Sequence record: NC_010583.1 | Length of the DNA: 64,000 bases | From: Escherichia phage Eps7 | Reading direction: 5' to 3' (one strand) | Shown: piece after piece, positions 1-64,000 of the stretch | Layout: each line of letters opens with the position of its first letter | How positions within the stretch are numbered: position 1 is the stretch's first letter | The notes under the pieces: generated by a model | Told to the model about the DNA's origin: nothing | Databases searched by the model: none | What the model saw: the letters and a program-made list of their open reading frames with translations, nothing else | Translations under genes and position numbers: made by a program

Positions 1-182
1 ATATACTCAGCTTGGATGTAATAATCAGGTACATGATCTTTTGGCAGATTCTTGTTAGTATCATGAACCTCAGCTCTAGCTTCTTCTTCAGAATCAAAAC
101 CACGATACCAGATTTCACCACCCCAGCCACGTTCACTTTCGGTATACTTAACAATGTGTTTCATAAGGTTTTCCTTATTAGT

Positions 183-272
183 TGGAGGAAGGTAATGGAG
201 TCGAACCATCACCATATCGCTACAGCGGGCAGGTTTTCAAGACCTGTTACATACCACTATGTCCTACCTTCC
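183..272 (-). tRNA. tRNA-Ser (anticodon UGA, type II; tentative)
   Basis: Reverse-complement T-arm (aatgg/agtcgaa/ccatc), acceptor halves ggaaggt/accttcc, anticodon hairpin caggt-tttcaag-acctg, long variable arm, encoded CCA (TGG 183-185). Confidence 0.6.
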
Positions 273-279
273 AGTTGTT

Positions 280-370
280 TGGCGGAAGAAGAGAGATTCG
301 AACTCTCAAGCCGTTTTACCAGTCAGCCACTTTCCAAGCGGTTTTCGTCACCTAATCGATTTGCTCTTCC
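280..370 (-). tRNA. tRNA, type II (possibly Ser, anticodon GGA)
   Basis: T-arm gagag/attcgaa/ctctc, acceptor ggaagaa/ctcttcc, long variable region, loop tttccaa in imperfect anticodon stem. Confidence 0.5.
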
Positions 371-544
371 GTAGATCTCAGGATTAAATCATAAACTTCA
401 TTAGCGGATACTGGAAGTATGAGATTATACATCTTTTGGTCATACCTCTGACCATACTCTATAAACACATACTCTTTAGTTAATGTATTAACAGCTAACC
501 AGATATCAGTTATAGGAGTTTTCATCATGAGTTAATCCAATGTT

Positions 545-625
545 TGGTAGGGATGGAGGGACTCGAACCCACACCCGAAGACTAGAATCTAAATCTAGCG
601 CGTCTGCCAATTTCGCCACATCCCC
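545..625 (-). tRNA. tRNA (anticodon UAG? Leu-like with short variable arm; uncertain)
   Basis: T-arm gaggg/actcgaa/cccac, acceptor agggatg/catcccc, perfect hairpin ctaga-atctaaa-tctag. Confidence 0.5.
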
Positions 626-632
626 ATTTTAT

Positions 633-851
633 TTAGTTAGAAATAAATAATAATCCCGCAACAATGGAACCTACGCCACTGAACACCATTATCAGCATAG
701 CTTCTAAGCTGATAAAGCGGACAGTATATGGAGCGCCCCAAGAATAATCAGTAAAGAAAGTTTTCTTTTCTTTAGCTAAATCTTTAACAGTTCTAAAATA
801 GATAGCTAGTGCTAAAGCTGCAAGAACTATAGAGGCTGCTAAGAATACCAT
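633..851 (-). CDS. small hydrophobic membrane protein (72 aa)
   Basis: ORF with two predicted TM-like hydrophobic stretches; position between tRNAs. Confidence 0.35.
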   Translation of the reverse strand: MVFLAASIVLAALALAIYFRTVKDLAKEKKTFFTDYSWGAPYTVRFISLEAMLIMVFSGVGSIVAGLLFISN

Positions 852-870
852 ATTATTTCCTTAATTTGTT

Positions 871-946
871 TGGTGGAGTCACTCAGAATTGAACTGAGTT
901 CCACTGCTTGCAAGGCAGTAAGTTTAACCAAATAACCTATGACCCC
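871..946 (-). tRNA. tRNA-Ala (anticodon UGC; tentative)
   Basis: T-arm ctcag/aattgaa/ctgag, acceptor ggagtca/tgacccc, anticodon hairpin actgc-ttgcaag-gcagt. Confidence 0.6.
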
Positions 947-952
947 GAATTT

Positions 953-1031
953 TGGTGGAGAATAACGGAATCGAACCGTTCTGATGTCCTCGGTGCAAGC
1001 GAGGTGTCCACTCCATGCAGACCCATTCCCC
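953..1031 (-). tRNA. tRNA (anticodon also reads UGC; identity uncertain)
   Basis: T-arm aacgg/aatcgaa/ccgtt, acceptor ggagaat/attcccc, hairpin cctcg-gtgcaag-cgagg; 7-nt variable loop. Confidence 0.5.
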
Positions 1032-1040
1032 AAAATTTAT

Positions 1041-1304
1041 TTATTCTCTATACATATCGAGAACAGTTGCTACAATCTGAGCTTCTAGCCTAGCAATATC
1101 TTTATTCACTATATCAGATTCTACTACTAAGTGATTATATATTGCTTCAGTTTTAGCAAGATCTACATCAGATAGTTTATTAAGACTATTATAATACTTA
1201 GCATTATTGCAACGTTTCTTCATATCGGAAACTCGTTTATGGAGTGTTCTTTGTTGATAACGTTGTGACATTAGTTTCTTAGCCATATCTTTCAGATCAA
1301 ACAT
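1041..1304 (-). CDS. hypothetical protein (87 aa)
   Basis: ORF downstream of a ~230-nt leader from the promoter cassette at 1545-1592. Confidence 0.4.
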   Translation of the reverse strand: MFDLKDMAKKLMSQRYQQRTLHKRVSDMKKRCNNAKYYNSLNKLSDVDLAKTEAIYNHLVVESDIVNKDIARLEAQIVATVLDMYRE

Positions 1305-1544
1305 GGATATTCCTTCTAGTTTACTAAGGCTATTAGCTCGGTGTGCGTATTACCCTCAGACATTAGCCAGTAGAGGATAATCGCTCTTCACAAACCCGAT
1401 ACACTATTCAGTTGCCGCTGAATCTAGCGGACTAATCTAGAACTTCTCCCGAGTCGTAGGGATCGTGCTTTTTTGGCAGCCAGTCCTAGGTCGAGCTAAT
1501 ACCTTAGTGAACTTTGATGAGGATTTCTCCTCATCAATTTATAT

Positions 1545-1592
1545 AAATATTATAACAAGAAATTAAGCATCAAGCAAGTACATTTTTAGCGA
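1545..1592 (-). promoter_or_regulatory. T5-type early promoter cassette (sigma70-like)
   Basis: On minus strand: A-rich UP, -35 CTTGCT, 17-nt spacer, -10 TATAAT, conserved leader ATTTATATAAATTGATGAGGAG. Confidence 0.55.
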
Positions 1593-1929
1593 TTTCTTGT
1601 AGTTCCTTAACGTCGCTAACGAAAAGGTAATCAGAGCTTCCAGAGTGCATACTCTGCATAACCACACCACCATCCGGTGCATCTTCTTTCAGTGTGATAC
1701 CTAACCAGAACTCGGCAAAACTAGGTGTTACCTCACCTTGACTTGCCTTGAACACATCGCCTTCTGTGATCTCTTGACCAGTGGAGAGTCCCATGTATGG
1801 TACGTTCAGATCAATATCTTTGTAGAACTCAGCTAGATCTTGCTCGAAATCCCAACCTTTAGAGATAGCGAACTCCATTGTTACATGACCGAAATAGCCT
1901 TGAACCTTGCTTGATAATTGCATTTGCAA
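1570..1929 (-). CDS. hypothetical protein (119 aa)
   Basis: ORF, protein-like composition. Confidence 0.5.
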   Translation of the reverse strand: MQMQLSSKVQGYFGHVTMEFAISKGWDFEQDLAEFYKDIDLNVPYMGLSTGQEITEGDVFKASQGEVTPSFAEFWLGITLKEDAPDGGVVMQSMHSGSSDYLFVSDVKELQEIAKNVLA

Positions 1930-1948
1930 TTCCTTATTTTGAGTTAAT

Positions 1949-2021
1949 TGGTACTCGGTGATAGAATCGAACTATCGCAACCGCCGTGTAAAGACGGGGT
2001 TCTCCCATTAAACTAACCGAG
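1949..2021 (-). tRNA. tRNA-Val (anticodon UAC; tentative)
   Basis: T-arm gatag/aatcgaa/ctatc, acceptor actcggt/accgagc, anticodon arm ccgcc-gtgtaaa-gacgg. Confidence 0.55.
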
Positions 2022-2026
2022 CAATT

Positions 2027-2104
2027 TGGTGGATTGCCTGGGATTCGAACCCAGAACTGACGGATTAAAGGTCCGCTACTCTTATCCAGTTGAGCTAGCA
2101 ATCC
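2027..2104 (-). tRNA. tRNA (anticodon not resolved; possibly Lys UUU)
   Basis: T-arm ctggg/attcgaa/cccag, acceptor ggattgc/gcaatcc perfect; anticodon arm ambiguous. Confidence 0.5.
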
Positions 2105-2490
2105 AATTTTTCTACTAATAATTTAAAAGCATCTAGTACAGGTACTTCAAACCATTCTCCAGATACTCTATAATCTTTAAGAAGATTATGTAATTCTTTC
2201 TCTGTACGTCTTTTATCCGACGAAAATCTGAAATGGTATAGCTTGTAGTCTCTATTAGGTGAATAAGTTTGATAACTTGTTAACCTCTCATTCACATCTA
2301 TAGTCATACCTATTTTATACATGCCTGGCCATGCTGGATTACCAATTACATATACAAAACCTTCCGTTATAGGTATTTTATGCTCCCTTTTATACTTTAA
2401 GAGATTTAAGGCTGCCATTCGATAACAGAATCTAAACTCTGAAGTTTTTAACTTACCTTCTTTACCTGAAATTTCGTTATATTTGCTCAT
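2095..2490 (-). CDS. GIY-YIG-like (T5orf172-type) domain protein
   Basis: Motifs GFVYVIGNP...YKIGMT...R...Y...E resemble the GIY-YIG/T5orf172 nuclease fold; embedded in tRNA cluster. Confidence 0.5.
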   Translation of the reverse strand: MSKYNEISGKEGKLKTSEFRFCYRMAALNLLKYKREHKIPITEGFVYVIGNPAWPGMYKIGMTIDVNERLTSYQTYSPNRDYKLYHFRFSSDKRRTEKELHNLLKDYRVSGEWFEVPVLDAFKLLVEKLDC

Positions 2491-2556
2491 ATAAGCTCTT
2501 ATGAGCTTATCATCTATAATGAAGTTATCAGGAAGGTTTAAGGCAGCTAAAAACTT

Positions 2557-2721
2557 TATTAATTAGCATAGACTTCCTTAATAGAATAAACTTTTAAGTT
2601 AAGGTGATTAATACCAAATTCCGCCATCACTTCGTTTTCATCTTTACCGTAATGGGCTAGTGGATACTTCTTACGATCTTTGCTAGAACGTAGATCACTT
2701 ACTTTTAAACGAAATAATTTC
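2557..2721 (-). CDS. hypothetical small protein (54 aa)
   Basis: ATG-initiated ORF MKLFRLKVSDLRS... found by manual translation; below the 60-aa ORF-track cutoff. Confidence 0.3.
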
Positions 2722-2743
2722 ATTTCGAAATCCTTCTATTAAA

Positions 2744-2820
2744 TTGGAAGCGGGTGCAGGAATCGAACCTACCTCTTTCTAGCTTATGAGACTAGCGATC
2801 TCTACCAGAGATCTAACCCG
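2744..2820 (-). tRNA. tRNA with CAU anticodon (Met or Ile-lysidine; tentative)
   Basis: T-arm gcagg/aatcgaa/cctac, acceptor agcgggt/acccgca, anticodon arm ctagc-ttatgag-actag. Confidence 0.55.
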
Positions 2821-2827
2821 CAATTGT

Positions 2828-2906
2828 TTGGTCTCCGTGGGAGGATTTGAACCCCCCGACCCTATCGCCCCAAACGAAACGCTCTGGCCAAACTGAGCTA
2901 CACGGA
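2828..2906 (-). tRNA. tRNA-Pro (anticodon UGG; tentative)
   Basis: T-arm ggagg/atttgaa/ccccc, acceptor ctccgtg/cacggag perfect, D-arm gctc...gagc, loop ccccaaa. Confidence 0.55.
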
Positions 2907-2934
2907 GAATATTCTTTGTTAACTCACTTTATAA

Positions 2935-2992
2935 ATATATTATACAGAGAATTAAGCTAAATAGCAACTACATTTTTAATAAATTTACTTAT
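2935..2992 (-). promoter_or_regulatory. T5-type early promoter cassette driving tRNAs at 2744-2906
   Basis: RC shows -35 GTTGCT, spacer, -10 TATAAT, conserved leader; tRNA begins about 30 nt downstream. Confidence 0.55.
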
Positions 2993-3212
2993 TAGGTAAG
3001 TCACCGAGCTATCAACTCATGCTAGCGAAAGTTTGCGAGACCTTCTTTAAGTACTAGAACACACCCGCCGATGTGTCGGACTTACTTAATAAGTAAACTT
3101 TCGTTTACTTACACCTACCTGGTCGGGAGGATTTTCAGCGACTAGAACCGGCCGGAAACTCATCGCCTTGTTTATCTAGGAGTCCGTTCTCTAGGAAGCA
3201 GAAACCTAAATT

Positions 3213-3287
3213 TGGTGCGGTCGGAGGGAATCGAACCCTCAACTTCTGGTTGGCAACCAAAAAATTATACCTTTTAACTACGAACGC
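3213..3287 (-). tRNA. tRNA-Gly (anticodon GCC; tentative)
   Basis: T-arm gaggg/aatcgaa/ccctc, acceptor gcggtcg/cgaacgc, anticodon arm tctgg-ttggcaa-ccaaa. Confidence 0.55.
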
Positions 3288-3295
3288 ATAATAAG

Positions 3296-3500
3296 TCAAT
3301 CTAGGCAGGACTTGAACCTGCTATCACTTGTGCGGATTTACGAGAACCATTCTTTCACTCGAATCGAACGAGCTTCTACCCTCGGCAAGCTGGTGTCCCC
3401 TCTCCACCACGCTAGAATGATAATTAATGCCTGCTCCTTTGAATCAAGAAGTCCACCCCGGACTTTGGGTCTTTGCAGTACATCACGCTGCTCTGATGTT
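3296..3500 (-). other. tRNA-like elements (T-arm hairpins without complete cloverleaf); possible tRNA pseudogenes or small ncRNA
   Basis: Two strong T-arm-like hairpins (gcagg-acttgaa-cctgc at 3306-3322; actcg-aatcgaa-cgagc at 3357-3373) but no matching acceptor stem found by eye. Confidence 0.3.
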
Positions 3501-3576
3501 TGGTACACCCACTAGGACTTGAACCTAGAACCCTCCGCTTAAGAGGCGGTAGCTCTAACCATTGAGCTATGGATGT
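3501..3576 (-). tRNA. tRNA (possibly Lys, anticodon CUU)
   Basis: T-arm ctagg/acttgaa/cctag perfect, D-arm gctc...gagc, acceptor acaccca/tggatgt, loop ttaagag. Confidence 0.5.
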
Positions 3577-3654
3577 ATTATTATGTTTTGCAGTGCTCTA
3601 AATATAGACACTTCCCACGCGGTGGTTATCTATACCAGCGTCCTGCAAAAATTG

Positions 3655-3731
3655 GCGCGACCGATGGGATTCGAACCCACATTTTCTCCCGTGACAGGGG
3701 AGTACCATTACCAAGCCAGCCCCGATCGCAT
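3655..3731 (-). tRNA. tRNA-Asp (anticodon GUC)
   Basis: T-arm atggg/attcgaa/cccac, acceptor gcgaccg/cgatcgc, perfect anticodon arm ctccc-gtgacag-gggag. Confidence 0.65.
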
Positions 3732-3752
3732 AATTTATTTACTCAGTTTTGA

Positions 3753-3936
3753 GTTTTTCGATAGCTTCCTCAACCTCTTTTAGAGCTTCACGACGGGCAT
3801 TCTGTTGCTGCATATCTTGAATTAATGTCAGTTTTTGTTTTTAATTTCTTGATCCCAAACCTTAATATTATTAATCAGACTATCACGATCAGCTTCTAGT
3901 CGAGCAATTGCACGAGTTGTCATATCTATTTCCTCA
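3753..3936 (-). CDS. hypothetical small coiled-coil protein (about 60 aa, apparent frameshift)
   Basis: Two short adjacent ORFs (MTTRAIARLEADRD... and ...MQQQNARREALKEVEEAIEKLKTE) join across an A5CA5 tract; manual translation only. Confidence 0.25.
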
Positions 3937-4025
3937 GTTATTAATGAAAATGGTATCTGTGACTGAATTCAATATCAGTAATGATAGCTGGTTGGCTACC
4001 GGTTTACTTAACTCTACACAGAATA

Positions 4026-4108
4026 TGGCGGGCCGTGTAGGATTCGAACCTACGTTGTCTTTCGACATGGATTAACAGTCCACCGCCAAACCGCTTGGCT
4101 AACGACCC
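4026..4108 (-). tRNA. tRNA with 13-nt variable arm; anticodon reads GUU (Asn?)
   Basis: T-arm gtagg/attcgaa/cctac perfect, acceptor gggccgt/acgaccc, anticodon arm atgga-ttaacag-tccac, variable hairpin gtc-tttc-gac. Confidence 0.5.
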
Positions 4109-4115
4109 TAAAATT

Positions 4116-4191
4116 TGGACGACCGCATGAGATTCGAACTCACATAAGGAGGTTTTGCAGGCCTCCGCCTAAGCCATTCAGCCAACGGTCG
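4116..4191 (-). tRNA. tRNA-Cys (anticodon GCA; tentative)
   Basis: T-arm atgag/attcgaa/ctcac, acceptor cgaccgc/acggtcg, anticodon arm gaggt-tttgcag-gcctc. Confidence 0.55.
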
Positions 4192-4369
4192 AGTTATCTT
4201 GCTTTTCGAGATTAGTAAACTCTAGATCTTTAGAATGTCCTATAGATCTAGCATAATAGCCATCTCCAGCATCATAGCCTGACTTACCACACTCACACAT
4301 CTTAAACTCTCTATAACGAGTGAAAATATGTTCAGAACCACAACACTTAAATTTAACTAACATTTTCAT
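4178..4369 (-). CDS. Cys-rich small protein (63 aa), putative zinc ribbon
   Basis: KFKCCGSEH...CECGKSG cysteine pattern; 3' end overlaps tRNA by about 14 nt. Confidence 0.4.
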   Translation of the reverse strand: MKMLVKFKCCGSEHIFTRYREFKMCECGKSGYDAGDGYYARSIGHSKDLEFTNLEKQDNSTVG

Positions 4370-4608
4370 TTAACACGCTCCGGTAAATCTTCGAGTTTAT
4401 ATTGAGTAGCCACATTAGCAGCATCTAGTAACAAACCCATATGTTTAAGAATCCTAGTGATAGCTTCGCCTTCTGCTTCTTCTACAAAAGTGCGTAGTTG
4501 AATGAAGTCAATACCACCATCCATACCAGAGAAAATGTTAAGTAAGCGAAGCATTACCAGCTTACGTTCTTTTAATTCTTGTTCTGCCATGTTGCTTCTC
4601 CAGTTCAA
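4366..4608 (-). CDS. hypothetical protein (80 aa)
   Basis: ORF directly downstream of promoter cassette 4625-4672; ATGA overlap with next gene. Confidence 0.45.
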   Translation of the reverse strand: MNWRSNMAEQELKERKLVMLRLLNIFSGMDGGIDFIQLRTFVEEAEGEAITRILKHMGLLLDAANVATQYKLEDLPERVK

Positions 4609-4624
4609 TTTATGTAATAATTAT

Positions 4625-4672
4625 ACAGAACTTTAAGGATTTAAGCAACTACATTTTTCAGAAATTTGATGC
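4625..4672 (-). promoter_or_regulatory. T5-type early promoter cassette
   Basis: RC: -35 GTTGCT, -10 TATAAT, conserved leader. Confidence 0.5.
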
Positions 4673-4928
4673 CTTTCTTTTTCTTCTTATACTTCCACGT
4701 TAATGGATTCTGTCGATTATGAACGCTTGAGATCTTTGTCTCGTCAAATTTCTTCAATACCATGTAATCACACGCCAACTGCTCTAGTGGAATGGTTTCT
4801 CCATCAAAAGCATAAACATAAGGCTGTTGACTAGCACGATAATGATAGACTTTGTTAACTCTACGTTTCAGCGACTTATCCGCGCAGTAAATAAAGAAGT
4901 TTTCAGGATGCATCAGCATCTCCTTCAA
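4641..4928 (-). CDS. hypothetical protein (95 aa)
   Basis: ORF; lysine-rich C-terminus overlaps the downstream promoter cassette. Confidence 0.4.
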   Translation of the reverse strand: MKEMLMHPENFFIYCADKSLKRRVNKVYHYRASQQPYVYAFDGETIPLEQLACDYMVLKKFDETKISSVHNRQNPLTWKYKKKKKGIKFLKNVVA

Positions 4929-5011
4929 ATTGGTGCAACCTGTACGTAACGATCGTACCTCTTCTCCTTTTCAGGGAGACGCTAATCCATCTCAGCTAAA
5001 GTCGCAAATAT

Positions 5012-5088
5012 TGGCAAACCTACTAGGACTCGAACCTAGACCGTACGGTTTTGGAGACCGACATGCTGTCCAGTAACACTCTAGGAAT
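5012..5088 (-). tRNA. tRNA-Trp (anticodon CCA; tentative)
   Basis: T-arm ctagg/actcgaa/cctag perfect, anticodon arm acggt-tttggag-accga; acceptor pairing imperfect. Confidence 0.5.
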
Positions 5089-5096
5089 GCAGAAAT

Positions 5097-5172
5097 TGGC
5101 GTCCTGTGCGGGGATCGAACCCGCAAATCCTACCTTGAAAGGGTAGTGACTTTACCAGTTTGTCTAACAGGA
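5097..5172 (-). tRNA. tRNA-Glu (anticodon UUC)
   Basis: T-arm gcggg/gatcgaa/cccgc, acceptor gtcctgt/acaggac perfect, anticodon arm ctacc-ttgaaag-ggtag perfect. Confidence 0.65.
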
Positions 5173-5180
5173 CTTAAATT

Positions 5181-5271
5181 TGGTGTTGGATGATGGAGTC
5201 GAACCACCCGAGACCCTTCCGAGTCGGCAGATTTACAGTCTGCTTCGCTACCTCTACGATACTAATCCAAC
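5181..5271 (-). tRNA. tRNA-Tyr (anticodon GUA, type II)
   Basis: T-arm gatgg/agtcgaa/ccacc, acceptor gttggat/atccaac perfect, anticodon arm gcaga-tttacag-tctgc perfect, long variable arm. Confidence 0.65.
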
Positions 5272-5416
5272 ATATTTGAATGAAAAATAAGTCGGTTAAA
5301 CTCAAGGTGGAATATTTCAGGAAATCCTGACTTTACCCCTAAAAGCAACTCGCTTAGTTACTTCTCATTCAGATATGTTTTCCAAATTAGATAACTATTA
5401 TATCAAGTTTTGAAGG

Positions 5417-5452
5417 ACTGAGCAAGTCAAATTTTAAAGAACTTGCTCAGTG
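5417..5452 (-). terminator. intrinsic terminator hairpin (11-bp stem)
   Basis: actgagcaagt ... acttgctcagt inverted repeat immediately downstream of the 5462-5737 gene. Confidence 0.45.
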
Positions 5453-5461
5453 CTATATCAG

Positions 5462-5737
5462 TTACTCGAAGCTAGGAGTGACACTCAGTTTGAATGGAAG
5501 CTCGAACACTTCTTCATAATCATCATTGAGCGTAATTACACGACCTTCTAGCTTAGTCATGGTGATTTCGATATCAGCCTCTGCATCAGGAGCCATACCA
5601 GCTTCCACACATTTAGCTTTGACTTCCGGCAGAAGTTCTACATCGTAGAAATAAAGCCATTCAATCTCACCTTCCCAGCCACCCCAGGATTTACAAACAG
5701 CACTTTCAACACCAGTTGCAGTAACACGTTTTGACAT
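5462..5737 (-). CDS. hypothetical protein (91 aa)
   Basis: ORF downstream of promoter cassette 5775-5815. Confidence 0.5.
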   Translation of the reverse strand: MSKRVTATGVESAVCKSWGGWEGEIEWLYFYDVELLPEVKAKCVEAGMAPDAEADIEITMTKLEGRVITLNDDYEEVFELPFKLSVTPSFE

Positions 5738-5774
5738 TCGTTAACTCCTTCATCAATTTATATAACTATTATAG

Positions 5775-5815
5775 CAGAAATCTTAAGTAAAAAGCAAGTA
5801 CATTTTTAAAATTTC
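5775..5815 (-). promoter_or_regulatory. T5-type early promoter cassette
   Basis: RC: -35 CTTGCT, -10 TATAAT, conserved leader. Confidence 0.5.
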
Positions 5816-5827
5816 TGCTTGGAGGAG

Positions 5828-6034
5828 TTAAACTCCTGATTCTTCAGCCAGATCAAGCCCAACCAACGTGATTGCCATAATAGCCGCGCCATGTTCTTTC
5901 TCTCCTAGCTCTTTGGCTTGAGTGAGAATATTTAGGAACTGCTTTTGAAAATCTGCAACTTCTTCTGTCATGCCTGCTTCAGCAATAATTCCTTTCAGCA
6001 TAAAGCGTTGTGCCGTAATTTCAGGATTAGCCAT
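5828..6034 (-). CDS. hypothetical protein (68 aa)
   Basis: ORF. Confidence 0.45.
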   Translation of the reverse strand: MANPEITAQRFMLKGIIAEAGMTEEVADFQKQFLNILTQAKELGEKEHGAAIMAITLVGLDLAEESGV

Positions 6035-6185
6035 TTATTATCTCCAGTTATTTAGAATGTAAGCCAAACTTAGGATCATAGCGATCGTAAGTCGTACCAT
6101 TAGTTGAAGCCTTGATGCTATGAAAACGACAGTACATAAATTTACGTAGTGCTTTCTTAATAGCTTTCATTTTATTTCCTTAATT

Positions 6186-6262
6186 TGGTAGGGGTGGTGG
6201 GATTCGAACCCACAAAACCTGAATTTTAAGTCCAGTACCTATGCCAATTCGATTACACCCCC
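6186..6262 (-). tRNA. tRNA (anticodon reads UAA, Leu-like but type I; uncertain)
   Basis: T-arm gtggg/attcgaa/cccac perfect, acceptor aggggtg/caccccc, anticodon arm ctgaa-ttttaag-tccag. Confidence 0.5.
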
Positions 6263-6280
6263 ATGTAATCTTAGCGAATC

Positions 6281-6603
6281 TCTAAACCCTGGAAATATCG
6301 AGGGAATGGAGAGCCAACTTCAAAATTGATGCCCCAATTAAGTTCAACGAGTTCAGATTTATTAAGATCTAGGCCATTACCTTCAAAGATATAGCCGTAA
6401 ACCGCAGGGAACATAGCTGCTAGATCTTCCATATCGGAATGAGCATTGTGTTCTTCACGGAACTGCTCAACTCTTCAATAGAACTTTTCTAGGAGACTCA
6501 GGTACGATGAACGTTACCACATCAGTAGAATCATCGGTACGATACACCGTAGCTTGGAACAAGCCAACACCTAAAAGGTTTATTGCCGGAGTAGTAAAAA
6601 TAT
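6281..6603 (-). CDS. hypothetical protein (about 107 aa, apparent +1 frameshift near 6470)
   Basis: Two sub-threshold ORFs (MDIFTTPAINLLG... and ...EQFREEHNAHSDMEDLAAMFPAVYGYIFEGNGLDL...) in adjacent frames. Confidence 0.3.
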
Positions 6604-6608
6604 CCATC

Positions 6609-6794
6609 TTAGCCTCGCTCAATGTCTAGACAAATTGCATATTCAGGGTTGATACCAGTACCTTTACATGTAGGACATTCCCATTCTCTACAGAAAATAT
6701 CCCCAGGTTCTGCATCATCCTGCCTACCACTACCATGACAGTCCTTACACCGACATTCTTCTAATGCTTTCTTCATTTCATAGAATCTAGACAT
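6609..6794 (-). CDS. DnaJ-type zinc-finger mini-protein (61 aa)
   Basis: Two CxxCxGxG motifs (CKDCHGSG, CPTCKGTG) plus additional Cys pairs. Confidence 0.45.
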   Translation of the reverse strand: MSRFYEMKKALEECRCKDCHGSGRQDDAEPGDIFCREWECPTCKGTGINPEYAICLDIERG

Positions 6795-6811
6795 ATAGTC
6801 TCCTAGTTAAT

Positions 6812-6889
6812 TGGTGGCTCCCGGAGGATTCGAACCTACCTACCTTTCGCTTATGAGGCGACGGCTCATACCAAATGAGCTTGAGAACC
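6812..6889 (-). tRNA. tRNA with CAU anticodon (Met or Ile-lysidine; tentative)
   Basis: T-arm ggagg/attcgaa/cctac, D-arm gctc...gagc, anticodon arm ttcgc-ttatgag-gcgac. Confidence 0.55.
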
Positions 6890-6894
6890 AAATT

Positions 6895-6988
6895 TGGAGG
6901 AAGATGCCAGATTCGAACTGGCACACCGTGTCTCCACAGCTACTGGCTGTTTAGCAAACAGCTCCCTTACCTTTAGGGTTAATCTTCC
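6895..6988 (-). tRNA. tRNA-Ser (anticodon GCU, type II)
   Basis: T-arm gccag/attcgaa/ctggc perfect, acceptor ggaagat/atcttcc perfect, anticodon arm gctgt-ttagcaa-acagc perfect, long variable arm. Confidence 0.65.
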
Positions 6989-6999
6989 GAATTTATGAA

Positions 7000-7045
7000 T
7001 ATATTATACAGAAAATTTCGGCATTAAGCAAGTGAAATTTTACTG
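7000..7045 (-). promoter_or_regulatory. T5-type early promoter cassette driving tRNAs at 6812-6988
   Basis: RC: -35 CTTGCT, -10 TATAAT, conserved leader. Confidence 0.5.
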
Positions 7046-7336
7046 AACATTGCACTGATATACTTGTTTGATACGTGTCACTGACTTCTTAGTTGGGTTG
7101 ATAGAAGAACCCTGCCACCAACGTGATTCTGAGCTGAGAACAGCCCCAGGAACAGCTTGTTCTTTTGGCAGAACAATATCAAAACACTGTTCACCCATAT
7201 TATCTTTAATGTGCGACCAAATGTCTAGAGTAAATCGTTCTAGCTTATTACAAACTTGAACTTGACAAAGTTCCTGTTGTGGAGCAGCAAATACAGAAGT
7301 AGATACTAGAGTCAATGCAAGTACAATGCGTTTCAT
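7040..7336 (-). CDS. secreted/periplasmic protein with signal peptide (98 aa)
   Basis: MKRIVLALTLVSTSVFA signal peptide then Cys-containing mature part; the ORF-track MREESN prefix is read-through of the conserved leader. Confidence 0.5.
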   Translation of the reverse strand: MKRIVLALTLVSTSVFAAPQQELCQVQVCNKLERFTLDIWSHIKDNMGEQCFDIVLPKEQAVPGAVLSSESRWWQGSSINPTKKSVTRIKQVYQCNVQ

Positions 7337-7362
7337 ATTTGATTCCTCTCTCAAATTTATAA

Positions 7363-7400
7363 ATATATTATACAGAAATTTTCTATATAAGCAAGGTAAA
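7363..7400 (-). promoter_or_regulatory. T5-type early promoter cassette
   Basis: RC: -35 CTTGCT, 17-nt spacer, -10 TATAAT, leader ...TTTGAGAGAGGAATCAA then ATG. Confidence 0.55.
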
Positions 7401-7436
7401 AATTTATGTATATAGCCCTCTAAGCGAGGGCTATAA
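7398..7436 (-). terminator. intrinsic terminator
   Basis: Hairpin tatagccctc-taagc-gagggctata followed on the minus strand by a U-run. Confidence 0.5.
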
Positions 7437-7441
7437 CTACT

Positions 7442-8134
7442 TTATTTGTTAACGCGTACAAAGTATCCTTTATAGGCTCCCATAATAGAGTTACCTAAGA
7501 ATACTAGCCACATTGCTAGGATTGCATAAGATGCACCTGTAGATTGAGCAGTTACAAGCCAAATGTACACAGTACCAATGTTAATAGCAATCCAAATCAG
7601 CCATTGTTCAGCATATTGTTTGACCATAAGCCACATAGCAATCACACTACCTACCGCAGTAAATGCATCCAACATTGGGAATGGATCAGCCGTAGTAGCA
7701 AGGAAACTACCATAACCTAACGTGGCTACTGCTAAAATCCCTAGAGTCAGCAAAGCTTGAGCTTTTGTCAGAACTTTAGTTGGAACATCCGGCAGATTAC
7801 TTGGCTTATTTTTATGCCATAAGTACATTCCATAAAACTGCATAGGAACGTAGTATAGCAGGTTTAGTGCAGCGTTACCATAAAGATCTGCGTTTAAAGC
7901 TGTAATACCATATGTAAGAACACCCACTAAGCCCCAAATATAGTTGGAAACACGTCCTTTTGCAACCAGAATAACACAAACCACATTGGTTATTGCAGTA
8001 GCCCAATCTAGAGCTGTACCATTATAGTTTGCTAAACTAATAAAGGCGACTGCTATAAACAGCCACAGATATTCCAGAGGTTTCCAGTTTTTAAAGTCAT
8101 TTACGAGATAGTTAGTCATATTAAAACTCTCCAA
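7442..8134 (-). CDS. pnuC: nicotinamide riboside transporter PnuC-like membrane protein
   Basis: 230-aa polytopic membrane protein; GMYLWHK and VKQYAEQWLIWIAINI match PnuC signatures GWYAW and RKYVENWLLWVIINV. Confidence 0.65.
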   Translation of the reverse strand: MESFNMTNYLVNDFKNWKPLEYLWLFIAVAFISLANYNGTALDWATAITNVVCVILVAKGRVSNYIWGLVGVLTYGITALNADLYGNAALNLLYYVPMQFYGMYLWHKNKPSNLPDVPTKVLTKAQALLTLGILAVATLGYGSFLATTADPFPMLDAFTAVGSVIAMWLMVKQYAEQWLIWIAINIGTVYIWLVTAQSTGASYAILAMWLVFLGNSIMGAYKGYFVRVNK

Positions 8135-9176
8135 AGATAAAGTGATGAATCAGCCAGTCTACTGCGTTTACTGCTTCGTCCATACGAACTTTGTAGTCCG
8201 GAGAGTCGATGTAAACAGTACGCCCTTCAGGGAACTGATTTGGAAATTCTTTCTTCATCTGCTCGAACAGTTCAGAAGTAATTGAACGATCGGAGTTAAT
8301 ACGTAAACCATCATCTACCCACTTGACAGTAGGCGCTAGAACAATTACTAAATCGTAATGTTCTTCTTTTGCAATTGCTGTAACCACAGGGTTCTTACTA
8401 TGTTCATAAAGTCTGTGGTAGAACTCAGTAATAAAAGCATTTGTATCCACAAACATGATCTTATTTGCAGTACGTTTTGCTTCAAACTCTAGCTCTTTGT
8501 GTCTGAACGCAATTTTACTATAGTCTTCGCTGGTAAGCAGATTTTCGTTACCAACTAGATCAACTTCACAATACGTTCGGCCATATTCTTTTACCCACGA
8601 AGTGTTGTATAGCTTCGCAAGGTATTTTGTTAAAGTAGTCTTTCCTGAGCTTTCAGTCCCAATGATTACAACCTTACGCACGTAATCTTTACGAACTACG
8701 CTAGGAAGAAACTCCCAATACTTCATAAGATCATTACGAATCATTGTAGCTGAGATTGGAACACGAGTCCGATCAGAATCTACAATATAATGACCAAACT
8801 TCGGCAGATATTTCTTATATTCTGCATCATAGTCTAGTTCGCTAGAGAAAATGGTGATCTCAGGCAAATGTCCGTAATTTTCATTAAGGATTCTAGCATA
8901 TTCCGGCCAACCATTCGGATATTCAGGAATATCATCTTCAATAATGTACTCTACCGAAATGTGCTCAATATCCGCGTAAGTTTGTTCTAACCAACGAAGT
9001 CGATTCTTTAACTGTAATACTTCCTGATCACGTGTGTTCTGCTTATCCAGCCAACGATTATCATGACTAACTACAACAATAACTCGTTCACACATAGTTG
9101 CTGCTGTGTTTATTAGGTTAATATGACCACGCGTTAATGGCGCGAACTTACCAATTACTAGACCAGTCTTAATCAT
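8121..9176 (-). CDS. nadR: NadR-like bifunctional NMN adenylyltransferase / ribosylnicotinamide kinase
   Basis: N-terminal nucleotidyltransferase motif GKFAPLTRGH (HxGH), C-terminal P-loop GTESSGKTT; true start MIKTGL (track MREESN prefix is leader). Confidence 0.65.
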   Translation of the reverse strand: MIKTGLVIGKFAPLTRGHINLINTAATMCERVIVVVSHDNRWLDKQNTRDQEVLQLKNRLRWLEQTYADIEHISVEYIIEDDIPEYPNGWPEYARILNENYGHLPEITIFSSELDYDAEYKKYLPKFGHYIVDSDRTRVPISATMIRNDLMKYWEFLPSVVRKDYVRKVVIIGTESSGKTTLTKYLAKLYNTSWVKEYGRTYCEVDLVGNENLLTSEDYSKIAFRHKELEFEAKRTANKIMFVDTNAFITEFYHRLYEHSKNPVVTAIAKEEHYDLVIVLAPTVKWVDDGLRINSDRSITSELFEQMKKEFPNQFPEGRTVYIDSPDYKVRMDEAVNAVDWLIHHFIFGEF

Positions 9177-9202
9177 ATTTGATTCCTCTCTCAAATTTAT
9201 AA

Positions 9203-9250
9203 ATATATTATACAGAGAATTTAGCGTTCAAGCAATCGAATTTTTAAACT
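9203..9250 (-). promoter_or_regulatory. T5-type early promoter cassette (drives nadR-pnuC)
   Basis: RC: -35 ATTGCT, -10 TATAAT, conserved leader with GAGAGAGGAATCAA RBS. Confidence 0.55.
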
Positions 9251-9384
9251 TTTTAGTGGAAAAATCTCAAGGCATTTAGTGGTAGCACGTTGTTGCTACA
9301 ATAATAGTATATGTATTACTAAAGTAAATAAAGAATTAAATACTAAAGACCTTAGTTGAATAACTTATGGGCTTTTCTTTTGCC

Positions 9385-9428
9385 TTAAATACAGAAAAGC
9401 CCGCGCTCTCGGAGGAAACGCGGGCTTG
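9385..9428 (-). terminator. intrinsic terminator (possibly bidirectional)
   Basis: GC-rich hairpin aagcccgcg...cgcgggctt with flanking T/A runs. Confidence 0.5.
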
Positions 9429-9546
9429 GTTCGAAGATTACGTGTAACTATTACTTGTTACGCATATCCATGATCATTTGACCATCGTAGCCAGTACCAA
9501 CAACAGTCTGCGGTACACCACCTTGTATTTTTCAGCACGAAGCATT

Positions 9547-10395
9547 TCAAACTTCCAGCTGCTTCCAACGAATCATTTCAGGAGTAATGGTACGTTGCAG
9601 CGCGGCGTTAGCTTCAGCTTCTTTCTTAGCTGCGTACAGTTTAGCATCTGCGTCACGTTCGTTAGCTACTGCCATGTTTTCACGAGCAGAACGATCAGCT
9701 TCAGCTTGCTTAACTTTCTGCTGTGCTTCTTGTTCAACACGAGCCAATTCAGCTTTAGCGGCGTTAACTTGTTCTTCACGAACTTTTGTGTTTTGTACCT
9801 GTTCCATGATTACAGGTGGCAGAGTAATATCCTGAAGGAATACTTGCTTAACCGTGTAACCATAAGGACGCGCGTACTCTTCTACTTCTTGCTGAATAGC
9901 AGTTTGCAGTTGAGCCTGAATCTTAGCGTCGAACAGATCTTGTGCTTTTGGTACAGACTTACCAAACTCACGAATCGTAGATAGCATCTTCTCTTCAACG
10001 TACTTGTTCAGAGCTTGATCCTGAGTACCTGCGTTAACACGGTTCATAGGAGCTTTAGCACCATCAAACTGCAACATAACGGTAATGTCAACAGTGGACT
10101 TAAACTTATCCTGGCTAGGAACCTGAAGTTTATCCAGTTTCATGGAAATATCTTTCGTACTAAAAGTATCAAAAGAAGCAAATGGGTTAACAATATGGAA
10201 GCCTGGCAATACAGGATTAGGGCTAACTTTACCCAGGAAGGTTTGGGTCTTAACAGTACCATCCTGAACAACTGTGTAGGAATTGAGAGCCAGAATAAGA
10301 GCGCCAAGACCAACTACAGCACCAACACCCCAACGTTTGATAGTGCGAATTACTTTTTGCTCAGAAGTCAGTTCTTTAGTGTTTTTAGTAAACAT
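9547..10395 (-). CDS. SPFH/band-7 (stomatin/prohibitin/HflC-like) domain protein; C-terminus probably extends to about 9451
   Basis: N-terminal TM segment, SPFH-like core, Ala/Glu/Gln-rich coiled-coil tail; two in-frame stops within 30 nt flanking an open alternative frame. Confidence 0.6.
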   Translation of the reverse strand: MFTKNTKELTSEQKVIRTIKRWGVGAVVGLGALILALNSYTVVQDGTVKTQTFLGKVSPNPVLPGFHIVNPFASFDTFSTKDISMKLDKLQVPSQDKFKSTVDITVMLQFDGAKAPMNRVNAGTQDQALNKYVEEKMLSTIREFGKSVPKAQDLFDAKIQAQLQTAIQQEVEEYARPYGYTVKQVFLQDITLPPVIMEQVQNTKVREEQVNAAKAELARVEQEAQQKVKQAEADRSARENMAVANERDADAKLYAAKKEAEANAALQRTITPEMIRWKQLEV

Positions 10396-10406
10396 ATATT
10401 TCCTTA

Positions 10407-10607
10407 TTATTTAGAAGAGTTAGCTACTACAGTTACTTTAGTTGCAGAAATAAACAGGCTAGCATCCACAGCAAATTCAGGAGCTTTGATATCTCCATTA
10501 TGAAATATGACTATACCGGAGACTACTTCAAATGCTAGTGCTGTAACATCGGTGGTATTTACTTGTGAATGTTCACCTACTACTTTTACTATATATCGTG
10601 TTTTCAC
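10407..10607 (-). CDS. NfeD-like short OB-fold protein (66 aa), partner of SPFH protein
   Basis: Beta-rich 66-aa protein (YIVKVVGEHSQV...) immediately upstream of and co-oriented with the SPFH gene. Confidence 0.4.
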   Translation of the reverse strand: MKTRYIVKVVGEHSQVNTTDVTALAFEVVSGIVIFHNGDIKAPEFAVDASLFISATKVTVVANSSK

Positions 10608-10633
10608 TTTATTTTCCTAGCAGTTAATAAAAT

Positions 10634-10709
10634 TGGCCGAGGTGACAGGATTCGAACCTGCATAAAGGAATTTAGAAGACTCCTGCCTATCCCTTAGACT
10701 ACACCCCGT
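10634..10709 (-). tRNA. tRNA-Arg (anticodon UCU; tentative)
   Basis: T-arm acagg/attcgaa/cctgc, acceptor cgaggtg/caccccg, anticodon arm ggaat-ttagaag-actcc. Confidence 0.6.
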
Positions 10710-11791
10710 TTAGGTATTTTTAAGAACTCTTATAAAAGCTCTTAAAGATACCCGACGGTAGGTAGGGTCAGCCCCCTCAGATTAAGCTCTGCAGCCCTTC
10801 CGTCAGACAATATCTTCCAGTTTAAGTCAGGGTGACTTTGTGGTTATGTTCTCCGTATGTGAAGAACTCGGTTAGGCTTAGGTCATGACTCCCAGCCTAC
10901 TGCTGCCACTCAACAGGAATTATCGCGAATTACCTGTACTATTGGGCACCATTAGTGACATCTCTCATGTCAGCGTTTCCCACTCTCATATTCACGCGGT
11001 CTGTTAGAATCGCACCTCCGATTTTCGATGCGAAGCTGGATGCCTAGTCTCAGGTTAAACGGGGCACACACTAGGCAGTGATCCCGAGTTCCGAGTTTGG
11101 TTGAGGCCGTCAGGTTTCCTCGTGGTTTAGCTGTTTCGATTCTAACCTAATACTGATCAGGTGGCGTACCTCCTGAACCGTCATAGTATGTACTCCAGCA
11201 GCGAATGCTTATCCGGTATAAGCCCGAGTTATCCGATTCTTTCCAGAAGGAGCAGTAAAGCTCAATGTCAGCCTGTGAGCATCTGGCAGTGTTATCACAT
11301 AAGTCAGTTCGACACCCCACATTTTAGTGCCTGGTAGATCCCGAATGAAGCCCTCAGTCGTTAGACCTCCATCATTCATCAAAGATTTACGCTACCCACT
11401 ATTCGATGGACAATCGCCGCATTGTGGTATACATACGTTTTCACTTGCATCCTAGACGGGTCAGCGTTGAAAGTTATATGGGTTTCTCAAGCCCAACCTT
11501 CAGTCTTCTACCCCTGGGACACGCACCGTATTTCACACTGTGCCTAGCTCCTGTTGAGACCCATCGTTTTGTATAAATTAGAGAAGAGTTTAGAGGAGAG
11601 GTTTCAGACGCCTCATTTTACAAGAAGTCTCGAACCTATATTCGTTACTCTAGTCACTTGGCCGGATATACCGGACTGGACTCGGAACTCTAACAGGTGA
11701 TCATTCTTAACCCACCGACTCTATTCAGTGTCAGAAGCTATCACTAGGTGAATCGCTAAAGCTCACTCAGCGTAATCGGCTCGCTGTTCTC
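10710..11791 (-). ncRNA. candidate large structured non-coding RNA (about 1.05 kb), co-transcribed with tRNA-Arg
   Basis: No ORF of 60 aa or more in any frame over about 1.1 kb; stops dense in all frames; GC visibly higher than flanking genes; conserved promoter cassette at 5' end, tRNA at 3' end. Confidence 0.3.
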
Positions 11792-11838
11792 TAATTTATG
11801 AATCTATTATACAGAATTTTGGAACGTTTAGCAAATCA
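11792..11838 (-). promoter_or_regulatory. T5-type early promoter cassette driving the ORF-free region and tRNA-Arg
   Basis: RC: -35 TTTGCT, -10 TATAAT, conserved leader start; no ATG or RBS follows. Confidence 0.5.
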
Positions 11839-11842
11839 ATTT

Positions 11843-12286
11843 TTAATTAAATTCGCCAGCAACCTGAGCAGCAATGCCACCATCGTAACGACCAGGAAAC
11901 TCTTCCTTAATCGCTTTCATCAGCATACCCTTTGTAATCCCAGGATTCAACTTAACTAATTCTGCAAAGTATTTGCGAATCTCAGAATCAGATAACTGAG
12001 GCGGCAGATACTGTTGTAGCCATTTGTTCAGTATATATTCATACTGAGCAGACTGCAAGCTATAATTATCAAGGTCTTGACCGTGAAGTTTAGCTTTTGT
12101 CTGATTAATGCTTTTCAGTTGAGCTTTTAGATAAGATACAAACTGTTCAGAAGTAATGAAGTCTTTATCAACACGCTGAAGATCTCCGATTATAGTCTGG
12201 TAGCTTTTAGCTACTTCTTTATCAGAACCATCAACCTTAGATTCCTGCAAAGCCCTACGCAAAACATCTAGAATATTCTCTTCCAT
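11843..12286 (-). CDS. GatB/YqeY domain protein
   Basis: 147-aa protein with YqeY-like C-terminal motif NPGITKGMLMKAIKEEFPGRYDGG. Confidence 0.55.
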   Translation of the reverse strand: MEENILDVLRRALQESKVDGSDKEVAKSYQTIIGDLQRVDKDFITSEQFVSYLKAQLKSINQTKAKLHGQDLDNYSLQSAQYEYILNKWLQQYLPPQLSDSEIRKYFAELVKLNPGITKGMLMKAIKEEFPGRYDGGIAAQVAGEFN

Positions 12287-12290
12287 TATT

Positions 12291-12461
12291 TAATTCCCAG
12301 TGCTTGGTTAAAAGATTGTTCTGTCATAACTGCCGAGACTTTAGCGAAATCAAACTTCTTAGGGTTTGTAGTAATTTCAGCAACGTTAGTAGTTTTAACT
12401 GTTTTCGTAGTACGGATACCACGAGTATTAACACCAATAATTACAACTGATTTCATATTTC
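12291..12461 (-). CDS. hypothetical small protein (56 aa)
   Basis: ATG ORF MKSVVIIGVNTRG... immediately after the leader of cassette 12475-12520; manual translation. Confidence 0.4.
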
Positions 12462-12474
12462 GCTTCCTCTCATT

Positions 12475-12520
12475 AATTTATGAAAGTATTATACAGAAAT
12501 TTAAGGCTTTAAGCAATCGA
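12475..12520 (-). promoter_or_regulatory. T5-type early promoter cassette
   Basis: RC: -35 ATTGCT, -10 TATAAT, leader ...AATTAATGAGAGGAAG. Confidence 0.5.
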
Positions 12521-12524
12521 ATTT

Positions 12525-12992
12525 TTAAGTTTTCTTAACCACAGGCTTGTAGAACGTATGGCCTTGAATCTTCGTTGTTTTCTTAAACTTCTTTGTCCAG
12601 TACGGTTTATCTTTACCACTATGGAAGTATAACGCTCCATGTGTTGGATCTTGTGGTAAATCAACGTAGTATATCACTCTAGCTAAATTCTTAGCAACTT
12701 GCCAAGCCTCATCGGTTTTATCAACTTTTGGTCTCTTGGCCACCCAAGAGAACTGGTTAGACTGATATACTACTTTACAGTAAGAATCAGGAAAGTACCA
12801 GAGTTAACACGGTTTTTTAGTAACCTGTGCAACTGCGATCATTCCTTTAGTGCCCTCACCTCGTGCTTCGAAGTAGATATTTTTTGCAATGCAATCAATC
12901 TGCTTTGAGTCGTAGGTCGCATGACTATTGAAGCTATAGGTTAGGGCAGCTATTAAAAGCAAAGCTGCCTTCATTTTATTTACTCCGGCCAA
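12525..12992 (-). CDS. SleB/CwlJ-like cell-wall hydrolase with signal peptide (two apparent frameshifts)
   Basis: N-terminal signal peptide plus NIYFEARGE...AVAQV; middle ...NRVNSG.F.DSYCKVVYQSNQFSW and C-terminal ...ALYFHSGKDKPYW recovered across tracts at 12813-12818 and 12790-12791. Confidence 0.5.
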
Positions 12993-13297
12993 TCGTACTC
13001 AATACGATTAGGGCTTTCTTGATACCCTTCGTCTAAGAGATCATTACGCATGGTCTCTTTAGCTACTGGGTTCGAGGTTACTAGTACCACTTTCTTGGGT
13101 CTCTGACCAAATTCTAGGAGTAAACGAAGAATTTGATAACCTTCCATACCATCTACAGCCAGATCGTTATCCATATAAACGAAATGACCTGTGGTATCGG
13201 TTTTATTCAGAAACTCAATAGCGGCTTCGGGGGTTCGAATGATAATGTCCATTCCATGAAGGTTACGTACATCATCAATCAGAATATGAAAAATCAT
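12980..13297 (-). CDS. CheY-like receiver-fold protein (105 aa), function unknown
   Basis: Pattern ...IDDVRN...YMDNDL...G...KVVLVTSNP resembles a receiver (REC) domain. Confidence 0.4.
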   Translation of the reverse strand: MIFHILIDDVRNLHGMDIIIRTPEAAIEFLNKTDTTGHFVYMDNDLAVDGMEGYQILRLLLEFGQRPKKVVLVTSNPVAKETMRNDLLDEGYQESPNRIEYDWPE

Positions 13298-13323
13298 AAT
13301 AGCCTCGTCTCATCAATTTAAAA

Positions 13324-13372
13324 ATATATTATACAGAAAACTAAACTAATTAGCAAATACATTTTTAAATTG
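13324..13372 (-). promoter_or_regulatory. T5-type early promoter cassette
   Basis: RC: -35 TTTGCT, -10 TATAAT, conserved leader. Confidence 0.5.
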
Positions 13373-13736
13373 AGAGACTAGTAAACCGATAAACAGCCTA
13401 GAGGCGCCACAGGCCATATCTTATGAGCCATGTACCTTTGATCTAGGGTTTGAATCATCAACGAATACTTTGCATCTTTTAGCTTTAGAAGGTTAGAAGT
13501 TTGAGTTCTTTTAACTTTTCAGCTTTCATACTTGAGCGTTGATCTTTGAAGTTGTGTTGGTACTACCAACGACCGTTTTTACAGTTCAGCTTAAGAGGCT
13601 GGTGTAATAAACATAATCTCCAATAGATTATACTTTATAGTATGGTCAGCGGTCTTATTTAACCTCGTATTTCAACCGCTGCTGCGAGGTAAGATGCTTG
13701 GGCTTTCGTCTACCGATTTACTAGTCTTTTAAATTA

Positions 13737-14375
13737 TTACTCTACTTCGATGAAAGTAGAGGCGTTGGACTCAGACAGAACAAAGTCAACGTTAGTTGCA
13801 AAGTCCTGGTATTCTTCGTCGTGTTGCTTGATCAGCTTTTCTAGCTCCAGCGGATCGATCAGGAACGGAGTGTTCTTGAGTTCCAGCAGGTTAAGCTGCA
13901 TCTTAACTTCATCCTCGGAAGTCTTCTTGTCGCGGGTAGCCATGGTATCCTGCAGACGCTCATACTTGGCGTCAAACTGAGCCTTCTGAGTGTTAAACTT
14001 AACAGTAGCAGCATGGAACTGCTTACGCATGTTAGCCAGCAACTGAGCTTTGAGTTCCATAGAACGCTTAGCTTCGATTGCTTCCGCAACAGTCATAGAG
14101 CGAGAACCGATCTCTACAACAGTTTCAGCATTGCTCTTGATCAGCGCAGCTTTCAGCTGATCACGCTGGGACATCATATCCAGCAGAGACTGGAAATCAG
14201 TCTTAATACGAGTAGACAGAGCATCTACTTCGATTGCAGCGCCAACGACAACTTGGTTCTTGTCCTTACCTTCACCAACAGCGATCAAAAGCTGTTGTTC
14301 AGTAGCTTTACGGATTTTAGCTTCCAGAGACTTGATAGTTGCCAGAGCACGAGTTTTAGAGATACGAGTAGTCAT
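13737..14375 (-). CDS. hypothetical protein (212 aa), coiled-coil rich
   Basis: Long ORF with biased codon usage suggesting high expression. Confidence 0.6.
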   Translation of the reverse strand: MTTRISKTRALATIKSLEAKIRKATEQQLLIAVGEGKDKNQVVVGAAIEVDALSTRIKTDFQSLLDMMSQRDQLKAALIKSNAETVVEIGSRSMTVAEAIEAKRSMELKAQLLANMRKQFHAATVKFNTQKAQFDAKYERLQDTMATRDKKTSEDEVKMQLNLLELKNTPFLIDPLELEKLIKQHDEEYQDFATNVDFVLSESNASTFIEVE

Positions 14376-14429
14376 TATTTGCTTCCTTATATGAAGTTTG
14401 AGATTTGAATTTGTTTTAAAAACGGTCTA

Positions 14430-14612
14430 TTACAGACCGATTGCCAGCATAGTGCGCAGAACAGTATCAGAACTGTTATCAATATTCGGATTGGCGCGAT
14501 TCAGCACGTTAAAGATTTTCTGGATGCCGGACTGACGCTCAGCCATACGACGCAGACCCAGGTTACGTTTTGCTACTTTACCATTTTTACGGACGTTTTT
14601 AGATACTGGCAT
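14430..14612 (-). CDS. hypothetical basic protein (60 aa)
   Basis: ORF directly after promoter cassette leader. Confidence 0.45.
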   Translation of the reverse strand: MPVSKNVRKNGKVAKRNLGLRRMAERQSGIQKIFNVLNRANPNIDNSSDTVLRTMLAIGL

Positions 14613-15385
14613 AATTATTTTCCTTTTGTTGTTCTCTCAAATTTATGAATATATTATACAGAATTTGGAGCTGAAAGCAAATCAAATTTTGATTTTTTTC
14701 GATCATGATGGCTACACAATAACTTTCAACTAAAGCATCGAATGCGGGATCATGTTTCACTGGATAGATTCCATAACGAATGGTATCCATCTTTTCCATT
14801 TTAGCTTTTGCCCAGCTAGCACCTTCGGCTTCTAGATCTTTATAGCTATAACCAGCTTGCATCCACTGATTACGGAAAGATCGAACGTTACCTAAGTTCC
14901 AGAATTTCCACGGAACTATTTCTTCATGGGTTCCGGCATGGAACGTATTTGCAGAGTAGATTGTCATATCAAACTCTGGGCCATTGCCGTAATACAGAGC
15001 ATTATCTCCTAGAGACAATTCCATAATGTTCTGAGCCATAGAGAAGGCAGCATAATTAGAGCCTACGTCATTAGTGCAGTGATGCTTACCATCACGGAAG
15101 GCAATCAGTTTAGGATTACGACCATTTAGAGCCTCCATAATATGGAGCGCAGATGGACTGTTTTTTAGCTTGATCCATCCAGAATGCAATAGTAGAGGCA
15201 GTTACCTTAGCACCCGCATTAAGCTGATCTTGAACGTCTAGAGTAACGAATACCAGATCAGGATCTTTATCAATTCCGTGCATCGCTACAAAAGCGAAAG
15301 AAGGCATTGCAATATGAGTAGTACCGCAATTTCCTGGAGTACCTAGAGATTCAATGTCCAGCATACCAAAGGGCTTGAATTTCAT
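14599..15385 (-). CDS. DEDDh-family 3'-5' exonuclease-like protein (frameshifted at T6 tract 15161-15166)
   Basis: Exo I-like LDIESLG, later H-x4-D (HDPAFD); two ORFs join when the A6 run on the coding strand is shortened to A5. Confidence 0.5.
14650..14695 (-). promoter_or_regulatory. T5-type early promoter cassette
   Basis: RC: -35 TTTGCT, -10 TATAAT, conserved leader. Confidence 0.5.
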
Positions 15386-15415
15386 AATTATGTCCTTTAT
15401 TGTTGTAGAAAACTA

Positions 15416-15628
15416 TTAAAGAGCTGTCTCTTTAATAGACTCCCACTGTTTGGGGTCTTTCAGAGGAAGTTCCTCTTCTTCAAACAGGTCTGTTCCATTT
15501 TCACTAACATCCCAGTTTTCTTCCATGATTTCTTCTAGAAGCTCATGTTTAGAAAGACGAGTGTAGTCTCTAGCAGACTTGTGAGTGCTAGCACGGTTAA
15601 AATCATTCTTTGCAACGAAGTTACGCAT
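15416..15628 (-). CDS. hypothetical acidic protein (70 aa)
   Basis: ORF. Confidence 0.45.
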   Translation of the reverse strand: MRNFVAKNDFNRASTHKSARDYTRLSKHELLEEIMEENWDVSENGTDLFEEEELPLKDPKQWESIKETAL

Positions 15629-15629
15629 A

Positions 15630-15660
15630 GTTTCTCCAAATAAGAGGGGCTTTCGCCCCC
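15630..15660 (-). terminator. intrinsic terminator (GGGGCTTTCGCCCC hairpin)
   Basis: Perfect hairpin with TTTC loop immediately after stop of 15670-15885 gene. Confidence 0.5.
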
Positions 15661-15669
15661 TGATTTAAA

Positions 15670-15885
15670 TTACTTGCCCAGCAGTTTAAGGATATTTTCC
15701 TTAATAGTTTGAGCAGATTTTTCACTCTTATTGGTTTCAGCCAGTTTCAGAGCGAGTTCTTCCTGCTGTTTCTGAATATCAGCAGCAGTTTTCTGGTCAG
15801 CTTCAATACGAGCTTGAAGTTCATCAGTAATAGTGGTAAAGGAAGCAACGATTTCAGTAACGGAACGTGGTTTCTTAGAGAACAT
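15670..15885 (-). CDS. hypothetical coiled-coil protein (71 aa)
   Basis: ORF flanked by two terminator hairpins. Confidence 0.5.
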   Translation of the reverse strand: MFSKKPRSVTEIVASFTTITDELQARIEADQKTAADIQKQQEELALKLAETNKSEKSAQTIKENILKLLGK

Positions 15886-15919
15886 AAAAATATCCTTAAT
15901 TAGTCAGAGAAAGAGTTAG

Positions 15920-15940
15920 TATATGGGGCTTTCGCCCCAT
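15920..15940 (-). terminator. intrinsic terminator (GGGGCTTTCGCCCC hairpin)
   Basis: tggggctttcgcccca hairpin directly after stop of 15947-16462 gene. Confidence 0.5.
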
Positions 15941-15946
15941 CAATCA

Positions 15947-16462
15947 TTACTTCGCTTTACGCTTACGAGTAGGTTTAGCGGATTTACGATCAGAAGCACC
16001 AGTAAACTTAATACCGATACCGTAGCACAGAGCGCGAACGTTGTCACGGCTATACTCTACACCGAAAATATTCGGTTTAACGGAGCCAAACTGTCCACGG
16101 GATTCACGCATTACGTCAGCCATTGGCTTACGCTTCTGATTGACTGCTTTTTCGTAGTCTTTCAGAGCCATACCGTTGCGGGCGAACATCTCAGCACCGC
16201 CGTTAAAGCTCAGAGTTACCGGTACAGACTTATGACCTTCACCCTTGATGAACACAACCTGCTTAGCAGTTGCGCGAGTAGAGTTCTTGGCCTTCGGCTT
16301 CTGGCGAACCGGAGCCGCAGACTTCAGGGCAGTCTGAGCCTGAGCATCAGTAGGATGCTTACGCAGATGACGTTCCAGACGAGCCTTACGATTGGCTTCG
16401 GTCTGAGCGAAAGTTTTAACTGCCGGAGCTGCCTGAGTTTTTGCGTTTTTCTGCTTAGCCAT
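15947..16462 (-). CDS. hypothetical highly basic protein (171 aa), possible nucleic-acid binding
   Basis: Lys/Arg/Ala-rich N-terminus and C-terminal KPTRKRKAK; codon usage typical of abundant proteins. Confidence 0.55.
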   Translation of the reverse strand: MAKQKNAKTQAAPAVKTFAQTEANRKARLERHLRKHPTDAQAQTALKSAAPVRQKPKAKNSTRATAKQVVFIKGEGHKSVPVTLSFNGGAEMFARNGMALKDYEKAVNQKRKPMADVMRESRGQFGSVKPNIFGVEYSRDNVRALCYGIGIKFTGASDRKSAKPTRKRKAK

Positions 16463-16498
16463 TATTTGTTTTCCTTTTTGTTGATCAATTTATGAGAT

Positions 16499-16545
16499 AT
16501 ATTATACGAAATTTTGAAGCGTTTAGCAAATGAATTTTTTAAAAA
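16499..16545 (-). promoter_or_regulatory. T5-type early promoter cassette
   Basis: RC: -35 TTTGCT, -10 TATAAT, conserved leader. Confidence 0.5.
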
Positions 16546-16824
16546 TTATCTGCCGATCATCTTAGCTTGTTCCTCACTGGAAACGTACTGATAACCACCC
16601 TTATTGTATGCAGGAGCAGTACACAGTTTCTTACGCTCAATTTCTTCTTGAGCCTTGCGTTCCCTTTCGGCTAACTCTTCATCTAGGTAAATTAGACGTT
16701 GCTCCGGAGGTGGTGGAAGCCTAGTTTCTGGCTCACCAATATTTGCCTTTCTGATCTGACGCGGAGATTGTGCGCGTTTTCTCAAAGGTTTAAATCCTAA
16801 TGAATTTGAGTTGTAAATTCGCAT
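16546..16824 (-). CDS. hypothetical protein (92 aa)
   Basis: ORF. Confidence 0.5.
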   Translation of the reverse strand: MRIYNSNSLGFKPLRKRAQSPRQIRKANIGEPETRLPPPPEQRLIYLDEELAERERKAQEEIERKKLCTAPAYNKGGYQYVSSEEQAKMIGR

Positions 16825-16847
16825 AAAGCCCTCCTCACTTTCAATAC

Positions 16848-16895
16848 GAATATTATACTAAATTAGAGGGCTTTAAGCAAGTGAATTTTTAATTT
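16848..16895 (-). promoter_or_regulatory. T5-type early promoter cassette
   Basis: RC: -35 CTTGCT, -10 TATAAT, leader. Confidence 0.5.
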
Positions 16896-16900
16896 ATTTA

Positions 16901-17377
16901 TTACATCTCAGCAAGTTCTTGCTCAGTAATTACAGTATTGCATAGAGCATCAACTTCTTCATTACCACGAATACCTGAGTGACCTTTAACCTTAACAAAG
17001 GTTGGATTGGTATCATGGAAGTTAATATACTGTTGAGTTAGTTTAAATGCTTCTTGCCAGAGTTCTAGATTAAGAGGAGTTTCACCATCTCCCTTCTTCC
17101 AGCCTTTCTTCTGCCAAGACCACATCCAGCTTTCCATACCATTTTTGCAGTAAGCAGAATCAGTGTAGATAATTACTGGACGATTATCTTTCTTAGTAGA
17201 CCAACGAAGAACTTCTACAATTGCAGTAAGTTCCATTTCGTTATTAGTAGTTTTAGGGCTGAAGCCAGATTTAGAGCCAATACGATCATCATTATCATTA
17301 TAGACAACGAATCCCCACGCACCTAAACCAGGATTGCCTTTACATGCACCATCTGTATATATGTGGAAAACCGACAT
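16901..17377 (-). CDS. rnh: ribonuclease H (RNase HI-like)
   Basis: Motifs YTDGAC.GNPG.G, ELTA, IYTDS.Y, KVKGHSG..GNEE.D; start at MSVFH with GGAG RBS. Confidence 0.7.
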   Translation of the reverse strand: MSVFHIYTDGACKGNPGLGAWGFVVYNDNDDRIGSKSGFSPKTTNNEMELTAIVEVLRWSTKKDNRPVIIYTDSAYCKNGMESWMWSWQKKGWKKGDGETPLNLELWQEAFKLTQQYINFHDTNPTFVKVKGHSGIRGNEEVDALCNTVITEQELAEM

Positions 17378-17646
17378 TATTTGCTCCAATCAATTTCAAG
17401 CCAAAAACCTTCACGCTGTTCATACTTAGCTTCTACAACATAACCTAGTTTGCTAAGTTTTTGCATGACGCTATTTCTAGCGTTTTCTGAGTATTCAGTT
17501 AATCCCTGGATGTGACAGTTAAATTCTTTATCTTTAATAGCTTTGTCAATCTCTACGGCAATAAGTGATTCTAGGTCAATTACTTCCTTTTTAATGCTAG
17601 CAATAGTATTTTGTTTTGCTTCTAAAGCAGATAAAAGAATAGACAT
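17377..17646 (-). CDS. hypothetical protein (89 aa)
   Basis: ORF; ATGA overlap with rnh. Confidence 0.5.
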   Translation of the reverse strand: MSILLSALEAKQNTIASIKKEVIDLESLIAVEIDKAIKDKEFNCHIQGLTEYSENARNSVMQKLSKLGYVVEAKYEQREGFWLEIDWSK

Positions 17647-17648
17647 AT

Positions 17649-18227
17649 TTATTCTCCAATTACTAAAACATCATGTTGGGAAGATACACCACACATATAA
17701 TCTGCACAATGCGTAAAAGCCAGATCAATGATTTCAAATATATCATCTACATCTAAATCTGTGGCTCGACAATCCGCAATAGCTAAACCTGTACGAATAC
17801 TGGAAAGTACATCTTCTCCTCCACAGCCTACACCGGCATATTCAACTTCTAGAATAGAAGCATTAGATTGGAAAATAAAGATTCTTCCTTTGTAGAGCAT
17901 AATAAATTGTCCCAGATTAGGTTCAGCATATTTTTCATTTTTCTTTTCGCCAAAATCTTTCTGGTTAAACATATCACGTAATTTAGGTACTATTTCCGTA
18001 TATAAATATTTATCATCGGAAATATCTGCTAAACGTGGTGGTACAGTAAAGCTATGCTCTAGTAATTGTCCCATGTAGAAGGAACTAGTGTATCCGAAGT
18101 ACAAATCATCAGAGATTTTGAATACTTTCGGATTTTTAACCAGCAGTTTCGTATAGCCATTAGAACCCATACGATCACCAGCTAAGTATACTTTATCTTT
18201 ATATTTAAATGCTACTATGGCTGTCAT
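17649..18227 (-). CDS. HslV-like / proteasome-type Ntn-hydrolase peptidase
   Basis: Begins M-TAIVAFKYKDKVYLAGDRMGS (Thr right after Met; compare HslV TTIVSVRR...GD); about 190 aa. Confidence 0.5.
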   Translation of the reverse strand: MTAIVAFKYKDKVYLAGDRMGSNGYTKLLVKNPKVFKISDDLYFGYTSSFYMGQLLEHSFTVPPRLADISDDKYLYTEIVPKLRDMFNQKDFGEKKNEKYAEPNLGQFIMLYKGRIFIFQSNASILEVEYAGVGCGGEDVLSSIRTGLAIADCRATDLDVDDIFEIIDLAFTHCADYMCGVSSQHDVLVIGE

Positions 18228-18243
18228 TATTAAATCCTTCTGT

Positions 18244-18295
18244 CAAATTAGAAGTATATTATATTTGAATTTCACTCAGTAAGCAAATGAAATTT
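18244..18295 (-). promoter_or_regulatory. T5-type early promoter cassette
   Basis: RC: -35 TTTGCT, -10 TATAAT. Confidence 0.45.
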
Positions 18296-18302
18296 AAATA
18301 TA

Positions 18303-18322
18303 ATAGCCCCGAAGGGCTATTT
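18303..18322 (-). terminator. intrinsic terminator hairpin
   Basis: atagccccgaagggctat directly downstream of 18326-18679 gene. Confidence 0.45.
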
Positions 18323-18325
18323 GAA

Positions 18326-18679
18326 TTAGATTATAATCAAGATTATTAGGGCGTATGTCAGATAATGCAGTAACTGATCAAATCCTAAAGCTATCCAAAA
18401 CTTAGCATCGCTTATAGCATATTTACAGCGTTGTGCTTTCCAATAATCTATAATAAAGTGTAGAATTAATTCCATAATAGCTAAAGCTATAGACATTCCT
18501 GGTGATGTGAATAGGATTAGAATTGCAAATGTTAATCCAGCATGTACTAGCGAATGGGTTAATAATGGAAGTTTCCACCCTATTTTATGCGTCTTTCTTA
18601 GCATATATGGTGTTTGGAGTGGATAATCGGCCATAAAATGTTTTAGAAAGAATATGACAAATAATAGTATAATTAACAT
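18326..18679 (-). CDS. hypothetical integral membrane protein (117 aa)
   Basis: Multiple hydrophobic TM-like segments. Confidence 0.5.
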   Translation of the reverse strand: MLIILLFVIFFLKHFMADYPLQTPYMLRKTHKIGWKLPLLTHSLVHAGLTFAILILFTSPGMSIALAIMELILHFIIDYWKAQRCKYAISDAKFWIALGFDQLLHYLTYALIILIII

Positions 18680-18682
18680 ATG

Positions 18683-19537
18683 TTACACCGTAAATGGATA
18701 TGCAATAGCAGGATGGTGTTCATAGCCACGAACAGTAAAATCATCCTTACTTACCCACGTTAATACATCATCCAAAGTTCTAATATTTGGATTGATTTCT
18801 AAAGTAGGAGGTGCAAAAGGTTCACGATCGAATTGCTTGTGCTCCATCAGAACATTATACTGATCTTCATAGATATGAAGATTAATAATCTTTTGACGAG
18901 CAATACCTGGCTTAAGACCTGTAATCTGTGCCATAATAGCTAGAAGTGCATAGCATTGCACCATATTAAATACTTGGCCCAGCAAGAAATCATTAGACCT
19001 CTGGAAAGAGTTTAGGTATAGTGTATCACCTAAAATAGAGAATTGATGGGTATGCATACACGGACGTAGGCATCCTTTACGAAATTCCCCACGGGTTCCA
19101 AAAGTTAAAATTTCTCCACGATCGTCAATCCCTCTTTTCAAATTATGATAGACTTTGGCTAACTGATCAAATACCATACCATCAGAATTAGTCCAATGAC
19201 GTCCTTGAACACCATAGACTCGTCCCATATCATCCTCGCCTTTACGGAATGGATTACCTAGCCAGGCAATATTTTCATTTGCATTAGCATTCCATGTATT
19301 AACACCAATAGCGCGGAATTGTGCTGCTGAGTCGTACCCACGGAGATATCCGATCATTTCCATTATTGCTTGTTTAGCAAATGCTTTACGAGTAGTTACT
19401 AGCGGCAGTTCTCCTGCTCCTACGTTAAAGGTAAAGTCTGCATCAATAATGGTTAGGCAACGAACCCCTGTTCTAGGATTCGTTACCCATACACCCTCTT
19501 CAAGAATACGTTTTCCAGTTTCAATATATTGCTTCAT
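18683..19537 (-). CDS. thyA: thymidylate synthase
   Basis: Conserved ThyA blocks: PLVTTRK, active-site region [11 protein letters not shown] (PCH), [14 protein letters not shown] and YALLAIMAQ. Confidence 0.8.
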
Positions 19538-20062
19538 TTAAATATCACCAATTCTTGTAAGAATGAAAGCGTTTTATCTGCATTCTGTCCTGCCACATAG
19601 TCCATTCTAGTTGCCATTGAATTATAAGTAATATGATGATGCAGATGTACATCAGCAGATAATGGTGTGGCTGAAGTAATAGTAGAGATATACGCCATAT
19701 CTAGATGATTTTTTGACATACATTTCAAGAAGCAGAGTTGCTCCCCCTAATACTACAGTTACCTCTTCCTTGAGAAAATCAGGCAGACGGTATCCAATGT
19801 TGCTTATGCGTGTAGCTGATCTTATAGAGTTCGGTAGTGGTCTATTTGCATAAATAAATAGGTCAGAATCTCCTAGTATTCTTTTTTGCAGAGTCTCAGG
19901 GAATGCTAACCAAGTTCCTGCTCCTACAATAATATTGTCAGGTGCCAGAGAATCCAATGTAGCATAGAAGATATCTAGTTCTTCTTTGAAAGAACCCCAG
20001 GGGAGCTTACCATTGAGGCCGAACTCCCCATTCGGCCCAGTTGCATAGATTGCTGCTATCAT
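19534..20062 (-). CDS. frd: dihydrofolate reductase (frameshifted at T6 tract 19709-19714)
   Basis: N-terminal [22 protein letters not shown] and [10 protein letters not shown]; continues ...[12 protein letters not shown] in the next frame when the A6 run is read as A5. Confidence 0.6.
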
Positions 20063-21207
20063 TAGAACATATCCTCAAATTCGTTGCCAAGATCTTTCAG
20101 AGTATCAGCAGATGTTTCTGTTACTTGACCTACACGATACGCTGCGCCAATCTGAATCTCTTGCGGAGCAGGTTGTAAAGATGTAGTATCCAACCAGTTC
20201 ATAATCCACGGAATAGGGTTCTTAGTAATTACAGGTAAGTGGCTTGGCCATTCTACACCAATGTGCATAAATGCGTTACGTCCTACAAAGTAAAGGTATT
20301 CTTCAAGCAGTTCTGCGTTCAAACCAATCAGACTGCGGCCTTTAAAGATAAAGTGGCCCCATTCAATCTCAGTTTTCAGAGTTTTTAGGAGTTGTGTTGG
20401 TGCTTTAGCTAATGCTTCATCTACCAGATCTTTATCAAATTGCTGGAACATAATCTGGATGATAGCTTTAGACATTTGAGTATGTAGAGCTTCATCTTTA
20501 GCGATTAATTGCAGGTTCTTAGCAATACCTTGCAGAATATCGTTCTCTGCTAGAGCAAAGGTACATGCAAAGGATGCGTAGAACTGCATTGCTTCCAGAC
20601 CGTAGATTGCAAAGTAAGCATCTAACAGCTTAGCCTGAGTTTCACGTTTAACTTCAGGGAACTCAGTTTCTGGATAAGTATTATCACCACGATGATCACG
20701 TACTGCAAGGAAATACTGACCTAACAGATACAATTCATCAAACAGTTCAACAGAATCTGCGATACGTGCAAATGCTTCTTGGTTTTTAGTTACAGAATCA
20801 ATAAATTCTGCTGGATCAGTCAGAACGTTACGAATAATATTACTATACGCACGGCTGTGCAGATCTTCGAAGTAGCTCCACTGCTTGAGCATACCCTCCA
20901 ATTCAGGACGGCTTACAAGCGGCATAATAGCTGCTTCAGGAGCACGGCTAATGAAAGAATCTGTTTGGGTCTGCCATGCTAAGTTCAGGAGAGTAATTTC
21001 CTGAATATCACGCGGAAGGTTTGGCCATTGTTTCTTATCGGCTTCCAGACTGATTTCAGTTTCAGTCCAAAATTGAGAACGTTGCAGAAGTGCTAGACGC
21101 TCAAGTTCAGGATGTGCTACACGAACGTAATCTGCGATACCAAGAGAATCGCCCAGGAAAAGGTCAGCGTTAGTATGATCCCAATTCAGGTTTAGTAAAG
21201 TAGTCAT
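20062..21207 (-). CDS. nrdB: ribonucleotide reductase class Ia beta subunit
   Basis: Ferritin-like diiron motif region ...FACTFALAEND...AKDEALHTQ; 381 aa; adjacent to nrdA. Confidence 0.85.
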   Translation of the reverse strand: MTTLLNLNWDHTNADLFLGDSLGIADYVRVAHPELERLALLQRSQFWTETEISLEADKKQWPNLPRDIQEITLLNLAWQTQTDSFISRAPEAAIMPLVSRPELEGMLKQWSYFEDLHSRAYSNIIRNVLTDPAEFIDSVTKNQEAFARIADSVELFDELYLLGQYFLAVRDHRGDNTYPETEFPEVKRETQAKLLDAYFAIYGLEAMQFYASFACTFALAENDILQGIAKNLQLIAKDEALHTQMSKAIIQIMFQQFDKDLVDEALAKAPTQLLKTLKTEIEWGHFIFKGRSLIGLNAELLEEYLYFVGRNAFMHIGVEWPSHLPVITKNPIPWIMNWLDTTSLQPAPQEIQIGAAYRVGQVTETSADTLKDLGNEFEDMF

Positions 21208-21235
21208 TGATTTTCCTCTTTCTCACTATTTCAGG

Positions 21236-21282
21236 AATATTATAGCAAATCTGGTAGCGATTAGCAAGTAAAATTATAAACT
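21236..21282 (-). promoter_or_regulatory. T5-type early promoter cassette (upstream of nrdB)
   Basis: RC: -35 CTTGCT, -10 TATAAT. Confidence 0.45.
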
Positions 21283-21756
21283 ATCAAGCTCCAATAGTTT
21301 AGCATCGCGCCATTCTATAGCATCCTCTAATTCTTTAAATGTTTTAGTATGTTTTACACCTTTCCTAGCTATTTGGACTTGATAAGATCCACTTGCTTTT
21401 TGGTGTATATTTTTAATACCTAACTTATTGTCCTTATGTGCTCCAACGTTCTTTCCATTACTAAATCTGTTAGAGGCTAGTAAATTAATTGCTCTATTAT
21501 CATGACGTATTCTATTATCATGATCTACTTCTTTTGGGATGTACCCATGCGTAATATAGAATGCTAGGATATGTGCGTAGTATTTTGTACCTCTTACCTG
21601 CATTACTATGTATCCTGAGCATTTTTCCAAAGAGCCTGCCTCTTTGCCTGCAAACTTAGTATTAAATGATTTATCTTCTCTAGGTTTGTGGGTAAAGATT
21701 CCGGTTTCTGGATTATAGTCAAATAACTCAGCTATTTCTTTGTATTTTTCTTCCAT
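21274..21756 (-). CDS. HNH homing endonuclease
   Basis: HNH motif VDHDNRIRHDNRAINLL...N; free-standing gene inserted between nrdA and nrdB. Confidence 0.7.
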   Translation of the reverse strand: MEEKYKEIAELFDYNPETGIFTHKPREDKSFNTKFAGKEAGSLEKCSGYIVMQVRGTKYYAHILAFYITHGYIPKEVDHDNRIRHDNRAINLLASNRFSNGKNVGAHKDNKLGIKNIHQKASGSYQVQIARKGVKHTKTFKELEDAIEWRDAKLLELDSL

Positions 21757-21788
21757 AATCTAAAATTACAGCCATTATAGGCCTAATA

Positions 21789-21806
21789 AAGGGGCTTTCG
21801 CCCCTT
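21789..21806 (-). terminator. intrinsic terminator (GGGGCTTTCGCCCC hairpin), possibly bidirectional
   Basis: aggggctttcgcccct directly after nrdA stop; T-rich flanks on both sides. Confidence 0.5.
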
Positions 21807-21811
21807 ATTTA

Positions 21812-24204
21812 TTATAATTGACAACCACCAGATGCGCATCCAGCAGCAGCTTCCTCTCCTGCACCTCCACCATTTTCAGTGTTGAAGTTTGCATAATAAA
21901 AGGTTTTCCAACCGTACTTAACAGCAGTCATAAAGTCACGAACTACTACTGGGCCGGGAATGATTTCATTCTCGAACTTGGTGTAGTCATAGTACATATT
22001 CGTACTGATAGACTGGCTGAAGAATTTCTGCATGGTTGCTACCCATTTGATCCACTCGATACGATCTACATCATAAGCCAGTTTATAGCTCATTAATGTA
22101 TCCCAATCAGTTGCACCTGGAGCAATTGCAATTACTTTATTAACTGCACTACCCTTGATAGATACGATCTTACGGGGCGGTTCGATAGAGTTAGTAACAC
22201 CTAGCAGTACAGAGGAACTTTCACCTGGCATCTGAGCAGTCAGAACAGAGTTGCGCATACCATATTTCAGAATATCTGCACGCAGAGATTCCCAATCCAT
22301 TTCTAGACCTACAGTTACCAGTTCATCAACAGTTTTCTTGTACGTGTCGATTACCAGAGTTCCTTGCGAAGGCTTAGTACGATTAAACCAGTCACATGCA
22401 CCTTGTTCTTTAGCCAGACGTACAGAGGCTTTATGTAGGAAGTAGGACAGCTTTTCAGCTTCACGGTGAATCCAGTTACGTGCTTCAACACCTTCGTAAG
22501 CCAAACCTTCTGCTGCCATTGCACCTGCTGCGTTCATCAGACCAATACCAACGTTACGACGTTTCTTAGCCGTGTACTTCCATAGTTGGGAATGGGTAAT
22601 CCTGAATCTCGATGATTGTATCAACGAATTTCAGAAGGATGTAGCAAGTTTTCTCCCATTCAGCCAGAGATTCCATGCGGCCTAGTACAACACCACCTAA
22701 GTTACACAGAGATACTTCACCAATATCTTCTGGACGCATATCGTCTAACTGATCTTGGGTTTTATACAGTTCCGTAACGTGATGGAATGGACGGGTGGCT
22801 GAGTAATTCAACACAAAAGGGTTGGTCATACGAATCGGGTCAAGGAAGTTACCATGACGGTTAGATTCACCAATGTGATGAGCATACATACGCCCTGTTT
22901 CCATACGGATACGTAACCAAGTATCTAGGATTTCTTTTGCAGAGATTCTAGGAGCTGCTGGAATTGTTTTTCCTTCGTGGTCGATCTTTGTAAGAGAAGC
23001 CACACGTTTCTCCGCTGCCACGTAGATTTCTTCAAACTTAGCCTCATCTTCACCATAAAACGCTTCATGAACTTCTGGTGCGTAGAAGTAGGACATTAGC
23101 GTAATATCTTCGTTTTTCAGGTAACGTTTTAACAGAAGGTTGTTAAAGCTCAGAGAATAATCCATCTTATCGATTTTATTCTCGTCTGTAGCACGTTGCT
23201 GCTTAACCTGCATCAACTGAATGATTTCAGGATCGAAGTATGGATAAGACACAGTAGCAGAACCGCCACGGGTTTGCTGAGTGTTAGCTTTTACTGATCG
23301 GTCAATGTGTCGATAATATGGCAGTTTTCCGGAATGCGGGAATGCCCCATTTCGCACCGGATCAGCAATTGATCGGCTTTCAAGATGATACCCGATTCCC
23401 GCTCTGGCTGCGACCATTTTGAAGACGATGTGCTCGGCTGTGTCGATTGAATCCAGCGTGTCAGTGGAATCCACGAGACAGCAACTAGCAAATCCACGGT
23501 CACTAGAGCGCAGGCCAACCAGTGGCGGCGTAGGAACGTTGATTTTGTGGAGCGACATTGCATTGTAGAGGTCGATTGCATCTAGGATTGTCCAGTTAGG
23601 TTGAGATAACATCGCCATTGCCATACCCATGTAGGCAAACTGCGGGGTTTCATAAATTTCACCAGTTGCAATATTACGACGAGAATACTTGTCGAAGAAC
23701 TGTTTCAGTCCACCACTGGTGAATAAACGATCGCGATCATGATCAATAACTTGGTTCAGAGCGTCAAACTGATCATCGCTAATCCATGCACTCATGTCTT
23801 CCCAGCGCCAACACGAACCATATGATCGTGGAAGAAACGCAGAGAAGGGGTTCAAAGGAATCATATAGGCGTTTACGCATCTGCGCAAGACGTAATTCCT
23901 TTGCTACAGTATCATATGCTGGGTTGTCTTTGATAAGACCTTCAGCGGCTTTAATTAACACATCTTGGAGGGTATCGGAATCTACAACACCTTTTGGTAG
24001 ATTTTTCTGGGCAGACATAACGACGGCAGACCAACTTACGTCAGTTGCTTTACATGCCCATGCAGCCCAATCATTGAGTTTTTCAGGAGCAAAGTCCTGA
24101 ACAGTACCGTCACGTTTAATTACTTTTTCAATACTATGGCTCATTGGGGTTTCCTTTTTGTAGTTATCAGGATTTAGGAAATATTCTACTTTGTTTTGGG
24201 TCAT
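21812..24204 (-). CDS. nrdA: ribonucleotide reductase class Ia alpha subunit (three apparent frameshifts)
   Basis: ATP-cone N-terminus, catalytic core ...VIDHDRD..., ...RRNVGIGLMNAAG..., C-terminal CxxxGGC tail; fragments join at G4 tract 23847-23850 (restores FEPP), at 23799-23800 and near 22575-22581. Confidence 0.75.
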
Positions 24205-24267
24205 TATGCAAGTACAATTTTACAGATAAAAAGAGCCCGGATATTTTCATACCCAGGCTCGTCTGTC

Positions 24268-24510
24268 TTACCATTTAAGTTTATCGGTTATATCAATTAG
24301 CTTCTGTTGTATTTCTCGGTTGAAGAGAATATCTACAGAAGTACTTAGTTCATTATAGTTGAAAGGCCGATTTGGATTAGAGGCTACAATTTTCCACGCT
24401 AGGGTAGTCTTAGGACTTTCTTCCCCTTCCTTACGTGTAATCATGTTAGCAGCACTCAGTGAAGTACGGTGGATCTTAGTTTTGCGGTGCAGATGTACGA
24501 CGTTTCCCAT
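24268..24510 (-). CDS. hypothetical protein (80 aa)
   Basis: ORF. Confidence 0.45.
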   Translation of the reverse strand: MGNVVHLHRKTKIHRTSLSAANMITRKEGEESPKTTLAWKIVASNPNRPFNYNELSTSVDILFNREIQQKLIDITDKLKW

Positions 24511-24511
24511 A

Positions 24512-24811
24512 TTACACCTTCCCCATATCCTTAAAGATATCGTAGAATGCTTTAGACTCCGGTGAGCGAACGTTGTCGATCAGTTCGATCATAGAGAAAG
24601 GAGAGTTTTCGTACTTCTCATAGACTTCCATAAGAAGTGCTAGACCTGAATCACCCTTGATGTCTTTCTGAGCTATATCCCCACAGATAATTAAACGACA
24701 ATCTTGTCCTACACGAGTCAGGAGACAGATCATTGCTTCAACGGAGATATTCTGAGCTTCATCGACAATTACATAGGAGTTGTTGAATGTTGCCACGCTT
24801 TCTTGAACCAT
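24512..24811 (-). CDS. PhoH-like ATPase C-terminal-domain protein (short form)
   Basis: Walker B-like YVIVDEAQN and ...IICGDIAQKDIKG...SGL; Walker A absent; start may lie at 24845 if the T6 tract at 24823-24828 is an overcall. Confidence 0.45.
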   Translation of the reverse strand: MVQESVATFNNSYVIVDEAQNISVEAMICLLTRVGQDCRLIICGDIAQKDIKGDSGLALLMEVYEKYENSPFSMIELIDNVRSPESKAFYDIFKDMGKV

Positions 24812-24913
24812 TGCGGTTCTCTCTTTTTTGACGTGCTTTTCCCATAAATAACACTCCTATAGTGTACTTCGCTAACAGAGGATCAACAAAAAGATCTTGT
24901 TTATCAACTTACA

Positions 24914-24960
24914 AATATATTATACCAATATATGCGGGAGAAAGCAACTACAATTTTAAA
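24914..24960 (-). promoter_or_regulatory. T5-type early promoter cassette (leftward, for PhoH-like operon)
   Basis: RC: -35 GTTGCT, -10 TATAAT; part of a divergent promoter region. Confidence 0.5.
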
Positions 24961-25139
24961 TAAGCCTATGATATTGCATTTAAATAAAAAATTTGCTTGC
25001 TTTTATTGGGAGATGTATGGTACTAGATAATCATTTTATATCGCGTACACGGGCGCGTGATTATACTATTTTTAATAGAGGTTGGCAAATAAAATTTTTT
25101 GACCCAGATCAATTTACAGAATGTTATAGTAAAATATTG

Positions 25140-25168
25140 TTGACATCCGCCTTCGAATGAGTTATAAT
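25140..25168 (+). promoter_or_regulatory. consensus sigma70 promoter upstream of nrdD
   Basis: TTGACA, 17-nt spacer, TATAAT (perfect consensus); AGGAGG RBS at 25188-25193. Confidence 0.65.
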
Positions 25169-25197
25169 AGTAGTCTTAGTTAGAGAAGGAGGGTATA

Positions 25198-27072
25198 ATG
25201 AATCGCAATGAAGAACTAAAATATAAAGGAATGCAGTCCTTAATTCGAAACTGCAAAGAAATTATCGAAGGTTCAGCAGATGAAGAGCTGCTGTTTAATA
25301 ATGCCAATAAACCCTCAGAACGTTTCCCTACACAAAGGGATATGCTTGCAGGGGAATTGAGTAAATATCTGATTCTGGAAGAAATGCCAATACAGATTCG
25401 AAATGCTCACATGATTGGTGATATTCACTTCCATGATGCTGATTACGCTGCGTTAGGTATGACTAACTGTTGCCTGGTTGCTTTGGAAGATATGTTGAAG
25501 AATGGTATGAAGGTTGGTAATGCTGAAATCAGTACACCAAACTCTATTACTACTGCGGCTGCTATTACAGCTCAGATTATCACTCAAGTTAGCTCCCATC
25601 AGTATGGTGGTACTTCTGTAGACCGATTAGATGAAGTATTGGCTCCTTATGTTCGTAAGTCTTACGATAAGAATCATGCGTTTGCAAAGCGTTGGACTAA
25701 GGATGAAGCCAAAGCATCTGTAATGGCTACGGAAATGACTGAGAAAGAAGTGTACGATGCCTGTCAAGGTCTAGAATATGAAATCAATACGATGTTCAAC
25801 TCTAATGGTCAGAGTCCATTTATTACCTTTGGGTTTGGTCTAGGAACTTCTTGGGAAGCACGTCTTGTACAGAAAGCAATCCTAGAAGTGCGTATGGATG
25901 GTTTGGGTATCAATAAACGTACTGCTATCTTCCCTAAACTGGTATTTGTTCTGCGAGATGGCGTAAACATGAAGCCTGGAGATGTCAACTACGATATCAA
26001 GAAGTTGGCTATGAAGTGTACTGCCGAACGTATGTATCCTGACTATATCAGCTATGATAAGGTTGTAGAAGTTACGGGAGACTACAAAGTCTCTATGGGC
26101 TGTCGTTCATTCCTGGCTGCTGCGGAAGATGGTGAAACTTCTGGTCGTAACAACTTAGGCGTTGTTTCCGTAAACCTTCCTCGAATCGCTATCGAAGCGG
26201 AAGGAAATATTGATCTATTCTTCGATCTGCTTGAGCTGCGTGTGGATACCGCGTTAAAAGCATTGGAGTGGAGAGTTGATCGCTTAAAATACATTCAAGC
26301 TAACGCTGCGCCCATCCTCTATATGTCAGGAGCCTTTGGATTACGTCTGGGGCCAGATGAATATGTATTTGATCATTTCTACAAGCGTGCTTCTGTATCC
26401 CTAGGATATATTGGCTGCCACGAAATGTTGCAGCTCATGTTTGGTAAAGATGTTGATACAATGTCTGAGTCTTGTATCAAGTTCGTTCAACGTGTGTTAC
26501 AATACATGCGTGATCGTGCTGATCAGAAGAAGGAAGAGACTCAATTAGGGTATAGTCTGTATGCTACACCATCTGAATCTCTATGTGATCGCTTCTGTCG
26601 TCTAGATCGTGAGTATTTCCCAGAGCATGAAGATATTCTGGCTAAAGGATATTACACTAACTCTCATCACCTTGATGTGGAGCGTAAGGTTGCTCCAAAT
26701 GTGAAGTTTGATTATGAGTCTAACTTTACTCCTATTGCTTCTGGTGGGTGCATTTCCTATGTGGAATTACCCGATATGAAACGATTCCCAGATGCGCTGG
26801 AATGGGTTATTAACTATGCTGCAAGTAAGGTTCATTACTTCGGTATTAATACTCCAGTAGACTCCTGTGGGGAATGTGGGTTCTTGGGTGAGACTATAGC
26901 TTCTGAGGATGGTTTCAAATGCCCTATTTGTGGCAACCATGACCCTGAGACTCTTGAGGTAACTCGTCGAGTTTGTGGATATCTTGGAAATCCAGGTGCT
27001 CGTCCGTTTAACCCAGGCAAACAGCATGAGGTAATGGGTCGAGTGAAACATCAGGACATTCGCGCTAAATAA
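25198..27072 (+). CDS. nrdD: anaerobic ribonucleoside-triphosphate reductase (class III)
   Basis: 624 aa; C-terminal glycyl-radical motif RVCGYLG and CxxC zinc ribbon (CPICGN). Confidence 0.85.
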   Translation: MNRNEELKYKGMQSLIRNCKEIIEGSADEELLFNNANKPSERFPTQRDMLAGELSKYLILEEMPIQIRNAHMIGDIHFHDADYAALGMTNCCLVALEDMLKNGMKVGNAEISTPNSITTAAAITAQIITQVSSHQYGGTSVDRLDEVLAPYVRKSYDKNHAFAKRWTKDEAKASVMATEMTEKEVYDACQGLEYEINTMFNSNGQSPFITFGFGLGTSWEARLVQKAILEVRMDGLGINKRTAIFPKLVFVLRDGVNMKPGDVNYDIKKLAMKCTAERMYPDYISYDKVVEVTGDYKVSMGCRSFLAAAEDGETSGRNNLGVVSVNLPRIAIEAEGNIDLFFDLLELRVDTALKALEWRVDRLKYIQANAAPILYMSGAFGLRLGPDEYVFDHFYKRASVSLGYIGCHEMLQLMFGKDVDTMSESCIKFVQRVLQYMRDRADQKKEETQLGYSLYATPSESLCDRFCRLDREYFPEHEDILAKGYYTNSHHLDVERKVAPNVKFDYESNFTPIASGGCISYVELPDMKRFPDALEWVINYAASKVHYFGINTPVDSCGECGFLGETIASEDGFKCPICGNHDPETLEVTRRVCGYLGNPGARPFNPGKQHEVMGRVKHQDIRAK

Positions 27073-27078
27073 TGAATC

Positions 27079-27108
27079 AGCCAGATCGCTAGTCGATCTG
27101 GCTTTTAT
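27079..27108 (+). terminator. intrinsic terminator
   Basis: Hairpin agccagatcg...cgatctggct followed by TTTTATTTTATTT. Confidence 0.6.
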
Positions 27109-27113
27109 TTTAT

Positions 27114-27142
27114 TTGCTTTCGAGCTAAAACTTATGTATAAT
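27114..27142 (+). promoter_or_regulatory. T5-type promoter (TTGCTT, 17 nt, TATAAT)
   Basis: -35 TTGCTT, 17-nt spacer, -10 TATAAT, leader ...AAATTTGAGAGGAGAAAGACT then ATG. Confidence 0.6.
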
Positions 27143-27171
27143 TGATTTATAAATTTGAGAGGAGAAAGACT

Positions 27172-27453
27172 ATGAGCAAATTGCTTCCGAAAGTAGATGT
27201 TTCCCATCTTGGAGAGCCTAGTGAAGAACGTAAGGCTCTTGATTGGCTAGGTGGATTTGATTATCGTCGTGTTGTTGCAACATGGAATACTGGTAAGGTT
27301 AAAAAATTTCGTGTGCATTATGTTGGCAAAGATAAGTGGCTCTGGATCGATTATGAAGAATCGAAGGGATCTACTAAGGCTGTAAAAGTCTATCGTATGA
27401 ATGGGTATTATTATGCTCATTGTGATAAGAATGAATTTACAGTACAGAACTAA
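27172..27453 (+). CDS. hypothetical protein (93 aa)
   Basis: ORF starting MSKLLPKV after cassette RBS. Confidence 0.5.
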   Translation: MSKLLPKVDVSHLGEPSEERKALDWLGGFDYRRVVATWNTGKVKKFRVHYVGKDKWLWIDYEESKGSTKAVKVYRMNGYYYAHCDKNEFTVQN

Positions 27454-27462
27454 GGAACAAGA

Positions 27463-27829
27463 ATGAAGAACGTAAGACATCTTAAATATCGCTTAATTTA
27501 CAACGGACGTATGGAAACAGAAGATCTAGCTCAGCTAGCGATCAATTCAGATGAAGTTACGGTTCGTGCTTTATCTATTGAGAAGCTGCGTGCTTCTTAC
27601 GAAAATCGTATTATGGAACTGGAGGAGAAACTGTATGGACTTCTTGAATCAGAATCTAAAAAATAATCTAGAAAACATGCTTATGGAGCAGTGGAACTCT
27701 GGGTATAATGCTGGGGTGGCTACTTGTATTGCGGGGTTGGATATGCTTATTAAGCAAGAAAAGGTACGTCCAGAAGAAGCAATTCTACTCCAAAATATCA
27801 TCGAAGGATTCAAGCAAGGAATCGTATAA
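27463..27829 (+). CDS. hypothetical protein (about 121 aa; apparent frameshift at A6 tract 27658-27663)
   Basis: ORFs 27463-27666 and 27551-27829 join in-frame if the A6 run is read as A5. Confidence 0.4.
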
Positions 27830-28643
27830 TGCGTAGACTAATCGTTGTTAGTGGTGCAGGTTTGAGTGTAGATAGTGGTGTTCGTGCTTTCCGTACTGAT
27901 ACTGCTAGTGGTAAAGCGTTGTGGGATGATTATGACCTAGAAGAGGTATGTAATATTCATGCCTTTCGTGGTAATTTTACCATAAAACTCATATGTTTTA
28001 CAACAAACGTCGTGAAGAGTTACAAACTGTTGAACCTAACCTAGCTCATTTGCGTATTGGTGAATGGTATAAACGGTATCCAAATCAAGTGGTAAACCTT
28101 ACTACCAATGTTGATGATCTAATCGAACGTGCTGGAGTGCCGAGAGAAGATATACTCCATATTCATGGATATCTGAAAGAAATTATTGTAGAGCATGCGT
28201 TCGACCAGACACGTGATGTTATTGATATTGGGTATAGTTCTATTGATCCAGATGACTTTGATTGGGTTAAACCTAACGTTATCTTCTTTGGTGAGGTTGC
28301 TCCTGCCTATAAAACAATGTATGAGGTTTTTGATGGTATCACCAGTCATGATATGATCATCATTGTTGGGTGCTCTAACCAAGTAATTAACTTCTACTGG
28401 GAGCTATTTCCTGTTCTGAATCTTACTGCTGCAAAACTTATGGTAGTTAACTATTACGATAGTGCAGTAGCTATGGAACCAGGCTATCAGGGCATGACTC
28501 GTAGTGAAATGTATCAGTTAGAAGAACGTGGTATTCCTTACTGGAGTAAAGGTGCTGTGGATGCCTTTAGTGATCCCGATTTTATTGCTCGTGTGGAAGC
28601 TCATCTAGAAGGTAAACCCTATGTTCAACAAAAGCATGTGTGA
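27829..28643 (+). CDS. Sir2 (sirtuin)-like NAD-dependent protein (frameshifted at A4 tract 27984-27987)
   Basis: N-terminal GAGLSVDSGVRAFR (compare sirtuin GAGIS.ESGI..FR), central NVDDLIERAG...ILHIHG, later IIIVGCSN; two ORFs in adjacent frames. Confidence 0.55.
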
Positions 28644-28803
28644 TCTTTTAGTGTGGCCGGATGGTAGTTGGTGCTACCGTTTCGAATTTGCTACCGATGA
28701 TTTCTCATGGAAGAGTGATGATTTCTGTGTTATCTATGAAGATACAGCAGAATGGAAAGAGTTCCTTATTAAGGAGGGAGAATATGGTGAAGAAGATTTT
28801 TAA
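28621..28803 (+). CDS. hypothetical acidic protein (60 aa)
   Basis: ORF MFNKSMCDLLVWPDGSW...; overlaps Sir2-like stop. Confidence 0.4.
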   Translation: MFNKSMCDLLVWPDGSWCYRFEFATDDFSWKSDDFCVIYEDTAEWKEFLIKEGEYGEEDF

Positions 28804-28969
28804 GGGTATCTGGAAAGGTCTAGTATGGTTTGTCAACCTAATCGGTATGATTACCATTTATTCTCTGTTCCTATCTGTTATGTGGGGTAAAGGTGAATTG
28901 AAGGTTCCAGTTCCTTTTACTGATGAAGTTAAAGTCTGGACGTGGGATGCTACTGGTGGAAATAAGTAA
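28784..28969 (+). CDS. small membrane protein (61 aa)
   Basis: MVKKIFKGIWKGLVWFVNLIGMITIYSLFLSVMW hydrophobic helix; AAGGAGGGAG RBS. Confidence 0.45.
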   Translation: MVKKIFKGIWKGLVWFVNLIGMITIYSLFLSVMWGKGELKVPVPFTDEVKVWTWDATGGNK

Positions 28970-29462
28970 TACTCCTATAATTTTCCTGGATATTGATGGG
29001 GTGCTCAATTCGAGCATCTCTCACCATCATGCTCCAGATAGTGAAAAGCTATTCTTTGGTAGTGATTGGGTTTATAAGCCATTACTCCAGGCTTTTCAGA
29101 ACTTCCTTAAACCTTCTCCAATAATGATTGTTGGGGTATCTTCATGGTTTTCTGTACGAAACGAGATGGAGAACGTCCAGAGTATGACCGGGCTCGGTTT
29201 GATCGATCGTTTTCTTGGTACAACAGATTTTACTGGTGGCGGTTTATCTCGTGGTAATTCTGTCTTACGTTTCGTAGAAAAACATAAGCTCAAGCATTGG
29301 TGCGTCCTAGATGATGCTGGTGCTATGATGTATCAATTTCCTACTGTTATTGTAAATGGCAGGACTGGAATAAACCTTCAAGATTTAAATGCTATCAGCT
29401 ATATGCTGGAGTTTAGTCCAGATCTTGAAATGTGTAAGGCTCTTCAGAAACTCAAGGTGTAA
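28947..29462 (+). CDS. HAD-superfamily phosphatase-like protein
   Basis: HAD motif I IIFLDIDGVLNS; start uncertain. Confidence 0.5.
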   Translation: MLLVEISNTPIIFLDIDGVLNSSISHHHAPDSEKLFFGSDWVYKPLLQAFQNFLKPSPIMIVGVSSWFSVRNEMENVQSMTGLGLIDRFLGTTDFTGGGLSRGNSVLRFVEKHKLKHWCVLDDAGAMMYQFPTVIVNGRTGINLQDLNAISYMLEFSPDLEMCKALQKLKV

Positions 29463-29464
29463 AT

Positions 29465-29893
29465 ATGTTCGATAATCTTTTCATGAAAGAGGTAAACCCT
29501 ATGCTCCTCAACTTCTGGCGATCTCTCCCTGATGGTATGTATAATGAAACCATCAATCTGCTCAAGATTTGGTGTGAGAATAACGATATCTTCTTATCCT
29601 TTAAAGGCCCACTAGAGGAAGCTCCGTGTATTGGAGTTAGCGTGGATTTAGGGGAGGGAGTAGAAGAGATTGTAGACTGGAAAGAACTAGATGAAATGGG
29701 TCTGGTTTTTGCCTTGAACCATAAGCTGTTTATGCCTGCAAATCACCGTCTTATTGTAAACTATCGCACTGGTGAAGCTCCTGCTTTCCAGGTAAATGAA
29801 CGGGAGGGCTGGTCATATTCGCCCGAAGAAGTAAATGAGGGGATTCAGAAACTTCGTCGTTTCGGGTATATGATCCCAGGTTTAACTGCTTAA
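29465..29893 (+). CDS. hypothetical protein, paralog A (142 aa)
   Basis: Shares LVFALNHKLF.P...YMIPGL with the next gene (LIVALNFSIFHP...YVPGL). Confidence 0.55.
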   Translation: MFDNLFMKEVNPMLLNFWRSLPDGMYNETINLLKIWCENNDIFLSFKGPLEEAPCIGVSVDLGEGVEEIVDWKELDEMGLVFALNHKLFMPANHRLIVNYRTGEAPAFQVNEREGWSYSPEEVNEGIQKLRRFGYMIPGLTA

Positions 29894-29902
29894 GGAGGCA
29901 GA

Positions 29903-30298
29903 ATGGAACAAGTATTTTGGCGTCAGATAGATCCTAGTTTGGTAGAGCGTGCTGAGGGGCTCCTTGCACGTTGGTTGGGGGTTGACAAGGTTAGTGTAAC
30001 ATTTCCGTTTACTTCTGTAACAGACCCTAGTGTAGGTGTCTTTGTGGACGAAGATGAAGATGATGGTTGGGAAGCTGACTGGAATGAATTGTCCAGTATG
30101 GGCTTGATTGTTGCCCTCAACTTCTCTATATTCCACCCACGTGGTTTAGCTATTACACGTGATCCCGAAACCGGTGAATCCCCTTATCTTTTGCAAGTAG
30201 AAGATGATATTTGGGAGTACACCGAAGATATTCTCGAAGAAGCTAAAGGTCAATTAAATCGCATTGGGATCTATGTTCCAGGCCTAAATGATGATTGA
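29903..30298 (+). CDS. hypothetical protein, paralog B (131 aa)
   Basis: Tandem paralog of 29465-29893. Confidence 0.55.
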   Translation: MEQVFWRQIDPSLVERAEGLLARWLGVDKVSVTFPFTSVTDPSVGVFVDEDEDDGWEADWNELSSMGLIVALNFSIFHPRGLAITRDPETGESPYLLQVEDDIWEYTEDILEEAKGQLNRIGIYVPGLNDD

Positions 30299-30321
30299 TT
30301 TTCATTAGTCCAATCCTGATT

Positions 30322-30345
30322 ACCGAGTCATTTTGGCTCGGTTTT
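30322..30345 (+). terminator. intrinsic terminator
   Basis: Hairpin accgag...ctcggt followed by TTTTCTCT. Confidence 0.5.
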
Positions 30346-30390
30346 CTCTGTGCTCAAAGACACTGATAGCACCTTACGGAAAAATTTTAC

Positions 30391-30419
30391 TTGCAGGATG
30401 GTCAAAATCTTGATATAAT
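30391..30419 (+). promoter_or_regulatory. T5-type promoter (TTGCAG, 17 nt, TATAAT) with about 490-nt untranslated leader
   Basis: -35 TTGCAG, 17-nt spacer, -10 TATAAT; conserved leader start ATTTATATTGAATTGAGAGAC but no ORF until about 30916. Confidence 0.5.
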
Positions 30420-30915
30420 ATTTATATTGAATTGAGAGACATTAGTAAAAATTGATTTTGCTAATTTTTCTTGTTTACAATCCGCAATACGGAACAGTTA
30501 GGCTGCCCCATTAAGGGTTGTTTTAACTATTACTAGTGTTTATACTGCATTAGTTAATTATCAATTAAGTGATCTGCGTACCCTGAATTCGGAAAGGTAA
30601 ATCCAAACCGTGCATATTTAGCTCGTTATATAGGCAGAGCTTTATATGGGGGTGCGAACGAAAAGAGCAGCGAATGGTGACACGTCCAGTAGCCACCTAC
30701 CAATAGGATAGTGAGGGCAATCAGAATCGGCTTAGCGGCCAATGACCTAGGTTCTGATCTGGATAAGAGTTAAGAGAGCGCAGCACTGAGGTATGATAAC
30801 TTATTCATACTGCTTGATGATGATTAATGTTTGTGTAAATGGTAGTAATAGTTGTTCTATTCTTTTGAATAGTCCTAAAGAAAGATATTCGAATAACCAA
30901 CATAGGAGTATTGTT

Positions 30916-33705
30916 GTGTTCTCAATCCTACAAGGTCACGCAGGATTTTCCAGAGATAAAGCTACTGGCATCTGGAAAGAGATCAAAGTGGAAGATTACA
31001 CCTTTGCAAAGCGATTCTCTAAAGAGCATCCAGAAGGTAAACCAGCTTCCATGCCCTTCAAATTTGATGTACTTGAAGAACTTGACCCGCAAAACCTTGC
31101 TGAAATGTTACCTATCATGCGTCGTCTTACCAAAGACCCGCATATTGTAGCTATTCGTGGTAAATGTTTAGCCCCAAAAGATAATGTGCGTCGTACCAGG
31201 GGAAACTTTAACGTATCCAATCCTAGTCATATTATTGCTATGGACGTGGATGGTATTGTAGATACTGGTGGCTATGACAAGTTTAATCTTGTTGGCATGG
31301 CACGTCATATTATTAAGATGTTGAATAGTATTAGTGAGGATATGTTTCCTCTTGATGCAGGGTTTATTGCCCATGCATCGTCTTCGGCTGGATTAAAACC
31401 AGGTATCCGAATGCACTTAATGCTAGAATCTAATGTCAAGGTAACGCAGGGACAGTTAAAGTTCTTATTTACATCTATCAATGATAGTAGTAAGCAAAAG
31501 TACGGCTTTGATATTGCTGACTTAGCTTATTATTCTTCTGTTCAGCTTCACTATTTCGCAGATCCCTTATTTGATGATGGTATAGTCGATCCGTTTAAAG
31601 CGGAGAATAAACCACGTCTTGTGTATGTTAAGGGTTCGAAGGTAAATCTACCTAATAACCTAGTTGACTTTGAAACAACTAGAGGTGAGTTTAAAGAAGA
31701 GTTCTACTCCTTACTTGACCAAATTAAAGGCAAGAAGGCTGCATCTGATAAAGTGGAAGAAACCATCAGCGAACTAGAAGAAGCTGAGGATGGAGTGTAC
31801 CTGCGTATTATTCCAAAACTTTATCACAGAGCGTTAGAAGATGGTGTTGACTTTACGTGGTTAGAACGTGAAATTAAACCAGCTTTATCTGAGTATATTG
31901 CGACTAAAGATAATAGTCGTAATATTCAAGATTACTTTAATAACGGTCGTAAGCAGGCTCTCAAAGCCTTTGTAAATAACTCCAAACGTGAGATTCCACC
32001 AAACTTAAAAGGTGTACCATTAAAACGTCTAGACACAGATTCTCCACCAGAAGTTCCATACCTGAAAATTAACATTGTACCACCAAAAGGACATTTAACA
32101 TTTGTTAAGGCAAGTCTTGGTACGGGTAAAACTACCGCAGTAACTAAGTGGCTAGATGCAGGTGTTCTTCCAGGAAACTTTATTGCAATCACAAATACTA
32201 GGGCACTTGTATCTTCTAACGCGAAGAAATTCGGTGCTGGCCAGTATGATAAGTCAGTTGATATGCTGAACTTCAAACGTGGTGCCATTGATCGTATGTC
32301 TTCAACTATTCACTCTATCCATAAGTTCAAGAGCTTTGTGGGTCAGATTGATACGATCTTTATTGATGAATGTGACGCAGTAATGAATGATCTGTTATTC
32401 GCTCCGGTTGTTAAAAACCGTCGTGAATGTATTCAGGTTCTTCGTGATATCCTTATTACTGCTAAAACTGTTATCTTATCCGATGGTGATATCAGTGCAG
32501 AAACGATTGAAGCCTATGGTTCTTTGATTGATTTTGATAAACCAGTCGCATTTTATAATCACCACCGTAAAATGCTGGCGAAAGCTCATGCTTATGAATT
32601 CCCTGATGAATCCAGTATTTGGGTTGCACTTCAAACATCTTTAGAGATGGGGGAGAAATCAATCCTAGTATCTGACTGTGGCCCGGATGAACTGAATGAG
32701 AAGGGAATGGCATTACGTCGTAATACTGGTGCGTTAGTTAAAGAAATTCACTCAAACTCTACGTCTGATGTAGATATCCGACGTATTCTGGATTATACAA
32801 CTAATGAGCTAATTGATCAACAGATTGATTGTTTATTATGTAGTCCATCTGTAACGAGTGGTGTTGACTTTAACTATTTTGATAACGTATTCGTAATCAC
32901 TAGAACCTCAAACCAAGCGCCAAACATGCGTTTTCAAGCAATCAGGCGCGACCGTGGTGCTCAGAACATTTATTATTTTATTGATAAATCTACGAGTGGA
33001 TTTTCTGCGGGTTCCGAGCAATATAATATTGACGAAGGTTGGATTGAGTTAGCCCAACAACTGTACGCACGTCGTCGTGAGCTGGAATCTAGAAACTATA
33101 CCAGTACTTTGCGGTATTATCTTCTCGATCAAGGTGCAACTATTGATATTTTCAGTGAAAGCTGGGGAACTATCGAAGGTGCAGGCAAAGAGTATACAGA
33201 AGAGCGAATCAAAGCTATTTTGCACTCAACTCCTGAATATTGCGCACCACGTCATGCAGACGCATATGAAGCTAAATTGCTTCTGGTTCGCTATTATCAT
33301 CTGGATTCTATCAAAGATGTAACAGTGGAACATGTTGAACAGTATATCAAGGATAAACCGAATGATCGAGCTGCATTTTTCCACAAGATGCACGACATGT
33401 TCTGGGAAGATATTAAAAAGTGTTCAAACGTAACAATCAAACCGTTTATCGAAGCTCTTAAGAATAAGAAGAAGGATTTCTTCCTTAAGACAGGTCAGAG
33501 CGCTAACCCAAAATATGCTCGTATGTATCTTGGCATGATGGGTATCGGTAAAGATCTGGATACGGAAAAGATTGTGGACTGGTACAGAACTTACTGTAAG
33601 ATCGAATGTATGCCGATTCCAGTTAAGTTTATGACAGACGAAGAACGTCAGATGCACGAGGAAGCTCTTGCTGAATTGGGAGCTAGAAATGACAGTGAAG
33701 AATAA
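30916..33705 (+). CDS. large P-loop NTPase/helicase-like replication protein (putative origin-binding protein)
   Basis: Walker A GTGKTT, DExD-like IFIDECD; likely start GTG 30916 with AGGAG RBS 7 nt upstream (ORF track starts at 30793). Confidence 0.55.
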   Translation: MFSILQGHAGFSRDKATGIWKEIKVEDYTFAKRFSKEHPEGKPASMPFKFDVLEELDPQNLAEMLPIMRRLTKDPHIVAIRGKCLAPKDNVRRTRGNFNVSNPSHIIAMDVDGIVDTGGYDKFNLVGMARHIIKMLNSISEDMFPLDAGFIAHASSSAGLKPGIRMHLMLESNVKVTQGQLKFLFTSINDSSKQKYGFDIADLAYYSSVQLHYFADPLFDDGIVDPFKAENKPRLVYVKGSKVNLPNNLVDFETTRGEFKEEFYSLLDQIKGKKAASDKVEETISELEEAEDGVYLRIIPKLYHRALEDGVDFTWLEREIKPALSEYIATKDNSRNIQDYFNNGRKQALKAFVNNSKREIPPNLKGVPLKRLDTDSPPEVPYLKINIVPPKGHLTFVKASLGTGKTTAVTKWLDAGVLPGNFIAITNTRALVSSNAKKFGAGQYDKSVDMLNFKRGAIDRMSSTIHSIHKFKSFVGQIDTIFIDECDAVMNDLLFAPVVKNRRECIQVLRDILITAKTVILSDGDISAETIEAYGSLIDFDKPVAFYNHHRKMLAKAHAYEFPDESSIWVALQTSLEMGEKSILVSDCGPDELNEKGMALRRNTGALVKEIHSNSTSDVDIRRILDYTTNELIDQQIDCLLCSPSVTSGVDFNYFDNVFVITRTSNQAPNMRFQAIRRDRGAQNIYYFIDKSTSGFSAGSEQYNIDEGWIELAQQLYARRRELESRNYTSTLRYYLLDQGATIDIFSESWGTIEGAGKEYTEERIKAILHSTPEYCAPRHADAYEAKLLLVRYYHLDSIKDVTVEHVEQYIKDKPNDRAAFFHKMHDMFWEDIKKCSNVTIKPFIEALKNKKKDFFLKTGQSANPKYARMYLGMMGIGKDLDTEKIVDWYRTYCKIECMPIPVKFMTDEERQMHEEALAELGARNDSEE

Positions 33706-33922
33706 AAAGTGGGAAACAAGGAAGTTTCCAGTAAAAGAACGTAAAACTTCTGTTTACGATACTGCGGAGAAACTATGTAGGGTTGTACCACCTCGTCTCG
33801 CTGGCATCCCTAATGTCTCCATATGGTTACTTAAACAACGGAAGACTCGTGTGTCTCTTCGCATTGGCTTTGAGTTAGATAAAGTCTATGCTGAACTTGC
33901 TTCTTTGCTCAAAGAATCATAA
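33689..33922 (+). CDS. hypothetical protein (77 aa)
   Basis: ORF MTVKNKKWETRKF... overlapping previous stop. Confidence 0.45.
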   Translation: MTVKNKKWETRKFPVKERKTSVYDTAEKLCRVVPPRLAGIPNVSIWLLKQRKTRVSLRIGFELDKVYAELASLLKES

Positions 33923-33931
33923 AAATTTTAT

Positions 33932-33960
33932 TTGCTTTCAGGAAAAATTTTCTGTATAAT
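33932..33960 (+). promoter_or_regulatory. T5-type promoter (TTGCTT, 17 nt, TATAAT)
   Basis: Conserved leader ...ATAAATTTGAGAGAGGAGTTTAAAT then ATG at 33992. Confidence 0.6.
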
Positions 33961-33991
33961 AGATTCATAAATTTGAGAGAGGAGTTTAAAT

Positions 33992-34696
33992 ATGGCTGGT
34001 TCTCGTAGAAAGAAACTTATCCATGAAATCCCTGATGAAACCTTTAAAAAGGTTATTGAACATCTGGAGAATGGTGGTACTAAGAAAGCAGCCTGTGAGA
34101 TGCTCGGTGTTTCTTCTAACCCAACTATGGAACGAATGATCGAGGAATGGAGAGATCGTCAGGTTCAAGTTGCGGAAATGAAAAAGAAGAAGCGCGGAAC
34201 ACTAATTGAAGGTGTTGAGCTTGCAAACGTAATTGAACAGTATCTTTCTGGTGATTCTTTTGAAGAAATCGCAGATCGTAACTATCGTTCTGTAGCGATG
34301 ATTAAATCTGTTCTGGAACGTTATGGTGCTCTGCTTCGTTTAAACGATATTGTTGATCCATTGAATCCTCCATTGATTCCTGATGATGCAATGGCAGAAG
34401 AATTTGAAGTTGGCGAACTTGTTTGGGTTCCCGGCTACCAGTGTATTGGTGAAATCAAGAAAGCAATGACTAACCCAGTTGGCTGCTACCGTGTTTGGTT
34501 GTTATCAGAAGGTAAACAACAGAACGTTCACTATATGCACTACGAATTAGCTTCTGTTAAACATCTGGAAAAGCTGGGAGTTGATGTTAAAGCTCTGGGC
34601 TTTAAATGGAGCCGTGAAGAAGTTATCACGTTGGTTAATGAAGCTGTTAAAGCCGCCCTGAAACTCGATAAAGAGAAAGGAAAACGTCGTGAGTAA
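33992..34696 (+). CDS. hypothetical protein (234 aa), possible HTH DNA-binding regulator
   Basis: N-terminal helix-turn-helix-like segment (GGTKKAACEMLGVSSNPTMERMI); strong promoter. Confidence 0.55.
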   Translation: MAGSRRKKLIHEIPDETFKKVIEHLENGGTKKAACEMLGVSSNPTMERMIEEWRDRQVQVAEMKKKKRGTLIEGVELANVIEQYLSGDSFEEIADRNYRSVAMIKSVLERYGALLRLNDIVDPLNPPLIPDDAMAEEFEVGELVWVPGYQCIGEIKKAMTNPVGCYRVWLLSEGKQQNVHYMHYELASVKHLEKLGVDVKALGFKWSREEVITLVNEAVKAALKLDKEKGKRRE

Positions 34697-34922
34697 ACTA
34701 ACTGATCTGTTAAAAGCTGGAGACGTGAAATATCTCCAGCGAGATAGCTGGAAGAACACCCGAGACTTTACATTCTTGTTAAAATTTGATGTAGATAGTG
34801 ACACTGTTAAGCTATATGAGTGGCCTAGTATACACTGCGTACGCCCGATAGTAACAGTAGTTAATCTTAGTCTAGAAGAAGCTCTGGCCGACGATTGGGA
34901 GATCGTTGAACTAGATGTGTAG
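34689..34922 (+). CDS. hypothetical protein (77 aa)
   Basis: ORF overlapping previous stop. Confidence 0.5.
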   Translation: MSKLTDLLKAGDVKYLQRDSWKNTRDFTFLLKFDVDSDTVKLYEWPSIHCVRPIVTVVNLSLEEALADDWEIVELDV

Positions 34923-34942
34923 CAGTTACTGAAAAATTTCAG

Positions 34943-34971
34943 TTGCTTAATCCTGTAATTCTTGATATAAT
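34943..34971 (+). promoter_or_regulatory. T5-type promoter (TTGCTT, 17 nt, TATAAT)
   Basis: Preceded by a short palindrome (actgaaa..tttcagt). Confidence 0.55.
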
Positions 34972-35029
34972 ATTCTCATAGTTTGAAAGAACTATTCTGT
35001 TTAATTCTTAATTAAGGAAATCGAAAAAT

Positions 35030-35440
35030 ATGACTACTCCAACTCAGTGGACTGATGAACTGTTCGAAAAAATGTCTTCCGACTACGTTGCTCGTATGGA
35101 GCAATTCCCAGAAGATGAGCGTCCGGGCGTTAGCATGGAAATTGTTAGCGAAATTGCTCAGGAAAATGGTGTAACTCCGAACGGTTTCCGTATGAAGCTG
35201 ACCAAAGCAGGTCTGTATATCAAGAAAGCTGCTGGCTCTACTTCTAAATCAAGCGCATCTACTGGAGAAAAAGCTTCTGGTGGTTCTCGTACTTCCAAAG
35301 CTCAGGCGCACTCCGATCTTCGCTCTGCATTCTCTGATGCTGGCTTAGCACCGGACTTCCTGGACGACGCAATCATCGACAAGCTGACCGGTAAAGCAGC
35401 TGCTCATCTGGCAGAAGCTATCCGAGCTATCACTAAGTAA
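35030..35440 (+). CDS. hypothetical protein (136 aa), probably abundant
   Basis: Codon usage strongly biased to preferred codons (GCT, GGT, CTG, CGT). Confidence 0.6.
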   Translation: MTTPTQWTDELFEKMSSDYVARMEQFPEDERPGVSMEIVSEIAQENGVTPNGFRMKLTKAGLYIKKAAGSTSKSSASTGEKASGGSRTSKAQAHSDLRSAFSDAGLAPDFLDDAIIDKLTGKAAAHLAEAIRAITK

Positions 35441-35476
35441 TTCTTAGATAAATCCACCAACACAAGGAATACAGTT

Positions 35477-35773
35477 ATGAATAAAGCTGAAATTATTGCT
35501 CAATGCGAAAAATTTGGTGAGTTTTATCTTCATTACGAAAAACTTCGTCAGAAAGGAACCACGTACCTTCAGGGTACGATGGAGTTTGATCCAGCTCAGG
35601 ATAAATACCTGGCTGAGCGTATTAAACGTGAGCGCATCCGTAAGCCGAAAGAAGATGAAATCCTAGTTTTCTCTCGTACTAACGATAGCTTCCGTTTCAT
35701 TCCTGTTGTGAAAGTTCGCCGTGTGACGAGCCTCCAGTCAGAGTTAGATCGTGCTTCTCCAGTAGGCCGATAA
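35477..35773 (+). CDS. hypothetical protein (98 aa)
   Basis: ORF followed by terminator. Confidence 0.55.
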   Translation: MNKAEIIAQCEKFGEFYLHYEKLRQKGTTYLQGTMEFDPAQDKYLAERIKRERIRKPKEDEILVFSRTNDSFRFIPVVKVRRVTSLQSELDRASPVGR

Positions 35774-35783
35774 GAAACCAATT

Positions 35784-35808
35784 AGCCCCTATATGGGGCT
35801 TTTTGTGT
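35784..35808 (+). terminator. intrinsic terminator
   Basis: agcccctatatggggct then TTTTTGTGTATTT. Confidence 0.6.
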
Positions 35809-35823
35809 ATTTGGGATATGTAA

Positions 35824-36132
35824 ATGAGCGATCAGGTAAATCAAAACTATGAAGGACACATTGACGACCAGTCCATCATGCTTTGGGAGAAGGACGGGGA
35901 ACAAGTAAGACTAACCGTATCTGAATTTCGTGGGAATCTATACATGGGAATTCGTTACTGGCTCCAAGATATTACTGGAGAGTGGTTTCCAACGAAATCC
36001 GGCTTCTCTTTTCCTTATACCCTAGAAACTACATCACAGCTATTTTACGCTTTTACGCAAATCCTCAGTGAATCCGAGGTCTTGCATGAAGTACAGAAAC
36101 GAGCTGAAGAACTCAAAGCCAAGAATGCCTAG
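35824..36132 (+). CDS. hypothetical protein (102 aa)
   Basis: ORF followed by terminator. Confidence 0.55.
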   Translation: MSDQVNQNYEGHIDDQSIMLWEKDGEQVRLTVSEFRGNLYMGIRYWLQDITGEWFPTKSGFSFPYTLETTSQLFYAFTQILSESEVLHEVQKRAEELKAKNA

Positions 36133-36146
36133 TTCTTGGCTTTTTC
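36118..36146 (+). terminator. intrinsic terminator
   Basis: gccaagaa-tgcctag-ttcttggc then TTTTTCTTT. Confidence 0.55.
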
Positions 36147-36159
36147 TTTATAAATGTAC

Positions 36160-36188
36160 TTGCTTTCGACTCAGTTTTGTTATATAAT
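36160..36188 (+). promoter_or_regulatory. T5-type promoter (TTGCTT, 17 nt, TATAAT)
   Basis: Leader ATTTATATAAATTGATGAGAGATATAAATAA then ATG at 36220. Confidence 0.6.
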
Positions 36189-36219
36189 ATTTATATAAAT
36201 TGATGAGAGATATAAATAA

Positions 36220-37191
36220 ATGACTAATGTAAAAGAATTTATTAAACGCTGTCAAGAAGCATATTATCAAGGTATGTCTTTAATCTCTGACGAAGAATAT
36301 GATCGTCTGATTAAAAGATTCCCACTAGAGGAAGAAATCGGACCGAAAGGTGATATTCCTCATTTGTATCGTATGTATTCTTTGCAGAAAGTCTATTACG
36401 GTCGCGGTGATAAAGCTCCATTCAATCCATTAGGTCAGGTTGAAACTGATAAGTTAGATGGTTGTGCGATTTCTCTATTATATATTAATGGTGAATTTGT
36501 TCAAGCGTTAACTCGTGGTAACGGTATTCTAGGGAATGATGTAACGCATAATGTTAAAATGCTGAACATCCCCAAAACTATTTCCCAAAAAGTACCAACT
36601 CAAATCACTGGTGAAGTTCTCATTACTAAAGAAGTAGAGAACAAACGTAACTACGCTTCGGGTGCTATTAACCTGAAAGACAGCGATGATTTCATCCAAC
36701 GTATTGGTGAAGGTGGTTTAATCTTCGTTGCATACGGTATCCAGTGTTCAGCGGAAACAGTCGGTATTACAGAAGCCTATTTAAAAGATATGCTTTGGCT
36801 AGAGAATGAGAACTTCTTGACAGTTGTTAATGTTCGTTCCTTTTTTAAATGGATTCCGACGGACGGTAAAGTTGTTCGTATTAACGACAACAATAAATTC
36901 TTCCGTGAAGGTTGGACTAATAAATTTCCTCGTGGTGCATTTGCTATTAAAGAGGATGAAGAAGGCGAAATTACCACACTTGTTAAAGTTGAATGGCAAG
37001 TAGGGGCTTCTGGTAAAGTAACTCCAGTTGGTTATTTCGAACCGGTGATTATTGATGATGCCACAATCGTTAAAGCAACTCTTAATAACGTTGATTATAT
37101 TAACGCTCTCGATTTAGAGATCGGTTGCCAGATTCGAGTGATTCGTGCTGGTGGTGTAATCCCTTGTATAGTAGAGCGAGTATACGACTAA
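36220..37191 (+). CDS. ligA: NAD-dependent DNA ligase, N-terminal subunit (adenylation + OB domains)
   Basis: Adenylation motif I ETDKLDGC (KxDG), LigA-like N-terminus ...EEYDRL...; 323 aa ending before the Zn-finger/HhH/BRCT part. Confidence 0.75.
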   Translation: MTNVKEFIKRCQEAYYQGMSLISDEEYDRLIKRFPLEEEIGPKGDIPHLYRMYSLQKVYYGRGDKAPFNPLGQVETDKLDGCAISLLYINGEFVQALTRGNGILGNDVTHNVKMLNIPKTISQKVPTQITGEVLITKEVENKRNYASGAINLKDSDDFIQRIGEGGLIFVAYGIQCSAETVGITEAYLKDMLWLENENFLTVVNVRSFFKWIPTDGKVVRINDNNKFFREGWTNKFPRGAFAIKEDEEGEITTLVKVEWQVGASGKVTPVGYFEPVIIDDATIVKATLNNVDYINALDLEIGCQIRVIRAGGVIPCIVERVYD

Positions 37192-37239
37192 TTCGTAACC
37201 CTTTGCTACCCGTTTACCATGTCGGAATTATAAAGTGGT

Positions 37240-37268
37240 TATTGACATTTTCGCCGCTTAGGTATATA
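37240..37268 (+). promoter_or_regulatory. sigma70-like promoter (TTGACA, 17 nt, TATACT) between ligase halves
   Basis: Near-consensus hexamers; followed by an 8-codon micro-ORF (MARVSKVS). Confidence 0.5.
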
Positions 37269-37334
37269 CTATTATCATTCAGTTGAGGGATAGAAAGTTA
37301 TGGCGAGGGTAAGCAAAGTTAGTTAAAATTGTAG

Positions 37335-37363
37335 TTGCTAAATGCTTAAATACTTGCTATAAT
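37335..37363 (+). promoter_or_regulatory. T5-type promoter (TTGCTA, 17 nt, TATAAT) for ligase C-terminal subunit
   Basis: Conserved leader ATTTATATAAATTGATAAGGAAGAAATTTG then ATG. Confidence 0.55.
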
Positions 37364-37393
37364 ATTTATATAAATTGATAAGGAAGAAATTTG

Positions 37394-38172
37394 ATGAAAA
37401 TCGAAATTCCAACACAATGTCCCTCTTGTGGTTCTAAGCTAGATCTTGTCAACGGGCAATTATTCTGTAGGAATAAGTCCAACTGTCCAGCGCAATCAAG
37501 TAAGTTAATCGAGAACTTCTGCACAAAAATGAAGTTAAAGGGCTTTGGCCCGAAAACTATTGAGAAGCTGGAGCTGACTAAGATCTCAGAACTGTTTTAC
37601 CTGACCGAAGAAGATTTGGTCGGAGCTGTGGGTAGCAAGGTTGCCGCTAAATTGATTAGCGAGTTAAATACAAGGTTCGCGGAGACATTGACTTTGGTTC
37701 AGTTCTCGGTTCTTTAGGAATTCCTCTTATTGGAGAGGTTGCAGCAAAGAAACTGTCCCAAAATTGCACTAGCTTCCACGATGTGAAGGCTGACGGCAAG
37801 GCTGGAGAAAATTACAAAACCTGGCTAAATTCCCCACAAGGCAAGGATGTTATTGAATTACCGTGGAAATTCTCAACTGGTATCCGAGGTGCTAAAGCTG
37901 ACATCATCATTACAGATGATTTAGTTGCCCAGCCAAATGGAATCACGGTCTGTATTACCGGATCTTTGCAAGATTTTGCAAATCGAACGGATGCAACAAA
38001 CTATTTAGAAAGTCTAGGGTATACGGTTAAGAAGTCCGTTACCAAAGACGTCAAATACCTAATCTGTGAGGATGAATCAAAACGTTCTTCCTCATCTTAT
38101 AAGAAAGCCGAAACGAATGGGATAGAAATCCTGTCGATTAAAGAACTATTGGAGAAAAATAATAATGTCTAA
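37394..38172 (+). CDS. ligB: NAD-dependent DNA ligase, C-terminal subunit (Zn finger, HhH, BRCT); frameshifted at T3 tract 37713-37715
   Basis: Zn-finger CPSCGSKL...[10 protein letters not shown], HhH ([14 protein letters not shown]), BRCT-like VCITGSL...; a T4 tract gives ...[13 protein letters not shown] matching LigA ...FLYALGIREVGE. Confidence 0.65.
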
Positions 38173-38932
38173 ACTGAACTGGAACGTAGAAGGTGTAACC
38201 GAGTCTCTGAAAGCAAAAGCCACTGCTCTGGGTGTTGCTGTAATCTCTCAAGAACAAGTAGCTGCTATCGCTGCTGAACTGGCTACCGAGACTGGTAAAG
38301 ACGTTACCGCTCGCTCTGTTGGCTCTAAGCTGCGTAAAGAAGGTTTCGAAGTACAGAAAGCTAACGAAGTACAGAAATCCCCGTGGACTCCTGAGCAGGA
38401 AGCTGAACTGGTTGATTTCCTGAACGCTCATGCGGGTCAGTATACTTACGCTGAAATCGCTGCTGCTGTAGCTGGTGGTCAGTTCGGTGCTAAGCAGGTT
38501 CAGGGTAAGATCCTGAGTCTGGAAATGACTGCTTCTGTTAAGCCAACCGAAAAAGCTGCTGCTGTTCGTTCCTTCACTCCTGACGAAGAAACTGATTTCG
38601 TTAATCAGGTTGTTGCTGGTGCTACTATTGAAGCTATCGCTGCTCACTTCGGTCGCAATATTAAGCAGATCCGTGGTAAAGCTCTGAGTCTGCTTCGTGA
38701 AGGTCGTATCGCTGCTATGCCGGTACAGGAAACTTCAAGTGCTAAAACTCGTGAAGATCTGTTAGAAGGTCTGGATCTGGCTAACATGACTGTTGCTGAG
38801 ATCGCTGAGAAAACTGGTAAGTCTGAGCGCGGTGTTAAATCTATGCTGTCTCGTCGTGGTCTGGTTGCTAAGGACTATGATGGTGCCGCTAAGCGTGCTA
38901 AACTGGATGCAAAAGCTGCGGCTGCTGAATAA
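38165..38932 (+). CDS. putative DNA-binding protein with four internal repeats (255 aa)
   Basis: Four repeats of about 45 aa (...ARSVGSKLRKEG, ...KQVQGKILSLE, ...KQIRGKALSLLREG, ...ERGVKSMLSRRG); highly optimised codon usage. Confidence 0.5.
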   Translation: MSKLNWNVEGVTESLKAKATALGVAVISQEQVAAIAAELATETGKDVTARSVGSKLRKEGFEVQKANEVQKSPWTPEQEAELVDFLNAHAGQYTYAEIAAAVAGGQFGAKQVQGKILSLEMTASVKPTEKAAAVRSFTPDEETDFVNQVVAGATIEAIAAHFGRNIKQIRGKALSLLREGRIAAMPVQETSSAKTREDLLEGLDLANMTVAEIAEKTGKSERGVKSMLSRRGLVAKDYDGAAKRAKLDAKAAAAE

Positions 38933-38949
38933 TCTGGTAAATTAAACCT

Positions 38950-38982
38950 AAGGGGAGGGGGCTATGCTCCTTCCCCTTTTTG
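38950..38982 (+). terminator. intrinsic terminator
   Basis: aaggggaggggg...ctccttcccctt then TTTT. Confidence 0.55.
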
Positions 38983-39014
38983 CATTTAGAAGGCACGAAA
39001 GCGTGCAAAGGAGA

Positions 39015-40487
39015 ATGACCTTGTTTAACGTGCAAGCTGTAGTGTTGAAGATGCTTCTCGCTTCTGAACAGAAGCAAATAGCATTGGAAACATTCTCAAA
39101 ACTGCATAAAGATCATTTTAATGACGCTTTCTCCTCAATTTACCAAGCCGTCCAGAATTATTATAAGAAATATAACGCAATGCCGTCCATTGACGCACTG
39201 ATGCTTGAGGCCAATAGGAACGCCCGCCTTTCTCAAGCTCTTGTCGTCTTAGCTAACACTCAAATTCCAGAAGTGAGCATGGAACAGGCGCTTGAAGTCC
39301 TAGAAGCCGAATATACACAGGATCTATTCCTGAAACTTCTAGAAACAGACGTGCTTCAAGATTTAACAATGCTGGATCAGGGAGAAATTCTCAACCGAGT
39401 TGCCTCCCTTCACTTAAAATTAGAAGAGAAAGTAACGAATACTGGAAAGGTATTCAACGCAGACACAATGCGTATTTTCCAGAGAGAAGAAGATACCAAA
39501 CTGAACTTGATCGCTCTTGGTATTTGTAATGAGTTCGACGCTCAAATTGGTTTAGCTCGCACAGAAACGTTACTGCTTGGTGGTTGGCGTGGTACTGGTA
39601 AATCCATTATCTGTTCAAACATACAGGTTCAGCAATATTTGAATGGAGACATTGCTCCATATTTCTCAATTGAGATGAAGGAGCACGAAGTGTTTAGACG
39701 TAATCTGGCTATGTTAGCTGGAGTATCTGCATTAGCAATGCGTAATAACACTCTTGAAGGTGCTGCTCTGTTGAGATTAGCCAGAACTAGGGCTAGAATG
39801 TTTAATGGTGGTGAAGAGCTTTTCGATAACTTCGTTAAGCAATACACTATGGCTAAAATGAGTGACTTCTATGATATGGAAAGTAAACTCCTTGAAGGCT
39901 ATGAGCTTCACACTCCTATGATCATCGTTTACGATCCTGAACTGTCTATTACGACGGTTGACGTAGAATTAAATAAACTAGTTGCTAAATATGGTGATAA
40001 GGTTACTGTAGCTCTTCTAGACTATATTAACCAAACAAGACTTCCAGATTCAAAGACCATTGACATGTATGACTGGAAAGAACAGATGGTTGTTAGTTCA
40101 TCTTTCAAATCTATCTGCCAGAAACATAACGTGGCTGGTGTTGCCCCTTACCAGATTGACCAAGATGGTAGAACGCGTATGTCTAAAGGGATTCTTGATT
40201 CCGCAGATATGGCTGCTAATCTTAACGCTGCAAAAGCTGATAATGGTCAAGGTGCTATTATGTTTGATTTCGTTAAGACTCGTTCCTCTGATAGTGTGAA
40301 GTTTATGCCTAAGATGAACTGGGAAACTCTACGAATGGATAACACTACCAACCTAGCAATGGAAGATATTGCGCAAATGGAAGCTGAGTTCGTTATTCCT
40401 ATTGAAAAGGATAAACCAGCTCAACCTAAACGTGCTAAGAAAGACAAAGCTGAAAATTCAACAGGTGAACAGGCCAGCGATATATGA
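39015..40487 (+). CDS. DnaB-like replicative helicase (RecA-fold ATPase)
   Basis: Walker A-like GGWRGTGKSI, DnaB-like C-terminal fold; start at ATG 39015 with AAGGAGA RBS. Confidence 0.6.
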   Translation: MTLFNVQAVVLKMLLASEQKQIALETFSKLHKDHFNDAFSSIYQAVQNYYKKYNAMPSIDALMLEANRNARLSQALVVLANTQIPEVSMEQALEVLEAEYTQDLFLKLLETDVLQDLTMLDQGEILNRVASLHLKLEEKVTNTGKVFNADTMRIFQREEDTKLNLIALGICNEFDAQIGLARTETLLLGGWRGTGKSIICSNIQVQQYLNGDIAPYFSIEMKEHEVFRRNLAMLAGVSALAMRNNTLEGAALLRLARTRARMFNGGEELFDNFVKQYTMAKMSDFYDMESKLLEGYELHTPMIIVYDPELSITTVDVELNKLVAKYGDKVTVALLDYINQTRLPDSKTIDMYDWKEQMVVSSSFKSICQKHNVAGVAPYQIDQDGRTRMSKGILDSADMAANLNAAKADNGQGAIMFDFVKTRSSDSVKFMPKMNWETLRMDNTTNLAMEDIAQMEAEFVIPIEKDKPAQPKRAKKDKAENSTGEQASDI

Positions 40488-41374
40488 GTAGAATAACAGA
40501 ACTACTTGATCTGAAAGGCATTGAATACAAAGACACAGGTGGGGATATCCTCATCTGTTGTCTCAATCCAGATCATGATGATAAACACCCAAGCTTGCGT
40601 ATTGACCCTGAATCAGGTATTATGCATTGCTTGAGCTGTGGCTTCGGTAGAGGAATACCGAGCATTTACCATTATTTTAATGAGACTCAGTACAGACAGT
40701 CACCAAGATTGTCACAAGTACGTAAAAAGATTTCAGAGATTAGGAATGGATCTACGAATCTTGCAATTCCTGAATCTGCTTACCTTTTCGAAGGTGATTT
40801 CCGAGGTATCAGTTCTAAGACCTTGAAGAAATATTTTGCTTTCCAACATCAAGCAGACTGGGAAGGCAGAATTGTATTCCCAATAACAGATGCTGTTGGA
40901 CGCAATATCCTATTCTTGGGACGTTCTATAAACAGTTCTGCCCCTCCTAAATACTTAGTAAAACCAAAACAAGTTTCACCACCGATTTTCCCTGTACGAT
41001 ATAATACACCAGTTCTTATTCTAGTTGAAGGTATCTTTGATATGTTAAATCTAGAAGATAACGGTGTGGATTATGCTTCTTGCTGCTTTGGTACACATCA
41101 GTTTACATCTGATAACATTGCCGATAAGTTCAGTCCTTACATTATTGCTGGAGTAAGAGTAGTAGTTATCCTATTAGATAATGATGCCTCTGGTAATAAA
41201 GCTGCGCAAGCATTGGCGAAGCTAATTCGTACAAAAACACGTTTAACACCTGTAATTGGTAACTTCCTTCTTCCAGAAGGCAAAGACCCAGGTGATTTAA
41301 ATAAAGAAGAGATCGATATGTTGGCTCAACGTATTGAAATTTTAGTTGCCGAATCGCTCAAAGATTTGGTATAA
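40484..41374 (+). CDS. DNA primase (zinc-finger + TOPRIM)
   Basis: Zn-binding CCLNPDHDDKHPSL...CLSCGFG, TOPRIM-like ILVEGIFDMLNL and VVILLDNDASG. Confidence 0.7.
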   Translation: MSRITELLDLKGIEYKDTGGDILICCLNPDHDDKHPSLRIDPESGIMHCLSCGFGRGIPSIYHYFNETQYRQSPRLSQVRKKISEIRNGSTNLAIPESAYLFEGDFRGISSKTLKKYFAFQHQADWEGRIVFPITDAVGRNILFLGRSINSSAPPKYLVKPKQVSPPIFPVRYNTPVLILVEGIFDMLNLEDNGVDYASCCFGTHQFTSDNIADKFSPYIIAGVRVVVILLDNDASGNKAAQALAKLIRTKTRLTPVIGNFLLPEGKDPGDLNKEEIDMLAQRIEILVAESLKDLV

Positions 41375-41436
41375 TATATTGGTAAGTTAGAGAAGAAACA
41401 CTGAAGTTATACTTACTTACCAAAAGAAGACTAAAT

Positions 41437-44004
41437 TTGAAAATTGCAGTAGTTGATAAAGCTCTAAATAACACTCGTTATGATAAACACTTCCAGCTTT
41501 ATGGTGAGGAAGTTGATGTATTCCATATGTGTAACGAGAAGTTATCTGGCCGTTTGCTGAAAAAGCATATTACAATCGGAACTCCAGATAACCCGTTCGA
41601 TCCGAACGATTACGATTTTGTTGTACTAGTTGGTGCTGAACCTTTCCTGTATTTCGCAGGTAAGAAAGGTATCGGTGATTATACTGGTAAACGTGTAGAG
41701 CATGGCGGCTATGCCAATTGGATTGCAAGTATTAGTCCAGCTCAGTTACACTTTAAACCTGAAATGAAACCAGTTTTCGATGCAACTGTAGAAAGTATTC
41801 ACGATATTATTAATGGTCGTGAGAAGATTGCAAAAGCTGGTGATTATCGTCCTATTACTGATCCAGATGAAGCTGAAGAATACATCAAGATGGTATATAA
41901 CATGGTTATCGGTCCTATCGCATTCGACTCCGAAACCTCAGCTTTGTACGCTCGTGATGGTTATCTGCTTGGTGTTTCTATGTCTCACCAAGAGTACCAG
42001 GGTGTTTATATTGACTCTGACAGCATCACCGAAGTAGCTGTACATTATCTCCAGAAAATTCTGGATAGCAAGAATCATCAGATCGTTTTTCATAACTTGA
42101 AGTTTGATATGCACTTTTATTCCTATCATCTAGGACTTTCCTTTGAGAAAGCACATAAAGAGCGTAGACTTCACGATACCATGTTACAACACTATGTTCT
42201 TGATGAACGTCGTGGTACTCACGGCCTGAAATCTCTGGCTATGAAGTATACTGACATGGGTGATTATGACTTTGAACTGGATAAGTTCAAGGAGGATTAT
42301 TGCAAAGCACATAAGATCAAGAAAGAAGATTTCAGCTATGATCTGATTCCATTTGATATTATGTGGCCTTATGCTGCAAAAGATACCGATGCTACTCTGC
42401 GTCTGCATAACTTCTTCTTACCGAAAATTGAGAAGAATGAAAAGCTTTGCAGTCTATACTATGACGTTCTGATGCCTGGTTGTGTATTCTTGCAACGTGT
42501 TGAAGATCGTGGTGTACCAATTTCTGTTGATCGCTTGAAAGAAGCTCAGTATCAGTTAACTCACAACCTGAACAAGGCTCGTGAAAAGCTGTATACTTAT
42601 CCAGAAGTCGTTCAGCTAGAGAAAGACCAGAACGAAGCATTTAACCCTAACTCTGTTAAGCAGCTCCGTGTTCTTTTATTTGATTATGTTGGTCTGACTC
42701 CAACTGGTAAGCTGACAGATACAGGTGCAGATTCTACAAACGCAGAAGCTCTGAACGAACTGGCTACTCAGCATCCAATTGCTAAGACTCTGCTAGAGAT
42801 TCGTAAGCTGACTAAGCTGATCTCTACTTATGTTGAGAAGATTCTTCTGAGCATTGATGCAGATGGTTGCATTCGTACTGGTTTCCATGAACACATGACT
42901 ACTTCTGGTCGTCTGAGTTCTTCTGGTAAGCTGAACCTGCAACAGTTACCACGTGATGAATCTATTATCAAGGGTTGTGTAGTAGCTCCCCCTGGATATC
43001 GTGTAATCGCATGGGACTTAACAACTGCGGAAGTTTATTACGCTGCTGTACTGTCTGGTGACAGAAACATGCAACAAGTATTTATCAACATGAAGAATGA
43101 GCCAGATAAATATCCTGACTTCCACTCAAACATCGCACACATGGTATTTAAACTGACCTGTGAACCGCGTGATGTTAAGAAGTTGTTCCCAGCTCTGCGT
43201 CAGGCTGCTAAGGCAATTACCTTCGGTATTCTGTACGGTTCTGGCCCAGCTAAAGTAGCTCATTCTGTTAACGAAGCTCTTCTGGAACAGGCCGCTAAGA
43301 CAGGCGAACCGTTTGTTGAATGTACCGTTGCAGATGCGAAGGACTATATCGAAACTTACTTCGGTCAATTCCCTCAGCTTAAGCGTTGGATTGATAAGTG
43401 CCACGATCAGATCAAGAACTTTGGATTCATCTACAGTCACTTTGGTCGTAAGCGTCGTCTGCACAATATCCATTCTGAAGATCGTGGTGTTCAGGGTGAG
43501 GAAATCCGTTCTGGATTTAACGCAATCATTCAGTCTGCATCTTCGGATAGCCTGTTATTAGGTGCTATTGATGCTGATGAAGAAATCCTGTCCCTGGGTC
43601 TAGGAAAAGAGATGAAGATCGTCATGTTGGTTCACGACTCCGTGGTTGCCATTGTACGTGAAGATCTGATTGATCAGTATAATGAGATTCTGATTCGTAA
43701 CATCCAGAAGGATCGTGGTATTAGTATCCCTGGCTGCCCAATCGGTATTGATTCTGATTCTGAGAAAGGTGGTTCTCGTGACTACTCTTGTGGTAAGATG
43801 AAGAAACAGCACCCATCAATCGCTTGTATTGATGATGATGAGTATACTCGTTATGTTAAAGGTGTATTACTCGATGCAGATTTCGAGTATAAGAAGTTAG
43901 CTGCAATGGATAAAGAGCATCCAGACCACAGCAAATACAAGGATGATAAGTTTATTGCTGTATGTAAAGATCTGGATAATGTGAAAAGGATTTTAGGTGC
44001 TTGA
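41437..44004 (+). CDS. DNA polymerase, family A (T5-type, 855 aa) with 3'-5' exonuclease domain
   Basis: Exo motifs (IAFDSETS), Pol motif B-like RQAAKAITFGILYGSG, motif C VHDSVV; N-terminus MKIAVVDKALNN...; apparent TTG start. Confidence 0.9.
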   Translation: MKIAVVDKALNNTRYDKHFQLYGEEVDVFHMCNEKLSGRLLKKHITIGTPDNPFDPNDYDFVVLVGAEPFLYFAGKKGIGDYTGKRVEHGGYANWIASISPAQLHFKPEMKPVFDATVESIHDIINGREKIAKAGDYRPITDPDEAEEYIKMVYNMVIGPIAFDSETSALYARDGYLLGVSMSHQEYQGVYIDSDSITEVAVHYLQKILDSKNHQIVFHNLKFDMHFYSYHLGLSFEKAHKERRLHDTMLQHYVLDERRGTHGLKSLAMKYTDMGDYDFELDKFKEDYCKAHKIKKEDFSYDLIPFDIMWPYAAKDTDATLRLHNFFLPKIEKNEKLCSLYYDVLMPGCVFLQRVEDRGVPISVDRLKEAQYQLTHNLNKAREKLYTYPEVVQLEKDQNEAFNPNSVKQLRVLLFDYVGLTPTGKLTDTGADSTNAEALNELATQHPIAKTLLEIRKLTKLISTYVEKILLSIDADGCIRTGFHEHMTTSGRLSSSGKLNLQQLPRDESIIKGCVVAPPGYRVIAWDLTTAEVYYAAVLSGDRNMQQVFINMKNEPDKYPDFHSNIAHMVFKLTCEPRDVKKLFPALRQAAKAITFGILYGSGPAKVAHSVNEALLEQAAKTGEPFVECTVADAKDYIETYFGQFPQLKRWIDKCHDQIKNFGFIYSHFGRKRRLHNIHSEDRGVQGEEIRSGFNAIIQSASSDSLLLGAIDADEEILSLGLGKEMKIVMLVHDSVVAIVREDLIDQYNEILIRNIQKDRGISIPGCPIGIDSDSEKGGSRDYSCGKMKKQHPSIACIDDDEYTRYVKGVLLDADFEYKKLAAMDKEHPDHSKYKDDKFIAVCKDLDNVKRILGA

Positions 44005-44494
44005 TTTCAAATTGCCCGTATATGCTTTACGGGCATTTGTATCAATTGAGCAGGAAGGTGATTATTCCGTAATTACAACAAAATATAATAAATATGTGCT
44101 AGATAACAGGAAGTTGCCCGGCACATTCTCCCAACGTAGGTTAGCCCTATTTGAGAAGCGGAAAGAATTACCGTATAAGCTCTATCCTATTCGTGGTAGA
44201 ATATCAATGTTGTCCCAATTAGTAGGGTCAAAGCGTAGCCAGTTTATAGATTCTGATGGAAATCTTATTAACTGGAAGAAAACTACGTTCTATGATGTTA
44301 TCACATCTAAAGTTCTGCATTCTGCAAGAATTTATAATGGAAAGTATCAATGTTATGTGGCTAAAGTCCCATATCCATTCGTGCTATCCTATGTTCCAGC
44401 TTATATAAGCTATATTCTGGTAAATAATAGCCCTGTTATTTATCAAGTCCATCAAGAGGAGCCTGAAATTCCTAGACTTAGAATAAAATTATGA
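43997..44494 (+). CDS. hypothetical protein (165 aa)
   Basis: ORF between polymerase and helicase, overlapping both. Confidence 0.5.
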   Translation: MLDFKLPVYALRAFVSIEQEGDYSVITTKYNKYVLDNRKLPGTFSQRRLALFEKRKELPYKLYPIRGRISMLSQLVGSKRSQFIDSDGNLINWKKTTFYDVITSKVLHSARIYNGKYQCYVAKVPYPFVLSYVPAYISYILVNNSPVIYQVHQEEPEIPRLRIKL

Positions 44495-45843
44495 AGGTTG
44501 TTATATCTAATAAAGCCTATTTCAAGCCCGATGATGAACTCTGGGATTACTGTAGTAAGCAAACCACTTATCACATCGAGACAATGACTAGTAAATACCC
44601 TATTATGTATAAGAATAGTGGTGTTGTTGCTAAAGAGATTAAGTGGATTCCTATTACGCGTCTGGATTTACTAGATGCTAAGGGAGTAAAGTACGAATTA
44701 GTTGATAAACGTACGTTAGCTCCGGTAGAAATACCAGAACCTCAGTTCAAACTGCGTGAAGAAGATCAGCTTCCTATATATGAAGAGTGTGATGATACTT
44801 GTATTATCAATGGTAAGCCTGGGTTTGGTAAAACTATCCTAGCTCTTGCTCTTGCATATAAGTTTGGCCAGAAAACTCTGGTAATCTGCACCAACACATC
44901 CATTCGTGAAATGTGGGCTGCAGAAGTTCGTAAATGGTTTGGGTTTGAACCTGGTATTATTGGCTCTGGGAAGTATAATATTGATCCACCAATCGTGGTC
45001 AGTAATATACAAACAGTGAATAAACATGCGAATAATCTTTCTAAAGTGTTCGGTACTGTTATAGTTGATGAAGTACACCACTGTGTGGCTACAACTTTCA
45101 CTAATTTCCTAGAGATCTCATGTGCTCACTATAAGATTGGTCTATCTGGTACGTTAAAGCGTAAGGATGGCCTGCAAGTTATGTTCAAAGACTTCTTCGG
45201 ATATAAGATCTTTAGTCCACCCGTTAATAATACTGTTCCACCTACAATCCATAGGTACTCCGTGCCTGTTGAGTTATCAGGTAACCAAAACGTACCCTGG
45301 GCATTACGTGCTAACGATGTGTATAATCATCCTGAATATCGAGAAACTATTATAAACCTAGCGCATTTATATGTGTCTATGGGACATAAGGTTCTCTTTG
45401 TAAGTGATAGGACGGAACTAATCCAAACAATACTAGAAGCTCTCGCACAACGTGGTGTTACAACCTATGAGATTATAGGTGCAACTCCTTTGGATGATCG
45501 ATTGAGAATCCAGAAAGATGTAGCGGAGGGCGGACCTTGTGTACTTGCAGCAGCTCAGAGTATCTTCTCAGAAGGTATTTCTCTTAACGAGCTGTCTTGT
45601 TTAATAATGGGAAGTCTCATTAATAATGAATCTCTCATAGAACAGTTAGCAGGCCGCGTTCAACGTATTGTTGACGGAAAGCTAGATCCGATTGTTGTAG
45701 ATTTAATTATGAAAGGAGGTACTGGTTTAAGACAGGCTTCTGGACGTATGGCCGTGTATCGCAATAATGCATGGAAAACTATTACTATGACTCCGGAGAA
45801 AGCAGTACAATTAGCTAAAATTGCATTTGGCAACTGCTCATAA
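44491..45843 (+). CDS. SF2 (DEAD/DEAH-box type) DNA helicase
   Basis: Walker A GKPGFGKT, Walker B VIVDEVHH, helicase C-terminal motifs. Confidence 0.75.
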   Translation: MKVVISNKAYFKPDDELWDYCSKQTTYHIETMTSKYPIMYKNSGVVAKEIKWIPITRLDLLDAKGVKYELVDKRTLAPVEIPEPQFKLREEDQLPIYEECDDTCIINGKPGFGKTILALALAYKFGQKTLVICTNTSIREMWAAEVRKWFGFEPGIIGSGKYNIDPPIVVSNIQTVNKHANNLSKVFGTVIVDEVHHCVATTFTNFLEISCAHYKIGLSGTLKRKDGLQVMFKDFFGYKIFSPPVNNTVPPTIHRYSVPVELSGNQNVPWALRANDVYNHPEYRETIINLAHLYVSMGHKVLFVSDRTELIQTILEALAQRGVTTYEIIGATPLDDRLRIQKDVAEGGPCVLAAAQSIFSEGISLNELSCLIMGSLINNESLIEQLAGRVQRIVDGKLDPIVVDLIMKGGTGLRQASGRMAVYRNNAWKTITMTPEKAVQLAKIAFGNCS

Positions 45844-45856
45844 TTATTGTATAATA
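45827..45856 (+). promoter_or_regulatory. promoter (TTGGCA, 17 nt, TATAAT) with leader but no obvious ORF
   Basis: Conserved leader ACACATAAATTTGAGAGAGAAAG followed by hairpin gtttcgga...tccgaag and a second promoter. Confidence 0.45.
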
Positions 45857-45927
45857 TACACATAAATTTGAGAGAGAAAGTTTCGGATTGATAAGAAAGT
45901 CCGAAGCAGAAAAAATAAAAATTGTAC

Positions 45928-45957
45928 TTGTCAAATCCTCCCGATTTAATGTATAAT
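45928..45957 (+). promoter_or_regulatory. T5-type promoter (TTGTCA, 18 nt, TATAAT)
   Basis: Leader ATACATAAATTGATGAGAGACAAAA then ATG 45985. Confidence 0.5.
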
Positions 45958-45984
45958 ATATACATAAATTGATGAGAGACAAAA

Positions 45985-46347
45985 ATGAAATTCTTTGATT
46001 ACGAGAGAATTTACCTCTTAGCTAGAGGAAACTCCGACCTGATTGTCAAGCTATTTAATAGAATGCTTGCAGAGCCTGATGCTCACCAGTTACTGGTCGG
46101 TTCTTCATTCATCTTGAATGAATCAACTATTGTTGATAACCCTTACAAATTGTCTAATAGACAACTGGCAGAATATCTAGGAATTCTAAGTCTACGAAAT
46201 TATGCCGAATATAAGTTTACAAACGATCCGAGTTTGGACATGCAATATGTTCCCATATGGATACCACGTTCTGTAATCGACACTAACCCACTAATTGCAA
46301 TCAATAAATCGAAGATAATCTTTAAAGAGGAAATAAAATATGGCTAA
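45985..46347 (+). CDS. hypothetical protein (120 aa)
   Basis: ORF. Confidence 0.5.
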   Translation: MKFFDYERIYLLARGNSDLIVKLFNRMLAEPDAHQLLVGSSFILNESTIVDNPYKLSNRQLAEYLGILSLRNYAEYKFTNDPSLDMQYVPIWIPRSVIDTNPLIAINKSKIIFKEEIKYG

Positions 46348-47113
46348 GTCTTGGGGCGAAACTACTGGCGGTTCTAACGATAAAATCGACTTCCTGAAAT
46401 TCAACAACGGTGTAACTCGTGTTCGTATCGTTTCTGGTGTTCTTCCACGTTATGTCTACTGGCTGACTAACAAAGATGGTAATGCAGCTCCGTTTGAGTG
46501 CCTGCGTTTCAACCGTACTAAAGAGAGCTTCGTTCGCGGTAAAGCTGACCCGATTCACGAAATGGGCTTCTTCGAGAAAGAGCTGGACAAAGATGGTAAT
46601 CGTGTTCCGCTGAAACCGAAGAAAAACTACATCGCTTTCGTTATCGACCGTTCTGATAACAAACTGAAAGTTATGGAAGTTAAAGCTACTATCCTGAAAG
46701 GCATCCAGTCTATCATGAAGCAGCTTGAATTGGCAGATCCATTCGATATCGATATTTCTATCGAGAAGAAAGGTAAAGGCTTCGATACTGAGTACGATGT
46801 ACAGCAGATCGCAGCAATGCAGTTCCAGATGAAACTGAAAGATCCTACCAGTGCTGAATCAAAACTGCACGCCGCAGATACTGATATTCTCGGTGAAGCA
46901 CTGAGTGATGAAAATGGCGATTTCCTGAAGTTCGAAAAAGTTCCTTCTCTGGAAGAAACCTATCCGGTTCCGTCCTACGAAGAGCAGAAAGAAGCTATTC
47001 TCGCCTTCATGGAAGGTCGTGAGAAGCAAGACGGCGGTGACGCTAAGTCTGGTGGTGATGCTGGTTCTCAGAAAGGCATCGACGCTGAAGCTGCTAGCGA
47101 TCTGGACGACTAA
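46340..47113 (+). CDS. hypothetical abundant protein with acidic C-terminal tail (possible ssDNA-binding protein)
   Basis: 257 aa, highly optimised codon usage, Gly/Asp-rich C-terminus ending DLDD, in replication cluster. Confidence 0.4.
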   Translation: MAKSWGETTGGSNDKIDFLKFNNGVTRVRIVSGVLPRYVYWLTNKDGNAAPFECLRFNRTKESFVRGKADPIHEMGFFEKELDKDGNRVPLKPKKNYIAFVIDRSDNKLKVMEVKATILKGIQSIMKQLELADPFDIDISIEKKGKGFDTEYDVQQIAAMQFQMKLKDPTSAESKLHAADTDILGEALSDENGDFLKFEKVPSLEETYPVPSYEEQKEAILAFMEGREKQDGGDAKSGGDAGSQKGIDAEAASDLDD

Positions 47114-47120
47114 TAAACCA

Positions 47121-47146
47121 AGGGGAGCTACGGCTCCCTTTCTTTT
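47121..47146 (+). terminator. intrinsic terminator
   Basis: gggagc-tacg-gctccc then TTTCTTTTT. Confidence 0.55.
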
Positions 47147-47152
47147 TAACTT

Positions 47153-48130
47153 ATGAGAATACTATTTAGTGCTGATCATCATATCAAACTAGGACAAGAT
47201 AAAGTTCCAAAGGAATGGCAGAAGCGTCGCTTCCTGATGCTAGGAGAACGGTTAAATGACATATTCCATAATCATAACTGTGATCTGCATATTGCTGGTG
47301 GTGATATTCTTGATGTTGCCGACCCATCGTCGGAAGAAATAGAACTTCTTGAGCAGTTCATGTCAAGACTTGATCATCCAGGCAAGATCTTCACTGGGAA
47401 CCATGAAATGTTAACTAAAACTATTTCATGCCTGTATCATTATGCAGGGGTTATTAACAAAGTAACAAACGGAAATTGGGAAGTCATTACTAAACCATAT
47501 CGTTCTCCTGAATTTGATATTATCCCTTACGATGAAATTCACAAACCAAAGTGGAAACCCTCTGAATCAAAATTATGTTTCACGCATGTTCGTGGTGAAA
47601 TCCCTCCACATGTAAAACCAGAGATTGATCTAACGAGGTATAACTGTTACGACACTGTAATTGCTGGCGATTTACATTCTTATACTAATAGTCAAACTGT
47701 TGGTTCTACTAGACTTCTTTATCCAGGATCTCCATTAACTACATCGTTCCATAGAGAACGCACAAAAGGTACAAATGGTTGTTTTATCATTGATACCGAC
47801 ACATTAAAAGTAGAATGGATTGAACTTGGTGACTTACCACAACTGATTCGTAAAACAATCGGAGTCGGTGAGGAAATGGAGCCTAGTGACTATGACCGTG
47901 TAATTTATGAAGTCACTGGTGACGTCGTTCAGTTAAAGTCTATTAAAGATTCCGATCTCCTAGATAAAAAGATTAACCATCGAGTTACTAAAGATGCTAA
48001 GTTAAATCTTGTCGATCTTGATATGTTAGGCGAGCTTGAGCTTTACTTCCGTGAAGTTGAAAAGCTGTCTCAAGGCGACATTGATAGAATCTTAGCTAGA
48101 GCTGCTAAATATGTCAAAGATTACAATTAA
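47153..48130 (+). CDS. SbcD/Mre11-like nuclease (calcineurin-like phosphoesterase)
   Basis: Motifs SADHH, GGDILD, FTGNHE; followed by Rad50/SbcC-like partner. Confidence 0.75.
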   Translation: MRILFSADHHIKLGQDKVPKEWQKRRFLMLGERLNDIFHNHNCDLHIAGGDILDVADPSSEEIELLEQFMSRLDHPGKIFTGNHEMLTKTISCLYHYAGVINKVTNGNWEVITKPYRSPEFDIIPYDEIHKPKWKPSESKLCFTHVRGEIPPHVKPEIDLTRYNCYDTVIAGDLHSYTNSQTVGSTRLLYPGSPLTTSFHRERTKGTNGCFIIDTDTLKVEWIELGDLPQLIRKTIGVGEEMEPSDYDRVIYEVTGDVVQLKSIKDSDLLDKKINHRVTKDAKLNLVDLDMLGELELYFREVEKLSQGDIDRILARAAKYVKDYN

Positions 48131-49949
48131 GACACTAAAATTCAGCAACGTTATGTCTTACGGTAAGGATATCGTAATTCATTTCGATAAGAATCCAGTT
48201 ACTCAGTTAATTGGAGGAAATGGTCTAGGGAAGTCCACTATTGCTACTGTTATTGAGGAATTGTTTTATAACAAGAACTCACGTGGTATCAAGAAGGACG
48301 CCCTATTCTCTTGGGGTTCTCCGAAGAAAGAGTATGATATGCACGCTTACTTCTCGAAAGATGAAGATGAGTATGAATTGCATAAAGTAGTTAAATCAAC
48401 TGCTAAGGTTACGCTGATTAAGAACGGGGAAGATATCAGTGGGCACACAGCAACTCAAACGTACAAGATGATTGAAGAGATTATGGGTGGTGACTTCCAA
48501 ACATTCACTAAACTGATCTATCAATCTGTTGGTTCCAATCTAGACTTCCTCAAAGCAACTGATGCAACACGTAAAGCTTTTCTTGTTAATCTGTTCAATC
48601 AGGAACAGTATAAAGAGATGTCAGAAACTATTAAGGCTGATCGTAAAGAAGTGGCAAGTACGTTAAGTAACTTGCAAGGCCAGATGGCCGTAATTACGAA
48701 GATCCTCAATGGAAAAGGTAATCTCGGAAGTTTACAAGAACCAGTTGAAGTTCCAGAGTTTGATGAAGAACCGTTAGCACAAGAACTTACTGAATCGAAA
48801 ATTAAGGCGGCATTAGCCAAGTCACAAGAGGCTAATATTACTAAACTCCGTAATTTGGACAAAGCTGTACAAGTTGCCGAACAATCTTTCGAGCCTTTCA
48901 AAAATTTCCCTGCGCCCACTGACCAATCTGAAGAGATCTCAAGTGTTACGCGTGACCTAACGATCGTTACCTCACGTGCGGGAGAAGTCAAGAAACGTTA
49001 TCAGAAGTTCAAGCAAGAGGCTTCAAATACTGAATGTCCTACTTGTGGCACTCACCTTGATACAACTGCTGCTCAAAAAGCCATGGATATGGCTAGAACA
49101 GAATATGATCCTCTGTTTAAAGAGAAACAATCTCTTGAAGCTACATTGGAGCAGTTGAAGAAAGAACAAGTCGAGTACACTGCGTATACTAGAGCTAAGG
49201 ATGCTTTGGATAAGGCAGTAGCAGCTAGAGACGAATTCAAAAATTCAATGAGTGATTCTTCTTTTGAAGAACTCAATGTGCAAATCCTACAGGTGCAAAT
49301 CCGACAATTAGAACAGGAAATCGCAGATGGACGTTCTAAAGTTGCAATTGCCAAAGAACATAATGCAAATGTCGAATTAGCCAATGCAAAGTATAAAGCG
49401 AAACTAGAACAGATTGAGAAAGCTGAGGCAGAAATGTCTGAGATAACGTCCAAACTGGAAGGAGTATCAGAAGCTGTTGCTGATCTTGATATTCTGATCG
49501 CTGCATTGAAAAATCTGGTAGGATATAAACTAGAGCATAGTGTGAAAGTATTTGAGGAATTAATTAATAAATATCTTTCTATTATGACTGGTGGTAAGTT
49601 CGCACTTGGATTTGAACTTGATGAAACTAAATTACAAGTAGTAATCTTCAATGATGGAAATCGTACTAGTATGGAGAACTGCTCCACTGGTCAGCAAAGT
49701 AGAATTAATTTAGCAACTCTGTTAGCTATTCGAATGCTGTTAACATCTATCAGCAAAGTTAATATTAATCTTCTGTTCCTTGACGAAGTTATTAGCTTTA
49801 TTGATACGAAAGGACTTGATACTCTCGTTGAATTATTAAATGAGGAAGATAGTCTAAACTCTATCATTGTTTCTCATGGGCATACGCATCCATTAGCCCA
49901 TAAGATTACTGTCAAAAAAGATGCAGAAGGATTTTCCTACTTAGAATAA
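48111..49949 (+). CDS. SbcC/Rad50-like ATPase
   Basis: Walker A GGNGLGKST, central coiled coil with zinc hook CPTCG, signature STGQQSR, Walker B LLFLDEV. Confidence 0.75.
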   Translation: MSKITIKTLKFSNVMSYGKDIVIHFDKNPVTQLIGGNGLGKSTIATVIEELFYNKNSRGIKKDALFSWGSPKKEYDMHAYFSKDEDEYELHKVVKSTAKVTLIKNGEDISGHTATQTYKMIEEIMGGDFQTFTKLIYQSVGSNLDFLKATDATRKAFLVNLFNQEQYKEMSETIKADRKEVASTLSNLQGQMAVITKILNGKGNLGSLQEPVEVPEFDEEPLAQELTESKIKAALAKSQEANITKLRNLDKAVQVAEQSFEPFKNFPAPTDQSEEISSVTRDLTIVTSRAGEVKKRYQKFKQEASNTECPTCGTHLDTTAAQKAMDMARTEYDPLFKEKQSLEATLEQLKKEQVEYTAYTRAKDALDKAVAARDEFKNSMSDSSFEELNVQILQVQIRQLEQEIADGRSKVAIAKEHNANVELANAKYKAKLEQIEKAEAEMSEITSKLEGVSEAVADLDILIAALKNLVGYKLEHSVKVFEELINKYLSIMTGGKFALGFELDETKLQVVIFNDGNRTSMENCSTGQQSRINLATLLAIRMLLTSISKVNINLLFLDEVISFIDTKGLDTLVELLNEEDSLNSIIVSHGHTHPLAHKITVKKDAEGFSYLE

Positions 49950-49952
49950 AAC

Positions 49953-50435
49953 ATGGCCGTAGATAGTAGAGAGAAAGGTAAACGTGGTGAATATCAGGTA
50001 AGAGATATACTGCGTGAACGTACAGGTCTTGAGTGGGAACGTGTTCCAGGCTCTGGTGCTTTTGGCCAGAGCCATGGACTGAAGGGTGACATCTACCTCC
50101 CACCACAAAGCGGACACATTAGTAAATACTGCTTCGAAGTTAAGTGGTATAAAGATGATAACATATCAAGTAATTTATTTAACGTTGGTGAATCCACTCT
50201 AGAGAAGTGGTGGCAGCAGTGTTCCCGTGAAGGTGAACAGATGAACTCCAAACCAGCCTTAATATTCAAGAAAGACAGAGGACAGTGGTTAATTGCTTTG
50301 GATAGCTCAGACCCGATGGTTGACAACTTAATGAGTCGTACCCATATGGTGTTAAATAAGAAAGACATGGAAATCGTAATAGGGTTATTCGAACCGTGGT
50401 TACATCACGCATCTGTTGAGGACTTAATTAAATAA
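49953..50435 (+). CDS. hypothetical protein (160 aa)
   Basis: ORF between SbcC-like and flap endonuclease genes. Confidence 0.5.
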   Translation: MAVDSREKGKRGEYQVRDILRERTGLEWERVPGSGAFGQSHGLKGDIYLPPQSGHISKYCFEVKWYKDDNISSNLFNVGESTLEKWWQQCSREGEQMNSKPALIFKKDRGQWLIALDSSDPMVDNLMSRTHMVLNKKDMEIVIGLFEPWLHHASVEDLIK

Positions 50436-51310
50436 TGAGTAAATCCTGGGGAAAATTTATTGAAGAGGAAGAAGCTGAGCTGGCTTCTCGTCGCAACCTA
50501 ATGATTGTTGACGGAACTAACTTAGGCTTCCGCTTTAAGCATAATAACAGTAAGAAACCTTTTGCTTCTAGTTATGTATCAACGATTCAATCTTTAGCGA
50601 AATCTTACTCTGCTAGAACTACGATCGTCCTTGGTGATAAAGGGAAGTCTGTGTTCCGTCTTGAACATCTTCCTGATTATAAAGGCAATCGTGATGAAAA
50701 GTATGCACAACGTACAGAAGAAGAGAAAGCTCTAGATGAGCAGTTCTTTGAGTATCTTCGTGACGCTTTCGAGTTGTGTGAAACTACATTTCCAACCTTC
50801 ACTATTCGCGGTGTAGAAGCAGATGATATGGCAGCTTATATTGTTAAGCTCATTGGTCACTTATATGATCACGTTTGGCTGATCTCTACTGATGGTGACT
50901 GGGATACTTTATTAACTGATCGAGTTTCTCGCTTCTCCTTTACCACACGTCGTGAATACCATCTTCGTGATATGTATGAACACCATAACGTTGATGATGT
51001 TGACCAGTTTATCTCTCTGAAAGCAATCATGGGAGATCTTGGTGATAACATTCGTGGTGTTGAGGGCATTGGTGCAAAACGTGGTTATAATATTATACGT
51101 GAATTTGGTAATGTTCTGGATATTATTGATCAACTCCCGTTGCCTGGGAAACAGAAATATATACAGAATCTGAACGCATCGGAGGAGTTGCTTTTCCGAA
51201 ACTTGATTCTGGTTGATTTACCGACCTATTGTGTAGATGCTATTGCTGCTGTAGGTCAAGACGTATTAGATAAGTTTACGAAAGATATTTTGGAGATCGC
51301 AGGACAATGA
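50435..51310 (+). CDS. 5'-3' exonuclease / flap endonuclease (T5 D15-type FEN, 291 aa)
   Basis: N-terminus MSKSWGKFIEEEEAE...LMIVDGTNLGFRF and conserved acidic residues (VEADDMAAY, ISTDGDWD); length and sequence as recalled for T5 exonuclease. Confidence 0.85.
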   Translation: MSKSWGKFIEEEEAELASRRNLMIVDGTNLGFRFKHNNSKKPFASSYVSTIQSLAKSYSARTTIVLGDKGKSVFRLEHLPDYKGNRDEKYAQRTEEEKALDEQFFEYLRDAFELCETTFPTFTIRGVEADDMAAYIVKLIGHLYDHVWLISTDGDWDTLLTDRVSRFSFTTRREYHLRDMYEHHNVDDVDQFISLKAIMGDLGDNIRGVEGIGAKRGYNIIREFGNVLDIIDQLPLPGKQKYIQNLNASEELLFRNLILVDLPTYCVDAIAAVGQDVLDKFTKDILEIAGQ

Positions 51311-51753
51311 TTAAAATTAAACTAACTCATCCAGATTGCATGCCGAAGATTGGTTCTGATGATGCCGCAGGTATGGATCTGCGTGCATTCTTCGGTACTA
51401 ACCTTGCAGCAGATTTACGTGCTATTGCACCAGGCAAATCCCTTATGATTGACACCGGTGTCGCGGTGGAAATTCCGCGAGGTTGGTTTGGTTTGGTAGT
51501 TCCTCGCAGCTCTTTAGGTAAGCGTAAACTGATGATCGCAAACACCGCAGGAGTGATCGACTCAGACTACCGTGGTACTATTAAGATGAACCTTTATAAC
51601 TACGGTTCTGAAATGCAAACTCTGGAGAATTTCGAGAGACTTTGTCAGCTAGTGGTACTACCACACTATTCAACCCATCATTTTGAAATCGTTGACGAAC
51701 TAGAGGAGACTGATCGTGGAGAAGGCGGCTTTGGAAGCTCAGGAAGTAAATAA
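51307..51753 (+). CDS. dut: dUTP diphosphatase (dUTPase)
   Basis: Motifs AAGMDLRA, RSSLG, GVIDSDYRG, C-terminal GGFGSSG. Confidence 0.8.
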   Translation: MIKIKLTHPDCMPKIGSDDAAGMDLRAFFGTNLAADLRAIAPGKSLMIDTGVAVEIPRGWFGLVVPRSSLGKRKLMIANTAGVIDSDYRGTIKMNLYNYGSEMQTLENFERLCQLVVLPHYSTHHFEIVDELEETDRGEGGFGSSGSK

Positions 51754-51982
51754 TTTTGCTGATCCTAATATGGTAGGGGTAGATGTAGACCAACCTAATT
51801 TTTGCAAGATTGATATTAAATACGTTGAACCTGAGAAAATAGTATTGAGGGTTGATGTATCTGGTGTAGTAGAACAGTGGGATGAAGAAGGATTTATCGC
51901 ACTTTGCACTGAATCTCAAGATCATATGCTTAAAGCCATGCTAGCAGTATATAACTTAGGTAGTATTGCAGGTAGTAGATAA
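51716..51982 (+). CDS. hypothetical protein (start uncertain)
   Basis: ORF overlapping dut 3' end; alternative ATG at 51769. Confidence 0.35.
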   Translation: MEKAALEAQEVNNFADPNMVGVDVDQPNFCKIDIKYVEPEKIVLRVDVSGVVEQWDEEGFIALCTESQDHMLKAMLAVYNLGSIAGSR

Positions 51983-51987
51983 TAATA

Positions 51988-52018
51988 AACCCCAGTGGAC
52001 AATCCACTGGGGTTTTCT
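51988..52018 (+). terminator. intrinsic terminator ending the plus-strand replication cluster
   Basis: aaccccagtgga-caa-tccactggggtt then TTTCTCTTATTT. Confidence 0.6.
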
Positions 52019-52100
52019 CTTATTTAGTAAGGAGTTGTTTTACTAATTCCTTTATTTTATTAATCTTTTTTTTTTTGAAAGGGTGCAAAACGAACCTCTT

Positions 52101-52128
52101 GCATTTTGCATTTTGCATTTTGCGTTTT
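52101..52128. repeat. tandem heptamer repeat (GCATTTT) x4 in convergent intergenic region
   Basis: gcattttgcattttgcattttgcgtttt; preceded by a T11 run at 52066-52076. Confidence 0.6.
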
Positions 52129-52264
52129 CATATTGTACATAAGAACAGCCTAAGAATCAGCGAACTGTTAACATAGCAGAACACGCGTTGCGTTGCTAGG
52201 ATAATCAATGTTCAGGCTTGTTTCGCAGCAATATTTTTCAGTGACAGATTGCACTCCACTTATA

Positions 52265-55215
52265 TTATGGTAGTTCTGTAATTGTTGGAGCATTTCCGTT
52301 AAGCATTGATTTTACAAGGTTTTTCAGTTCATATAACTCATTGCGTAATACGTTAATTTCCTCCTGTTGATTATCAATCTTTGCTTTTTGCTCTTTGAAT
52401 GCGTTAACAAGAAGTGCGACAACACCATTATAGTTAATGCCTTTGATTGCCTCGCCTTTTGGGTCTAGCTGACCATCGTTATTCAAAGAATGAACCGCTT
52501 CCGGCAAAACCCTTTCAACATCTTGTGCGATCAATCCAGCCTCAATACTATAAACGCTGTTTTCATCTTCAATTAGATTGTTGCGCTTGTAGTAAGTATA
52601 ACCAGTTAGATAATCAATTTTGTCGGATGCCGTTTCGATCTCTTTTAGATGTGCTTTTAATCTAATGTCAGACCTGCTAACCCAATTTGATGCGCTACCA
52701 TTTCCAGCACTATCAAAAATAAAGTCAGCGCCCTTAACATAAAGATGTGTTTCAGCGCCGCCAGAAGTCCACGGAACAACATCCATGCCAGCTATCCAAT
52801 CTTTCCCCAATAAACAGATTTAAATATGGCAACCGCAGAATCAAATCCAATGTGCTCAACAAGCAATCCAGACGCACGACTACGCCAGTCGGCAAATGAA
52901 CCACCCTCAACTTGACCAGCAATAAGAGCGTTTGGATCACCGCGCCTAACTCCATTTACATACATACCCCTTGCGTTATCATCAACATAAGATGATATGA
53001 CCCTGTAAGTGTTTATTCCTGATGGAGTCCATGCAAATATTCTCGCTGAATCAGCAAACGCGCTTATGTGACCATCACGATCCCATTTAAGACCTGAATC
53101 ATGATCCCCAATTGCTATAGAGTAATCACCAAGAGCCGATTGAGCATCCGGACTTAATAACATCAATTGCCTATCAGATCTTGCTATCCTGTACCATCCA
53201 CCCCAAGAGCCAGCACTGCAAATGATACCCCATTTATTACCGTTCATTGCGGTTGCAACAATATTTCCATACTCAACATGACCGTTTGCATTTTTACCGT
53301 GAACATGCAATTCATACATCCACCAACCAGAGGCTTCAGGTGGTTGATATGTAACAAGTTCTCCGCTTGAGTAATAACCGCTTTCTGCGTATGTTGACAT
53401 AAACCCAAGAATGTTTGAATTATTAGGAATAATAATTGCTTGACCACCAACAGGAGTATTTAAGTTCTTTCTTGCTCCAACTTCAGTATTAGATCCAGTG
53501 CCGCCAGCATCAATTGAAAGAGGAATCCATCTTCCAGTTTCATCAGTCCAAACACCCCACGCCGCATCAGGTCTAATTGTGATTCGATAAGGTGAGTTAC
53601 TCCCTGGTGCATACATCATAGTTTCTGTTTCTGTTTGCTTTAAACGATCAATGCCAAAGTTTATTTTTGCGCCCTCAACGTTTTCAGCACCAGTACCGCC
53701 AGCACCAATAGAAAGCGCAGATGTGCTGTTATTGTCATTACGCGCAACGCGCCATTCCCCATTGTTAGCGATCCGTAATTCATAAGTCCATGCAGGATTA
53801 CGAAAAGAATTATAAGCGCCAGCATATTGATCTTTTACAGAATTAACAGCCTCAACTTTTAGCGCCTCCCTTGCAAGGTCTTTGTTTGCAAGATCATTAA
53901 GGTTCTGATCCTTCTTTAACGACGCTTGCATAACCTGTTCTGCTGATGCAGCCGCTGTCTCCGCTCTATCTGCTGCACTGGTGGCATTAGTAGCTTTCTC
54001 TCCTGCTATTGTAGCGCTACCAGCGGCCTCCAGGGCCTTGTCTGTTGCTGTCGTTGCAGCAGTAGTGGCGGTATTTTTAAATACCTCTGCTTCGTCTCTG
54101 TAGCCTTTGGTTGTGGTCATCGCTTGCGTAGCTGTATTCGCACTACCTGATGCACTTTGCTGAGCTAGCTTAGCAGCGTCTTCACTAGCTTTTGAGTTAA
54201 TTTCACTAGTCTTTGTATTAGTTTCTGAGTTTTTTGCTGCTAATGCTGATGTGGAGGCTTGTGCAGCGAATGCTTCTGCTTCATCCCTGAATCCTTTGGA
54301 GTCAGAAGCAGAGGCAGCGGAATCAGCAGCATTAGTCTCACTAGTTTTTGCTGCTGCTGCATATGCTGCTGCATTAGTCTCACTAGTTTTTGCATTAGTC
54401 TCACTAGTTTTTGCATTAATCTCACTAGTTTTTGCTGCAGCTGATGATTCTATAGCAGTAGTTTCACTAATTTTTGCTGCAGCTGATGATTCTGCAGCTT
54501 TAGTAGCGGATGCAGCAGATTGAGAAGCAGAAATAGCAGACTGAGAAGCAGAAGCTTCAGAAGCTTCAGCAGAAATAGCAGATTCATTCTCAGAATTCTT
54601 AGCATTAAGTTCTGAAGTCTTAGCAGCTATCTCGGAGTCTTTTGCAGTAGTAGCGTATTCTCCCGCCTCTGTAGCAGAACCAGCAGCAGCAATAGCCTGA
54701 TTGGTAGACTCAGTAGCAGATGTAGCAGCATTTTGCTCAGAAGTAGCAGCAGCAGTCTTAGCAGCCTCAGCGTCCTTCTTAGCTTGTTCAGCTAATAGAC
54801 GACTCTGTTCAGCATTTTGTGCAGCAAGTTCAGCAGAATCACGGAATCCTTTGGATTCCTCAGCTGACGTAGCAGAGGCATCAGCACTATCTTTAGATAA
54901 ACCAGCTTGTCTCTCCGCTTCAGTAGCAGAAGCAGCAGATTGAGTTGCAGAAGTTTCTGAAGAGTTAGCGTAAATTGCAGCTAGGTTCTCCGAGTCCTTA
55001 GCATTTGTTTCAGATTCTTTTGCTGCAATTTCAGAATCTTTTGCTGCCGCAGCAGAAGCAGCAGAGGCCTCAACAGCCCCTGTTAGTTCACTAGCAGTAA
55101 TAGAACTAATAGAAGTACCTAAAACTACCGTATACTTAGGATATTTACTAGCAGTAGTTGTAGTGTCATCTATGTTCAGAATCTGCTGTACAATAATTTT
55201 AGTTTTAAGTGCCAT
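52265..55215 (-). CDS. ltf: L-shaped tail fibre protein with C-terminal intramolecular chaperone (peptidase S74-like) domain; frameshift at C4 tract 52805-52808
   Basis: N-terminal repetitive AK.SE.NAK.SE fibre shaft, central beta-rich region, C-terminal chaperone motifs (SDIRLKAHLKEI...DYLTGYTYYKRN...SIEAGLIAQDVERVLPEAV); two ORFs join across the tract. Confidence 0.7.
54371..54500. repeat. in-frame tandem DNA repeats inside tail-fibre gene
   Basis: 21-nt unit gcattagtctcactagttttt x3 (54371-54433), then tgctgcagctgatgattct x2; encodes repeated TSETNAK-type peptide units. Confidence 0.7.
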
Positions 55216-55637
55216 TATTGAGTTACTCCATCGCTGATGTATACTTTACCTTCCATAATACGGAAAGAATTGACTTCAGAGCCAATTACATCACGAGTCA
55301 TTAGGATATCATAATAACCAGCAAAACGTTGTCTTGGGTTATACTTATCACGTTCTTTAGATGCTTTTTCACCAATATTAGTAGTGTCTGCAATGGAAAG
55401 ACTAATTGCAGCAGCACCTTGAGCAGCATCAATAACATGAGTTTTAAAATTAGCTAGAACCTCGGCGTTCTCATCTAAACTAGATTTAATAGTTCCTCTG
55501 AGTGAATACCCTGTCAAGTTAACAGGAAATTCTGTTGGCGGATATACGCTATCATCAACATCCATAAATTGCATGATAAGACTATAAGGCACTTTCTCAT
55601 CAACAACAATATCAATAACTCGGTTTTCTGTACTCAT
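55215..55637 (-). CDS. tail collar protein (T5 p132-like, 140 aa)
   Basis: Size and position (between pb4-like and tail-fibre genes) match T5 p132; beta-rich sequence. Confidence 0.5.
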
Positions 55638-55642
55638 TATAA

Positions 55643-57701
55643 TTACCTTATATGGATATACCCACTATTTAGGTCTATCTTCATCTTGTAGTATGCTTCA
55701 GGGTTTCCTGATAACGCAGCATTTCTATCGTAGATTATATTAACACCTATTTGTGATAAGAAGGCATTTCCTGCCACAATCTTATCAGCAGTTACAGTTC
55801 CATTAACAATCATGTTGCCATGAAGAACCATTGCAGGGTTAATCCATCCAGCCCCGTTCCATTGACGGGTAAATGCTGTTTGTGGAGCATTACTGTTAAA
55901 TTGTGTTAGAACATCGTATTTAACCGGAGGTTTTCCAAAGTTATTTTGAAAGAATGCGTTAGCTTGTCCATCATCCCAACCGCCTAATCCAGGAATACCC
56001 ATGGAGTACATCCCAGGACCACGCTGTCCATCATGTCCTATAGTACCTTCAGTACCACTCCATTGAACTACATCAGACCAGCTAGTACCTTCAAGAAGTT
56101 TGTTAGTAACTGGATCAAGTGTACCTGTAGTCGCATAGATATTTTGTGTCATATCTGTACGATTAGGTGGAGTTTTTGACCAACCAGGAGGTGGATAATC
56201 TTGTTCTAACGGTTTGGCCGGTAAAGATGTTGCTAACTTATAAACAAATACTGTTTGCTTACCTTGTAAACCAGTTCCAATATCTACGTCACCATTTGGT
56301 GTTCCAATTACTACACCACTAGAAATACGCAGAGTAGTACCATCATAACGTATCCATTGTGTAGCATTACCAATGTCTAACTTAGCTTTGGCAGAGGTAT
56401 TATCCATACCCATCCAAATACCAGAGTTATTATCTCCCCAAGATTTACCTTGAGTATAAATTGCTGGATTATCTTTACCAGATAAGTTAGTCATGATAAA
56501 GTTCGCAGCATTAATATCTCTAGTAATTACTTTACCATCGACGTTAACAACACGATTTATAGGGTCGAAAGAAATAGGTGCTTTTCCTTCTTCATCTAGC
56601 AGACCAATGTTAATAGCACCAGTAGCTGCATCAATTAAGAATGTCTGTCTCCAGATTTCTCCATCTTTCATACTACCCTTAATAAAGGCATAGTTAACAT
56701 CAATACCAGTCTCATTGACAAAACTATTATCTAGAGGAGTATCTTCATTCAATATAAATGTTACAGGAGCTGATTCTGTTATATCTTGCTTATTTGGTCC
56801 CCAGGCAATTGATGAAACCTTAAAGGTATGTTCAACTTTCCATGGGAATGATATAATCGTTGCAGCTCTAGCAGCACCCACGTTTATCTTTTGAGCTTTA
56901 GCCCATCCGGTTTTAGCGTATTCCTCGGAGTTTATATAAGTAACCAAGAACTCACGAACGTTAGCACCAGCACCACGTTCCCATTCCCACTCAATTCTAA
57001 CATCATATCGTTCTTTACCATCAGCAATTCGTGCAGCTTTAAAAACAATATCGATAGGTGCAGTAGGTGGAACAAAGTTATAAGCTACAGTTAGAATATT
57101 AGGAAACTCGTAGTATCCTGAAGAATCAACTGTAACACCATCAGGCATAGTTACTTGACCAGATATTCTGATCTTATAGTCTCCGATAGGAACTCCACCA
57201 AATTTAATAGTAGAACCTAAAGCCCCAATATAATATTTAGTCCAAGGACTGTCTTCAGTGGCTGTACTTTTTAACTCAATAGTACAGTAACTTGCTTCAC
57301 CAGTTGTTTCCACAACAACTATCGGTGCGCCCACCCCAACATCCACAGGTTCTGACTCAGATCTTGCTGCGACAATTATTGGCTTCTCTTTTGTTTTAAA
57401 GTTAGTTTCATTAGAGAGGTTAATACCAATTTTTGCATTTAAAAGTTCTGAGTCAATAATCGAGTCATAAAAAAGCTCCCTGAACCTGATAGGTAGTTGA
57501 GGGAGTTAAATTATTGATCATAACAAAGAAAGTGTCGATTCCAGTGAAATCTCTTCTATCCACTTCTTCGCCAAGTTTAAGCCAGAATGATCTACCGATA
57601 ACATCGTAGTCGGTATAGATAGAATGCTGGATATACGCCATCGTATACCCAGTCATAATACTATTTAAGACCATCTTGGCTGGTGCATTATTCGAAATCA
57701 T
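55643..57701 (-). CDS. pb4: baseplate/central fibre protein pb4-like (frameshifted at A6 tract 57469-57474)
   Basis: Combined length about 685 aa (T5 pb4 is about 688); 78-aa and 567-aa ORFs join when the T6 run on the coding strand is read as T5. Confidence 0.65.
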
Positions 57702-60551
57702 TTAAATAGATGCCCAATCCACAGATTGCTCGCCATTATCACCTTCTGCTCTTATACGGAAGCGTAACTTCCTATTAATACCCAGAGCATCCTCATTATG
57801 AAGAGCATAGTCTGCCTTATTGTATATCAGTAGATAATCGTAGACATACTGATCTTCAATTCGTACACTTCTTAATAAACGATCTAGGTTATCGTAGATT
57901 TCGAGAGTGTAGAAGATTCCATCAATGATATCTTCTTCTGGAATTCTATCCCAGGCCAATTTAACGTCTGGTCCTACAAACTCCGAAGCATCTCCTGAAG
58001 CTGTATTAGTAACCCTGAAGTTACTAACGACGCTTAAGTTTTTAGCAGAGTTAAGTTCTACTGATAATGTTACAGGAGAACTTCGTCTACCATTAATATC
58101 TACAGCTCTAATCTCAAAGACTGCTAAACCAGCAGGTTCTCCAATAATTTCTTGGATCATTCGTAGATTTGGATTAGTTTCTAGTTGCTGTACGATATAA
58201 GGATCAGCATGTCCAGAATGAACGATGGAGTAATAAACAACGTTATTAGTTAAGCTAGGAAGCCAAGATAGCTCACCATTCTTACCAATAGACCCTACTT
58301 GTCCACCTGGTGTTGGTGTATACATAAAGTCTCTAGGAGGCAGTACGTTATTACTAACATCAGGGATATCGTTACCACTATTATCAACCTGCTCGGAGTT
58401 AATGAATACATCCTCACCATACTCTTGCAGTGTAATATTAATCTTACCTTCTCTAGAGTTTTCAACTTCATCAACTAGGAAGTATTTCTTATCCCAACCA
58501 TAACGACCATATGTAAAAGCAACCGGATCGTTAGGCTCAATACCTATGAAATGATATGGTAATGAGAATGTGAGAGTTCGTGAGTAACGAGATTTTTTCA
58601 GTTCTCTATCTGCAAAGCTACGTGCAGTATAATAGTTAGTGATGTTTGCAAAAGAAAGCTGAAGTTTTTTATCTAATCCTTTATCTTGTTCTTTAAATAT
58701 AGAGTTAAAGAATGTAATGGAGTTAGTTTTCCAGCTTAATGCGGGATCTAGTATAGAGGCCTGTACTGAGTTGAATTTATTTCTGCCAGTAGTATCTGAC
58801 AATTCCAGATCACCATAGGTATCTAAGAAGTCAATCTCCAGTGGAGTATTCGAGAACTTCTCAACAGTTATTCTATACTGACCAGATAAGTTGTTGATAG
58901 CACCCCCATAAGACTCTATTAATCCCTGCACGTTTTTAAATACTGACTCAGAGGTATCGAGAATAGTGTTCATTTGAACTATTTGTCTATTCTCTCCTAC
59001 AGCATCAGTCCATCCAACGTATCTCCAGTAGGGTTGCCAAGAAACCTGATAGGATTCATCAATTATATCCAGAATAGCTGCTTCTTGAATAAGTTGCTGG
59101 AGAGGGAACTGATCAATAGTGATATTAGCACCATAGCGATCAGAGGTTAGGTAGTCCAGAGTTTGCCAGATACCATTTAAGCTAGTCTTATCAGCAGTTA
59201 CTCTACCATCTGAATGATAGATCTTAATCTTCTTACCTTGAACTTCAGCGCTAACTTCTGGAATTTCTGTTCTGTTTTCATTAATAGTAAAGCGAACAAT
59301 AGCGTAAGCAGTATCTAACAGTTTATAACGAGAGTCCCAGTATTCTGGTCCATTCTCATTCATGTTCTGTAGGTAGAAACCTTTCTCTTTTGCAATGTTA
59401 ACTAGAACATCCGCAGCAGATTGGTCTGCTTTACCATGATAAGTCCAGATACGTATATCGCCATTACCATCGTTATACCTATATTCCTGTCCATGAACAG
59501 AGGGTTCAGAGCTTGATTGACCAGAAGCAATACGTTGCATGGTATCTCCAGCTACTTTCTTAGTACCAAAGCAAGTACGAGACTTACTATCGTTAGGATC
59601 AATACAGATCATTGGTACATCACCAAAGTAGAAATCTAGAAATCCATCAATCTCACCCTCACAGAAGGCATATACTATATATACGATATTAGGGTTATGC
59701 AGCTCAGTATCCGCAAATACGGGGATTCCAGGGATTTTCTGAGTTCCATACACTACTGGAAGGAACTTAGCCGCTAAGTTAAAATCGATGTCAACTTCCT
59801 TAGTCACAGTCTCATAGTATTTCTTTAGGCTATAGCTTCTAGAAAGACCAAATAACTTTTTCTTAGACTGTAACTTGTAACGTTCTTCCTGAACCTGATA
59901 CTTAGCGAGAATAGAAATACTTTTATTAGCATGGAAGAATCCGTAGTCCTCTTGATACTCAGGTCGCTTAGCACCATTAGATGGAACTAATTGGCCAGCA
60001 ACAATCTCAAGTCCCCTATGGTCAGCATCGTCTGTGAAACGTCCGTTTACTCTATCAAAGTCGTAAAACTGGTTCGAACAGTTCCATGTGATAGTGGATG
60101 TGCTAATTCCAGAAGTACCAATGTTATCCTTAATACCACCACCAGTGATTTTACCACGGAAGTAAAGTAAAGGACCATTAGTGTCTGGATCCACAGGAAG
60201 AATGTTACCTTCTTCATCAATAACCGCTTGATGGATTGAGATGGATCTATCTAGGAATGATACACCATTTTGGACTAGTTTTAATACTTCATCCTCAGCA
60301 GTACCTGTGATAGTAAAAGAAAGACTACCAATGGAAAGATCTCTATTTTGTTTATGTGTTGTTATAGACTTAACCTTACCGGATGTATAAAGAATCCCAT
60401 TATATCTTACATCTCTAAAATAATCTGTAAGATATATGTAGGCAGAACTTGATCCAGTAGAGCTTGGCAATTCAAGAGTAATAAGGCATGCAGTTTTTAT
60501 TTTATTATTAGTTCTTAAATACTCTCTTGCACTGTCAAGAATTTTCTTCAT
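57702..60551 (-). CDS. pb3: baseplate hub protein pb3-like (949 aa)
   Basis: Length identical to T5 pb3 (949 aa); between distal tail protein and pb4 homologs. Confidence 0.75.
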   Translation of the reverse strand: MKKILDSAREYLRTNNKIKTACLITLELPSSTGSSSAYIYLTDYFRDVRYNGILYTSGKVKSITTHKQNRDLSIGSLSFTITGTAEDEVLKLVQNGVSFLDRSISIHQAVIDEEGNILPVDPDTNGPLLYFRGKITGGGIKDNIGTSGISTSTITWNCSNQFYDFDRVNGRFTDDADHRGLEIVAGQLVPSNGAKRPEYQEDYGFFHANKSISILAKYQVQEERYKLQSKKKLFGLSRSYSLKKYYETVTKEVDIDFNLAAKFLPVVYGTQKIPGIPVFADTELHNPNIVYIVYAFCEGEIDGFLDFYFGDVPMICIDPNDSKSRTCFGTKKVAGDTMQRIASGQSSSEPSVHGQEYRYNDGNGDIRIWTYHGKADQSAADVLVNIAKEKGFYLQNMNENGPEYWDSRYKLLDTAYAIVRFTINENRTEIPEVSAEVQGKKIKIYHSDGRVTADKTSLNGIWQTLDYLTSDRYGANITIDQFPLQQLIQEAAILDIIDESYQVSWQPYWRYVGWTDAVGENRQIVQMNTILDTSESVFKNVQGLIESYGGAINNLSGQYRITVEKFSNTPLEIDFLDTYGDLELSDTTGRNKFNSVQASILDPALSWKTNSITFFNSIFKEQDKGLDKKLQLSFANITNYYTARSFADRELKKSRYSRTLTFSLPYHFIGIEPNDPVAFTYGRYGWDKKYFLVDEVENSREGKINITLQEYGEDVFINSEQVDNSGNDIPDVSNNVLPPRDFMYTPTPGGQVGSIGKNGELSWLPSLTNNVVYYSIVHSGHADPYIVQQLETNPNLRMIQEIIGEPAGLAVFEIRAVDINGRRSSPVTLSVELNSAKNLSVVSNFRVTNTASGDASEFVGPDVKLAWDRIPEEDIIDGIFYTLEIYDNLDRLLRSVRIEDQYVYDYLLIYNKADYALHNEDALGINRKLRFRIRAEGDNGEQSVDWASI

Positions 60552-61162
60552 AGACTTTCCCTCAAGGAAAGTGAAATACCAGTATATGTACCATTGCTAT
60601 TTAACGTAGAGCCGAAGCTGTCTCCATTCATTAATTTAGTTCTAAATAGAATACCATTAAATACCGGTTTCTCACTACCCGTAGTAGTAATGAATAGATC
60701 AGGATAAACACTTATATTCCAAGTATTTCCTGCTGTGTTGATAGAAGTGATTTTATACACTTTTGGATGATTGGACAACTTAAATAAATCTCCTGGTTTA
60801 GGCAGTCCACGAAGTGTACCTTTAGTGTCCATAATAACTGTTGAACCTTTTTGTCCAGCAGGAATATTTACAGCACTAGTATCACCACGAACTCGGAAAG
60901 CCTCATATTGTGGTAATAACACATCAATATAGCTACCTGTTCTTTTATAATCTAGGATGAATGAGTCTAATTTAGCAAATTCATCTGGGAATAATTCTGG
61001 ATAAGAGATATTAATACCCCAATATTGAGCAGACACCTTAACCTCCCTAACTTTACCATTAGGTAATTCATCACGAATCATAGGGTCATTGTCTACTAAG
61101 TTAACGCTTTCAAAACCTAACCCTGATAGCTCTGGGTTCGTGTATGGGTCTGGTAGTCTCAT
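60548..61162 (-). CDS. pb9: distal tail protein (Dit, T5 pb9-like, 204 aa)
   Basis: Size and position immediately downstream of the tape-measure gene. Confidence 0.7.
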   Translation of the reverse strand: MRLPDPYTNPELSGLGFESVNLVDNDPMIRDELPNGKVREVKVSAQYWGINISYPELFPDEFAKLDSFILDYKRTGSYIDVLLPQYEAFRVRGDTSAVNIPAGQKGSTVIMDTKGTLRGLPKPGDLFKLSNHPKVYKITSINTAGNTWNISVYPDLFITTTGSEKPVFNGILFRTKLMNGDSFGSTLNSNGTYTGISLSLRESL

Positions 61163-61184
61163 AGTTAATTTCTCCTCTTAATAA

Positions 61185-61220
61185 CAATATTATAATAGGA
61201 TTGGAAAATTTTATCAAGAA
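61185..61220 (-). promoter_or_regulatory. sigma70-like promoter upstream of pb9-like gene
   Basis: RC: UP element AAAAATAAAAATTT, -35 TTGATA, 18-nt spacer, -10 TATAAT, RBS AGGAG. Confidence 0.45.
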
Positions 61221-61229
61221 ATTTTTATT

Positions 61230-61263
61230 TTTCCATAAAGAAAGGAGGACATAAAGTCCTCCT
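61230..61263 (-). terminator. intrinsic terminator after tape-measure gene
   Basis: Hairpin ggaggac-ataaa-gtcctcc followed on the minus strand by a U-rich run. Confidence 0.5.
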
Positions 61264-61269
61264 CCAGTA

Positions 61270-64000
61270 TTAAGAATTACCAAGTGATTTCAGGGTGGTT
61301 CCATTCTCATTAAGAGCCTGTTCCACGGCATCCCTGAAAGCAGCACTGTTACTCGAAGCAAAGTCTCGGAAGCTAGCCGCATCCATCGTACTGATGTTCA
61401 GCACAATAGGCCTACCCGATGTACCCTTTGAAGATCCTTTGAGTTCATCAGTAGGAGTAGCCTTCATCGGAACCATAGGAGTGATTACTTCGGTACCATG
61501 CTCACCCATCTGGTAACTAACTCCAGGGTACATATTACCACCTTCTGCACGAGGTACGAAAGAGTTCGCATTACCAATCCCTTGATCTCCTCGAATATAA
61601 GAAAGTTCTCCTGCGTTAGCCGACATAGAAACGTCTACGTTCTTCTGGCGCTCTCCAAGAGACAAGTATTGAGCTGTCTCAGTACCCGAGTCTCCAATAG
61701 AAGACATACCAGATGCAGAGGATGCTTGTGCAAGAGACAATGCACCTGCAACACCTGCTGCAATCATAAGAGGGATAGACCACGGGTAAGGAACAGCTGT
61801 TGCTGCTTGCATCACCGCTACTGCCGTCTGAATTATGATCTGCTTCTTAGCTGCGTCTTGCTGGATCTTAACCTTTTCCGCTTCCAGTTTCTTGAGCTTA
61901 GCTTTAGATGCTTCGGATTTACCGTCACGTTTTTGCTCTGCTGCAATAGCCTGGTCAATAGCTGATACTTGATTACTTACTCCCATAGCAATCATTGAAG
62001 AAACCATCTGCATACCTGCCGCCACAGTGCTAACAGTATCTAAAGATCCCTGAGAGAACTGCATCATGGCATTAGTAAGATTTCCCATACTCTGGCCAAC
62101 TTCCGTTGCTTGGCTATTTAATGCTCCAAGTTTAGAAATAGCTTCGTCGTAAGAGGCCATCTGGTTCTGCATATCAGCATACTTCTTATCATCCCCAGAT
62201 AAACCAGTCGTAGGAGTATAAGTAGCTCCAACAGAAGAACCTACCTGTTGCTGCATCTGAGCATTACGTTGTGCTGTTAAAGCCGACATCTGAGCCCTTG
62301 TCTTGGCTATTTCAGCATTCCAGCGCATTTGCTCGTTAGCATTACCTTTGGTAAGTTCTTTCATCTTGGTATAAAAATCTAACTGCATTTCCATTTTTTT
62401 GCATTTCCCCTGCCAGAGGGAACATGGAAGTTAGAGTATTTTCAAAGGCTTCTTGCCTTTTACTGGTCATTTCAGCTTGCTGGTCTTGGCGGAATTTCCA
62501 GATTTCACGCCCTATCTGTGCTTGAGCACGTCTTGATTGTTCAGCTTCTTTCTGCTTATCAGCTTGTTTTGTATACCATTCGTACTTCTCTTTTTCAATA
62601 GTCAATTCAAGATTTAACTGTGCTAGACGATACTGAGTATCTGTCATAGTACGGTTATTTAAGAGAGCTATTTCACGATCAACACCAAGAATCTTATCCG
62701 TATAGTCCTTAACTTTCTTCTGAGCTTCCATGTCCTGGTTAGTAATTTTGATACGTTCTAACTGAACCTTAGCTATTTCATTCTCAATTGCCTTGTTACC
62801 TTTGTTAGTTTCTAGGACACGCTTAAGAGCTGCTTCCTGTTCTTCTAACTGTTGGATTTCTAGACGTCTACCCGCTTCCTGTGCTTTCTCTTTATCCTTG
62901 GTCTGGTTGTACACTTCGGCAATCTTTTGCTGAACTTCTAGCTGATTTTTAGTCTCATTACTAGTTAATTTTACATAACCAGCAAGAGCTTGTGAGGCAG
63001 TCTTCATCTCACTAAGAGTATTATACCCTAAGTTCAGACTCTTAACATACTCATCAGCATTTTTACCAGTGCCGGCAGATAGAGACTCAATAGTCTTAAT
63101 CGTATCCGATAGGGATGCACTAGTTTTAGCCGCAGTATTAGTATTTTCGGCAATGTTCTGGATATCGTTAGCTAAATCACTAGCAGTTTTCTTAGCCTGA
63201 TCATATGCTTTCTGCTGTTCCGTCAGTCCTTTCAGAGTTGCGGAGTTAAAGTCATAAACCGCATCAGGGTCATTCATATCCTTCTGCAGATTAATCTGCT
63301 TCTGAAATTCTGGATTAGTCTTAGCAGCCGCAGCACCAGCAGCTTGATACGCAGATTTCCAAGCATTAAGGTTTTCAGTAGAGTCATCAACTTCTTTACC
63401 TAACCTTGCTACCTGTAGTCCCATAGCTGCGGTTTCTTCTACAAACTTTTTGTTAGCTTCGGAAGAACCTATGCGCACTCCCCCTACTTCAAATCCCCCA
63501 GCAGCTAATCCAACAGGCATTCCCTCACCCACTAATCTAATAGCGGCAGCAGTACTAGCATCTGCTTGGGACATACGTTTATCAAACTCAGTCTTTAGTT
63601 TATTACGCTTATCCAGAGACTCTTTATACATATCAAGAGCTTTATTATATCCTTCCTCGGAAGCGGAAAGACTTAAAGCTACAGCACCAACGTTAGTTGG
63701 GTCAATCTGACGGTTAGTTTCTTCTTGTGCTCTAGCAGCAGAAGCCGAGATAGATGCTTGAGAAGTATAGAATACTGCGTTAATAGAATCAATTACCGGC
63801 CCTAAATACTTAGCAGCAGCCTGTTGAACCTTTCTTAGTGCAGCATCAGCGTTAGCAGCAAACTGTTCCCATGGAGTTGCACGGAGTACGTCATCCAAGT
63901 AGCCGAAACGTTTAGTAGATTCAGCAATTACTGCGTTAGCATATGCTTGTTGCTTTTGGAAAGTGGAAAGACTATTGACGTTATATGTGATACCTGTGTT
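61270..64000 (-). CDS. pb2: tail tape measure protein (T5 pb2-like), N-terminus beyond window; frameshift at T7 tract 62364-62370
   Basis: Ala/Gln-rich coiled-coil, frame open to window edge; ORFs 62342-63898 and 61270-62394 join if the A7 run is read as A6 (...AGEMQKMEMQLDF...). Confidence 0.75.

What the first reader, a model, noticed from the sequence alone, without database searches (positions are those of the whole stretch)
30420..30915. About 490-nt untranslated leader between a strong promoter and the 929-aa replication ATPase gene: possible ncRNA, riboswitch-like leader or origin
The promoter at 30391-30419 has the conserved leader start, but no start codon with an RBS appears until GTG 30916 (AGGAG 7 nt upstream). 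The intervening sequence is GC-balanced and has stops in all frames. Because the downstream protein looks like an origin-binding/helicase-type ATPase, the leader could carry cis-acting replication sequences or a structured regulatory RNA.
Basis: partly seen in the sequence, partly recalled or inferred. Interest (0 to 1): 0.5.

Follow-up and report, generated by a model that had tools for sequence, protein, structure and literature searches.

The report
Large structured RNA leader in T5-like phages
The 490 bases between a strong phage promoter and the replication helicase gene D2 encode a large folded RNA, not junk or a missed gene; it is conserved by shape across T5-like phages, matches no catalogued RNA family, and its job is unknown.

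Summary
The window is a T5-like phage (Epseptimavirus). A terminator (30322-30342) and a strong promoter (30391-30419) are followed by about 490 untranslated nt before the conserved AGGAG/GTG start (30916) of the T5 D2 helicase homologue. Phage T5 itself has the same gap, annotated only as "promoter".

The gap encodes a highly structured plus-strand RNA. It has a 5'-terminal hairpin, a conserved hairpin, a 30-45 bp AU-rich long-range helix closing a roughly 200-300 nt branched core, and a core hairpin carrying the invariant CUUAGCGG.

This architecture recurs in eight lineages (Escherichia/Salmonella, Klebsiella, Pectobacterium, Proteus and Providencia phages), although the helix arms are only about 50-65% identical. 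The arms covary. Single-sided changes are G·U-neutral only on the plus strand.

No ORF is conserved. No Rfam family matches. There are no iterons, no internal terminator and no consistent ribosome-binding-site sequestration.

Best reading: a new structured RNA family co-transcribed with D2, acting at the RNA level, probably through processing or control at the long helix. Whether it acts in cis or in trans is undecided. An origin or riboswitch reading is not supported, but a transcription-linked origin is not excluded.

The parts
30322..30351 (+). Intrinsic terminator ending the upstream operon (T5.105-107 homologues)
   Evidence: Nine-pair stem, three-nt loop and T run. Annotated as a terminator at the same place in T5 and Sugarland.
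30391..30419 (+). T5 early-type sigma-70 promoter: -35 TTGCAG, 17-nt spacer, extended -10 TGaTATAAT. The start site is inferred at A30426.
   Evidence: Read directly from the sequence. Annotated as a promoter in three T5 records. A matching promoter sits at the same distance from the first hairpin in all eight lineages. The start site is inferred by analogy with T5 promoter PN25 (own knowledge).
30426..30915 (+). The untranslated, structured leader RNA as a whole
   Evidence: MFE -143.7 kcal/mol with z = -4.4 on the plus strand, against -109.9 and z = -2.7 on the minus strand. No conserved ORF. No Rfam match.
30434..30472 (+). P1: 5'-terminal hairpin of 16 bp
   Evidence: RNAalifold consensus. 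A 5'-terminal hairpin starting at +3 to +9 is predicted in all eight lineages, with different sequences.
30477..30521 (+). P2: hairpin whose apical part carries the conserved ACRGAACAGUNNGGCUGC motif (30489-30506)
   Evidence: The motif is shared by the Epseptimavirus, both Tequintavirus leader types, Sugarland, DU_PP_V and My1; the outer stems differ and stay paired. It occurs once in the window. It is absent from the Proteus and Providencia phages.
30524..30564 (+). P3, 5' arm of the long-range AU-rich helix
   Evidence: About 35-38 bp with the 3' arm. An equivalent 30-45 bp helix is predicted independently in seven of eight lineages. Cognate arms give -25 to -43 kcal/mol against -7 to -21 for non-cognate pairs.
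30814..30854 (+). P3, 3' arm
   Evidence: As for the 5' arm. There is a compensatory A-U to G-C change at the helix base in DT57C-type phages and a G·U pair in T5.
30568..30584 (+). P4, 5' strand; continues P3 inward after a three-nt gap
   Evidence: Pairs with 30773-30787. CUGCG/CGCAG becomes CUGUG/CACAG in T5-type leaders and CUACA/UGUAG in one DT57C-type subgroup.
30773..30787 (+). P4, 3' strand
30585..30772 (+). Branched, GC-balanced core. It holds hairpin 30607-30653, helix Py (30684-30689 with 30759-30764) and hairpin 30692-30718.
   Evidence: Py covaries: GUCCAG/CUGGAU here, GUACAG/CUGUAU in T5 and UAUAUUGCA/UGCGGUAUA in DT57C-type phages. Core identity is 93% to T5 but only 54-56% to the DT57C type.
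30720..30758 (+). Px: core hairpin with an outer stem, a 3' internal loop, the inner stem GGCU/GGCC and the loop UAGC. The invariant CUUAGCGG lies at 30731-30738.
   Evidence: The eight-nt motif is invariant in all eight lineages. On the hand alignment A7, 99.2% of cells are paired and 10 of 14 pairs change on both sides; slid controls give 36-46%. The covariance model finds one copy per locus.
30790..30811 (+). P6: hairpin branching from the 3' strand between P4 and P3
   Evidence: G-C becomes A-U in T5. DT57C-type phages have a hairpin of different sequence at the same place, with its own U-A to G-C change.
30857..30872 (+). P5: small hairpin CUAUUC/GAAUAG between P3 and the ribosome-binding site
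   Evidence: A hairpin of related or different sequence sits at this place in Sugarland, DU_PP_V and My1. No T run follows, so it is not a terminator.
30904..30918 (+). Shine-Dalgarno AGGAG (30904-30908) and GTG start (30916) of D2
   Evidence: The ribosome-binding site and start are conserved in all 32 related loci, with ATG in the Proteus phages. The tblastn matches begin at residue 1 in all 32 loci.
30916..33705 (+). Homologue of the D2 gene (T5.108): a bipolar SF2 helicase, annotated as 'replication origin binding protein'
   Evidence: and PMC3632103.

Best explanation
The interval is the template for a conserved, highly structured RNA domain of about 430 nt. It forms the 5' part of the D2 helicase transcript and is made from a strong T5 early-type promoter.

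Shown here:
- The fold comprises a 5'-terminal hairpin (P1), a conserved hairpin (P2), and a 30-45 bp AU-rich long-range helix (P3/P4) closing a roughly 200-300 nt branched core that holds the invariant CUUAGCGG hairpin (Px).
- This fold is maintained by compensatory evolution in eight lineages of enterobacterial T5-like phages.
- Only the plus, transcribed-sense strand is under this constraint.

Inferred:
- The element works as RNA rather than as a protein-coding or double-stranded DNA site.
- P1 protects the 5' end.
- The long double-stranded P3/P4 stalk is a processing or control point, most plausibly an RNase III-type substrate like the stalks flanking rRNAs. Cleavage there would separate a stable core RNA from the D2 message and so set how much of the toxic D2 protein is made.
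- The two invariant hairpin tips (P2 and Px) are recognition sites for a protein or a tertiary contact.

Whether the core acts afterwards in cis or in trans is not resolved.
For: Family-wide presence:
- The leader occurs in 440 phage records and in T5 itself.
- Leaders of 480-773 nt lie upstream of the D2 homologue in Sugarland, DU_PP_V, My1, Proteus and Providencia phages.

Structure:
- MFE z-score is -4.4 on the plus strand against -2.7 on the minus strand.
- P3 is predicted independently in seven of eight lineages at the same position.
- Cognate P3 arms give -25 to -43 kcal/mol against -7 to -21 for non-cognate pairs, while arm identity between lineages is 47-67%. With unbiased 100-nt windows the means are -59 and -43 +/- 6.5.
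- Px: 99.2% of cells paired and 10 of 14 pairs changed on both sides; slid controls 36-46%.
- Within closely related groups, taking one sequence's MFE as the structure gives 7 and 4 compensatory pairs. Slid controls give 0-2 and random partners average 0.46 and 0.18.
- Of the 19 and 27 variable pairs in the RNAalifold consensus structures, 17 and 17 stay canonical on the plus strand. Only 7 and 9 would if read on the minus strand.

Selection:
- Leader nt 1-98 are 99-100% identical among three groups whose D2 third codon positions are 62-71% identical.

Not coding:
- No frame or strand is preferentially conserved.
- The upstream ATG frame is closed in T5 and DT57C-type phages.

Must be transcribed:
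- In Proteus phages D2 has its own perfect promoter 37 nt upstream. A second perfect promoter is still kept exactly at the 5' edge of the element.

Reason for tight D2 control:
- D2 alone is toxic in E. coli (bioRxiv 10.64898/2026.07.11.737809).

No terminator lies inside any leader.
Against: - No transcript data were available, so the start site, the 3' end and any processing are all inferred.
- RNase III cleavage is an analogy, not a test.
- Ribosome-binding-site accessibility differs between lineages. Pairing probability of the Shine-Dalgarno bases runs from about 0 in Proteus and 0.15-0.4 here to 0.96-0.99 in DU_PP_V. There is therefore no conserved occlusion mechanism to explain cis control.
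- The Proteus arrangement, where D2 has its own promoter, suggests the RNA is not needed as a leader there.
- The Px alignment and the P3 arms were chosen with the structure in mind, which inflates the percentage paired. With unbiased windows, two of eight lineages (Sugarland, My1) do not have their own arm as best partner.
- Only eight lineages exist, several of them nearly clonal.
- With DNA energy parameters the plus strand folds the same way (z = -4.3). Single-stranded DNA of the same strand is therefore not excluded by energetics.
Confidence: 0.45

Rival explanations
1. Autonomous trans-acting non-coding RNA. The core closed by P3 is the functional product: a new large 'ornate' phage RNA that binds a phage or host factor. 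It is merely co-transcribed with D2, and its position upstream of D2 reflects conserved gene order rather than regulation of D2.
For: - Proteus phages give D2 its own consensus promoter downstream of the element and keep a separate consensus promoter for the element.
- The D2 ribosome-binding site is not consistently occluded.
- The size and branching exceed those of typical cis-regulators.
- P3 resembles the stalks from which stable RNAs are excised.
- Two invariant hairpin tips suggest specific recognition.
Against: - No terminator separates the element from D2 in any lineage.
- Seven of eight lineages have no separate D2 promoter.
- No target or partner was identified.
- The conserved motifs occur nowhere else in the window.
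- No homologue was found in E. coli genomes or plasmids.
- This reading overlaps with the best explanation rather than excluding it.
Confidence: 0.25
2. Transcription-activated or RNA-primed replication origin next to the initiator gene. The promoter-driven structured transcript forms a persistent hybrid, or opens the AT-rich flanks, so that the D2 primase-helicase can load. This would work like ColE1 RNA II, T4 oriF/oriG or the T7 primary origin.
For: - The downstream protein is related to the UL9 origin-binding helicase (PMC3632103).
- Its N-terminal domain weakly resembles AEP primase-polymerases.
- A strong promoter is followed by about 490 nt of structured transcript, close to RNA II in length.
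- AT-rich stretches of 18-28% GC flank the core.
- Proteus phages have two tandem consensus promoters.
- The site lies at 48.5% of the T5 genome.
Against: - No iterons or direct repeats.
- No antisense promoter inside the leader.
- The cumulative GC-skew minimum lies at about 24-25 kb, where gene orientation switches, not here.
- The recombitron strand preference in T5 indicates dominant unidirectional replication from one genome end (PMC10055335).
- Covariation of a branched core is not needed for a simple R-loop primer.
Confidence: 0.12
3. Structured single-stranded DNA signal on the plus strand (ssi/sso-like). It would be recognised for lagging-strand priming once the strand is displaced.
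For: - The strand asymmetry fits single-stranded DNA as well as RNA.
- With DNA parameters the plus strand gives z = -4.3 against -2.55 for the minus strand.
- The invariant Px loop TTAGCGG contains TAGCG, five of the six bases of the ssoA CS-6 consensus TAGCGT (PMC4598088).
- RepB'-type AEP primases recognise ssi hairpins (own knowledge), and D2's N-terminal domain weakly matches RepB'.
Against: - The element starts a few nucleotides after a conserved transcription start. In Proteus phages it keeps its own promoter.
- P3 requires more than 430 nt to be single-stranded at once.
- About a fifth of the P3 pairs are G·U, which is weak in DNA.
- A five-base match is easily chance.
- T5 is not a rolling-circle replicon.
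Confidence: 0.05
4. Metabolite- or ion-sensing riboswitch controlling D2.
For: It sits in a 5' leader, has a complex fold and has a few invariant nucleotides.
Against: - No terminator/antiterminator.
- No conserved ribosome-binding-site sequestering helix.
- No Rfam riboswitch match.
- The core sequence is only 54-56% identical between close relatives, which is unlike a ligand pocket.
- The gene context is not metabolic.
Confidence: 0.04
5. Non-functional spacer or decayed gene remnant whose apparent structure is incidental.
For: Several GenBank records place small hypothetical ORFs here.
Against: - Those ORFs differ in position and strand between records and are not conserved.
- The 5' 98 nt are 99-100% conserved, against 62-71% at synonymous sites of D2.
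- Compensatory changes occur in many helices.
- The architecture is retained across five host genera.
Confidence: 0.03

Closest known systems
rRNA-type processing stalks and phage RNase III sites (E. coli rrn operons, T7 R1.1, lambda N leader)
   Same: Sequences flanking a structured RNA pair over 30-45 bp to form a long, imperfect, AU-rich double-stranded stalk inside a longer primary transcript.
   Different: Cleavage has not been shown. No sequence similarity is expected or was tested. The enclosed RNA is unknown rather than an rRNA.
Large 'ornate' phage-associated RNAs (GOLLD, ROOL) and other large bacterial structured RNAs (OLE, raiA)
   Same: Several hundred nucleotides, many helices, encoded by phages, conserved more in structure than in sequence, and function not evident from context.
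   Different: No covariance-model match to any of them or to any Rfam 15 family. This element is fused to an mRNA as its leader rather than being a free-standing gene. Its host range is narrow: enterobacterial Demerecviridae.
Long structured bacterial mRNA leaders (rpoS 5' UTR of about 567 nt; the ompA and T4 gene 32 stabilising leaders)
   Same: A long untranslated leader behind a promoter, a 5'-terminal hairpin, and a long helix that in rpoS is an RNase III target.
   Different: In rpoS the long helix contains the translation start region. Here P3 ends about 50 nt before the ribosome-binding site, and occlusion of that site is not conserved.
ColE1 RNA II pre-primer, and the T4 oriF/oriG and T7 primary origins
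   Same: A promoter-driven, roughly 500-nt structured transcript (RNA II) or a promoter plus an AT-rich region, next to replication functions.
   Different: No antisense RNA I-type promoter, no iterons, and no evidence of a hybrid or of initiation here. Published strand-bias data argue against a dominant central origin in T5.
Cis-acting antitermination RNAs (HK022 put, Bacillus EAR)
   Same: A structured RNA placed between a promoter and the first gene of a long operon.
   Different: Those are 70-120 nt. No similarity was found (Rfam scans), and this possibility was not tested further.

Membership tests
Any Rfam 15 family (including GOLLD, ROOL, riboswitches, RNase P, tmRNA, 6S, group I/II introns) | Covariance-model match at or near the family's gathering score | tested here: not met
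   E-value-mode scans of window 29500-31500 and of nine related loci gave no hit inside any leader. The only hits were a chance-level KDPG-aldolase match inside D2 and a sub-threshold sRNA match at the My1 terminator region.
Riboswitch | Expression platform: a ligand-dependent terminator/antiterminator or a helix that sequesters the ribosome-binding site | tested here: not met
   No terminator in the leaders. Shine-Dalgarno pairing probability ranges from 0 to 0.99 between lineages, with different partners.
Riboswitch | Aptamer core with many invariant junction nucleotides, linked to genes for the ligand's metabolism or transport | tested here: not met
   The only invariant blocks are two hairpin tips. 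The core is 54-56% identical between close relatives. The downstream gene is a replication helicase.
Iteron-type replication origin next to its initiator gene | Repeated initiator-binding sites (iterons) | tested here: not met
   Only three two-copy direct repeats of 9-15 nt were found, at chance level.
Iteron-type replication origin next to its initiator gene | AT-rich DNA-unwinding element | tested here: inconclusive
   Stretches of 18-28% GC occur at 30400-30480, 30520-30580 and 30800-30900, but they coincide with the promoter, P1 and the P3 arms.
Iteron-type replication origin next to its initiator gene | Replication initiates here (skew switch, marker frequency) | tested here: not met
   The cumulative GC-skew minimum is at about 24-25 kb, where gene orientation flips. 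Direct mapping cannot be done with these tools. The literature reports a strand bias consistent with replication from one end.
ColE1 RNA II-type primer | Antisense regulator (RNA I) promoter on the opposite strand within the 5' part | tested here: not met
   The scan found no minus-strand promoter-like site between 30420 and 30915.
ColE1 RNA II-type primer | Persistent RNA:DNA hybrid and RNase H cleavage at the origin | not testable with these tools
   Needs R-loop mapping and biochemistry.
RNase III processing stalk | At least about 20 bp of double-stranded RNA formed by sequences flanking a structured RNA | tested here: met
   A P3/P4 helix of 30-45 bp is found in seven of eight lineages, with co-evolving arms.
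RNase III processing stalk | Staggered cleavage in vivo that depends on rnc | not testable with these tools
   Needs end mapping in wild-type and rnc hosts.
5'-terminal stabiliser hairpin (ompA type) | A stem-loop within a few nucleotides of the 5' end of the transcript | tested here: met
   P1 starts at +3 to +9 in all eight lineages. The start site itself is inferred.
Protein-coding gene or small ORF | An open frame conserved in position, strand and sequence across relatives | tested here: not met
   The longest frames differ in strand and place. Cross-lineage tblastn hits occur equally in all six frames and only where the nucleotides are conserved. The ATG 30793 frame is closed in T5 and DT57C-type phages.
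ssoA-type single-strand origin | RSB site plus CS-6 (TAGCGT) in a hairpin loop of single-stranded DNA on a rolling-circle replicon | tested here: inconclusive
   The Px loop carries TAGCG, five of six bases. No RSB search was done. T5 is not a rolling-circle plasmid.

The most novel reading that the evidence does not exclude
The P3-enclosed core is a new class of large, autonomous phage RNA that works together with the D2 primase-helicase in starting T5 DNA replication. It could act as a primer or R-loop former, as a loading scaffold, or as a specificity module that co-varies with D2. The two core 'alleles' (the T5/Epseptimavirus type and the DT57C type) track D2 rather than the upstream genes. 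If so, the long-unmapped replication initiation of a classical model phage would become testable at a defined site.
Probability: 0.15. Interest if true: 0.85.

Novelty: new variant of a known kind. Interest (0 to 1): 0.6.

Why it matters
T5 is a classical model phage, yet this 490-nt interval has been annotated only as "promoter" since its genome was published. How D2 is controlled and where T5 replication starts are both still open questions.

A large RNA sits at the head of the replication gene cluster, is conserved by shape, and has two invariant hairpin tips. That makes it a concrete, mutable handle on both questions. It would also add a new family to the short list of large structured phage RNAs.

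There is a practical point too. Many GenBank records extend D2 to an upstream ATG or place small hypothetical ORFs inside the RNA. Those annotations are probably wrong.

Tried and rejected
- Rfam E-value scans of the window region and of nine relatives found no family.
- A metagenome scan with the P2 motif gave 120 loci, almost all chance matches. Only L101, L155 and L191 were real, and all belong to known types.
- A viral-contig scan with GGCTGC-N(212-238)-CTTAGCGG was again mostly chance and found no new lineage.
- A covariance model built from three near-identical Px sequences (R1) was too specific and found the other lineages only as fragments.
- The broader model R2 recovered all eight lineages. 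It found nothing in Vibrio-type loci and no second copy in the window.
- MAFFT alignment across lineages misregisters the diverged helices. A strict intersection of structures kept only invariant pairs, so cognate versus non-cognate energies and a hand alignment were used instead. MAFFT Q-INS-i was not installed.
- Searches of E. coli genomes and plasmids for a host counterpart or decoy target gave no match.
- A test for a conserved anti-Shine-Dalgarno pairing came out inconsistent between lineages.
- Literature searches for T5 transcriptomes, a T5 origin or a described RNA at this locus found nothing specific. Bourguignon 1976 is not held in the library.
- Sequence search of the D2 N-terminal domain against the PDB gave nothing. 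The fold search gave only weak AEP primase matches.

Full report
**What the window is.** The leader region is 99.8% identical to Salmonella and Escherichia Epseptimavirus phages and about 93% identical to phage T5. The window also carries a T5-type block of 21 tRNA genes. The downstream 929-aa gene is the homologue of T5.108, also called D2. D2 is a bipolar SF2 helicase related to the herpesvirus UL9 origin-binding protein (PMC3632103).

- An intrinsic terminator lies at 30322-30342.
- It is followed by a promoter with -35 TTGCAG (30391-30396), a 17-nt spacer, and TGaTATAAT ending at 30419.
- By analogy with T5 promoter PN25 (own knowledge), transcription should start at A30426.
- The first start codon with a ribosome-binding site is GTG 30916, with AGGAG seven nt upstream.
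- No open frame in between exceeds 47 aa.
- T5 has the same gap, annotated only as "terminator", "promoter" and D2.
- GenBank records disagree with each other. Some start D2 at the upstream in-frame ATG (window 30793), and some place small hypothetical ORFs on either strand.
- That ATG frame is open only in this genus. T5 and DT57C-type phages have stop codons in it.
- AGGAG plus GTG is conserved in all 32 related loci, with ATG in the Proteus phages. The protein similarity starts at residue 1 everywhere.

**The gap is family-wide.** Leaders of 480-773 nt precede the D2 homologue in every enterobacterial lineage examined. Each begins with a consensus-like promoter.
- Klebsiella phage Sugarland
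- Pectobacterium phages DU_PP_V and My1
- Proteus phages Stubb and PM135
- Providencia phages PR1 and PSTCR5

Vibrio relatives have gaps of 0.7-1.1 kb.

**It is a folded RNA of the plus strand.**
- The 500-nt plus-strand RNA folds to -143.7 kcal/mol (z = -4.4). Its complement reaches only -109.9 kcal/mol (z = -2.7).
- The consensus model runs as follows: P1 (30434-30472); P2 (30477-30521); P3 (30524-30564 with 30814-30854); P4 (30568-30584 with 30773-30787); a branched core; P6 (30790-30811); P5 (30857-30872).
- The core contains helix Py, an internal hairpin, and hairpin Px (30720-30758).
- The same order of elements is predicted independently for DT57C-type Tequintavirus, DU_PP_V, My1, Proteus and Providencia phages. 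For Sugarland the long helix is less clear.

**Covariation across lineages.**
- The P3 arms are only 47-67% identical between lineages, yet each 5' arm pairs far better with its own 3' arm. Cognate pairs give -25 to -43 kcal/mol and non-cognate pairs -7 to -21. Against shuffled arms, z is -5.6 to -9.1, and -2.8 for Sugarland.
- With unbiased 100-nt windows the contrast is smaller but persists: mean -59 against -43 +/- 6.5. Own-lineage arms are the best partner in six of eight rows.
- Px carries CUUAGCGG in all eight lineages.
- On a hand alignment with bulges removed (A7), 99.2% of cells pair and 10 of 14 pairs change on both sides. Slid controls give 36-46%. This alignment was fitted to the structure, so the percentage paired is optimistic. 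The number of pair types is less affected.

**Covariation within closely related groups.** Here alignment is unambiguous.
- Using one sequence's MFE as the structure gives 7 compensatory pairs (Epseptimavirus plus T5 type) and 4 (DT57C type). Slid controls give 0-2, and random partners average 0.46 and 0.18.
- On the RNAalifold consensus structures, 17 of 19 and 17 of 27 variable pairs stay canonical on the plus strand. Only 7 and 9 would if read on the minus strand.
- The tolerated single changes are therefore the G·U-neutral ones for the sense RNA.

**Selection and mosaicism.**
- Leader nt 1-98 are 99-100% identical among three groups whose D2 third codon positions are 62-71% identical and whose upstream gene is 73-92% identical.
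- The core is 93% identical between this phage and T5 but 54-56% identical to the DT57C type.
- The core type tracks D2 rather than the upstream gene.

**What it is not.**
- Not a coding region.
- Not a known RNA family. Rfam 15 E-value scans of the window region and of nine relatives found nothing.
- Not an iteron origin. Repeats are at chance level, the GC-skew minimum lies 5-6 kb upstream at a switch in gene orientation, and no antisense promoter was found.
- Not a classical riboswitch. There is no internal terminator, and pairing of the Shine-Dalgarno bases ranges from about 0 to 0.99 with different partners.
- No counterpart exists in E. coli genomes or plasmids.
- The two conserved motifs are unique in the window.
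- The Px covariance model finds exactly one copy per locus.

**How it most likely works.**

*Shown:* a strong promoter abuts a conserved, plus-strand-specific, multi-helix fold that ends about 50 nt before the D2 ribosome-binding site, with no terminator in between.

*Inferred:*
- The element acts as RNA.
- The 5'-terminal P1 stabilises the transcript.
- The 30-45 bp P3/P4 stalk is a processing or control point of the RNase III type. Cleavage there would release or define a core RNA and set the fate of the D2 message.
- The invariant tips of P2 and Px are recognition sites.
- D2 is toxic when expressed alone, which gives a rationale for control behind such a strong promoter.

I put this at 0.45.

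**Rival readings.**
- *Autonomous trans-acting RNA, 0.25.* The closely related alternative is that the core is an independent functional RNA. The Proteus arrangement favours it. There, D2 has its own perfect promoter 37 nt upstream, yet the element keeps a second perfect promoter at its 5' edge.
- *Transcription-activated or RNA-primed origin, 0.12.* This remains possible. D2's N-terminal domain gives only weak matches, but all of them are to AEP primase-polymerase folds.
- *Single-stranded DNA signal on the same strand, 0.05.* Energetics do not exclude it. The Px loop shares TAGCG with the ssoA CS-6 consensus. The promoter linkage and the span of P3 argue against it.

**Limits.**
- No expression data were available.
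- Only eight lineages exist.
- The cross-lineage alignments are hand-made.
- Older T5 papers in subscription journals could not be searched.

Noticed in passing
L005 (DT57C), L019, L022 and L036; the insertion point corresponds to about window 30472: An optional 97-nt insert (AGTGAAGC...GAAAAAGT), flanked by a TTTTTCTT direct repeat, sits between P1 and P2 in some T5-type and DT57C-type phages. Matches of 592 nt suggest it also occurs in some Epseptimavirus records. It folds as its own hairpin and was found only at this site.
   Followed up: partly
window 30916-32115 (D2 residues 1-400): The N-terminal domain, which Pfam does not annotate, gives an AlphaFold model with pLDDT 80. Its best PDB fold matches are all AEP primase-polymerases (LigD polymerase domain, RepB', ASFV and human PrimPol). 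The scores are weak (E about 1e-3, TM 0.2-0.33). It contains a DxD-like motif, IIAMDVDG. D2 may therefore be a primase-helicase fusion.
   Followed up: partly
L073 (Proteus phage Stubb) 1205-1233 and 1935-1964: Two perfect 12/12 sigma-70 consensus promoters. One drives the structured RNA and the other lies 37 nt upstream of the D2 ATG. About 250 nt of additional structured sequence lies between the RNA core and D2.
   Followed up: partly
L016 1461-1967; also L018, L020 and L029: A 168-aa ORF with an HNH endonuclease signature (DHVNTIKGDDRIENLR) is inserted between the T5.107 homologue and the leader promoter in some T5-type and DT57C-type relatives.
   Followed up: partly
window 30793-30915: Many GenBank records annotate D2 as 970 aa starting at this upstream ATG. 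The extension lies inside helices P6, P3 and P5 and is closed by stop codons in T5 and DT57C-type phages, so it is probably a mis-annotation.
   Followed up: yes
L042 (Vibrio phage JSF10) 963-1288; L041 (Athena) 1506-1674: Vibrio T5-like phages have gaps of 0.7-1.1 kb upstream of the D2 homologue, with predicted long-range helices of 38 bp and 23 bp. They lack the CUUAGCGG and P2 motifs, and the Px model finds nothing there. It is unclear whether this is a divergent homologue of the RNA.
   Followed up: partly
window 29903-30915 compared with L017 and L023: Mosaic ancestry. The upstream gene is 92% identical between T5 and DT57C-type phages but 73% identical to this phage. The leader core is 93% identical between this phage and T5 but about 55% identical to the DT57C type. 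This implies recombination breakpoints at the conserved 5' 98 nt.
   Followed up: partly
window 30741-30749 (Px 3' internal loop) and 30594-30601 (hairpin loop): A possible loop-loop contact that changes together between lineages. The pairs are ACCU/AGGU here, CCUC/GAGG in the DT57C type, and CCUUA(A/G)/UUAAGG in DU_PP_V and My1. This was seen by eye only.
   Followed up: no
window 29465-30298: The two genes just upstream (homologues of T5.106 and T5.107) each contain repeats of the uncharacterised domain DUF7415.
   Followed up: no

Follow-up and report, generated by a model that had tools for sequence, protein, structure and literature searches.

The locus at positions 36220–38172 of the window, the 64,000-nucleotide stretch of Escherichia phage Eps7 (NC_010583.1) analysed here, is the two-gene NAD-dependent DNA ligase (ligA/ligB) carried by all T5-like phages, a system that is already known and annotated. 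It is very probable that we are looking at the standard two-subunit ligase of these phages, with a gap that marks the boundary between two transcription units and a break in ligB that is most likely an error in the record. Little of this is new: annotations of T5 have for a long time included the two genes and both promoters between them, every member of the family shows this arrangement, and the PDB contains a two-chain structure. The features of the locus are the following.

36115..36143, plus strand: terminator-like hairpin, a 12-pair stem followed by the T run TTCTTTATAA (scan)
36160..36188, plus strand: putative ligA promoter, TTGCTT-17-TATAAT, T5 early type
36220..37191, plus strand: ligA, catalytic subunit of 323 aa with a short putative domain Ia, an adenylation domain and an OB fold
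37242..37270, plus strand: distal gap promoter, homologue of T5 P-K28b, TTGACA-17-TATACT, 11/12 (scan)
37300..37326, plus strand: 8-codon micro-ORF, MARVSKVS* (sequence)
37335..37363, plus strand: proximal gap promoter, homologue of T5 P-K28a, TTGCTA-17-TATAAT, 10/12, with a TG extended –10 (scan)
37394..38172, plus strand: ligB, DNA-binding subunit with Zn finger, HhH and BRCT, 259 aa in relatives
38165..38932, plus strand: D5 DNA-binding protein gene (ORF list), annotated in SE24, S114 and T5

Ligase domains and the point of division

The ligase domains lie on two polypeptides, with the ligA stop codon at 37189–37191, a gap of 202 nt and the ligB start codon at 37394. LigA, whose sequence is identical to EPS7 protein ACB97573.1, matches the Pfam family DNA_ligase_aden (PF01653, E 3e-23), and its residues 252–321 form an OB fold (DNA_ligase_OB, PF03120, E 9e-22). 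K78 in the sequence DKLDG (KxDG motif) aligns with K115 of E. coli LigA and is invariant across five genera in the family alignment. The putative domain Ia motif, AYYxG...ISDEEYDRL, is invariant within the T5-type ligase family and aligns with residues 29–42 of the E. coli enzyme and 23–52 of the T. filiformis enzyme, at scores for domain Ia that are insignificant. In LigB the Zn-finger cysteines C9, C12, C25 and C31 are invariant in the family alignment and the BRCT domain matches PF00533 (E 3e-9 to 1e-8), while HHH_2 in the LigB of intact relatives reaches E 2.5e-4, which is below the Pfam cut-off.

Alignment with E. coli LigA (2OWO) pairs its residues 284–390 with LigA residues 214–320 and its residues 402–529 with LigB residues 3–122. 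The break therefore falls at the junction of the OB fold and the Zn finger, with nothing lost or duplicated. This mapping is one that a reading of the sequence alone (the sequence-only reading) had called for, and, together with the Pfam matches in both ORFs, it bears out the claim made there of two separate cistrons carrying contiguous LigA domains. Both T5-type termini are present, the LigA end ...GGVIPxIVERVYD and the LigB start MKIxIPTxCPxCGS. The phage pair, in which Ia is putative, has the domain order of the E. coli enzyme (Ia, adenylation, OB, Zn finger, HhH, BRCT) and keeps the KxDG motif, motif III (GEV), motif V (K244, equivalent to E. coli K314) and the four Zn-finger cysteines. 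It differs in being made of 323 + 259 aa, cut at about E. coli residues 393–400, where E. coli LigA is one chain of 671 aa, and in its shorter putative domain Ia and central adenylation region.

The two-chain structures 9HU3 and 9I5I in the PDB match both subunits, with E 2e-106 for chain A, named "DNA ligase (NAD(+))", and E 1e-79 for chain B, named "DNA ligase subunit B". A protein of Providencia phage PR1 shares 100% identity with chain B. The ligase of this phage (vB_PreS_PR1) belongs to the same two-subunit family and has the same split point as the one in the window, although the two are only 55–57% identical; the PR1 gap is 192 nt long, and its record annotates a terminator and a promoter there. 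Judging from this homologue, LigA and LigB would join non-covalently to form the equivalent of one LigA. LigA would supply domain Ia, which binds NMN, together with the OB fold and the nucleotidyl-transferase domain that carries the adenylated lysine, and LigB would supply the Zn finger, HhH and BRCT, the parts that complete the clamp around nicked DNA in single-chain bacterial LigA. The searchable literature yielded no paper accompanying 9HU3 and 9I5I and no enzymology of this or any other T5-type split ligase, so the case for heterodimer assembly and activity comes from the PDB deposit and from homology.

The closest well-annotated comparison is T5, whose ligA and ligB (AAU05253/AAU05254) are orthologous to the genes in the window, with 96% protein identity for LigA and 97% for LigB. 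The T5 gap is also 202 nt long and is 97.5% identical, its two promoters occupy the same positions, and the gene order D3...ligA-ligB-D5-helicase agrees as well. The difference lies in ligB, which is intact in T5 but interrupted in the window, where it lacks one T (37671/37672).

The gap and its promoters

Upstream of ligA, the terminator-like hairpin at 36115..36143 is predicted to close the preceding transcription unit just 5' of the ligA promoter. The –10 and leader of that putative promoter (36183–36204) match those of the ligB-proximal promoter at all 22 nt, and the T5 RefSeq record annotates a promoter at the homologous place. The scan confirmed the two promoters proposed earlier for the gap, the second at 37335–37363 and the first at 37242–37270 rather than at 37240. 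They correspond to the sites annotated as P-K28b and P-K28a in the T5 RefSeq record and are conserved across the family; we found no literature on P-K28a/b in the searchable sources. The ligB ribosome-binding site, AAGGAAG, lies within the leader of the proximal promoter. The exact pattern TTGCT-N18-TATAAT occurs at 19 sites in the window versus 0.18 expected, and both the proximal gap promoter and the ligA promoter are among them. Promoter-like sites in general number 6 in the region, which is not above the shuffled expectation of 5.9. A site of the form TTGAC(A/G)-17-TATA(C/A)T stands 116–133 nt 5' of ligB in the loci scanned from E. coli/Salmonella, Pectobacterium, Providencia, Proteus and Vibrio phages, and one is also found in a Klebsiella phage. 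The most divergent locus (L055) has a gap of 69 nt with a single promoter 12 nt before ligB.

Annotations of SE24, S114, T5 and PSa2 share the synteny within the early replication cluster, and the promoter scans place the tandem sigma-70 promoters directly 5' of ligB. The 202-nt gap would thus act as a boundary between transcription units: ligA, with a promoter of its own, would be the last gene of its unit, and ligB would head a ligB-D5-helicase-primase-polymerase unit driven by the tandem early promoters P-K28b and P-K28a. D5 begins inside ligB, with an 8-nt overlap at its ATG, and is therefore expected to be co-transcribed from the gap promoters. The scan revealed no terminator-like site between ligA and the gap promoters, which makes read-through from the ligA promoter into ligB likely. 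Hence the proposal that the two halves can be expressed independently holds in that ligB has its own putative promoters and could be transcribed without ligA; it does not hold as full separation, given the likely read-through and the fact that the gap promoters would also serve D5.

The 8-codon ORF MARVSKVS* exists, but its ATG is at 37300, not at 37298 as first reported, and outside close relatives it is not conserved as an ORF. The idea that it is a functional leader peptide or regulatory uORF controlling ligB expression is most improbable. An SD-like GAGGG lies 10 nt 5' of the ATG, T5 and Yersinia phage phiR2-01 both keep the ORF intact, the latter with two substitutions that are both synonymous, and in the fold predicted for the P-K28b leader (–26.1 kcal/mol, z = –3.7) the region of the ATG is paired with the proximal –10. 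This conservation is uninformative, however, because the whole 157-nt module in which the ORF lies is almost invariant, and the only variable site of the micro-ORF among 28 close relatives is non-synonymous. Furthermore, the Klebsiella phage has TTG in place of the ATG and a 2-nt insertion that changes the frame, Pectobacterium and Vibrio phages have no ORF at the equivalent place, and the leader fold is not reproduced in other genera. The gap of the Providencia phage holds a different ORF of 9 codons. Cross-genus comparison thus rules out a conserved peptide. The ATG lies 29 nt past the distal –10, a geometry shared with ligA (31 nt) and ligB (30 nt), and the micro-ORF is probably incidental or the vestige of a former gene start.

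The tandem-promoter module itself (37237–37393, ~157 nt, directly 5' of ligB) is kept in position and geometry from Salmonella to Vibrio phages. Only 8 of its 157 columns vary among 28 distinct close relatives, the figures for ligA being 20% at codon positions 1 and 2 and 68% at position 3. The module may, with low probability, be a regulatory element, either an operator or a structured leader, setting the LigB:LigA ratio or linking the ligB-D5 operon to early-gene shut-off. The leader fold in the window is significant, but a conserved leader RNA structure was rejected, as other genera fold differently (z –0.5 to –4.2, several not significant). The module also contains the inverted repeat AGCAA-N18-TTGCT; the –35 of the proximal promoter constitutes its 3' arm. 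The palindrome over this –35 scores z = –4.9 and –3.7 in some lineages but is at chance level here (z = +0.45), and we regard it as a low-probability lead only. Partial hairpins over the –35 are a frequent feature of the 19 promoters of the window because the A/T tracts upstream are symmetric.

The break in ligB and the genome record

Alignment with phages SE24 and S114 shows that one T is absent between 37671 and 37672, in the context AATAC[T]AAGG, which is not a homopolymer. The missing T leads to a premature TAG at 37715–37717, and ligB is consequently read as ORFs of 107 and 129 codons instead of an intact frame of about 250–260; the 129-aa C-terminal ORF is exactly EPS7 protein ACB97574.1. 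The frameshift had earlier been assigned to a T tract at 37713–37715, which is a mislocation. The TTT at this position directly precedes the premature stop codon and is the same in relatives, so variation in tract length is discarded as the cause. A programmed frameshift is likewise dismissed, since no slippery heptamer lies between the deletion and the stop codon and 431 of 431 relatives read straight through.

The missing T is most likely an error in the genome record, deposited in 2008, rather than biology. Phage PSa2 is 99% identical, and in a comparison with it 7 of 55 genes shift frame in the window, among them NrdA (with three shifts), DHFR and the genes of two large tail proteins (983 aa and 685 aa). 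The tape-measure gene is also split, and is not counted among the 55 because it runs off the compared stretch of PSa2. The same kind of break in NrdA, DHFR and tail genes of the window makes a sequence error the likely cause in ligB as well. We also weighed whether the frameshift is genuine, in which case the stock would have lost LigB and, with a crippled ligase, would rely on the NAD+-dependent LigA of the host. In hosts proficient for ligase, phages can do without ligases such as the product of T7 gene 1.3. The sequence around the deletion is non-repetitive, whereas several of the other indels in the window are in homopolymers, and it is the sole indel relative to PSa2 between 34871 and 45910. 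Against this, the deletion is found in none of 431 related records (0/431), and the same record breaks the tape measure, the 983-aa and 685-aa tail proteins and, three times, NrdA, which a viable phage is very unlikely to lose. A real loss of LigB is accordingly a very unlikely explanation, and a record error remains the preferred one. EPS7 is the type phage of Epseptimavirus, and since many single-base indels break conserved genes in its record, apparent pseudogenes there should not be taken as biology.

Age and origin of the division

The same ligase split is found in more than 900 phage records. In the T5 RefSeq record the genes are T5.116 (ligA) and T5.117 (ligB), separated by "promoter P-K 28b" and "promoter P-K 28a", and the annotation of the ligase locus in phage S114 matches that of T5, including P-K28b and P-K28a. 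In alignments the termini of the subunits are identical in position in T5, Providencia, Proteus and Vibrio phages. Each of the 42 IMG/VR loci is split (42/42), with gaps of 69–1374 nt. The best 120 clusters of LigA-half homologues all measure 210–337 aa, typically about 320 aa, and none comes near the length of a full-size LigA; accordingly, no close relative with a fused single chain occurs among these 120 clusters or the 42 IMG/VR loci. The split is common to relatives down to 40–50% protein identity. As judged from these comparisons, it is the invariant and ancient state of the whole T5-like family (Demerecviridae). A two-subunit LigA, described as unusual in the sequence-only reading, is so only in comparison with bacteria; within Demerecviridae it is family-wide, long annotated as subunits A and B and represented by a deposited two-chain structure.

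How the split arose is a separate matter. One possibility is that an ancestral single-chain ligase gene was interrupted at the OB/Zn linker by a mobile element, such as the gene of a free-standing homing endonuclease or a comparable cassette, and that the 202-nt gap is what remained after loss of the cargo. This scenario concerns origin only and is compatible with the account of a two-subunit T5-like ligase. The nrdA gene of Aeromonas phage Aeh1, split by mobE, is an example of a gene in pieces resulting from a free-standing homing endonuclease. The phage ligase can be likened to it as an essential enzyme of DNA metabolism encoded by two adjacent genes whose products would reassemble. The resemblance is closest in Salmonella phages SP3 and vB_Sen_SG_WM_RUS_R2, in which a GIY-YIG endonuclease gene directly 3' of ligA stands exactly between the ligase halves. 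The gap also acts as a slot for variable cargo in other phages: phage bastian has a 64-aa ORF there, a Proteus phage a gene with a NADAR domain, and Vibrio phages between one and three genes. In addition, the ATG of the micro-ORF is at the normal distance from a promoter, as if it were a vestigial gene start.

Other observations weaken this scenario. The endonuclease is present in only 2 of ~436 close relatives while the split reaches down to 40–50% identity, and the GIY-YIG gene is therefore better seen as a later invasion than as the cause of the split. Unlike the Aeh1-type case, the gap is free of an endonuclease in the window and in >99% of relatives, the split is ancient and family-wide, and the conserved content of the gap is the promoter module. 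The cargo domains differ between lineages or are absent, with no family common to lineages, and the most divergent locus, as described above, has only a short gap with a single promoter. No signature of an endonuclease, intron or intein is left in the gap of the window, and according to the ORF list no ORF longer than 8 codons lies wholly inside the 202-nt gap. Taken together, an origin by mobile-element insertion is possible but rather unlikely, and the earlier suggestion of an ancestral insertion, such as a lost homing endonuclease or intron, found no remnant in the gap.

Two related candidates were also eliminated. An intron or structured RNA in the gap was rejected, as the only Rfam match at E ≤ 1 over 35900–38400 is a sub-threshold sRNA inside ligA. 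A split intein was rejected because neither junction carries extra residues and the subunit ends abut contiguous LigA sequence. The conserved ligase gap appears both to separate transcription units and to take up variable cargo (GIY-YIG, NADAR and DprA-like), which may be of help in engineering T5-like phages or in studying the tolerance of gene fission.

Domains and split point of the two-gene ligase

The ORF at 36220-37191 encodes a 323-residue protein, LigA, that matches the adenylation (3e-23) and OB (9e-22) domains of NAD-dependent ligases and is identical to the EPS7 protein ACB97573.1. ligB starts at ATG 37394 and in relatives is 259 codons long, coding for a Zn finger with four cysteines, an HhH domain and a BRCT domain; in the window, the 129-residue product of the ORF at 37783-38169 is exactly ACB97574.1, "NAD-dependent DNA ligase subunit B [Escherichia phage Eps7]". 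With these exact protein matches, the window is very probably EPS7 DNA. When compared with solved structures, LigA residues 214-320 align with residues 284-390 of E. coli LigA (2OWO), the catalytic K115 of the E. coli enzyme corresponding to K78 of the phage protein, and LigB residues 3-122 align with 2OWO 402-529. The break thus falls at the OB/Zn-finger junction. Together with the domain matches, these alignments support the sequence-only reading of the two ORFs as contiguous LigA domains; the halves are adjoining pieces of one LigA, with no part absent or doubled.

The division into two genes is real, and the halves are separate in all 42 IMG/VR loci. A tblastn search with a LigB sequence matched 930 records from phages of Vibrio, Salmonella, Escherichia, Klebsiella, Proteus, Aeromonas, Serratia and Providencia. 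LigA-half homologues measure 210-337 aa in all of the best 120 clusters (to 47% identity), none of which holds a fused single-chain form, and the subunit termini are alike in all loci compared. In the T5 RefSeq entry the two genes appear as ligA (T5.116) and ligB (T5.117), and the features "promoter P-K 28b" and "promoter P-K 28a" lie between them; phage S114 has a matching annotation. PDB entries 9HU3 and 9I5I pair a chain named "DNA ligase (NAD(+))" with one named "DNA ligase subunit B", and chain B is identical to the Providencia phage PR1 protein; our literature search found no open paper on this structure or on the activity of the two-chain enzyme. The split is therefore old, family-wide and already known, and the two-gene ligase with promoters in its gap had been correctly described. 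Homology and the two-chain deposit suggest that LigA would be adenylated from NAD+ and that LigA and LigB would jointly clamp nicked DNA, as single-chain LigA does alone.

Promoters and conservation of the gap

Both promoters proposed for the gap are present as sequence features, the distal one corresponding to P-K 28b of T5 and the proximal one to P-K 28a.

Transcription signals around ligA and the gap, with further TTGCT-N18-TATAAT examples
1549-1577 (-), TTGCT-N18-TATAAT site
5397-5425 (-), TTGCT-N18-TATAAT site
33932-33960 (+), TTGCT-N18-TATAAT site
36115-36143, terminator-like hairpin preceding the ligA promoter
36160-36188 (+), ligA promoter, TTGCTT-17-TATAAT (also a TTGCT-N18-TATAAT site)
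37242-37270, distal gap promoter, TTGACA-17-TATACT
37335-37363, proximal gap promoter, TTGCTA-17-TATAAT

Because our scan found no terminator-like site from the end of ligA to the gap promoters, ligB probably also receives read-through from ligA. The ligB stop overlaps the start, at 38165, of D5 (a DNA-binding protein gene), which implies that the gap promoters head a ligB-D5-helicase-primase-polymerase unit. Exact TTGCT-N18-TATAAT sites occur 19 times in the window against 0.18 expected, every one oriented with the local genes, and early genes separated by a promoter are nothing special in this genome. The ligA and proximal gap promoters share an identical 22-nt -10/leader, TATAATATTTATATAAATTGAT, with exact copies at 1533 (-), 36183 and 37358 and copies with 1-3 mismatches at 5752, 13312 and 45952.

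Comparison of the phage sequences indicates that the conserved part of the gap is the promoter module (37237-37393), not the micro-ORF. A TTGAC(A/G)-17-TATA(C/A)T site ends 116-133 nt 5' of ligB in the enterobacterial, Pectobacterium, Providencia, Proteus and Vibrio loci scanned, and is also seen in the alignment of a Klebsiella phage; a TTGCnn-17-TATAAT site lies ~30 nt 5' of ligB in the scanned loci. This placement holds with or without extra genes on the ligA side of the module. In L055, the most divergent locus, the 69-nt gap has only one promoter, 12 nt 5' of ligB. In a set of 28 distinct close relatives the module has just 8 variable columns out of 157, compared with 20% of ligA codon positions 1 and 2 and 68% of position 3. 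The 8-codon ORF reported in the gap exists, but its ATG is at 37300, not 37298. Both ATG and frame are lost in the Klebsiella phage, and the Pectobacterium and Vibrio phages compared have no counterpart. The ATG lies 29 nt 3' of the distal -10, a spacing like that of ligA (31 nt) and ligB (30 nt), and the micro-ORF may be what is left of an earlier gene start.

The proximal -35 element is the 3' arm of an inverted repeat, AGCAA-N18-TTGCT (37312-37339). AGCAA-N16-19-TTGCT has five copies in the window where 0.58 would be expected, and at 37312 and 5421 (5421-5447) an arm forms the -35 of an early promoter. The exact repeat is found at 2 of the 19 window promoters; partial hairpins covering the -35 occur frequently among the 19, since the upstream A/T tracts are themselves symmetric. 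The window's own hairpin folds at chance level (z = +0.45). Equivalent hairpins are strong in some genera (z = -4.9, -3.7 and -2.0), and hairpins with compensating changes precede ligB in Pectobacterium, Providencia and Proteus phages. No comparable hairpin was seen at the distal promoter; the P-K28b leader fold exceeds shuffled controls (z = -3.7) and is not common to the other genera compared. We keep the repeat and the leader fold as a side lead only.

Genes inserted between the ligase halves

Of the 27 IMG/VR loci of the E. coli/Salmonella type, 26 have a 202-nt gap; the remaining one, Salmonella phage SP3, has 794 nt and an inserted GIY-YIG gene. Pectobacterium and Providencia phages have gaps of 189-192 nt. 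Longer ones occur in Proteus (344-801 nt) and Vibrio phages (683-1374 nt), and the gap of the most divergent contig is 69 nt.

Genes found in the ligA-ligB gap
L005 (SP3), 1564-2205, and PQ002169.1: GIY-YIG homing-endonuclease-like gene, 213 aa, overlapping the ligA stop codon
L053 (Proteus phage, IMG/VR 2974547928), 2153-2806: NADAR-domain protein (PF08719, 1.8e-31) between the ligase halves
L006, 2755-3973, and L046, L047 and L056 (Vibrio T5-like phages): three genes separating ligA from the ligB promoter module, gaps 1134-1374 nt

The Vibrio cargo comprises small ORFs and a DprA-like protein of ~186 aa, whose match is weak and sub-threshold (PF02481, E 0.004-0.008); phage bastian has a 64-aa ORF at the gap. 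The proposal that the split reflects a lost homing endonuclease is partly supported by the GIY-YIG gene (Pfam 1e-5) directly 3' of ligA in SP3 and one other phage. No intron, intein or endonuclease remnant was found at the split in the window. As about 2 of 436 close relatives carry the endonuclease while the split is family-wide, the gene seems to have arrived later, at a site that tolerates insertions.

The ligB break and other split genes

Over 36100-38300 the window and Salmonella phage SE24 share 99.9% identity. When it is aligned with SE24 and S114, the window lacks a single T between 37671 and 37672; the TTT at 37713-37715, where a T-tract frameshift had been placed, is the same in all three and only leads into the premature TAG. 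None of the 431 other records covering this stretch has the deletion, and the top identity among them, 99.2%, equals this one gap. The closest genome over 25 kb is Escherichia phage PSa2 (species Epseptimavirus EPS7; 99.0%), and in a gene-by-gene comparison 7 of 55 PSa2 proteins align to the window in two or more frames. The frame-changed genes include ligB and the first five listed here; the tape-measure gene is likewise split.

Frame changes relative to 99%-identical PSa2, ligB aside
14695-15385, metallopeptidase
19537-20062, dihydrofolate reductase
21815-24144, NrdA (three shifts)
52268-55215, 983-aa tail protein
55646-57701, 685-aa tail fibre protein
61270-63898, tape-measure gene

A viable phage is very unlikely to bear such a load in essential structural genes. 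Single-base indel errors appear to be numerous in this record, and on the economical interpretation the ligB break is one of them, probably a sequencing artefact. The indel lies outside any homopolymer, as a genuine mutation might, but its absence from all 431 records and the frame shifts in further conserved genes make a real deletion highly improbable.

The Sir2-like gene (27829-28643) also consists of two ORFs, of 71 and 216 aa. PSa2 splits it identically (SIRT5_1, SIRT5_2), and SE24 has one 852-nt gene; this split may be real, because it is common to two independently sequenced genomes. Two genes annotated in an SE24 stretch homologous to the left part of the window (locus L008, 5811-7545), for a nicotinamide mononucleotide transporter and a nicotinamide-nucleotide adenylyltransferase, lie in the early region that also contains the NAD-dependent ligase and the Sir2-like gene, which suggests that the phage provides its own NAD+.

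What the first reader, a model, noticed from the sequence alone, without database searches (positions are those of the whole stretch)
41437..41439. DNA polymerase appears to start with TTG
The 855-aa polymerase frame (N-terminus MKIAVVDKALNN) begins at a TTG with no upstream in-frame ATG, preceded by an A-rich leader rather than a strong Shine-Dalgarno. A weak non-ATG start would imply translational down-tuning of the polymerase, or coupling to the upstream primase gene.
Basis: seen in the sequence. Interest (0 to 1): 0.25.

Follow-up and report, generated by a model that had tools for sequence, protein, structure and literature searches.

The report
T5-type polymerase's known TTG start
The DNA polymerase gene of this T5-like phage really does begin with TTG, but this is the start already annotated in phage T5 and shared by all its close relatives; the only unusual point is a one-base change, unique to this genome, that weakens the ribosome-binding site in front of it.

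Summary
TTG at 41437-41439 opens an 855-codon family-A polymerase ORF. An in-frame TAA lies 18 codons upstream, with no ATG, GTG or TTG in between.

It is not new. The window is a T5-like (Epseptimavirus-type) phage, and T5 RefSeq and other records annotate the same TTG. All 30 IMG/VR loci and 6 metagenome contigs of the T5 clade carry it. No ATG version exists among 50,697 phage records.

More distant relatives place an ATG at the same spot, before the conserved N-terminus (M)K-I-A-V-V-D-K. That fixes the start site and shows TTG is a derived trait of this lineage.

- **Coupling to primase is not supported.** The gap is 62 nt, and the gene has its own T5 early-class promoter, whose -10 hexamer contains the primase stop codon.
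- **The weak Shine-Dalgarno is private to this genome.** Relatives have GGAG (-8.7 to -9.1 kcal/mol, stronger than about 85% of T5 genes). A G-to-A change at 41427 gives GAAG (-1.8 kcal/mol).
- **Down-tuning by UUG is plausible but untested.**

In passing: the 5' leader is more conserved than the flanking coding DNA and can form a hairpin. Its function is unknown.

The parts
41346..41351 (+). -35 hexamer TTGCCG of the polymerase gene's own promoter
   Evidence: Promoter scan, 10 of 12 matches, 18-nt spacer. T5 RefSeq annotates a promoter at the homologous position, 70987-71061.
41367..41380 (+). Extended -10 (TGgTATAAT, hexamer 41370-41375) plus ATATT discriminator (41376-41380). The primase stop codon TAA (41372-41374) lies inside the hexamer.
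   Evidence: ATATT is reported as the discriminator of all T5 early promoters identified to date (PMC7472727). The core GTATAATATATT recurs at other promoter-like sites in the window.
41380..41422 (+). Conserved 5' leader with a possible hairpin (UGGUAAGU 41380-41387 pairs with ACUUACCA 41415-41422)
   Evidence: The -10-to-SD leader (41370-41422) is 53/53 identical to T5, while the flanks are 88-91% identical. It is 89/82/77% identical to Sugarland/PSTCR5/Erwinia KEY, against 63-76% for the flanks. Fold -9.8 kcal/mol, z -2.3. RNAalifold gives 14 pairs; the one internal covarying pair is C-G to U-A, and one pair varies as U-A/U-G wobble. No Rfam family matches.
41426..41429 (+). Shine-Dalgarno position: GAAG here, GGAG in all relatives. 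The private G-to-A change is at 41427. A 7-nt spacer separates it from the start codon.
   Evidence: Among 439 T5-like phage records none matches the window's 50-mer exactly. Pairing energy is -1.8 kcal/mol here against -8.7 to -9.1 in relatives.
41437..41439 (+). TTG initiation codon of the DNA polymerase gene
41437..44004 (+). DNA polymerase CDS (855 aa, family A, with 3'-5' exonuclease domain). Residues 1-136 are a clade-specific N-terminal extension.
   Evidence: Pfam PF01612 at aa 137-331 and PF00476 at aa 368-760. Best match in the PDB is Klenow fragment, aligned from aa 159. Annotated as DNA polymerase in relatives.
41527..41529 (+). First in-frame ATG (codon 31), a rejected alternative start
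   Evidence: No SD in front of it (-0.7 kcal/mol). Residues 2-30 are conserved as protein across genera.
40484..41374 (+). Upstream primase gene (296 aa); it ends 62 nt before the TTG
   Evidence: Pfam Toprim and DnaG zinc-finger hits. Annotated as primase in relatives.

Best explanation
TTG 41437-41439 is the genuine initiation codon of the T5-type replicative DNA polymerase gene. It is inherited unchanged from the common ancestor of Tequintavirus and Epseptimavirus and is already annotated in phage T5.

The gene is transcribed from its own sigma-70 early-class promoter. That promoter overlaps the end of the primase gene and gives a leader of about 55 nt. In relatives, a strong GGAG Shine-Dalgarno 7 nt upstream places the 30S subunit on the UUG, which is read by initiator tRNA as fMet. 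The region around the start is A/U-rich and weakly structured.

UUG initiates less efficiently than AUG, so the T5 clade combines a strong SD with a sub-optimal start codon. This probably sets a moderate level of polymerase synthesis.

In this genome a private G-to-A substitution turns GGAG into GAAG. If it is real, it should reduce initiation substantially. The loss of pairing is 6.9 kcal/mol, which corresponds to roughly 20-fold in the Salis thermodynamic model; that figure is my own inference from the published beta of about 0.45 (recalled, not looked up here), not a measurement.

Shown here: the position and conservation of the start codon, the promoter and SD elements, and the private SNP. 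Inferred: the transcription start near 41382, any quantitative effect on translation, and any adaptive value of UUG.
For: - The TTG, the ORF and the upstream stop are as described.
- The window is 99.7% identical to Escherichia phage PSa2 and about 92.7% to T5 in this region.
- T5, Bf23, Seafire and PSa2 all annotate the same TTG.
- All 30 T5-clade IMG/VR loci and 6 of 6 metagenome contigs have TTG with GGAG.
- 30-mers with ATG in place of TTG find no exact match among 50,697 phage records. The best hits are the TTG genomes at one mismatch: 226 and 206 records fall in the 95-99% identity band for the two sequence backgrounds.
- A census of 80 loci with 37 distinct sequence contexts shows ATG 1-3 codons before the conserved K[IV]A[LIV][IV][DE] in 27 other contexts. 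TTG occurs only in the T5 clade and in Priunavirus.
- In-frame stops lie 0-17 codons upstream in eight representative lineages.
- SD pairing energies and their rank among 136 T5 CDS.
- The private status of the change at 41427.
- The promoter.
- The start region is less structured than shuffled controls, z = +1.1.
- UUG gives 10-100% of AUG output and yields N-terminal Met (bioRxiv 10.1101/063800).
Against: - No experimental N-terminus could be retrieved. The papers likely to hold it (Leavitt & Ito 1989; Chatterjee et al. 1991; Andraos et al. 2004) are not in the library, so the start rests on comparative evidence.
- Invariance of the TTG across about 440 genomes is weak evidence for selection. 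These form two shallow clades about 90% identical, so common descent alone explains it.
- The strong SD in relatives means net output may not be low at all.
- Whether the change at 41427 is real or an assembly error cannot be decided from one sequence.
Confidence: 0.9

Rival explanations
1. Regulated operator. The unusually conserved leader hairpin next to the SD, together with the UUG start, forms a post-transcriptional control element. It could be an operator for autogenous repression by the polymerase (as for T4/RB69 gp43), a site for another phage protein, or a 5'-terminal hairpin that stabilises the mRNA.
For: The leader is 100% identical between the window and T5 while the flanks are 88-91% identical, and it stays 77-89% identical across genera whose flanks are 63-76% identical. 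The hairpin folds at -9.8 and -12.6 kcal/mol with z of -2.3 and -2.9. The consensus structure has one internal covarying pair and one wobble-compatible variable pair, and it ends 3 nt before the SD. No known RNA family explains it.
Against: The outer stem is invariant, so it gives no covariation support. The hairpin is weak in PSTCR5 and Erwinia KEY (z -0.65 and -1.0) and is absent from the MFE of the longer transcript. The 5' arm GTAAGTT is also the +1 region of another early promoter at 24928-24906, so part of the conservation may reflect promoter function at the DNA level. Two lineages with equally similar polymerases have a different leader (L034, L035). No binding data exist.
Confidence: 0.12
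2. The weak Shine-Dalgarno is an artefact. The A at 41427 is a sequencing or assembly error, or a minority variant, and the phage actually has the family's GGAG.
For: It is the only window-private difference in the roughly 3 kb compared with 28 relatives. It is absent from all 439 T5-like phage records and from contigs that encode a 100% identical polymerase. It hits the core of an otherwise invariant functional motif, where a deleterious change would not be expected to persist.
Against: It is a simple substitution and not a homopolymer-length error. No reads are available to judge it. Single private SNPs are normal between isolates: there are 4-8 differences per 5-7 kb to the nearest relatives.
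Confidence: 0.25
3. Translation actually starts at the first in-frame ATG (41527, codon 31), giving an 825-aa protein, and the TTG is only the mechanical start of the ORF.
For: ATG is the commonest start codon. Pfam domains begin only at residue 137, so the first 30 residues are not needed for a domain call.
Against: Residues 2-30 are conserved as protein, with synonymous-type third-position changes, in lineages down to 35% identity. Those lineages place an ATG plus SD exactly where the TTG sits. There is no SD before 41527 (-0.7 kcal/mol). All curated annotations use the TTG.
Confidence: 0.03
4. Translational coupling. Ribosomes finishing the primase gene re-initiate at the TTG, so no strong SD is needed.
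For: The two genes are on the same strand in one replication cluster. Read-through transcripts from upstream promoters probably exist.
Against: There are 62 nt between stop and start. An independent promoter lies in between. Relatives have a strong SD. Bf23-type phages separate the two genes by an extra 330-bp ORF without altering the pol start region.
Confidence: 0.03
5. The TTG is a sequencing error for ATG.
For: None beyond the prior rarity of TTG starts.
Against: The identical TTG is present in hundreds of independently sequenced genomes, and no ATG variant was found.
Confidence: 0.01

Closest known systems
Phage T5 DNA polymerase gene (pol, T5.122, NC_005859 71097-73664; historical gene D7-8-9)
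   Same: Orthologous gene with the same TTG start, 855 codons, the same promoter position and an identical 53-nt leader.
   Different: T5 has GAGGAG before the TTG; the window has AAGAAG, with a private A at 41427. The coding DNA is about 88-91% identical.
Ordinary bacterial UUG initiation sites (about 3% of E. coli genes)
   Same: UUG read by initiator tRNA, with an SD at a 7-nt spacing in relatives and an unstructured A/U-rich context. The other TTG starts annotated in T5 are the holin T5.041, which has a strong SD, and T5.135, which has a G-rich stretch further upstream.
   Different: Nothing at the family level. In this genome alone the SD is disrupted.
T4/RB69 gene 43 translational operator (autogenous repression of DNA polymerase synthesis; from my own knowledge)
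   Same: A replicative phage polymerase mRNA with a small hairpin directly 5' of the SD.
   Different: The polymerase belongs to a different family (A, not B). There is no sequence similarity and no binding or repression data. The hairpin here has a long internal loop and sits at the very 5' end of the predicted transcript. This is a resemblance only.
infC (IF3) AUU-start autoregulation
   Same: A non-AUG start used to tune expression.
   Different: UUG belongs to the canonical start class (AUG, GUG, UUG) and is not one of the abnormal codons such as AUU. No link to IF3 is indicated.

Membership tests
Genuine SD-led non-AUG (UUG) initiation site | Start codon from the canonical set (AUG/GUG/UUG) opening a conserved ORF, with no better in-frame start upstream | tested here: met
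   TTG 41437; in-frame TAA at 41383; no ATG, GTG or TTG between them.
Genuine SD-led non-AUG (UUG) initiation site | Homologues begin at the same residue | tested here: met
   37 distinct contexts all start 1-3 codons (4 in Priunavirus) before the conserved K[IV]A[LIV][IV][DE]; 27 of them use ATG.
Genuine SD-led non-AUG (UUG) initiation site | Shine-Dalgarno 5-10 nt upstream | tested here: inconclusive
   Met in every relative (GGAG, 7-nt spacer, -8.7 to -9.1 kcal/mol). In the window itself it is degraded to GAAG, -1.8 kcal/mol.
Genuine SD-led non-AUG (UUG) initiation site | Protein N-terminus determined experimentally | not testable with these tools
   The primary T5 polymerase papers are not held. 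There is no T5 polymerase entry in the PDB.
Translationally coupled gene pair | Stop of the upstream gene overlaps or lies within a few nt of the downstream start | tested here: not met
   62-nt gap containing a promoter. By contrast, the ORF after pol does overlap it: GTG at 43997 against the pol stop at 44002-44004.
T5 early-class sigma-70 promoter | -35 of TTGC type, TATAAT -10 (often with an upstream TG), and an ATATT discriminator | tested here: met
   TTGCCG, 18-nt spacer, TGgTATAAT, ATATT. The ATATT rule is from PMC7472727. A promoter is annotated at this place in T5. Activity and the transcription start were not measured.
gp43-type translational operator | Hairpin adjoining the SD that the polymerase binds to repress its own translation | tested here: inconclusive
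   A conserved hairpin ending 3 nt before the SD is predicted. Covariation is minimal, and binding or repression cannot be tested here.
Known structured RNA family (Rfam) | Match to a curated covariance model | tested here: not met
   Only chance-level hits, E of 2.9 or more and far below the gathering scores.

The most novel reading that the evidence does not exclude
The 5' leader of the T5-clade polymerase mRNA is kept identical between T5 and this phage while neighbouring coding DNA has diverged by about 10%, and it is recognisable across three further genera. It may be an undescribed post-transcriptional control element that works together with the sub-optimal UUG start: either an operator or a 5' stabilising hairpin. 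In that reading, this genome's private SD mutation would be a natural down-mutant of that control region.
Probability: 0.12. Interest if true: 0.45.

Novelty: already known. Interest (0 to 1): 0.1.

Why it matters
For annotation, it confirms that gene callers should keep the TTG start and the 855-aa product for this polymerase, and should not truncate it to Met31. Biologically it adds little, because the T5 reference already records the TTG.

Two small points could be followed up. First, a unique SD-disrupting base in an essential replication gene is either an assembly error worth correcting or a natural low-expression allele. Low polymerase expression could matter because T5 polymerase mutations are known to let the phage escape the Borvo defence system (bioRxiv 10.1101/2022.08.27.505566). 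Second, the polymerase leader is more conserved than the genes around it, which hints at regulation not yet described for T5.

Tried and rejected
- **Literature on the experimental N-terminus or start codon of T5 polymerase.** Four full-text searches and direct look-ups of Leavitt & Ito 1989 and Andraos 2004 gave nothing usable. The Sci Adv 2021 paper that uses T5 polymerase does not discuss the start. A search for T5 RNA-seq or TSS data gave only the promoter-class statement in PMC7472727.
- **PDB search for a T5 polymerase structure or construct.** None exists; the best hit is Klenow fragment.
- **Leader motif elsewhere in the window.** GTAAGTTNGAGAAG matches at chance level. BLAST of the leader found only shared promoter cores and one other promoter with the same +1 region; the 3' half has no second copy.
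- **Rfam scan of the leader.** Only chance hits.
- **Folding of the 99-nt 5' end of the predicted transcript (41382-41480).** No significant structure, z = +1.1, so sequestration of the start site is rejected.
- **Identity bands from 30-mer BLAST with TTG queries.** These were confounded by short partial alignments, so exact counts were taken from the ATG-variant queries instead.
- **Upstream mini-ORF in the leader (CTG AAG TTA TAC TTA CTT ACC, in frame with pol).** Substitutions lean towards third positions: 7 of 12 by my own count on the sequences. But the putative start is CTG, TTG or ACG in different genera, and the frame runs into stop codons in some lineages and into pol in others. This is not convincing.
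- **Terminator-like hairpin at 41313-41337.** It lies inside the primase coding region, is weak (3 G-C pairs), and is no more than chance would give.
Full report

Yes. The bases at 41437-41439 are TTG. They open the ORF 41437..44004, which is 855 codons plus a stop. The translation begins KIAVVDKALNN after the initiator residue. Reading the same frame upstream, the nearest stop is TAA at 41383-41385. None of the 17 codons in between is ATG, GTG or TTG. The first in-frame ATG is codon 31, at 41527.

The product is a family-A DNA polymerase. Pfam finds a 3'-5' exonuclease domain at residues 137-331 and a polymerase domain at residues 368-760. The nearest solved structure is Klenow fragment, aligned only from residue 159. 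The first ~135 residues are therefore a clade-specific N-terminal extension.

**2. What is the sequence?**

The window belongs to a T5-like phage. The region 41000-42000 is 99.7% identical to Escherichia phage PSa2 (Epseptimavirus). It is 98-99% identical to many Salmonella epseptimaviruses, and 437 phage records cover at least 80% of it. The 41300-41560 stretch is about 92.7% identical to phage T5 itself.

The upstream ORF (40484..41374) is the primase. It has Toprim and DnaG zinc-finger hits and is annotated as primase in relatives.

**3. Is TTG the true start?**

*Annotations.* The T5 RefSeq record annotates pol at 71097-73664, and base 71097 is the homologous TTG. Bf23, Seafire (a curated record with an annotated RBS, GGAG) and PSa2 do the same.

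*Close relatives.* All 30 Tequintavirus/Epseptimavirus loci recovered from IMG/VR have TTG. All 6 metagenome contigs that match a pattern leaving the start codon free have TTG. Three shown contigs that encode a 100% identical polymerase also have TTG.

*Search for an ATG variant.* Synthetic 30-mers carrying ATG instead of TTG, in both sequence backgrounds, find no exact match among 50,697 phage records. The best hits are full-length with one mismatch, and 226 and 206 records fall in that identity band.

*Distant relatives.* The decisive evidence for the position comes from more distant homologues.
- In Klebsiella phage Sugarland, Erwinia phage KEY and two further Demerecviridae lineages, an ATG preceded by (A)GGAG sits exactly where the TTG is, or one codon before it.
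- In about 25 environmental sequence contexts at 35-58% protein identity, an ATG sits 1-3 codons before the conserved motif, usually preceded by a recognisable SD.
- In every case it is followed by the conserved K-[IV]-A-[LIV]-[IV]-[DE].
- In-frame stops lie 0-17 codons upstream in the eight representative lineages checked.
- Priunavirus (Providencia phage PSTCR5) also uses TTG, three codons further upstream.

TTG is therefore a derived state, fixed in the T5 clade and seen once more elsewhere. The N-terminus itself is ancient.

*Alternative start.* The ATG at codon 31 has no SD (-0.7 kcal/mol) and would remove 30 conserved residues.

**4. How unusual is a TTG start?**

Of the 136 CDS annotated in the first 90 kb of T5, 124 start with ATG, 9 with GTG and 3 with TTG. 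The three are the holin T5.041, T5.135 and pol. In E. coli about 3% of genes use UUG. In reporters the three canonical starts give 10-100% of AUG output and still place Met at the N-terminus (bioRxiv 10.1101/063800). The feature is uncommon but ordinary.

**5. The Shine-Dalgarno**

That is true of this sequence but not of the gene family.

Every relative has GGAG (T5: GAGGAG) with a 7-nt spacer. Pairing with the 16S 3' end is -8.7 kcal/mol for the Epseptimavirus type and -9.1 for T5. That is stronger than 85-88% of the 136 T5 genes.

The window has A instead of G at 41427, giving GAAG at -1.8 kcal/mol, weaker than about 96% of T5 genes. The base is private to this genome:
- None of the 439 T5-like phage records matches the window's 50-mer exactly; 220 fall in the 95-99% identity band, which here means one or two mismatches.
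- 28 of 28 aligned loci have G.
- Contigs encoding the identical protein have G.
- Of the four differences from PSa2 within the ~3 kb covered by those loci, two are shared third-position polymorphisms, one is private to PSa2, and only 41427 is private to the window.

Whether this is a real down-mutation or an assembly error cannot be decided here. If real, a 6.9 kcal/mol loss of pairing predicts roughly a 20-fold lower initiation rate in the Salis thermodynamic model. That figure is my own inference from a recalled parameter (beta about 0.45), not a measurement.

**6. Coupling to primase**

Coupling is not supported. The primase stop TAA (41372-41374) is 62 nt upstream of the TTG and lies inside a -10 hexamer.

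The scan finds TTGCCG (41346-41351), an 18-nt spacer, then TATAAT (41370-41375) with an upstream TG, for 10 of 12 matches. It is followed by ATATT, the discriminator reported for all T5 early promoters identified to date (PMC7472727). T5 RefSeq annotates a promoter at the same place. The core GTATAATATATT recurs at several other promoter-like sites in the window.

In Bf23-type phages a 330-bp ORF is inserted between primase and this promoter. The -10, leader and TTG remain with pol. The polymerase gene thus has its own transcription and initiation signals. By contrast, the ORF after pol starts at GTG 43997 and overlaps the pol stop (44002-44004), which is a typical coupled junction.

**7. The leader (noticed while checking)**

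*Conservation.* From the -10 to the SD, the window and T5 are 53/53 identical, while the flanking primase and pol coding DNA is 88-91% identical. Against Sugarland, PSTCR5 and Erwinia KEY the leader is 89, 82 and 77% identical, while the flanks are 63-76%.

*Structure.* The leader can form a hairpin: UGGUAAGU (41380-41387) pairs with ACUUACCA (41415-41422), with an inner stem.
- The fold is -9.8 kcal/mol with z -2.3 in the window and -12.6 with z -2.9 in Sugarland. It is weaker in the other two lineages.
- RNAalifold gives 14 pairs. One internal pair covaries (C-G to U-A), the terminal pair scores one further both-sides change alongside a broken pair, and one pair varies only as U-A/U-G wobble. 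The rest of the outer stem is invariant and therefore uninformative.

*What limits the interpretation.*
- The hairpin does not appear in the MFE of the longer transcript, and the start region as a whole is less structured than shuffled controls (z +1.1). The UUG is therefore not sequestered.
- No Rfam family matches.
- The 5' arm GTAAGTT is shared with the +1 region of another early promoter at 24928-24906. Part of the constraint may therefore act on DNA, through the initial transcribed region.
- Two lineages with equally similar polymerases carry a different leader.

I regard a regulatory role (operator, or 5' stabilising hairpin) as possible but unproven, at about 0.12.

**8. Mechanism, as far as it is supported**

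- Shown: the start position, the derived and clade-fixed TTG, the promoter and SD elements, and the private SD change.
- Inferred: transcription from about 41382; SD-guided placement of the 30S subunit on UUG, read by initiator tRNA; and moderate output from a strong SD combined with a sub-optimal start codon in relatives, with a further reduction in this genome.
- Not shown: that UUG is selected rather than inherited. The ~440 genomes form two shallow clades, so its invariance is expected from common descent alone.

**9. Comparison with what is known, and verdict**

This is the orthologue of T5 pol with the same, already annotated TTG start, so it is already known. It works like any SD-led UUG site. 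It is not a coupled junction, because the defining overlap feature was tested and not met. It is not an infC-type abnormal start. A resemblance to the T4 gp43 operator is only a lead.

Interest is low (0.1). The residual value is as a check on annotation, a flag on base 41427, and a pointer to the conserved leader.

The experimental N-terminus of T5 polymerase may be in the older literature (Leavitt & Ito 1989; Chatterjee et al. 1991; Andraos et al. 2004). I cite these from memory; they could not be read here. A preprint read here, citing Andraos et al. 2004, confirms that the N-terminal extension is functional: its truncation lowers exonuclease activity. One Borvo-escape mutation also maps to residue 63 (bioRxiv 10.1101/2022.08.27.505566).

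Noticed in passing
window 41427: Private G-to-A substitution in the core of the otherwise invariant GGAG Shine-Dalgarno of pol. It is absent from 439 T5-like phage records, 28 aligned loci and contigs encoding the identical protein. It is either a real SD-down allele or an assembly error.
   Followed up: yes
window 41380-41422 (also L028, L033, L040, L006): The 5' leader of pol is more conserved than the flanking coding DNA: 100% identical to T5 and 77-89% across three other genera. It can form a hairpin ending 3 nt before the SD. No Rfam match; function unknown.
   Followed up: partly
window 41370-41375: The primase stop codon TAA (41372-41374) is embedded in the -10 hexamer TATAAT of the pol promoter.
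   Followed up: yes
L003 702-1031 (Escherichia phage Bf23); also phiLLS, KS_S14, PK8, Stp1, SB9: Some T5-like phages carry an extra 330-bp ORF of unknown function between primase and the pol promoter. The -35 region differs from the window's at that point, while the -10, leader and TTG are unchanged. The Bf23 record labels this promoter 'absent in T5', yet from the -10 hexamer (one base different) through the leader it is the same sequence as in T5.
   Followed up: partly
window 2745-2822 (-): This tRNA-Met(CAU) lies next to tRNA-Pro, as the gene annotated in T5 as initiator tRNA fMet does. It has a U1-U72 mismatch at the top of the acceptor stem. It lacks the three consecutive G-C pairs in the anticodon stem that typify bacterial initiator tRNAs (the stem is CUAGU/GCUAG). 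Whether it affects start-codon selection is unknown.
   Followed up: no
window 183-10708 (-): Cluster of 21 tRNA genes on the minus strand, as in the T5 tRNA region.
   Followed up: no
window 43997-44004: The 165-aa ORF after pol starts with GTG at 43997 and overlaps the pol stop TGA (44002-44004) by 8 nt, a likely translationally coupled junction. The T5 homologue T5.123 is also annotated with GTG.
   Followed up: partly
window 24906-24928 (-), and 2934-2945, 6998-7009, 7362-7373, 9202-9213, 13323-13334, 14648-14659 (-), 45849-45858 and 45951-45961 (+): Recurrent early-promoter core GTATAATATATT. The copy at 24928-24906 shares the +1 sequence GTAAGTT with the pol promoter but has an unrelated leader.
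   Followed up: partly
L034 and L035, about 40 nt upstream of their pol ATG (position 1201): Two Demerecviridae lineages with about 75% identical polymerase N-termini have a different leader that shares the motif AAGCCCTGATAGGCA. This suggests an alternative conserved 5' element for the same gene.
   Followed up: no
NC_005859 20341-20997 (-) and 86055-86318 (-): The only other TTG starts among the 136 T5 CDS checked are the holin (T5.041, strong SD GAGGAGG) and the small ORF T5.135.
   Followed up: no
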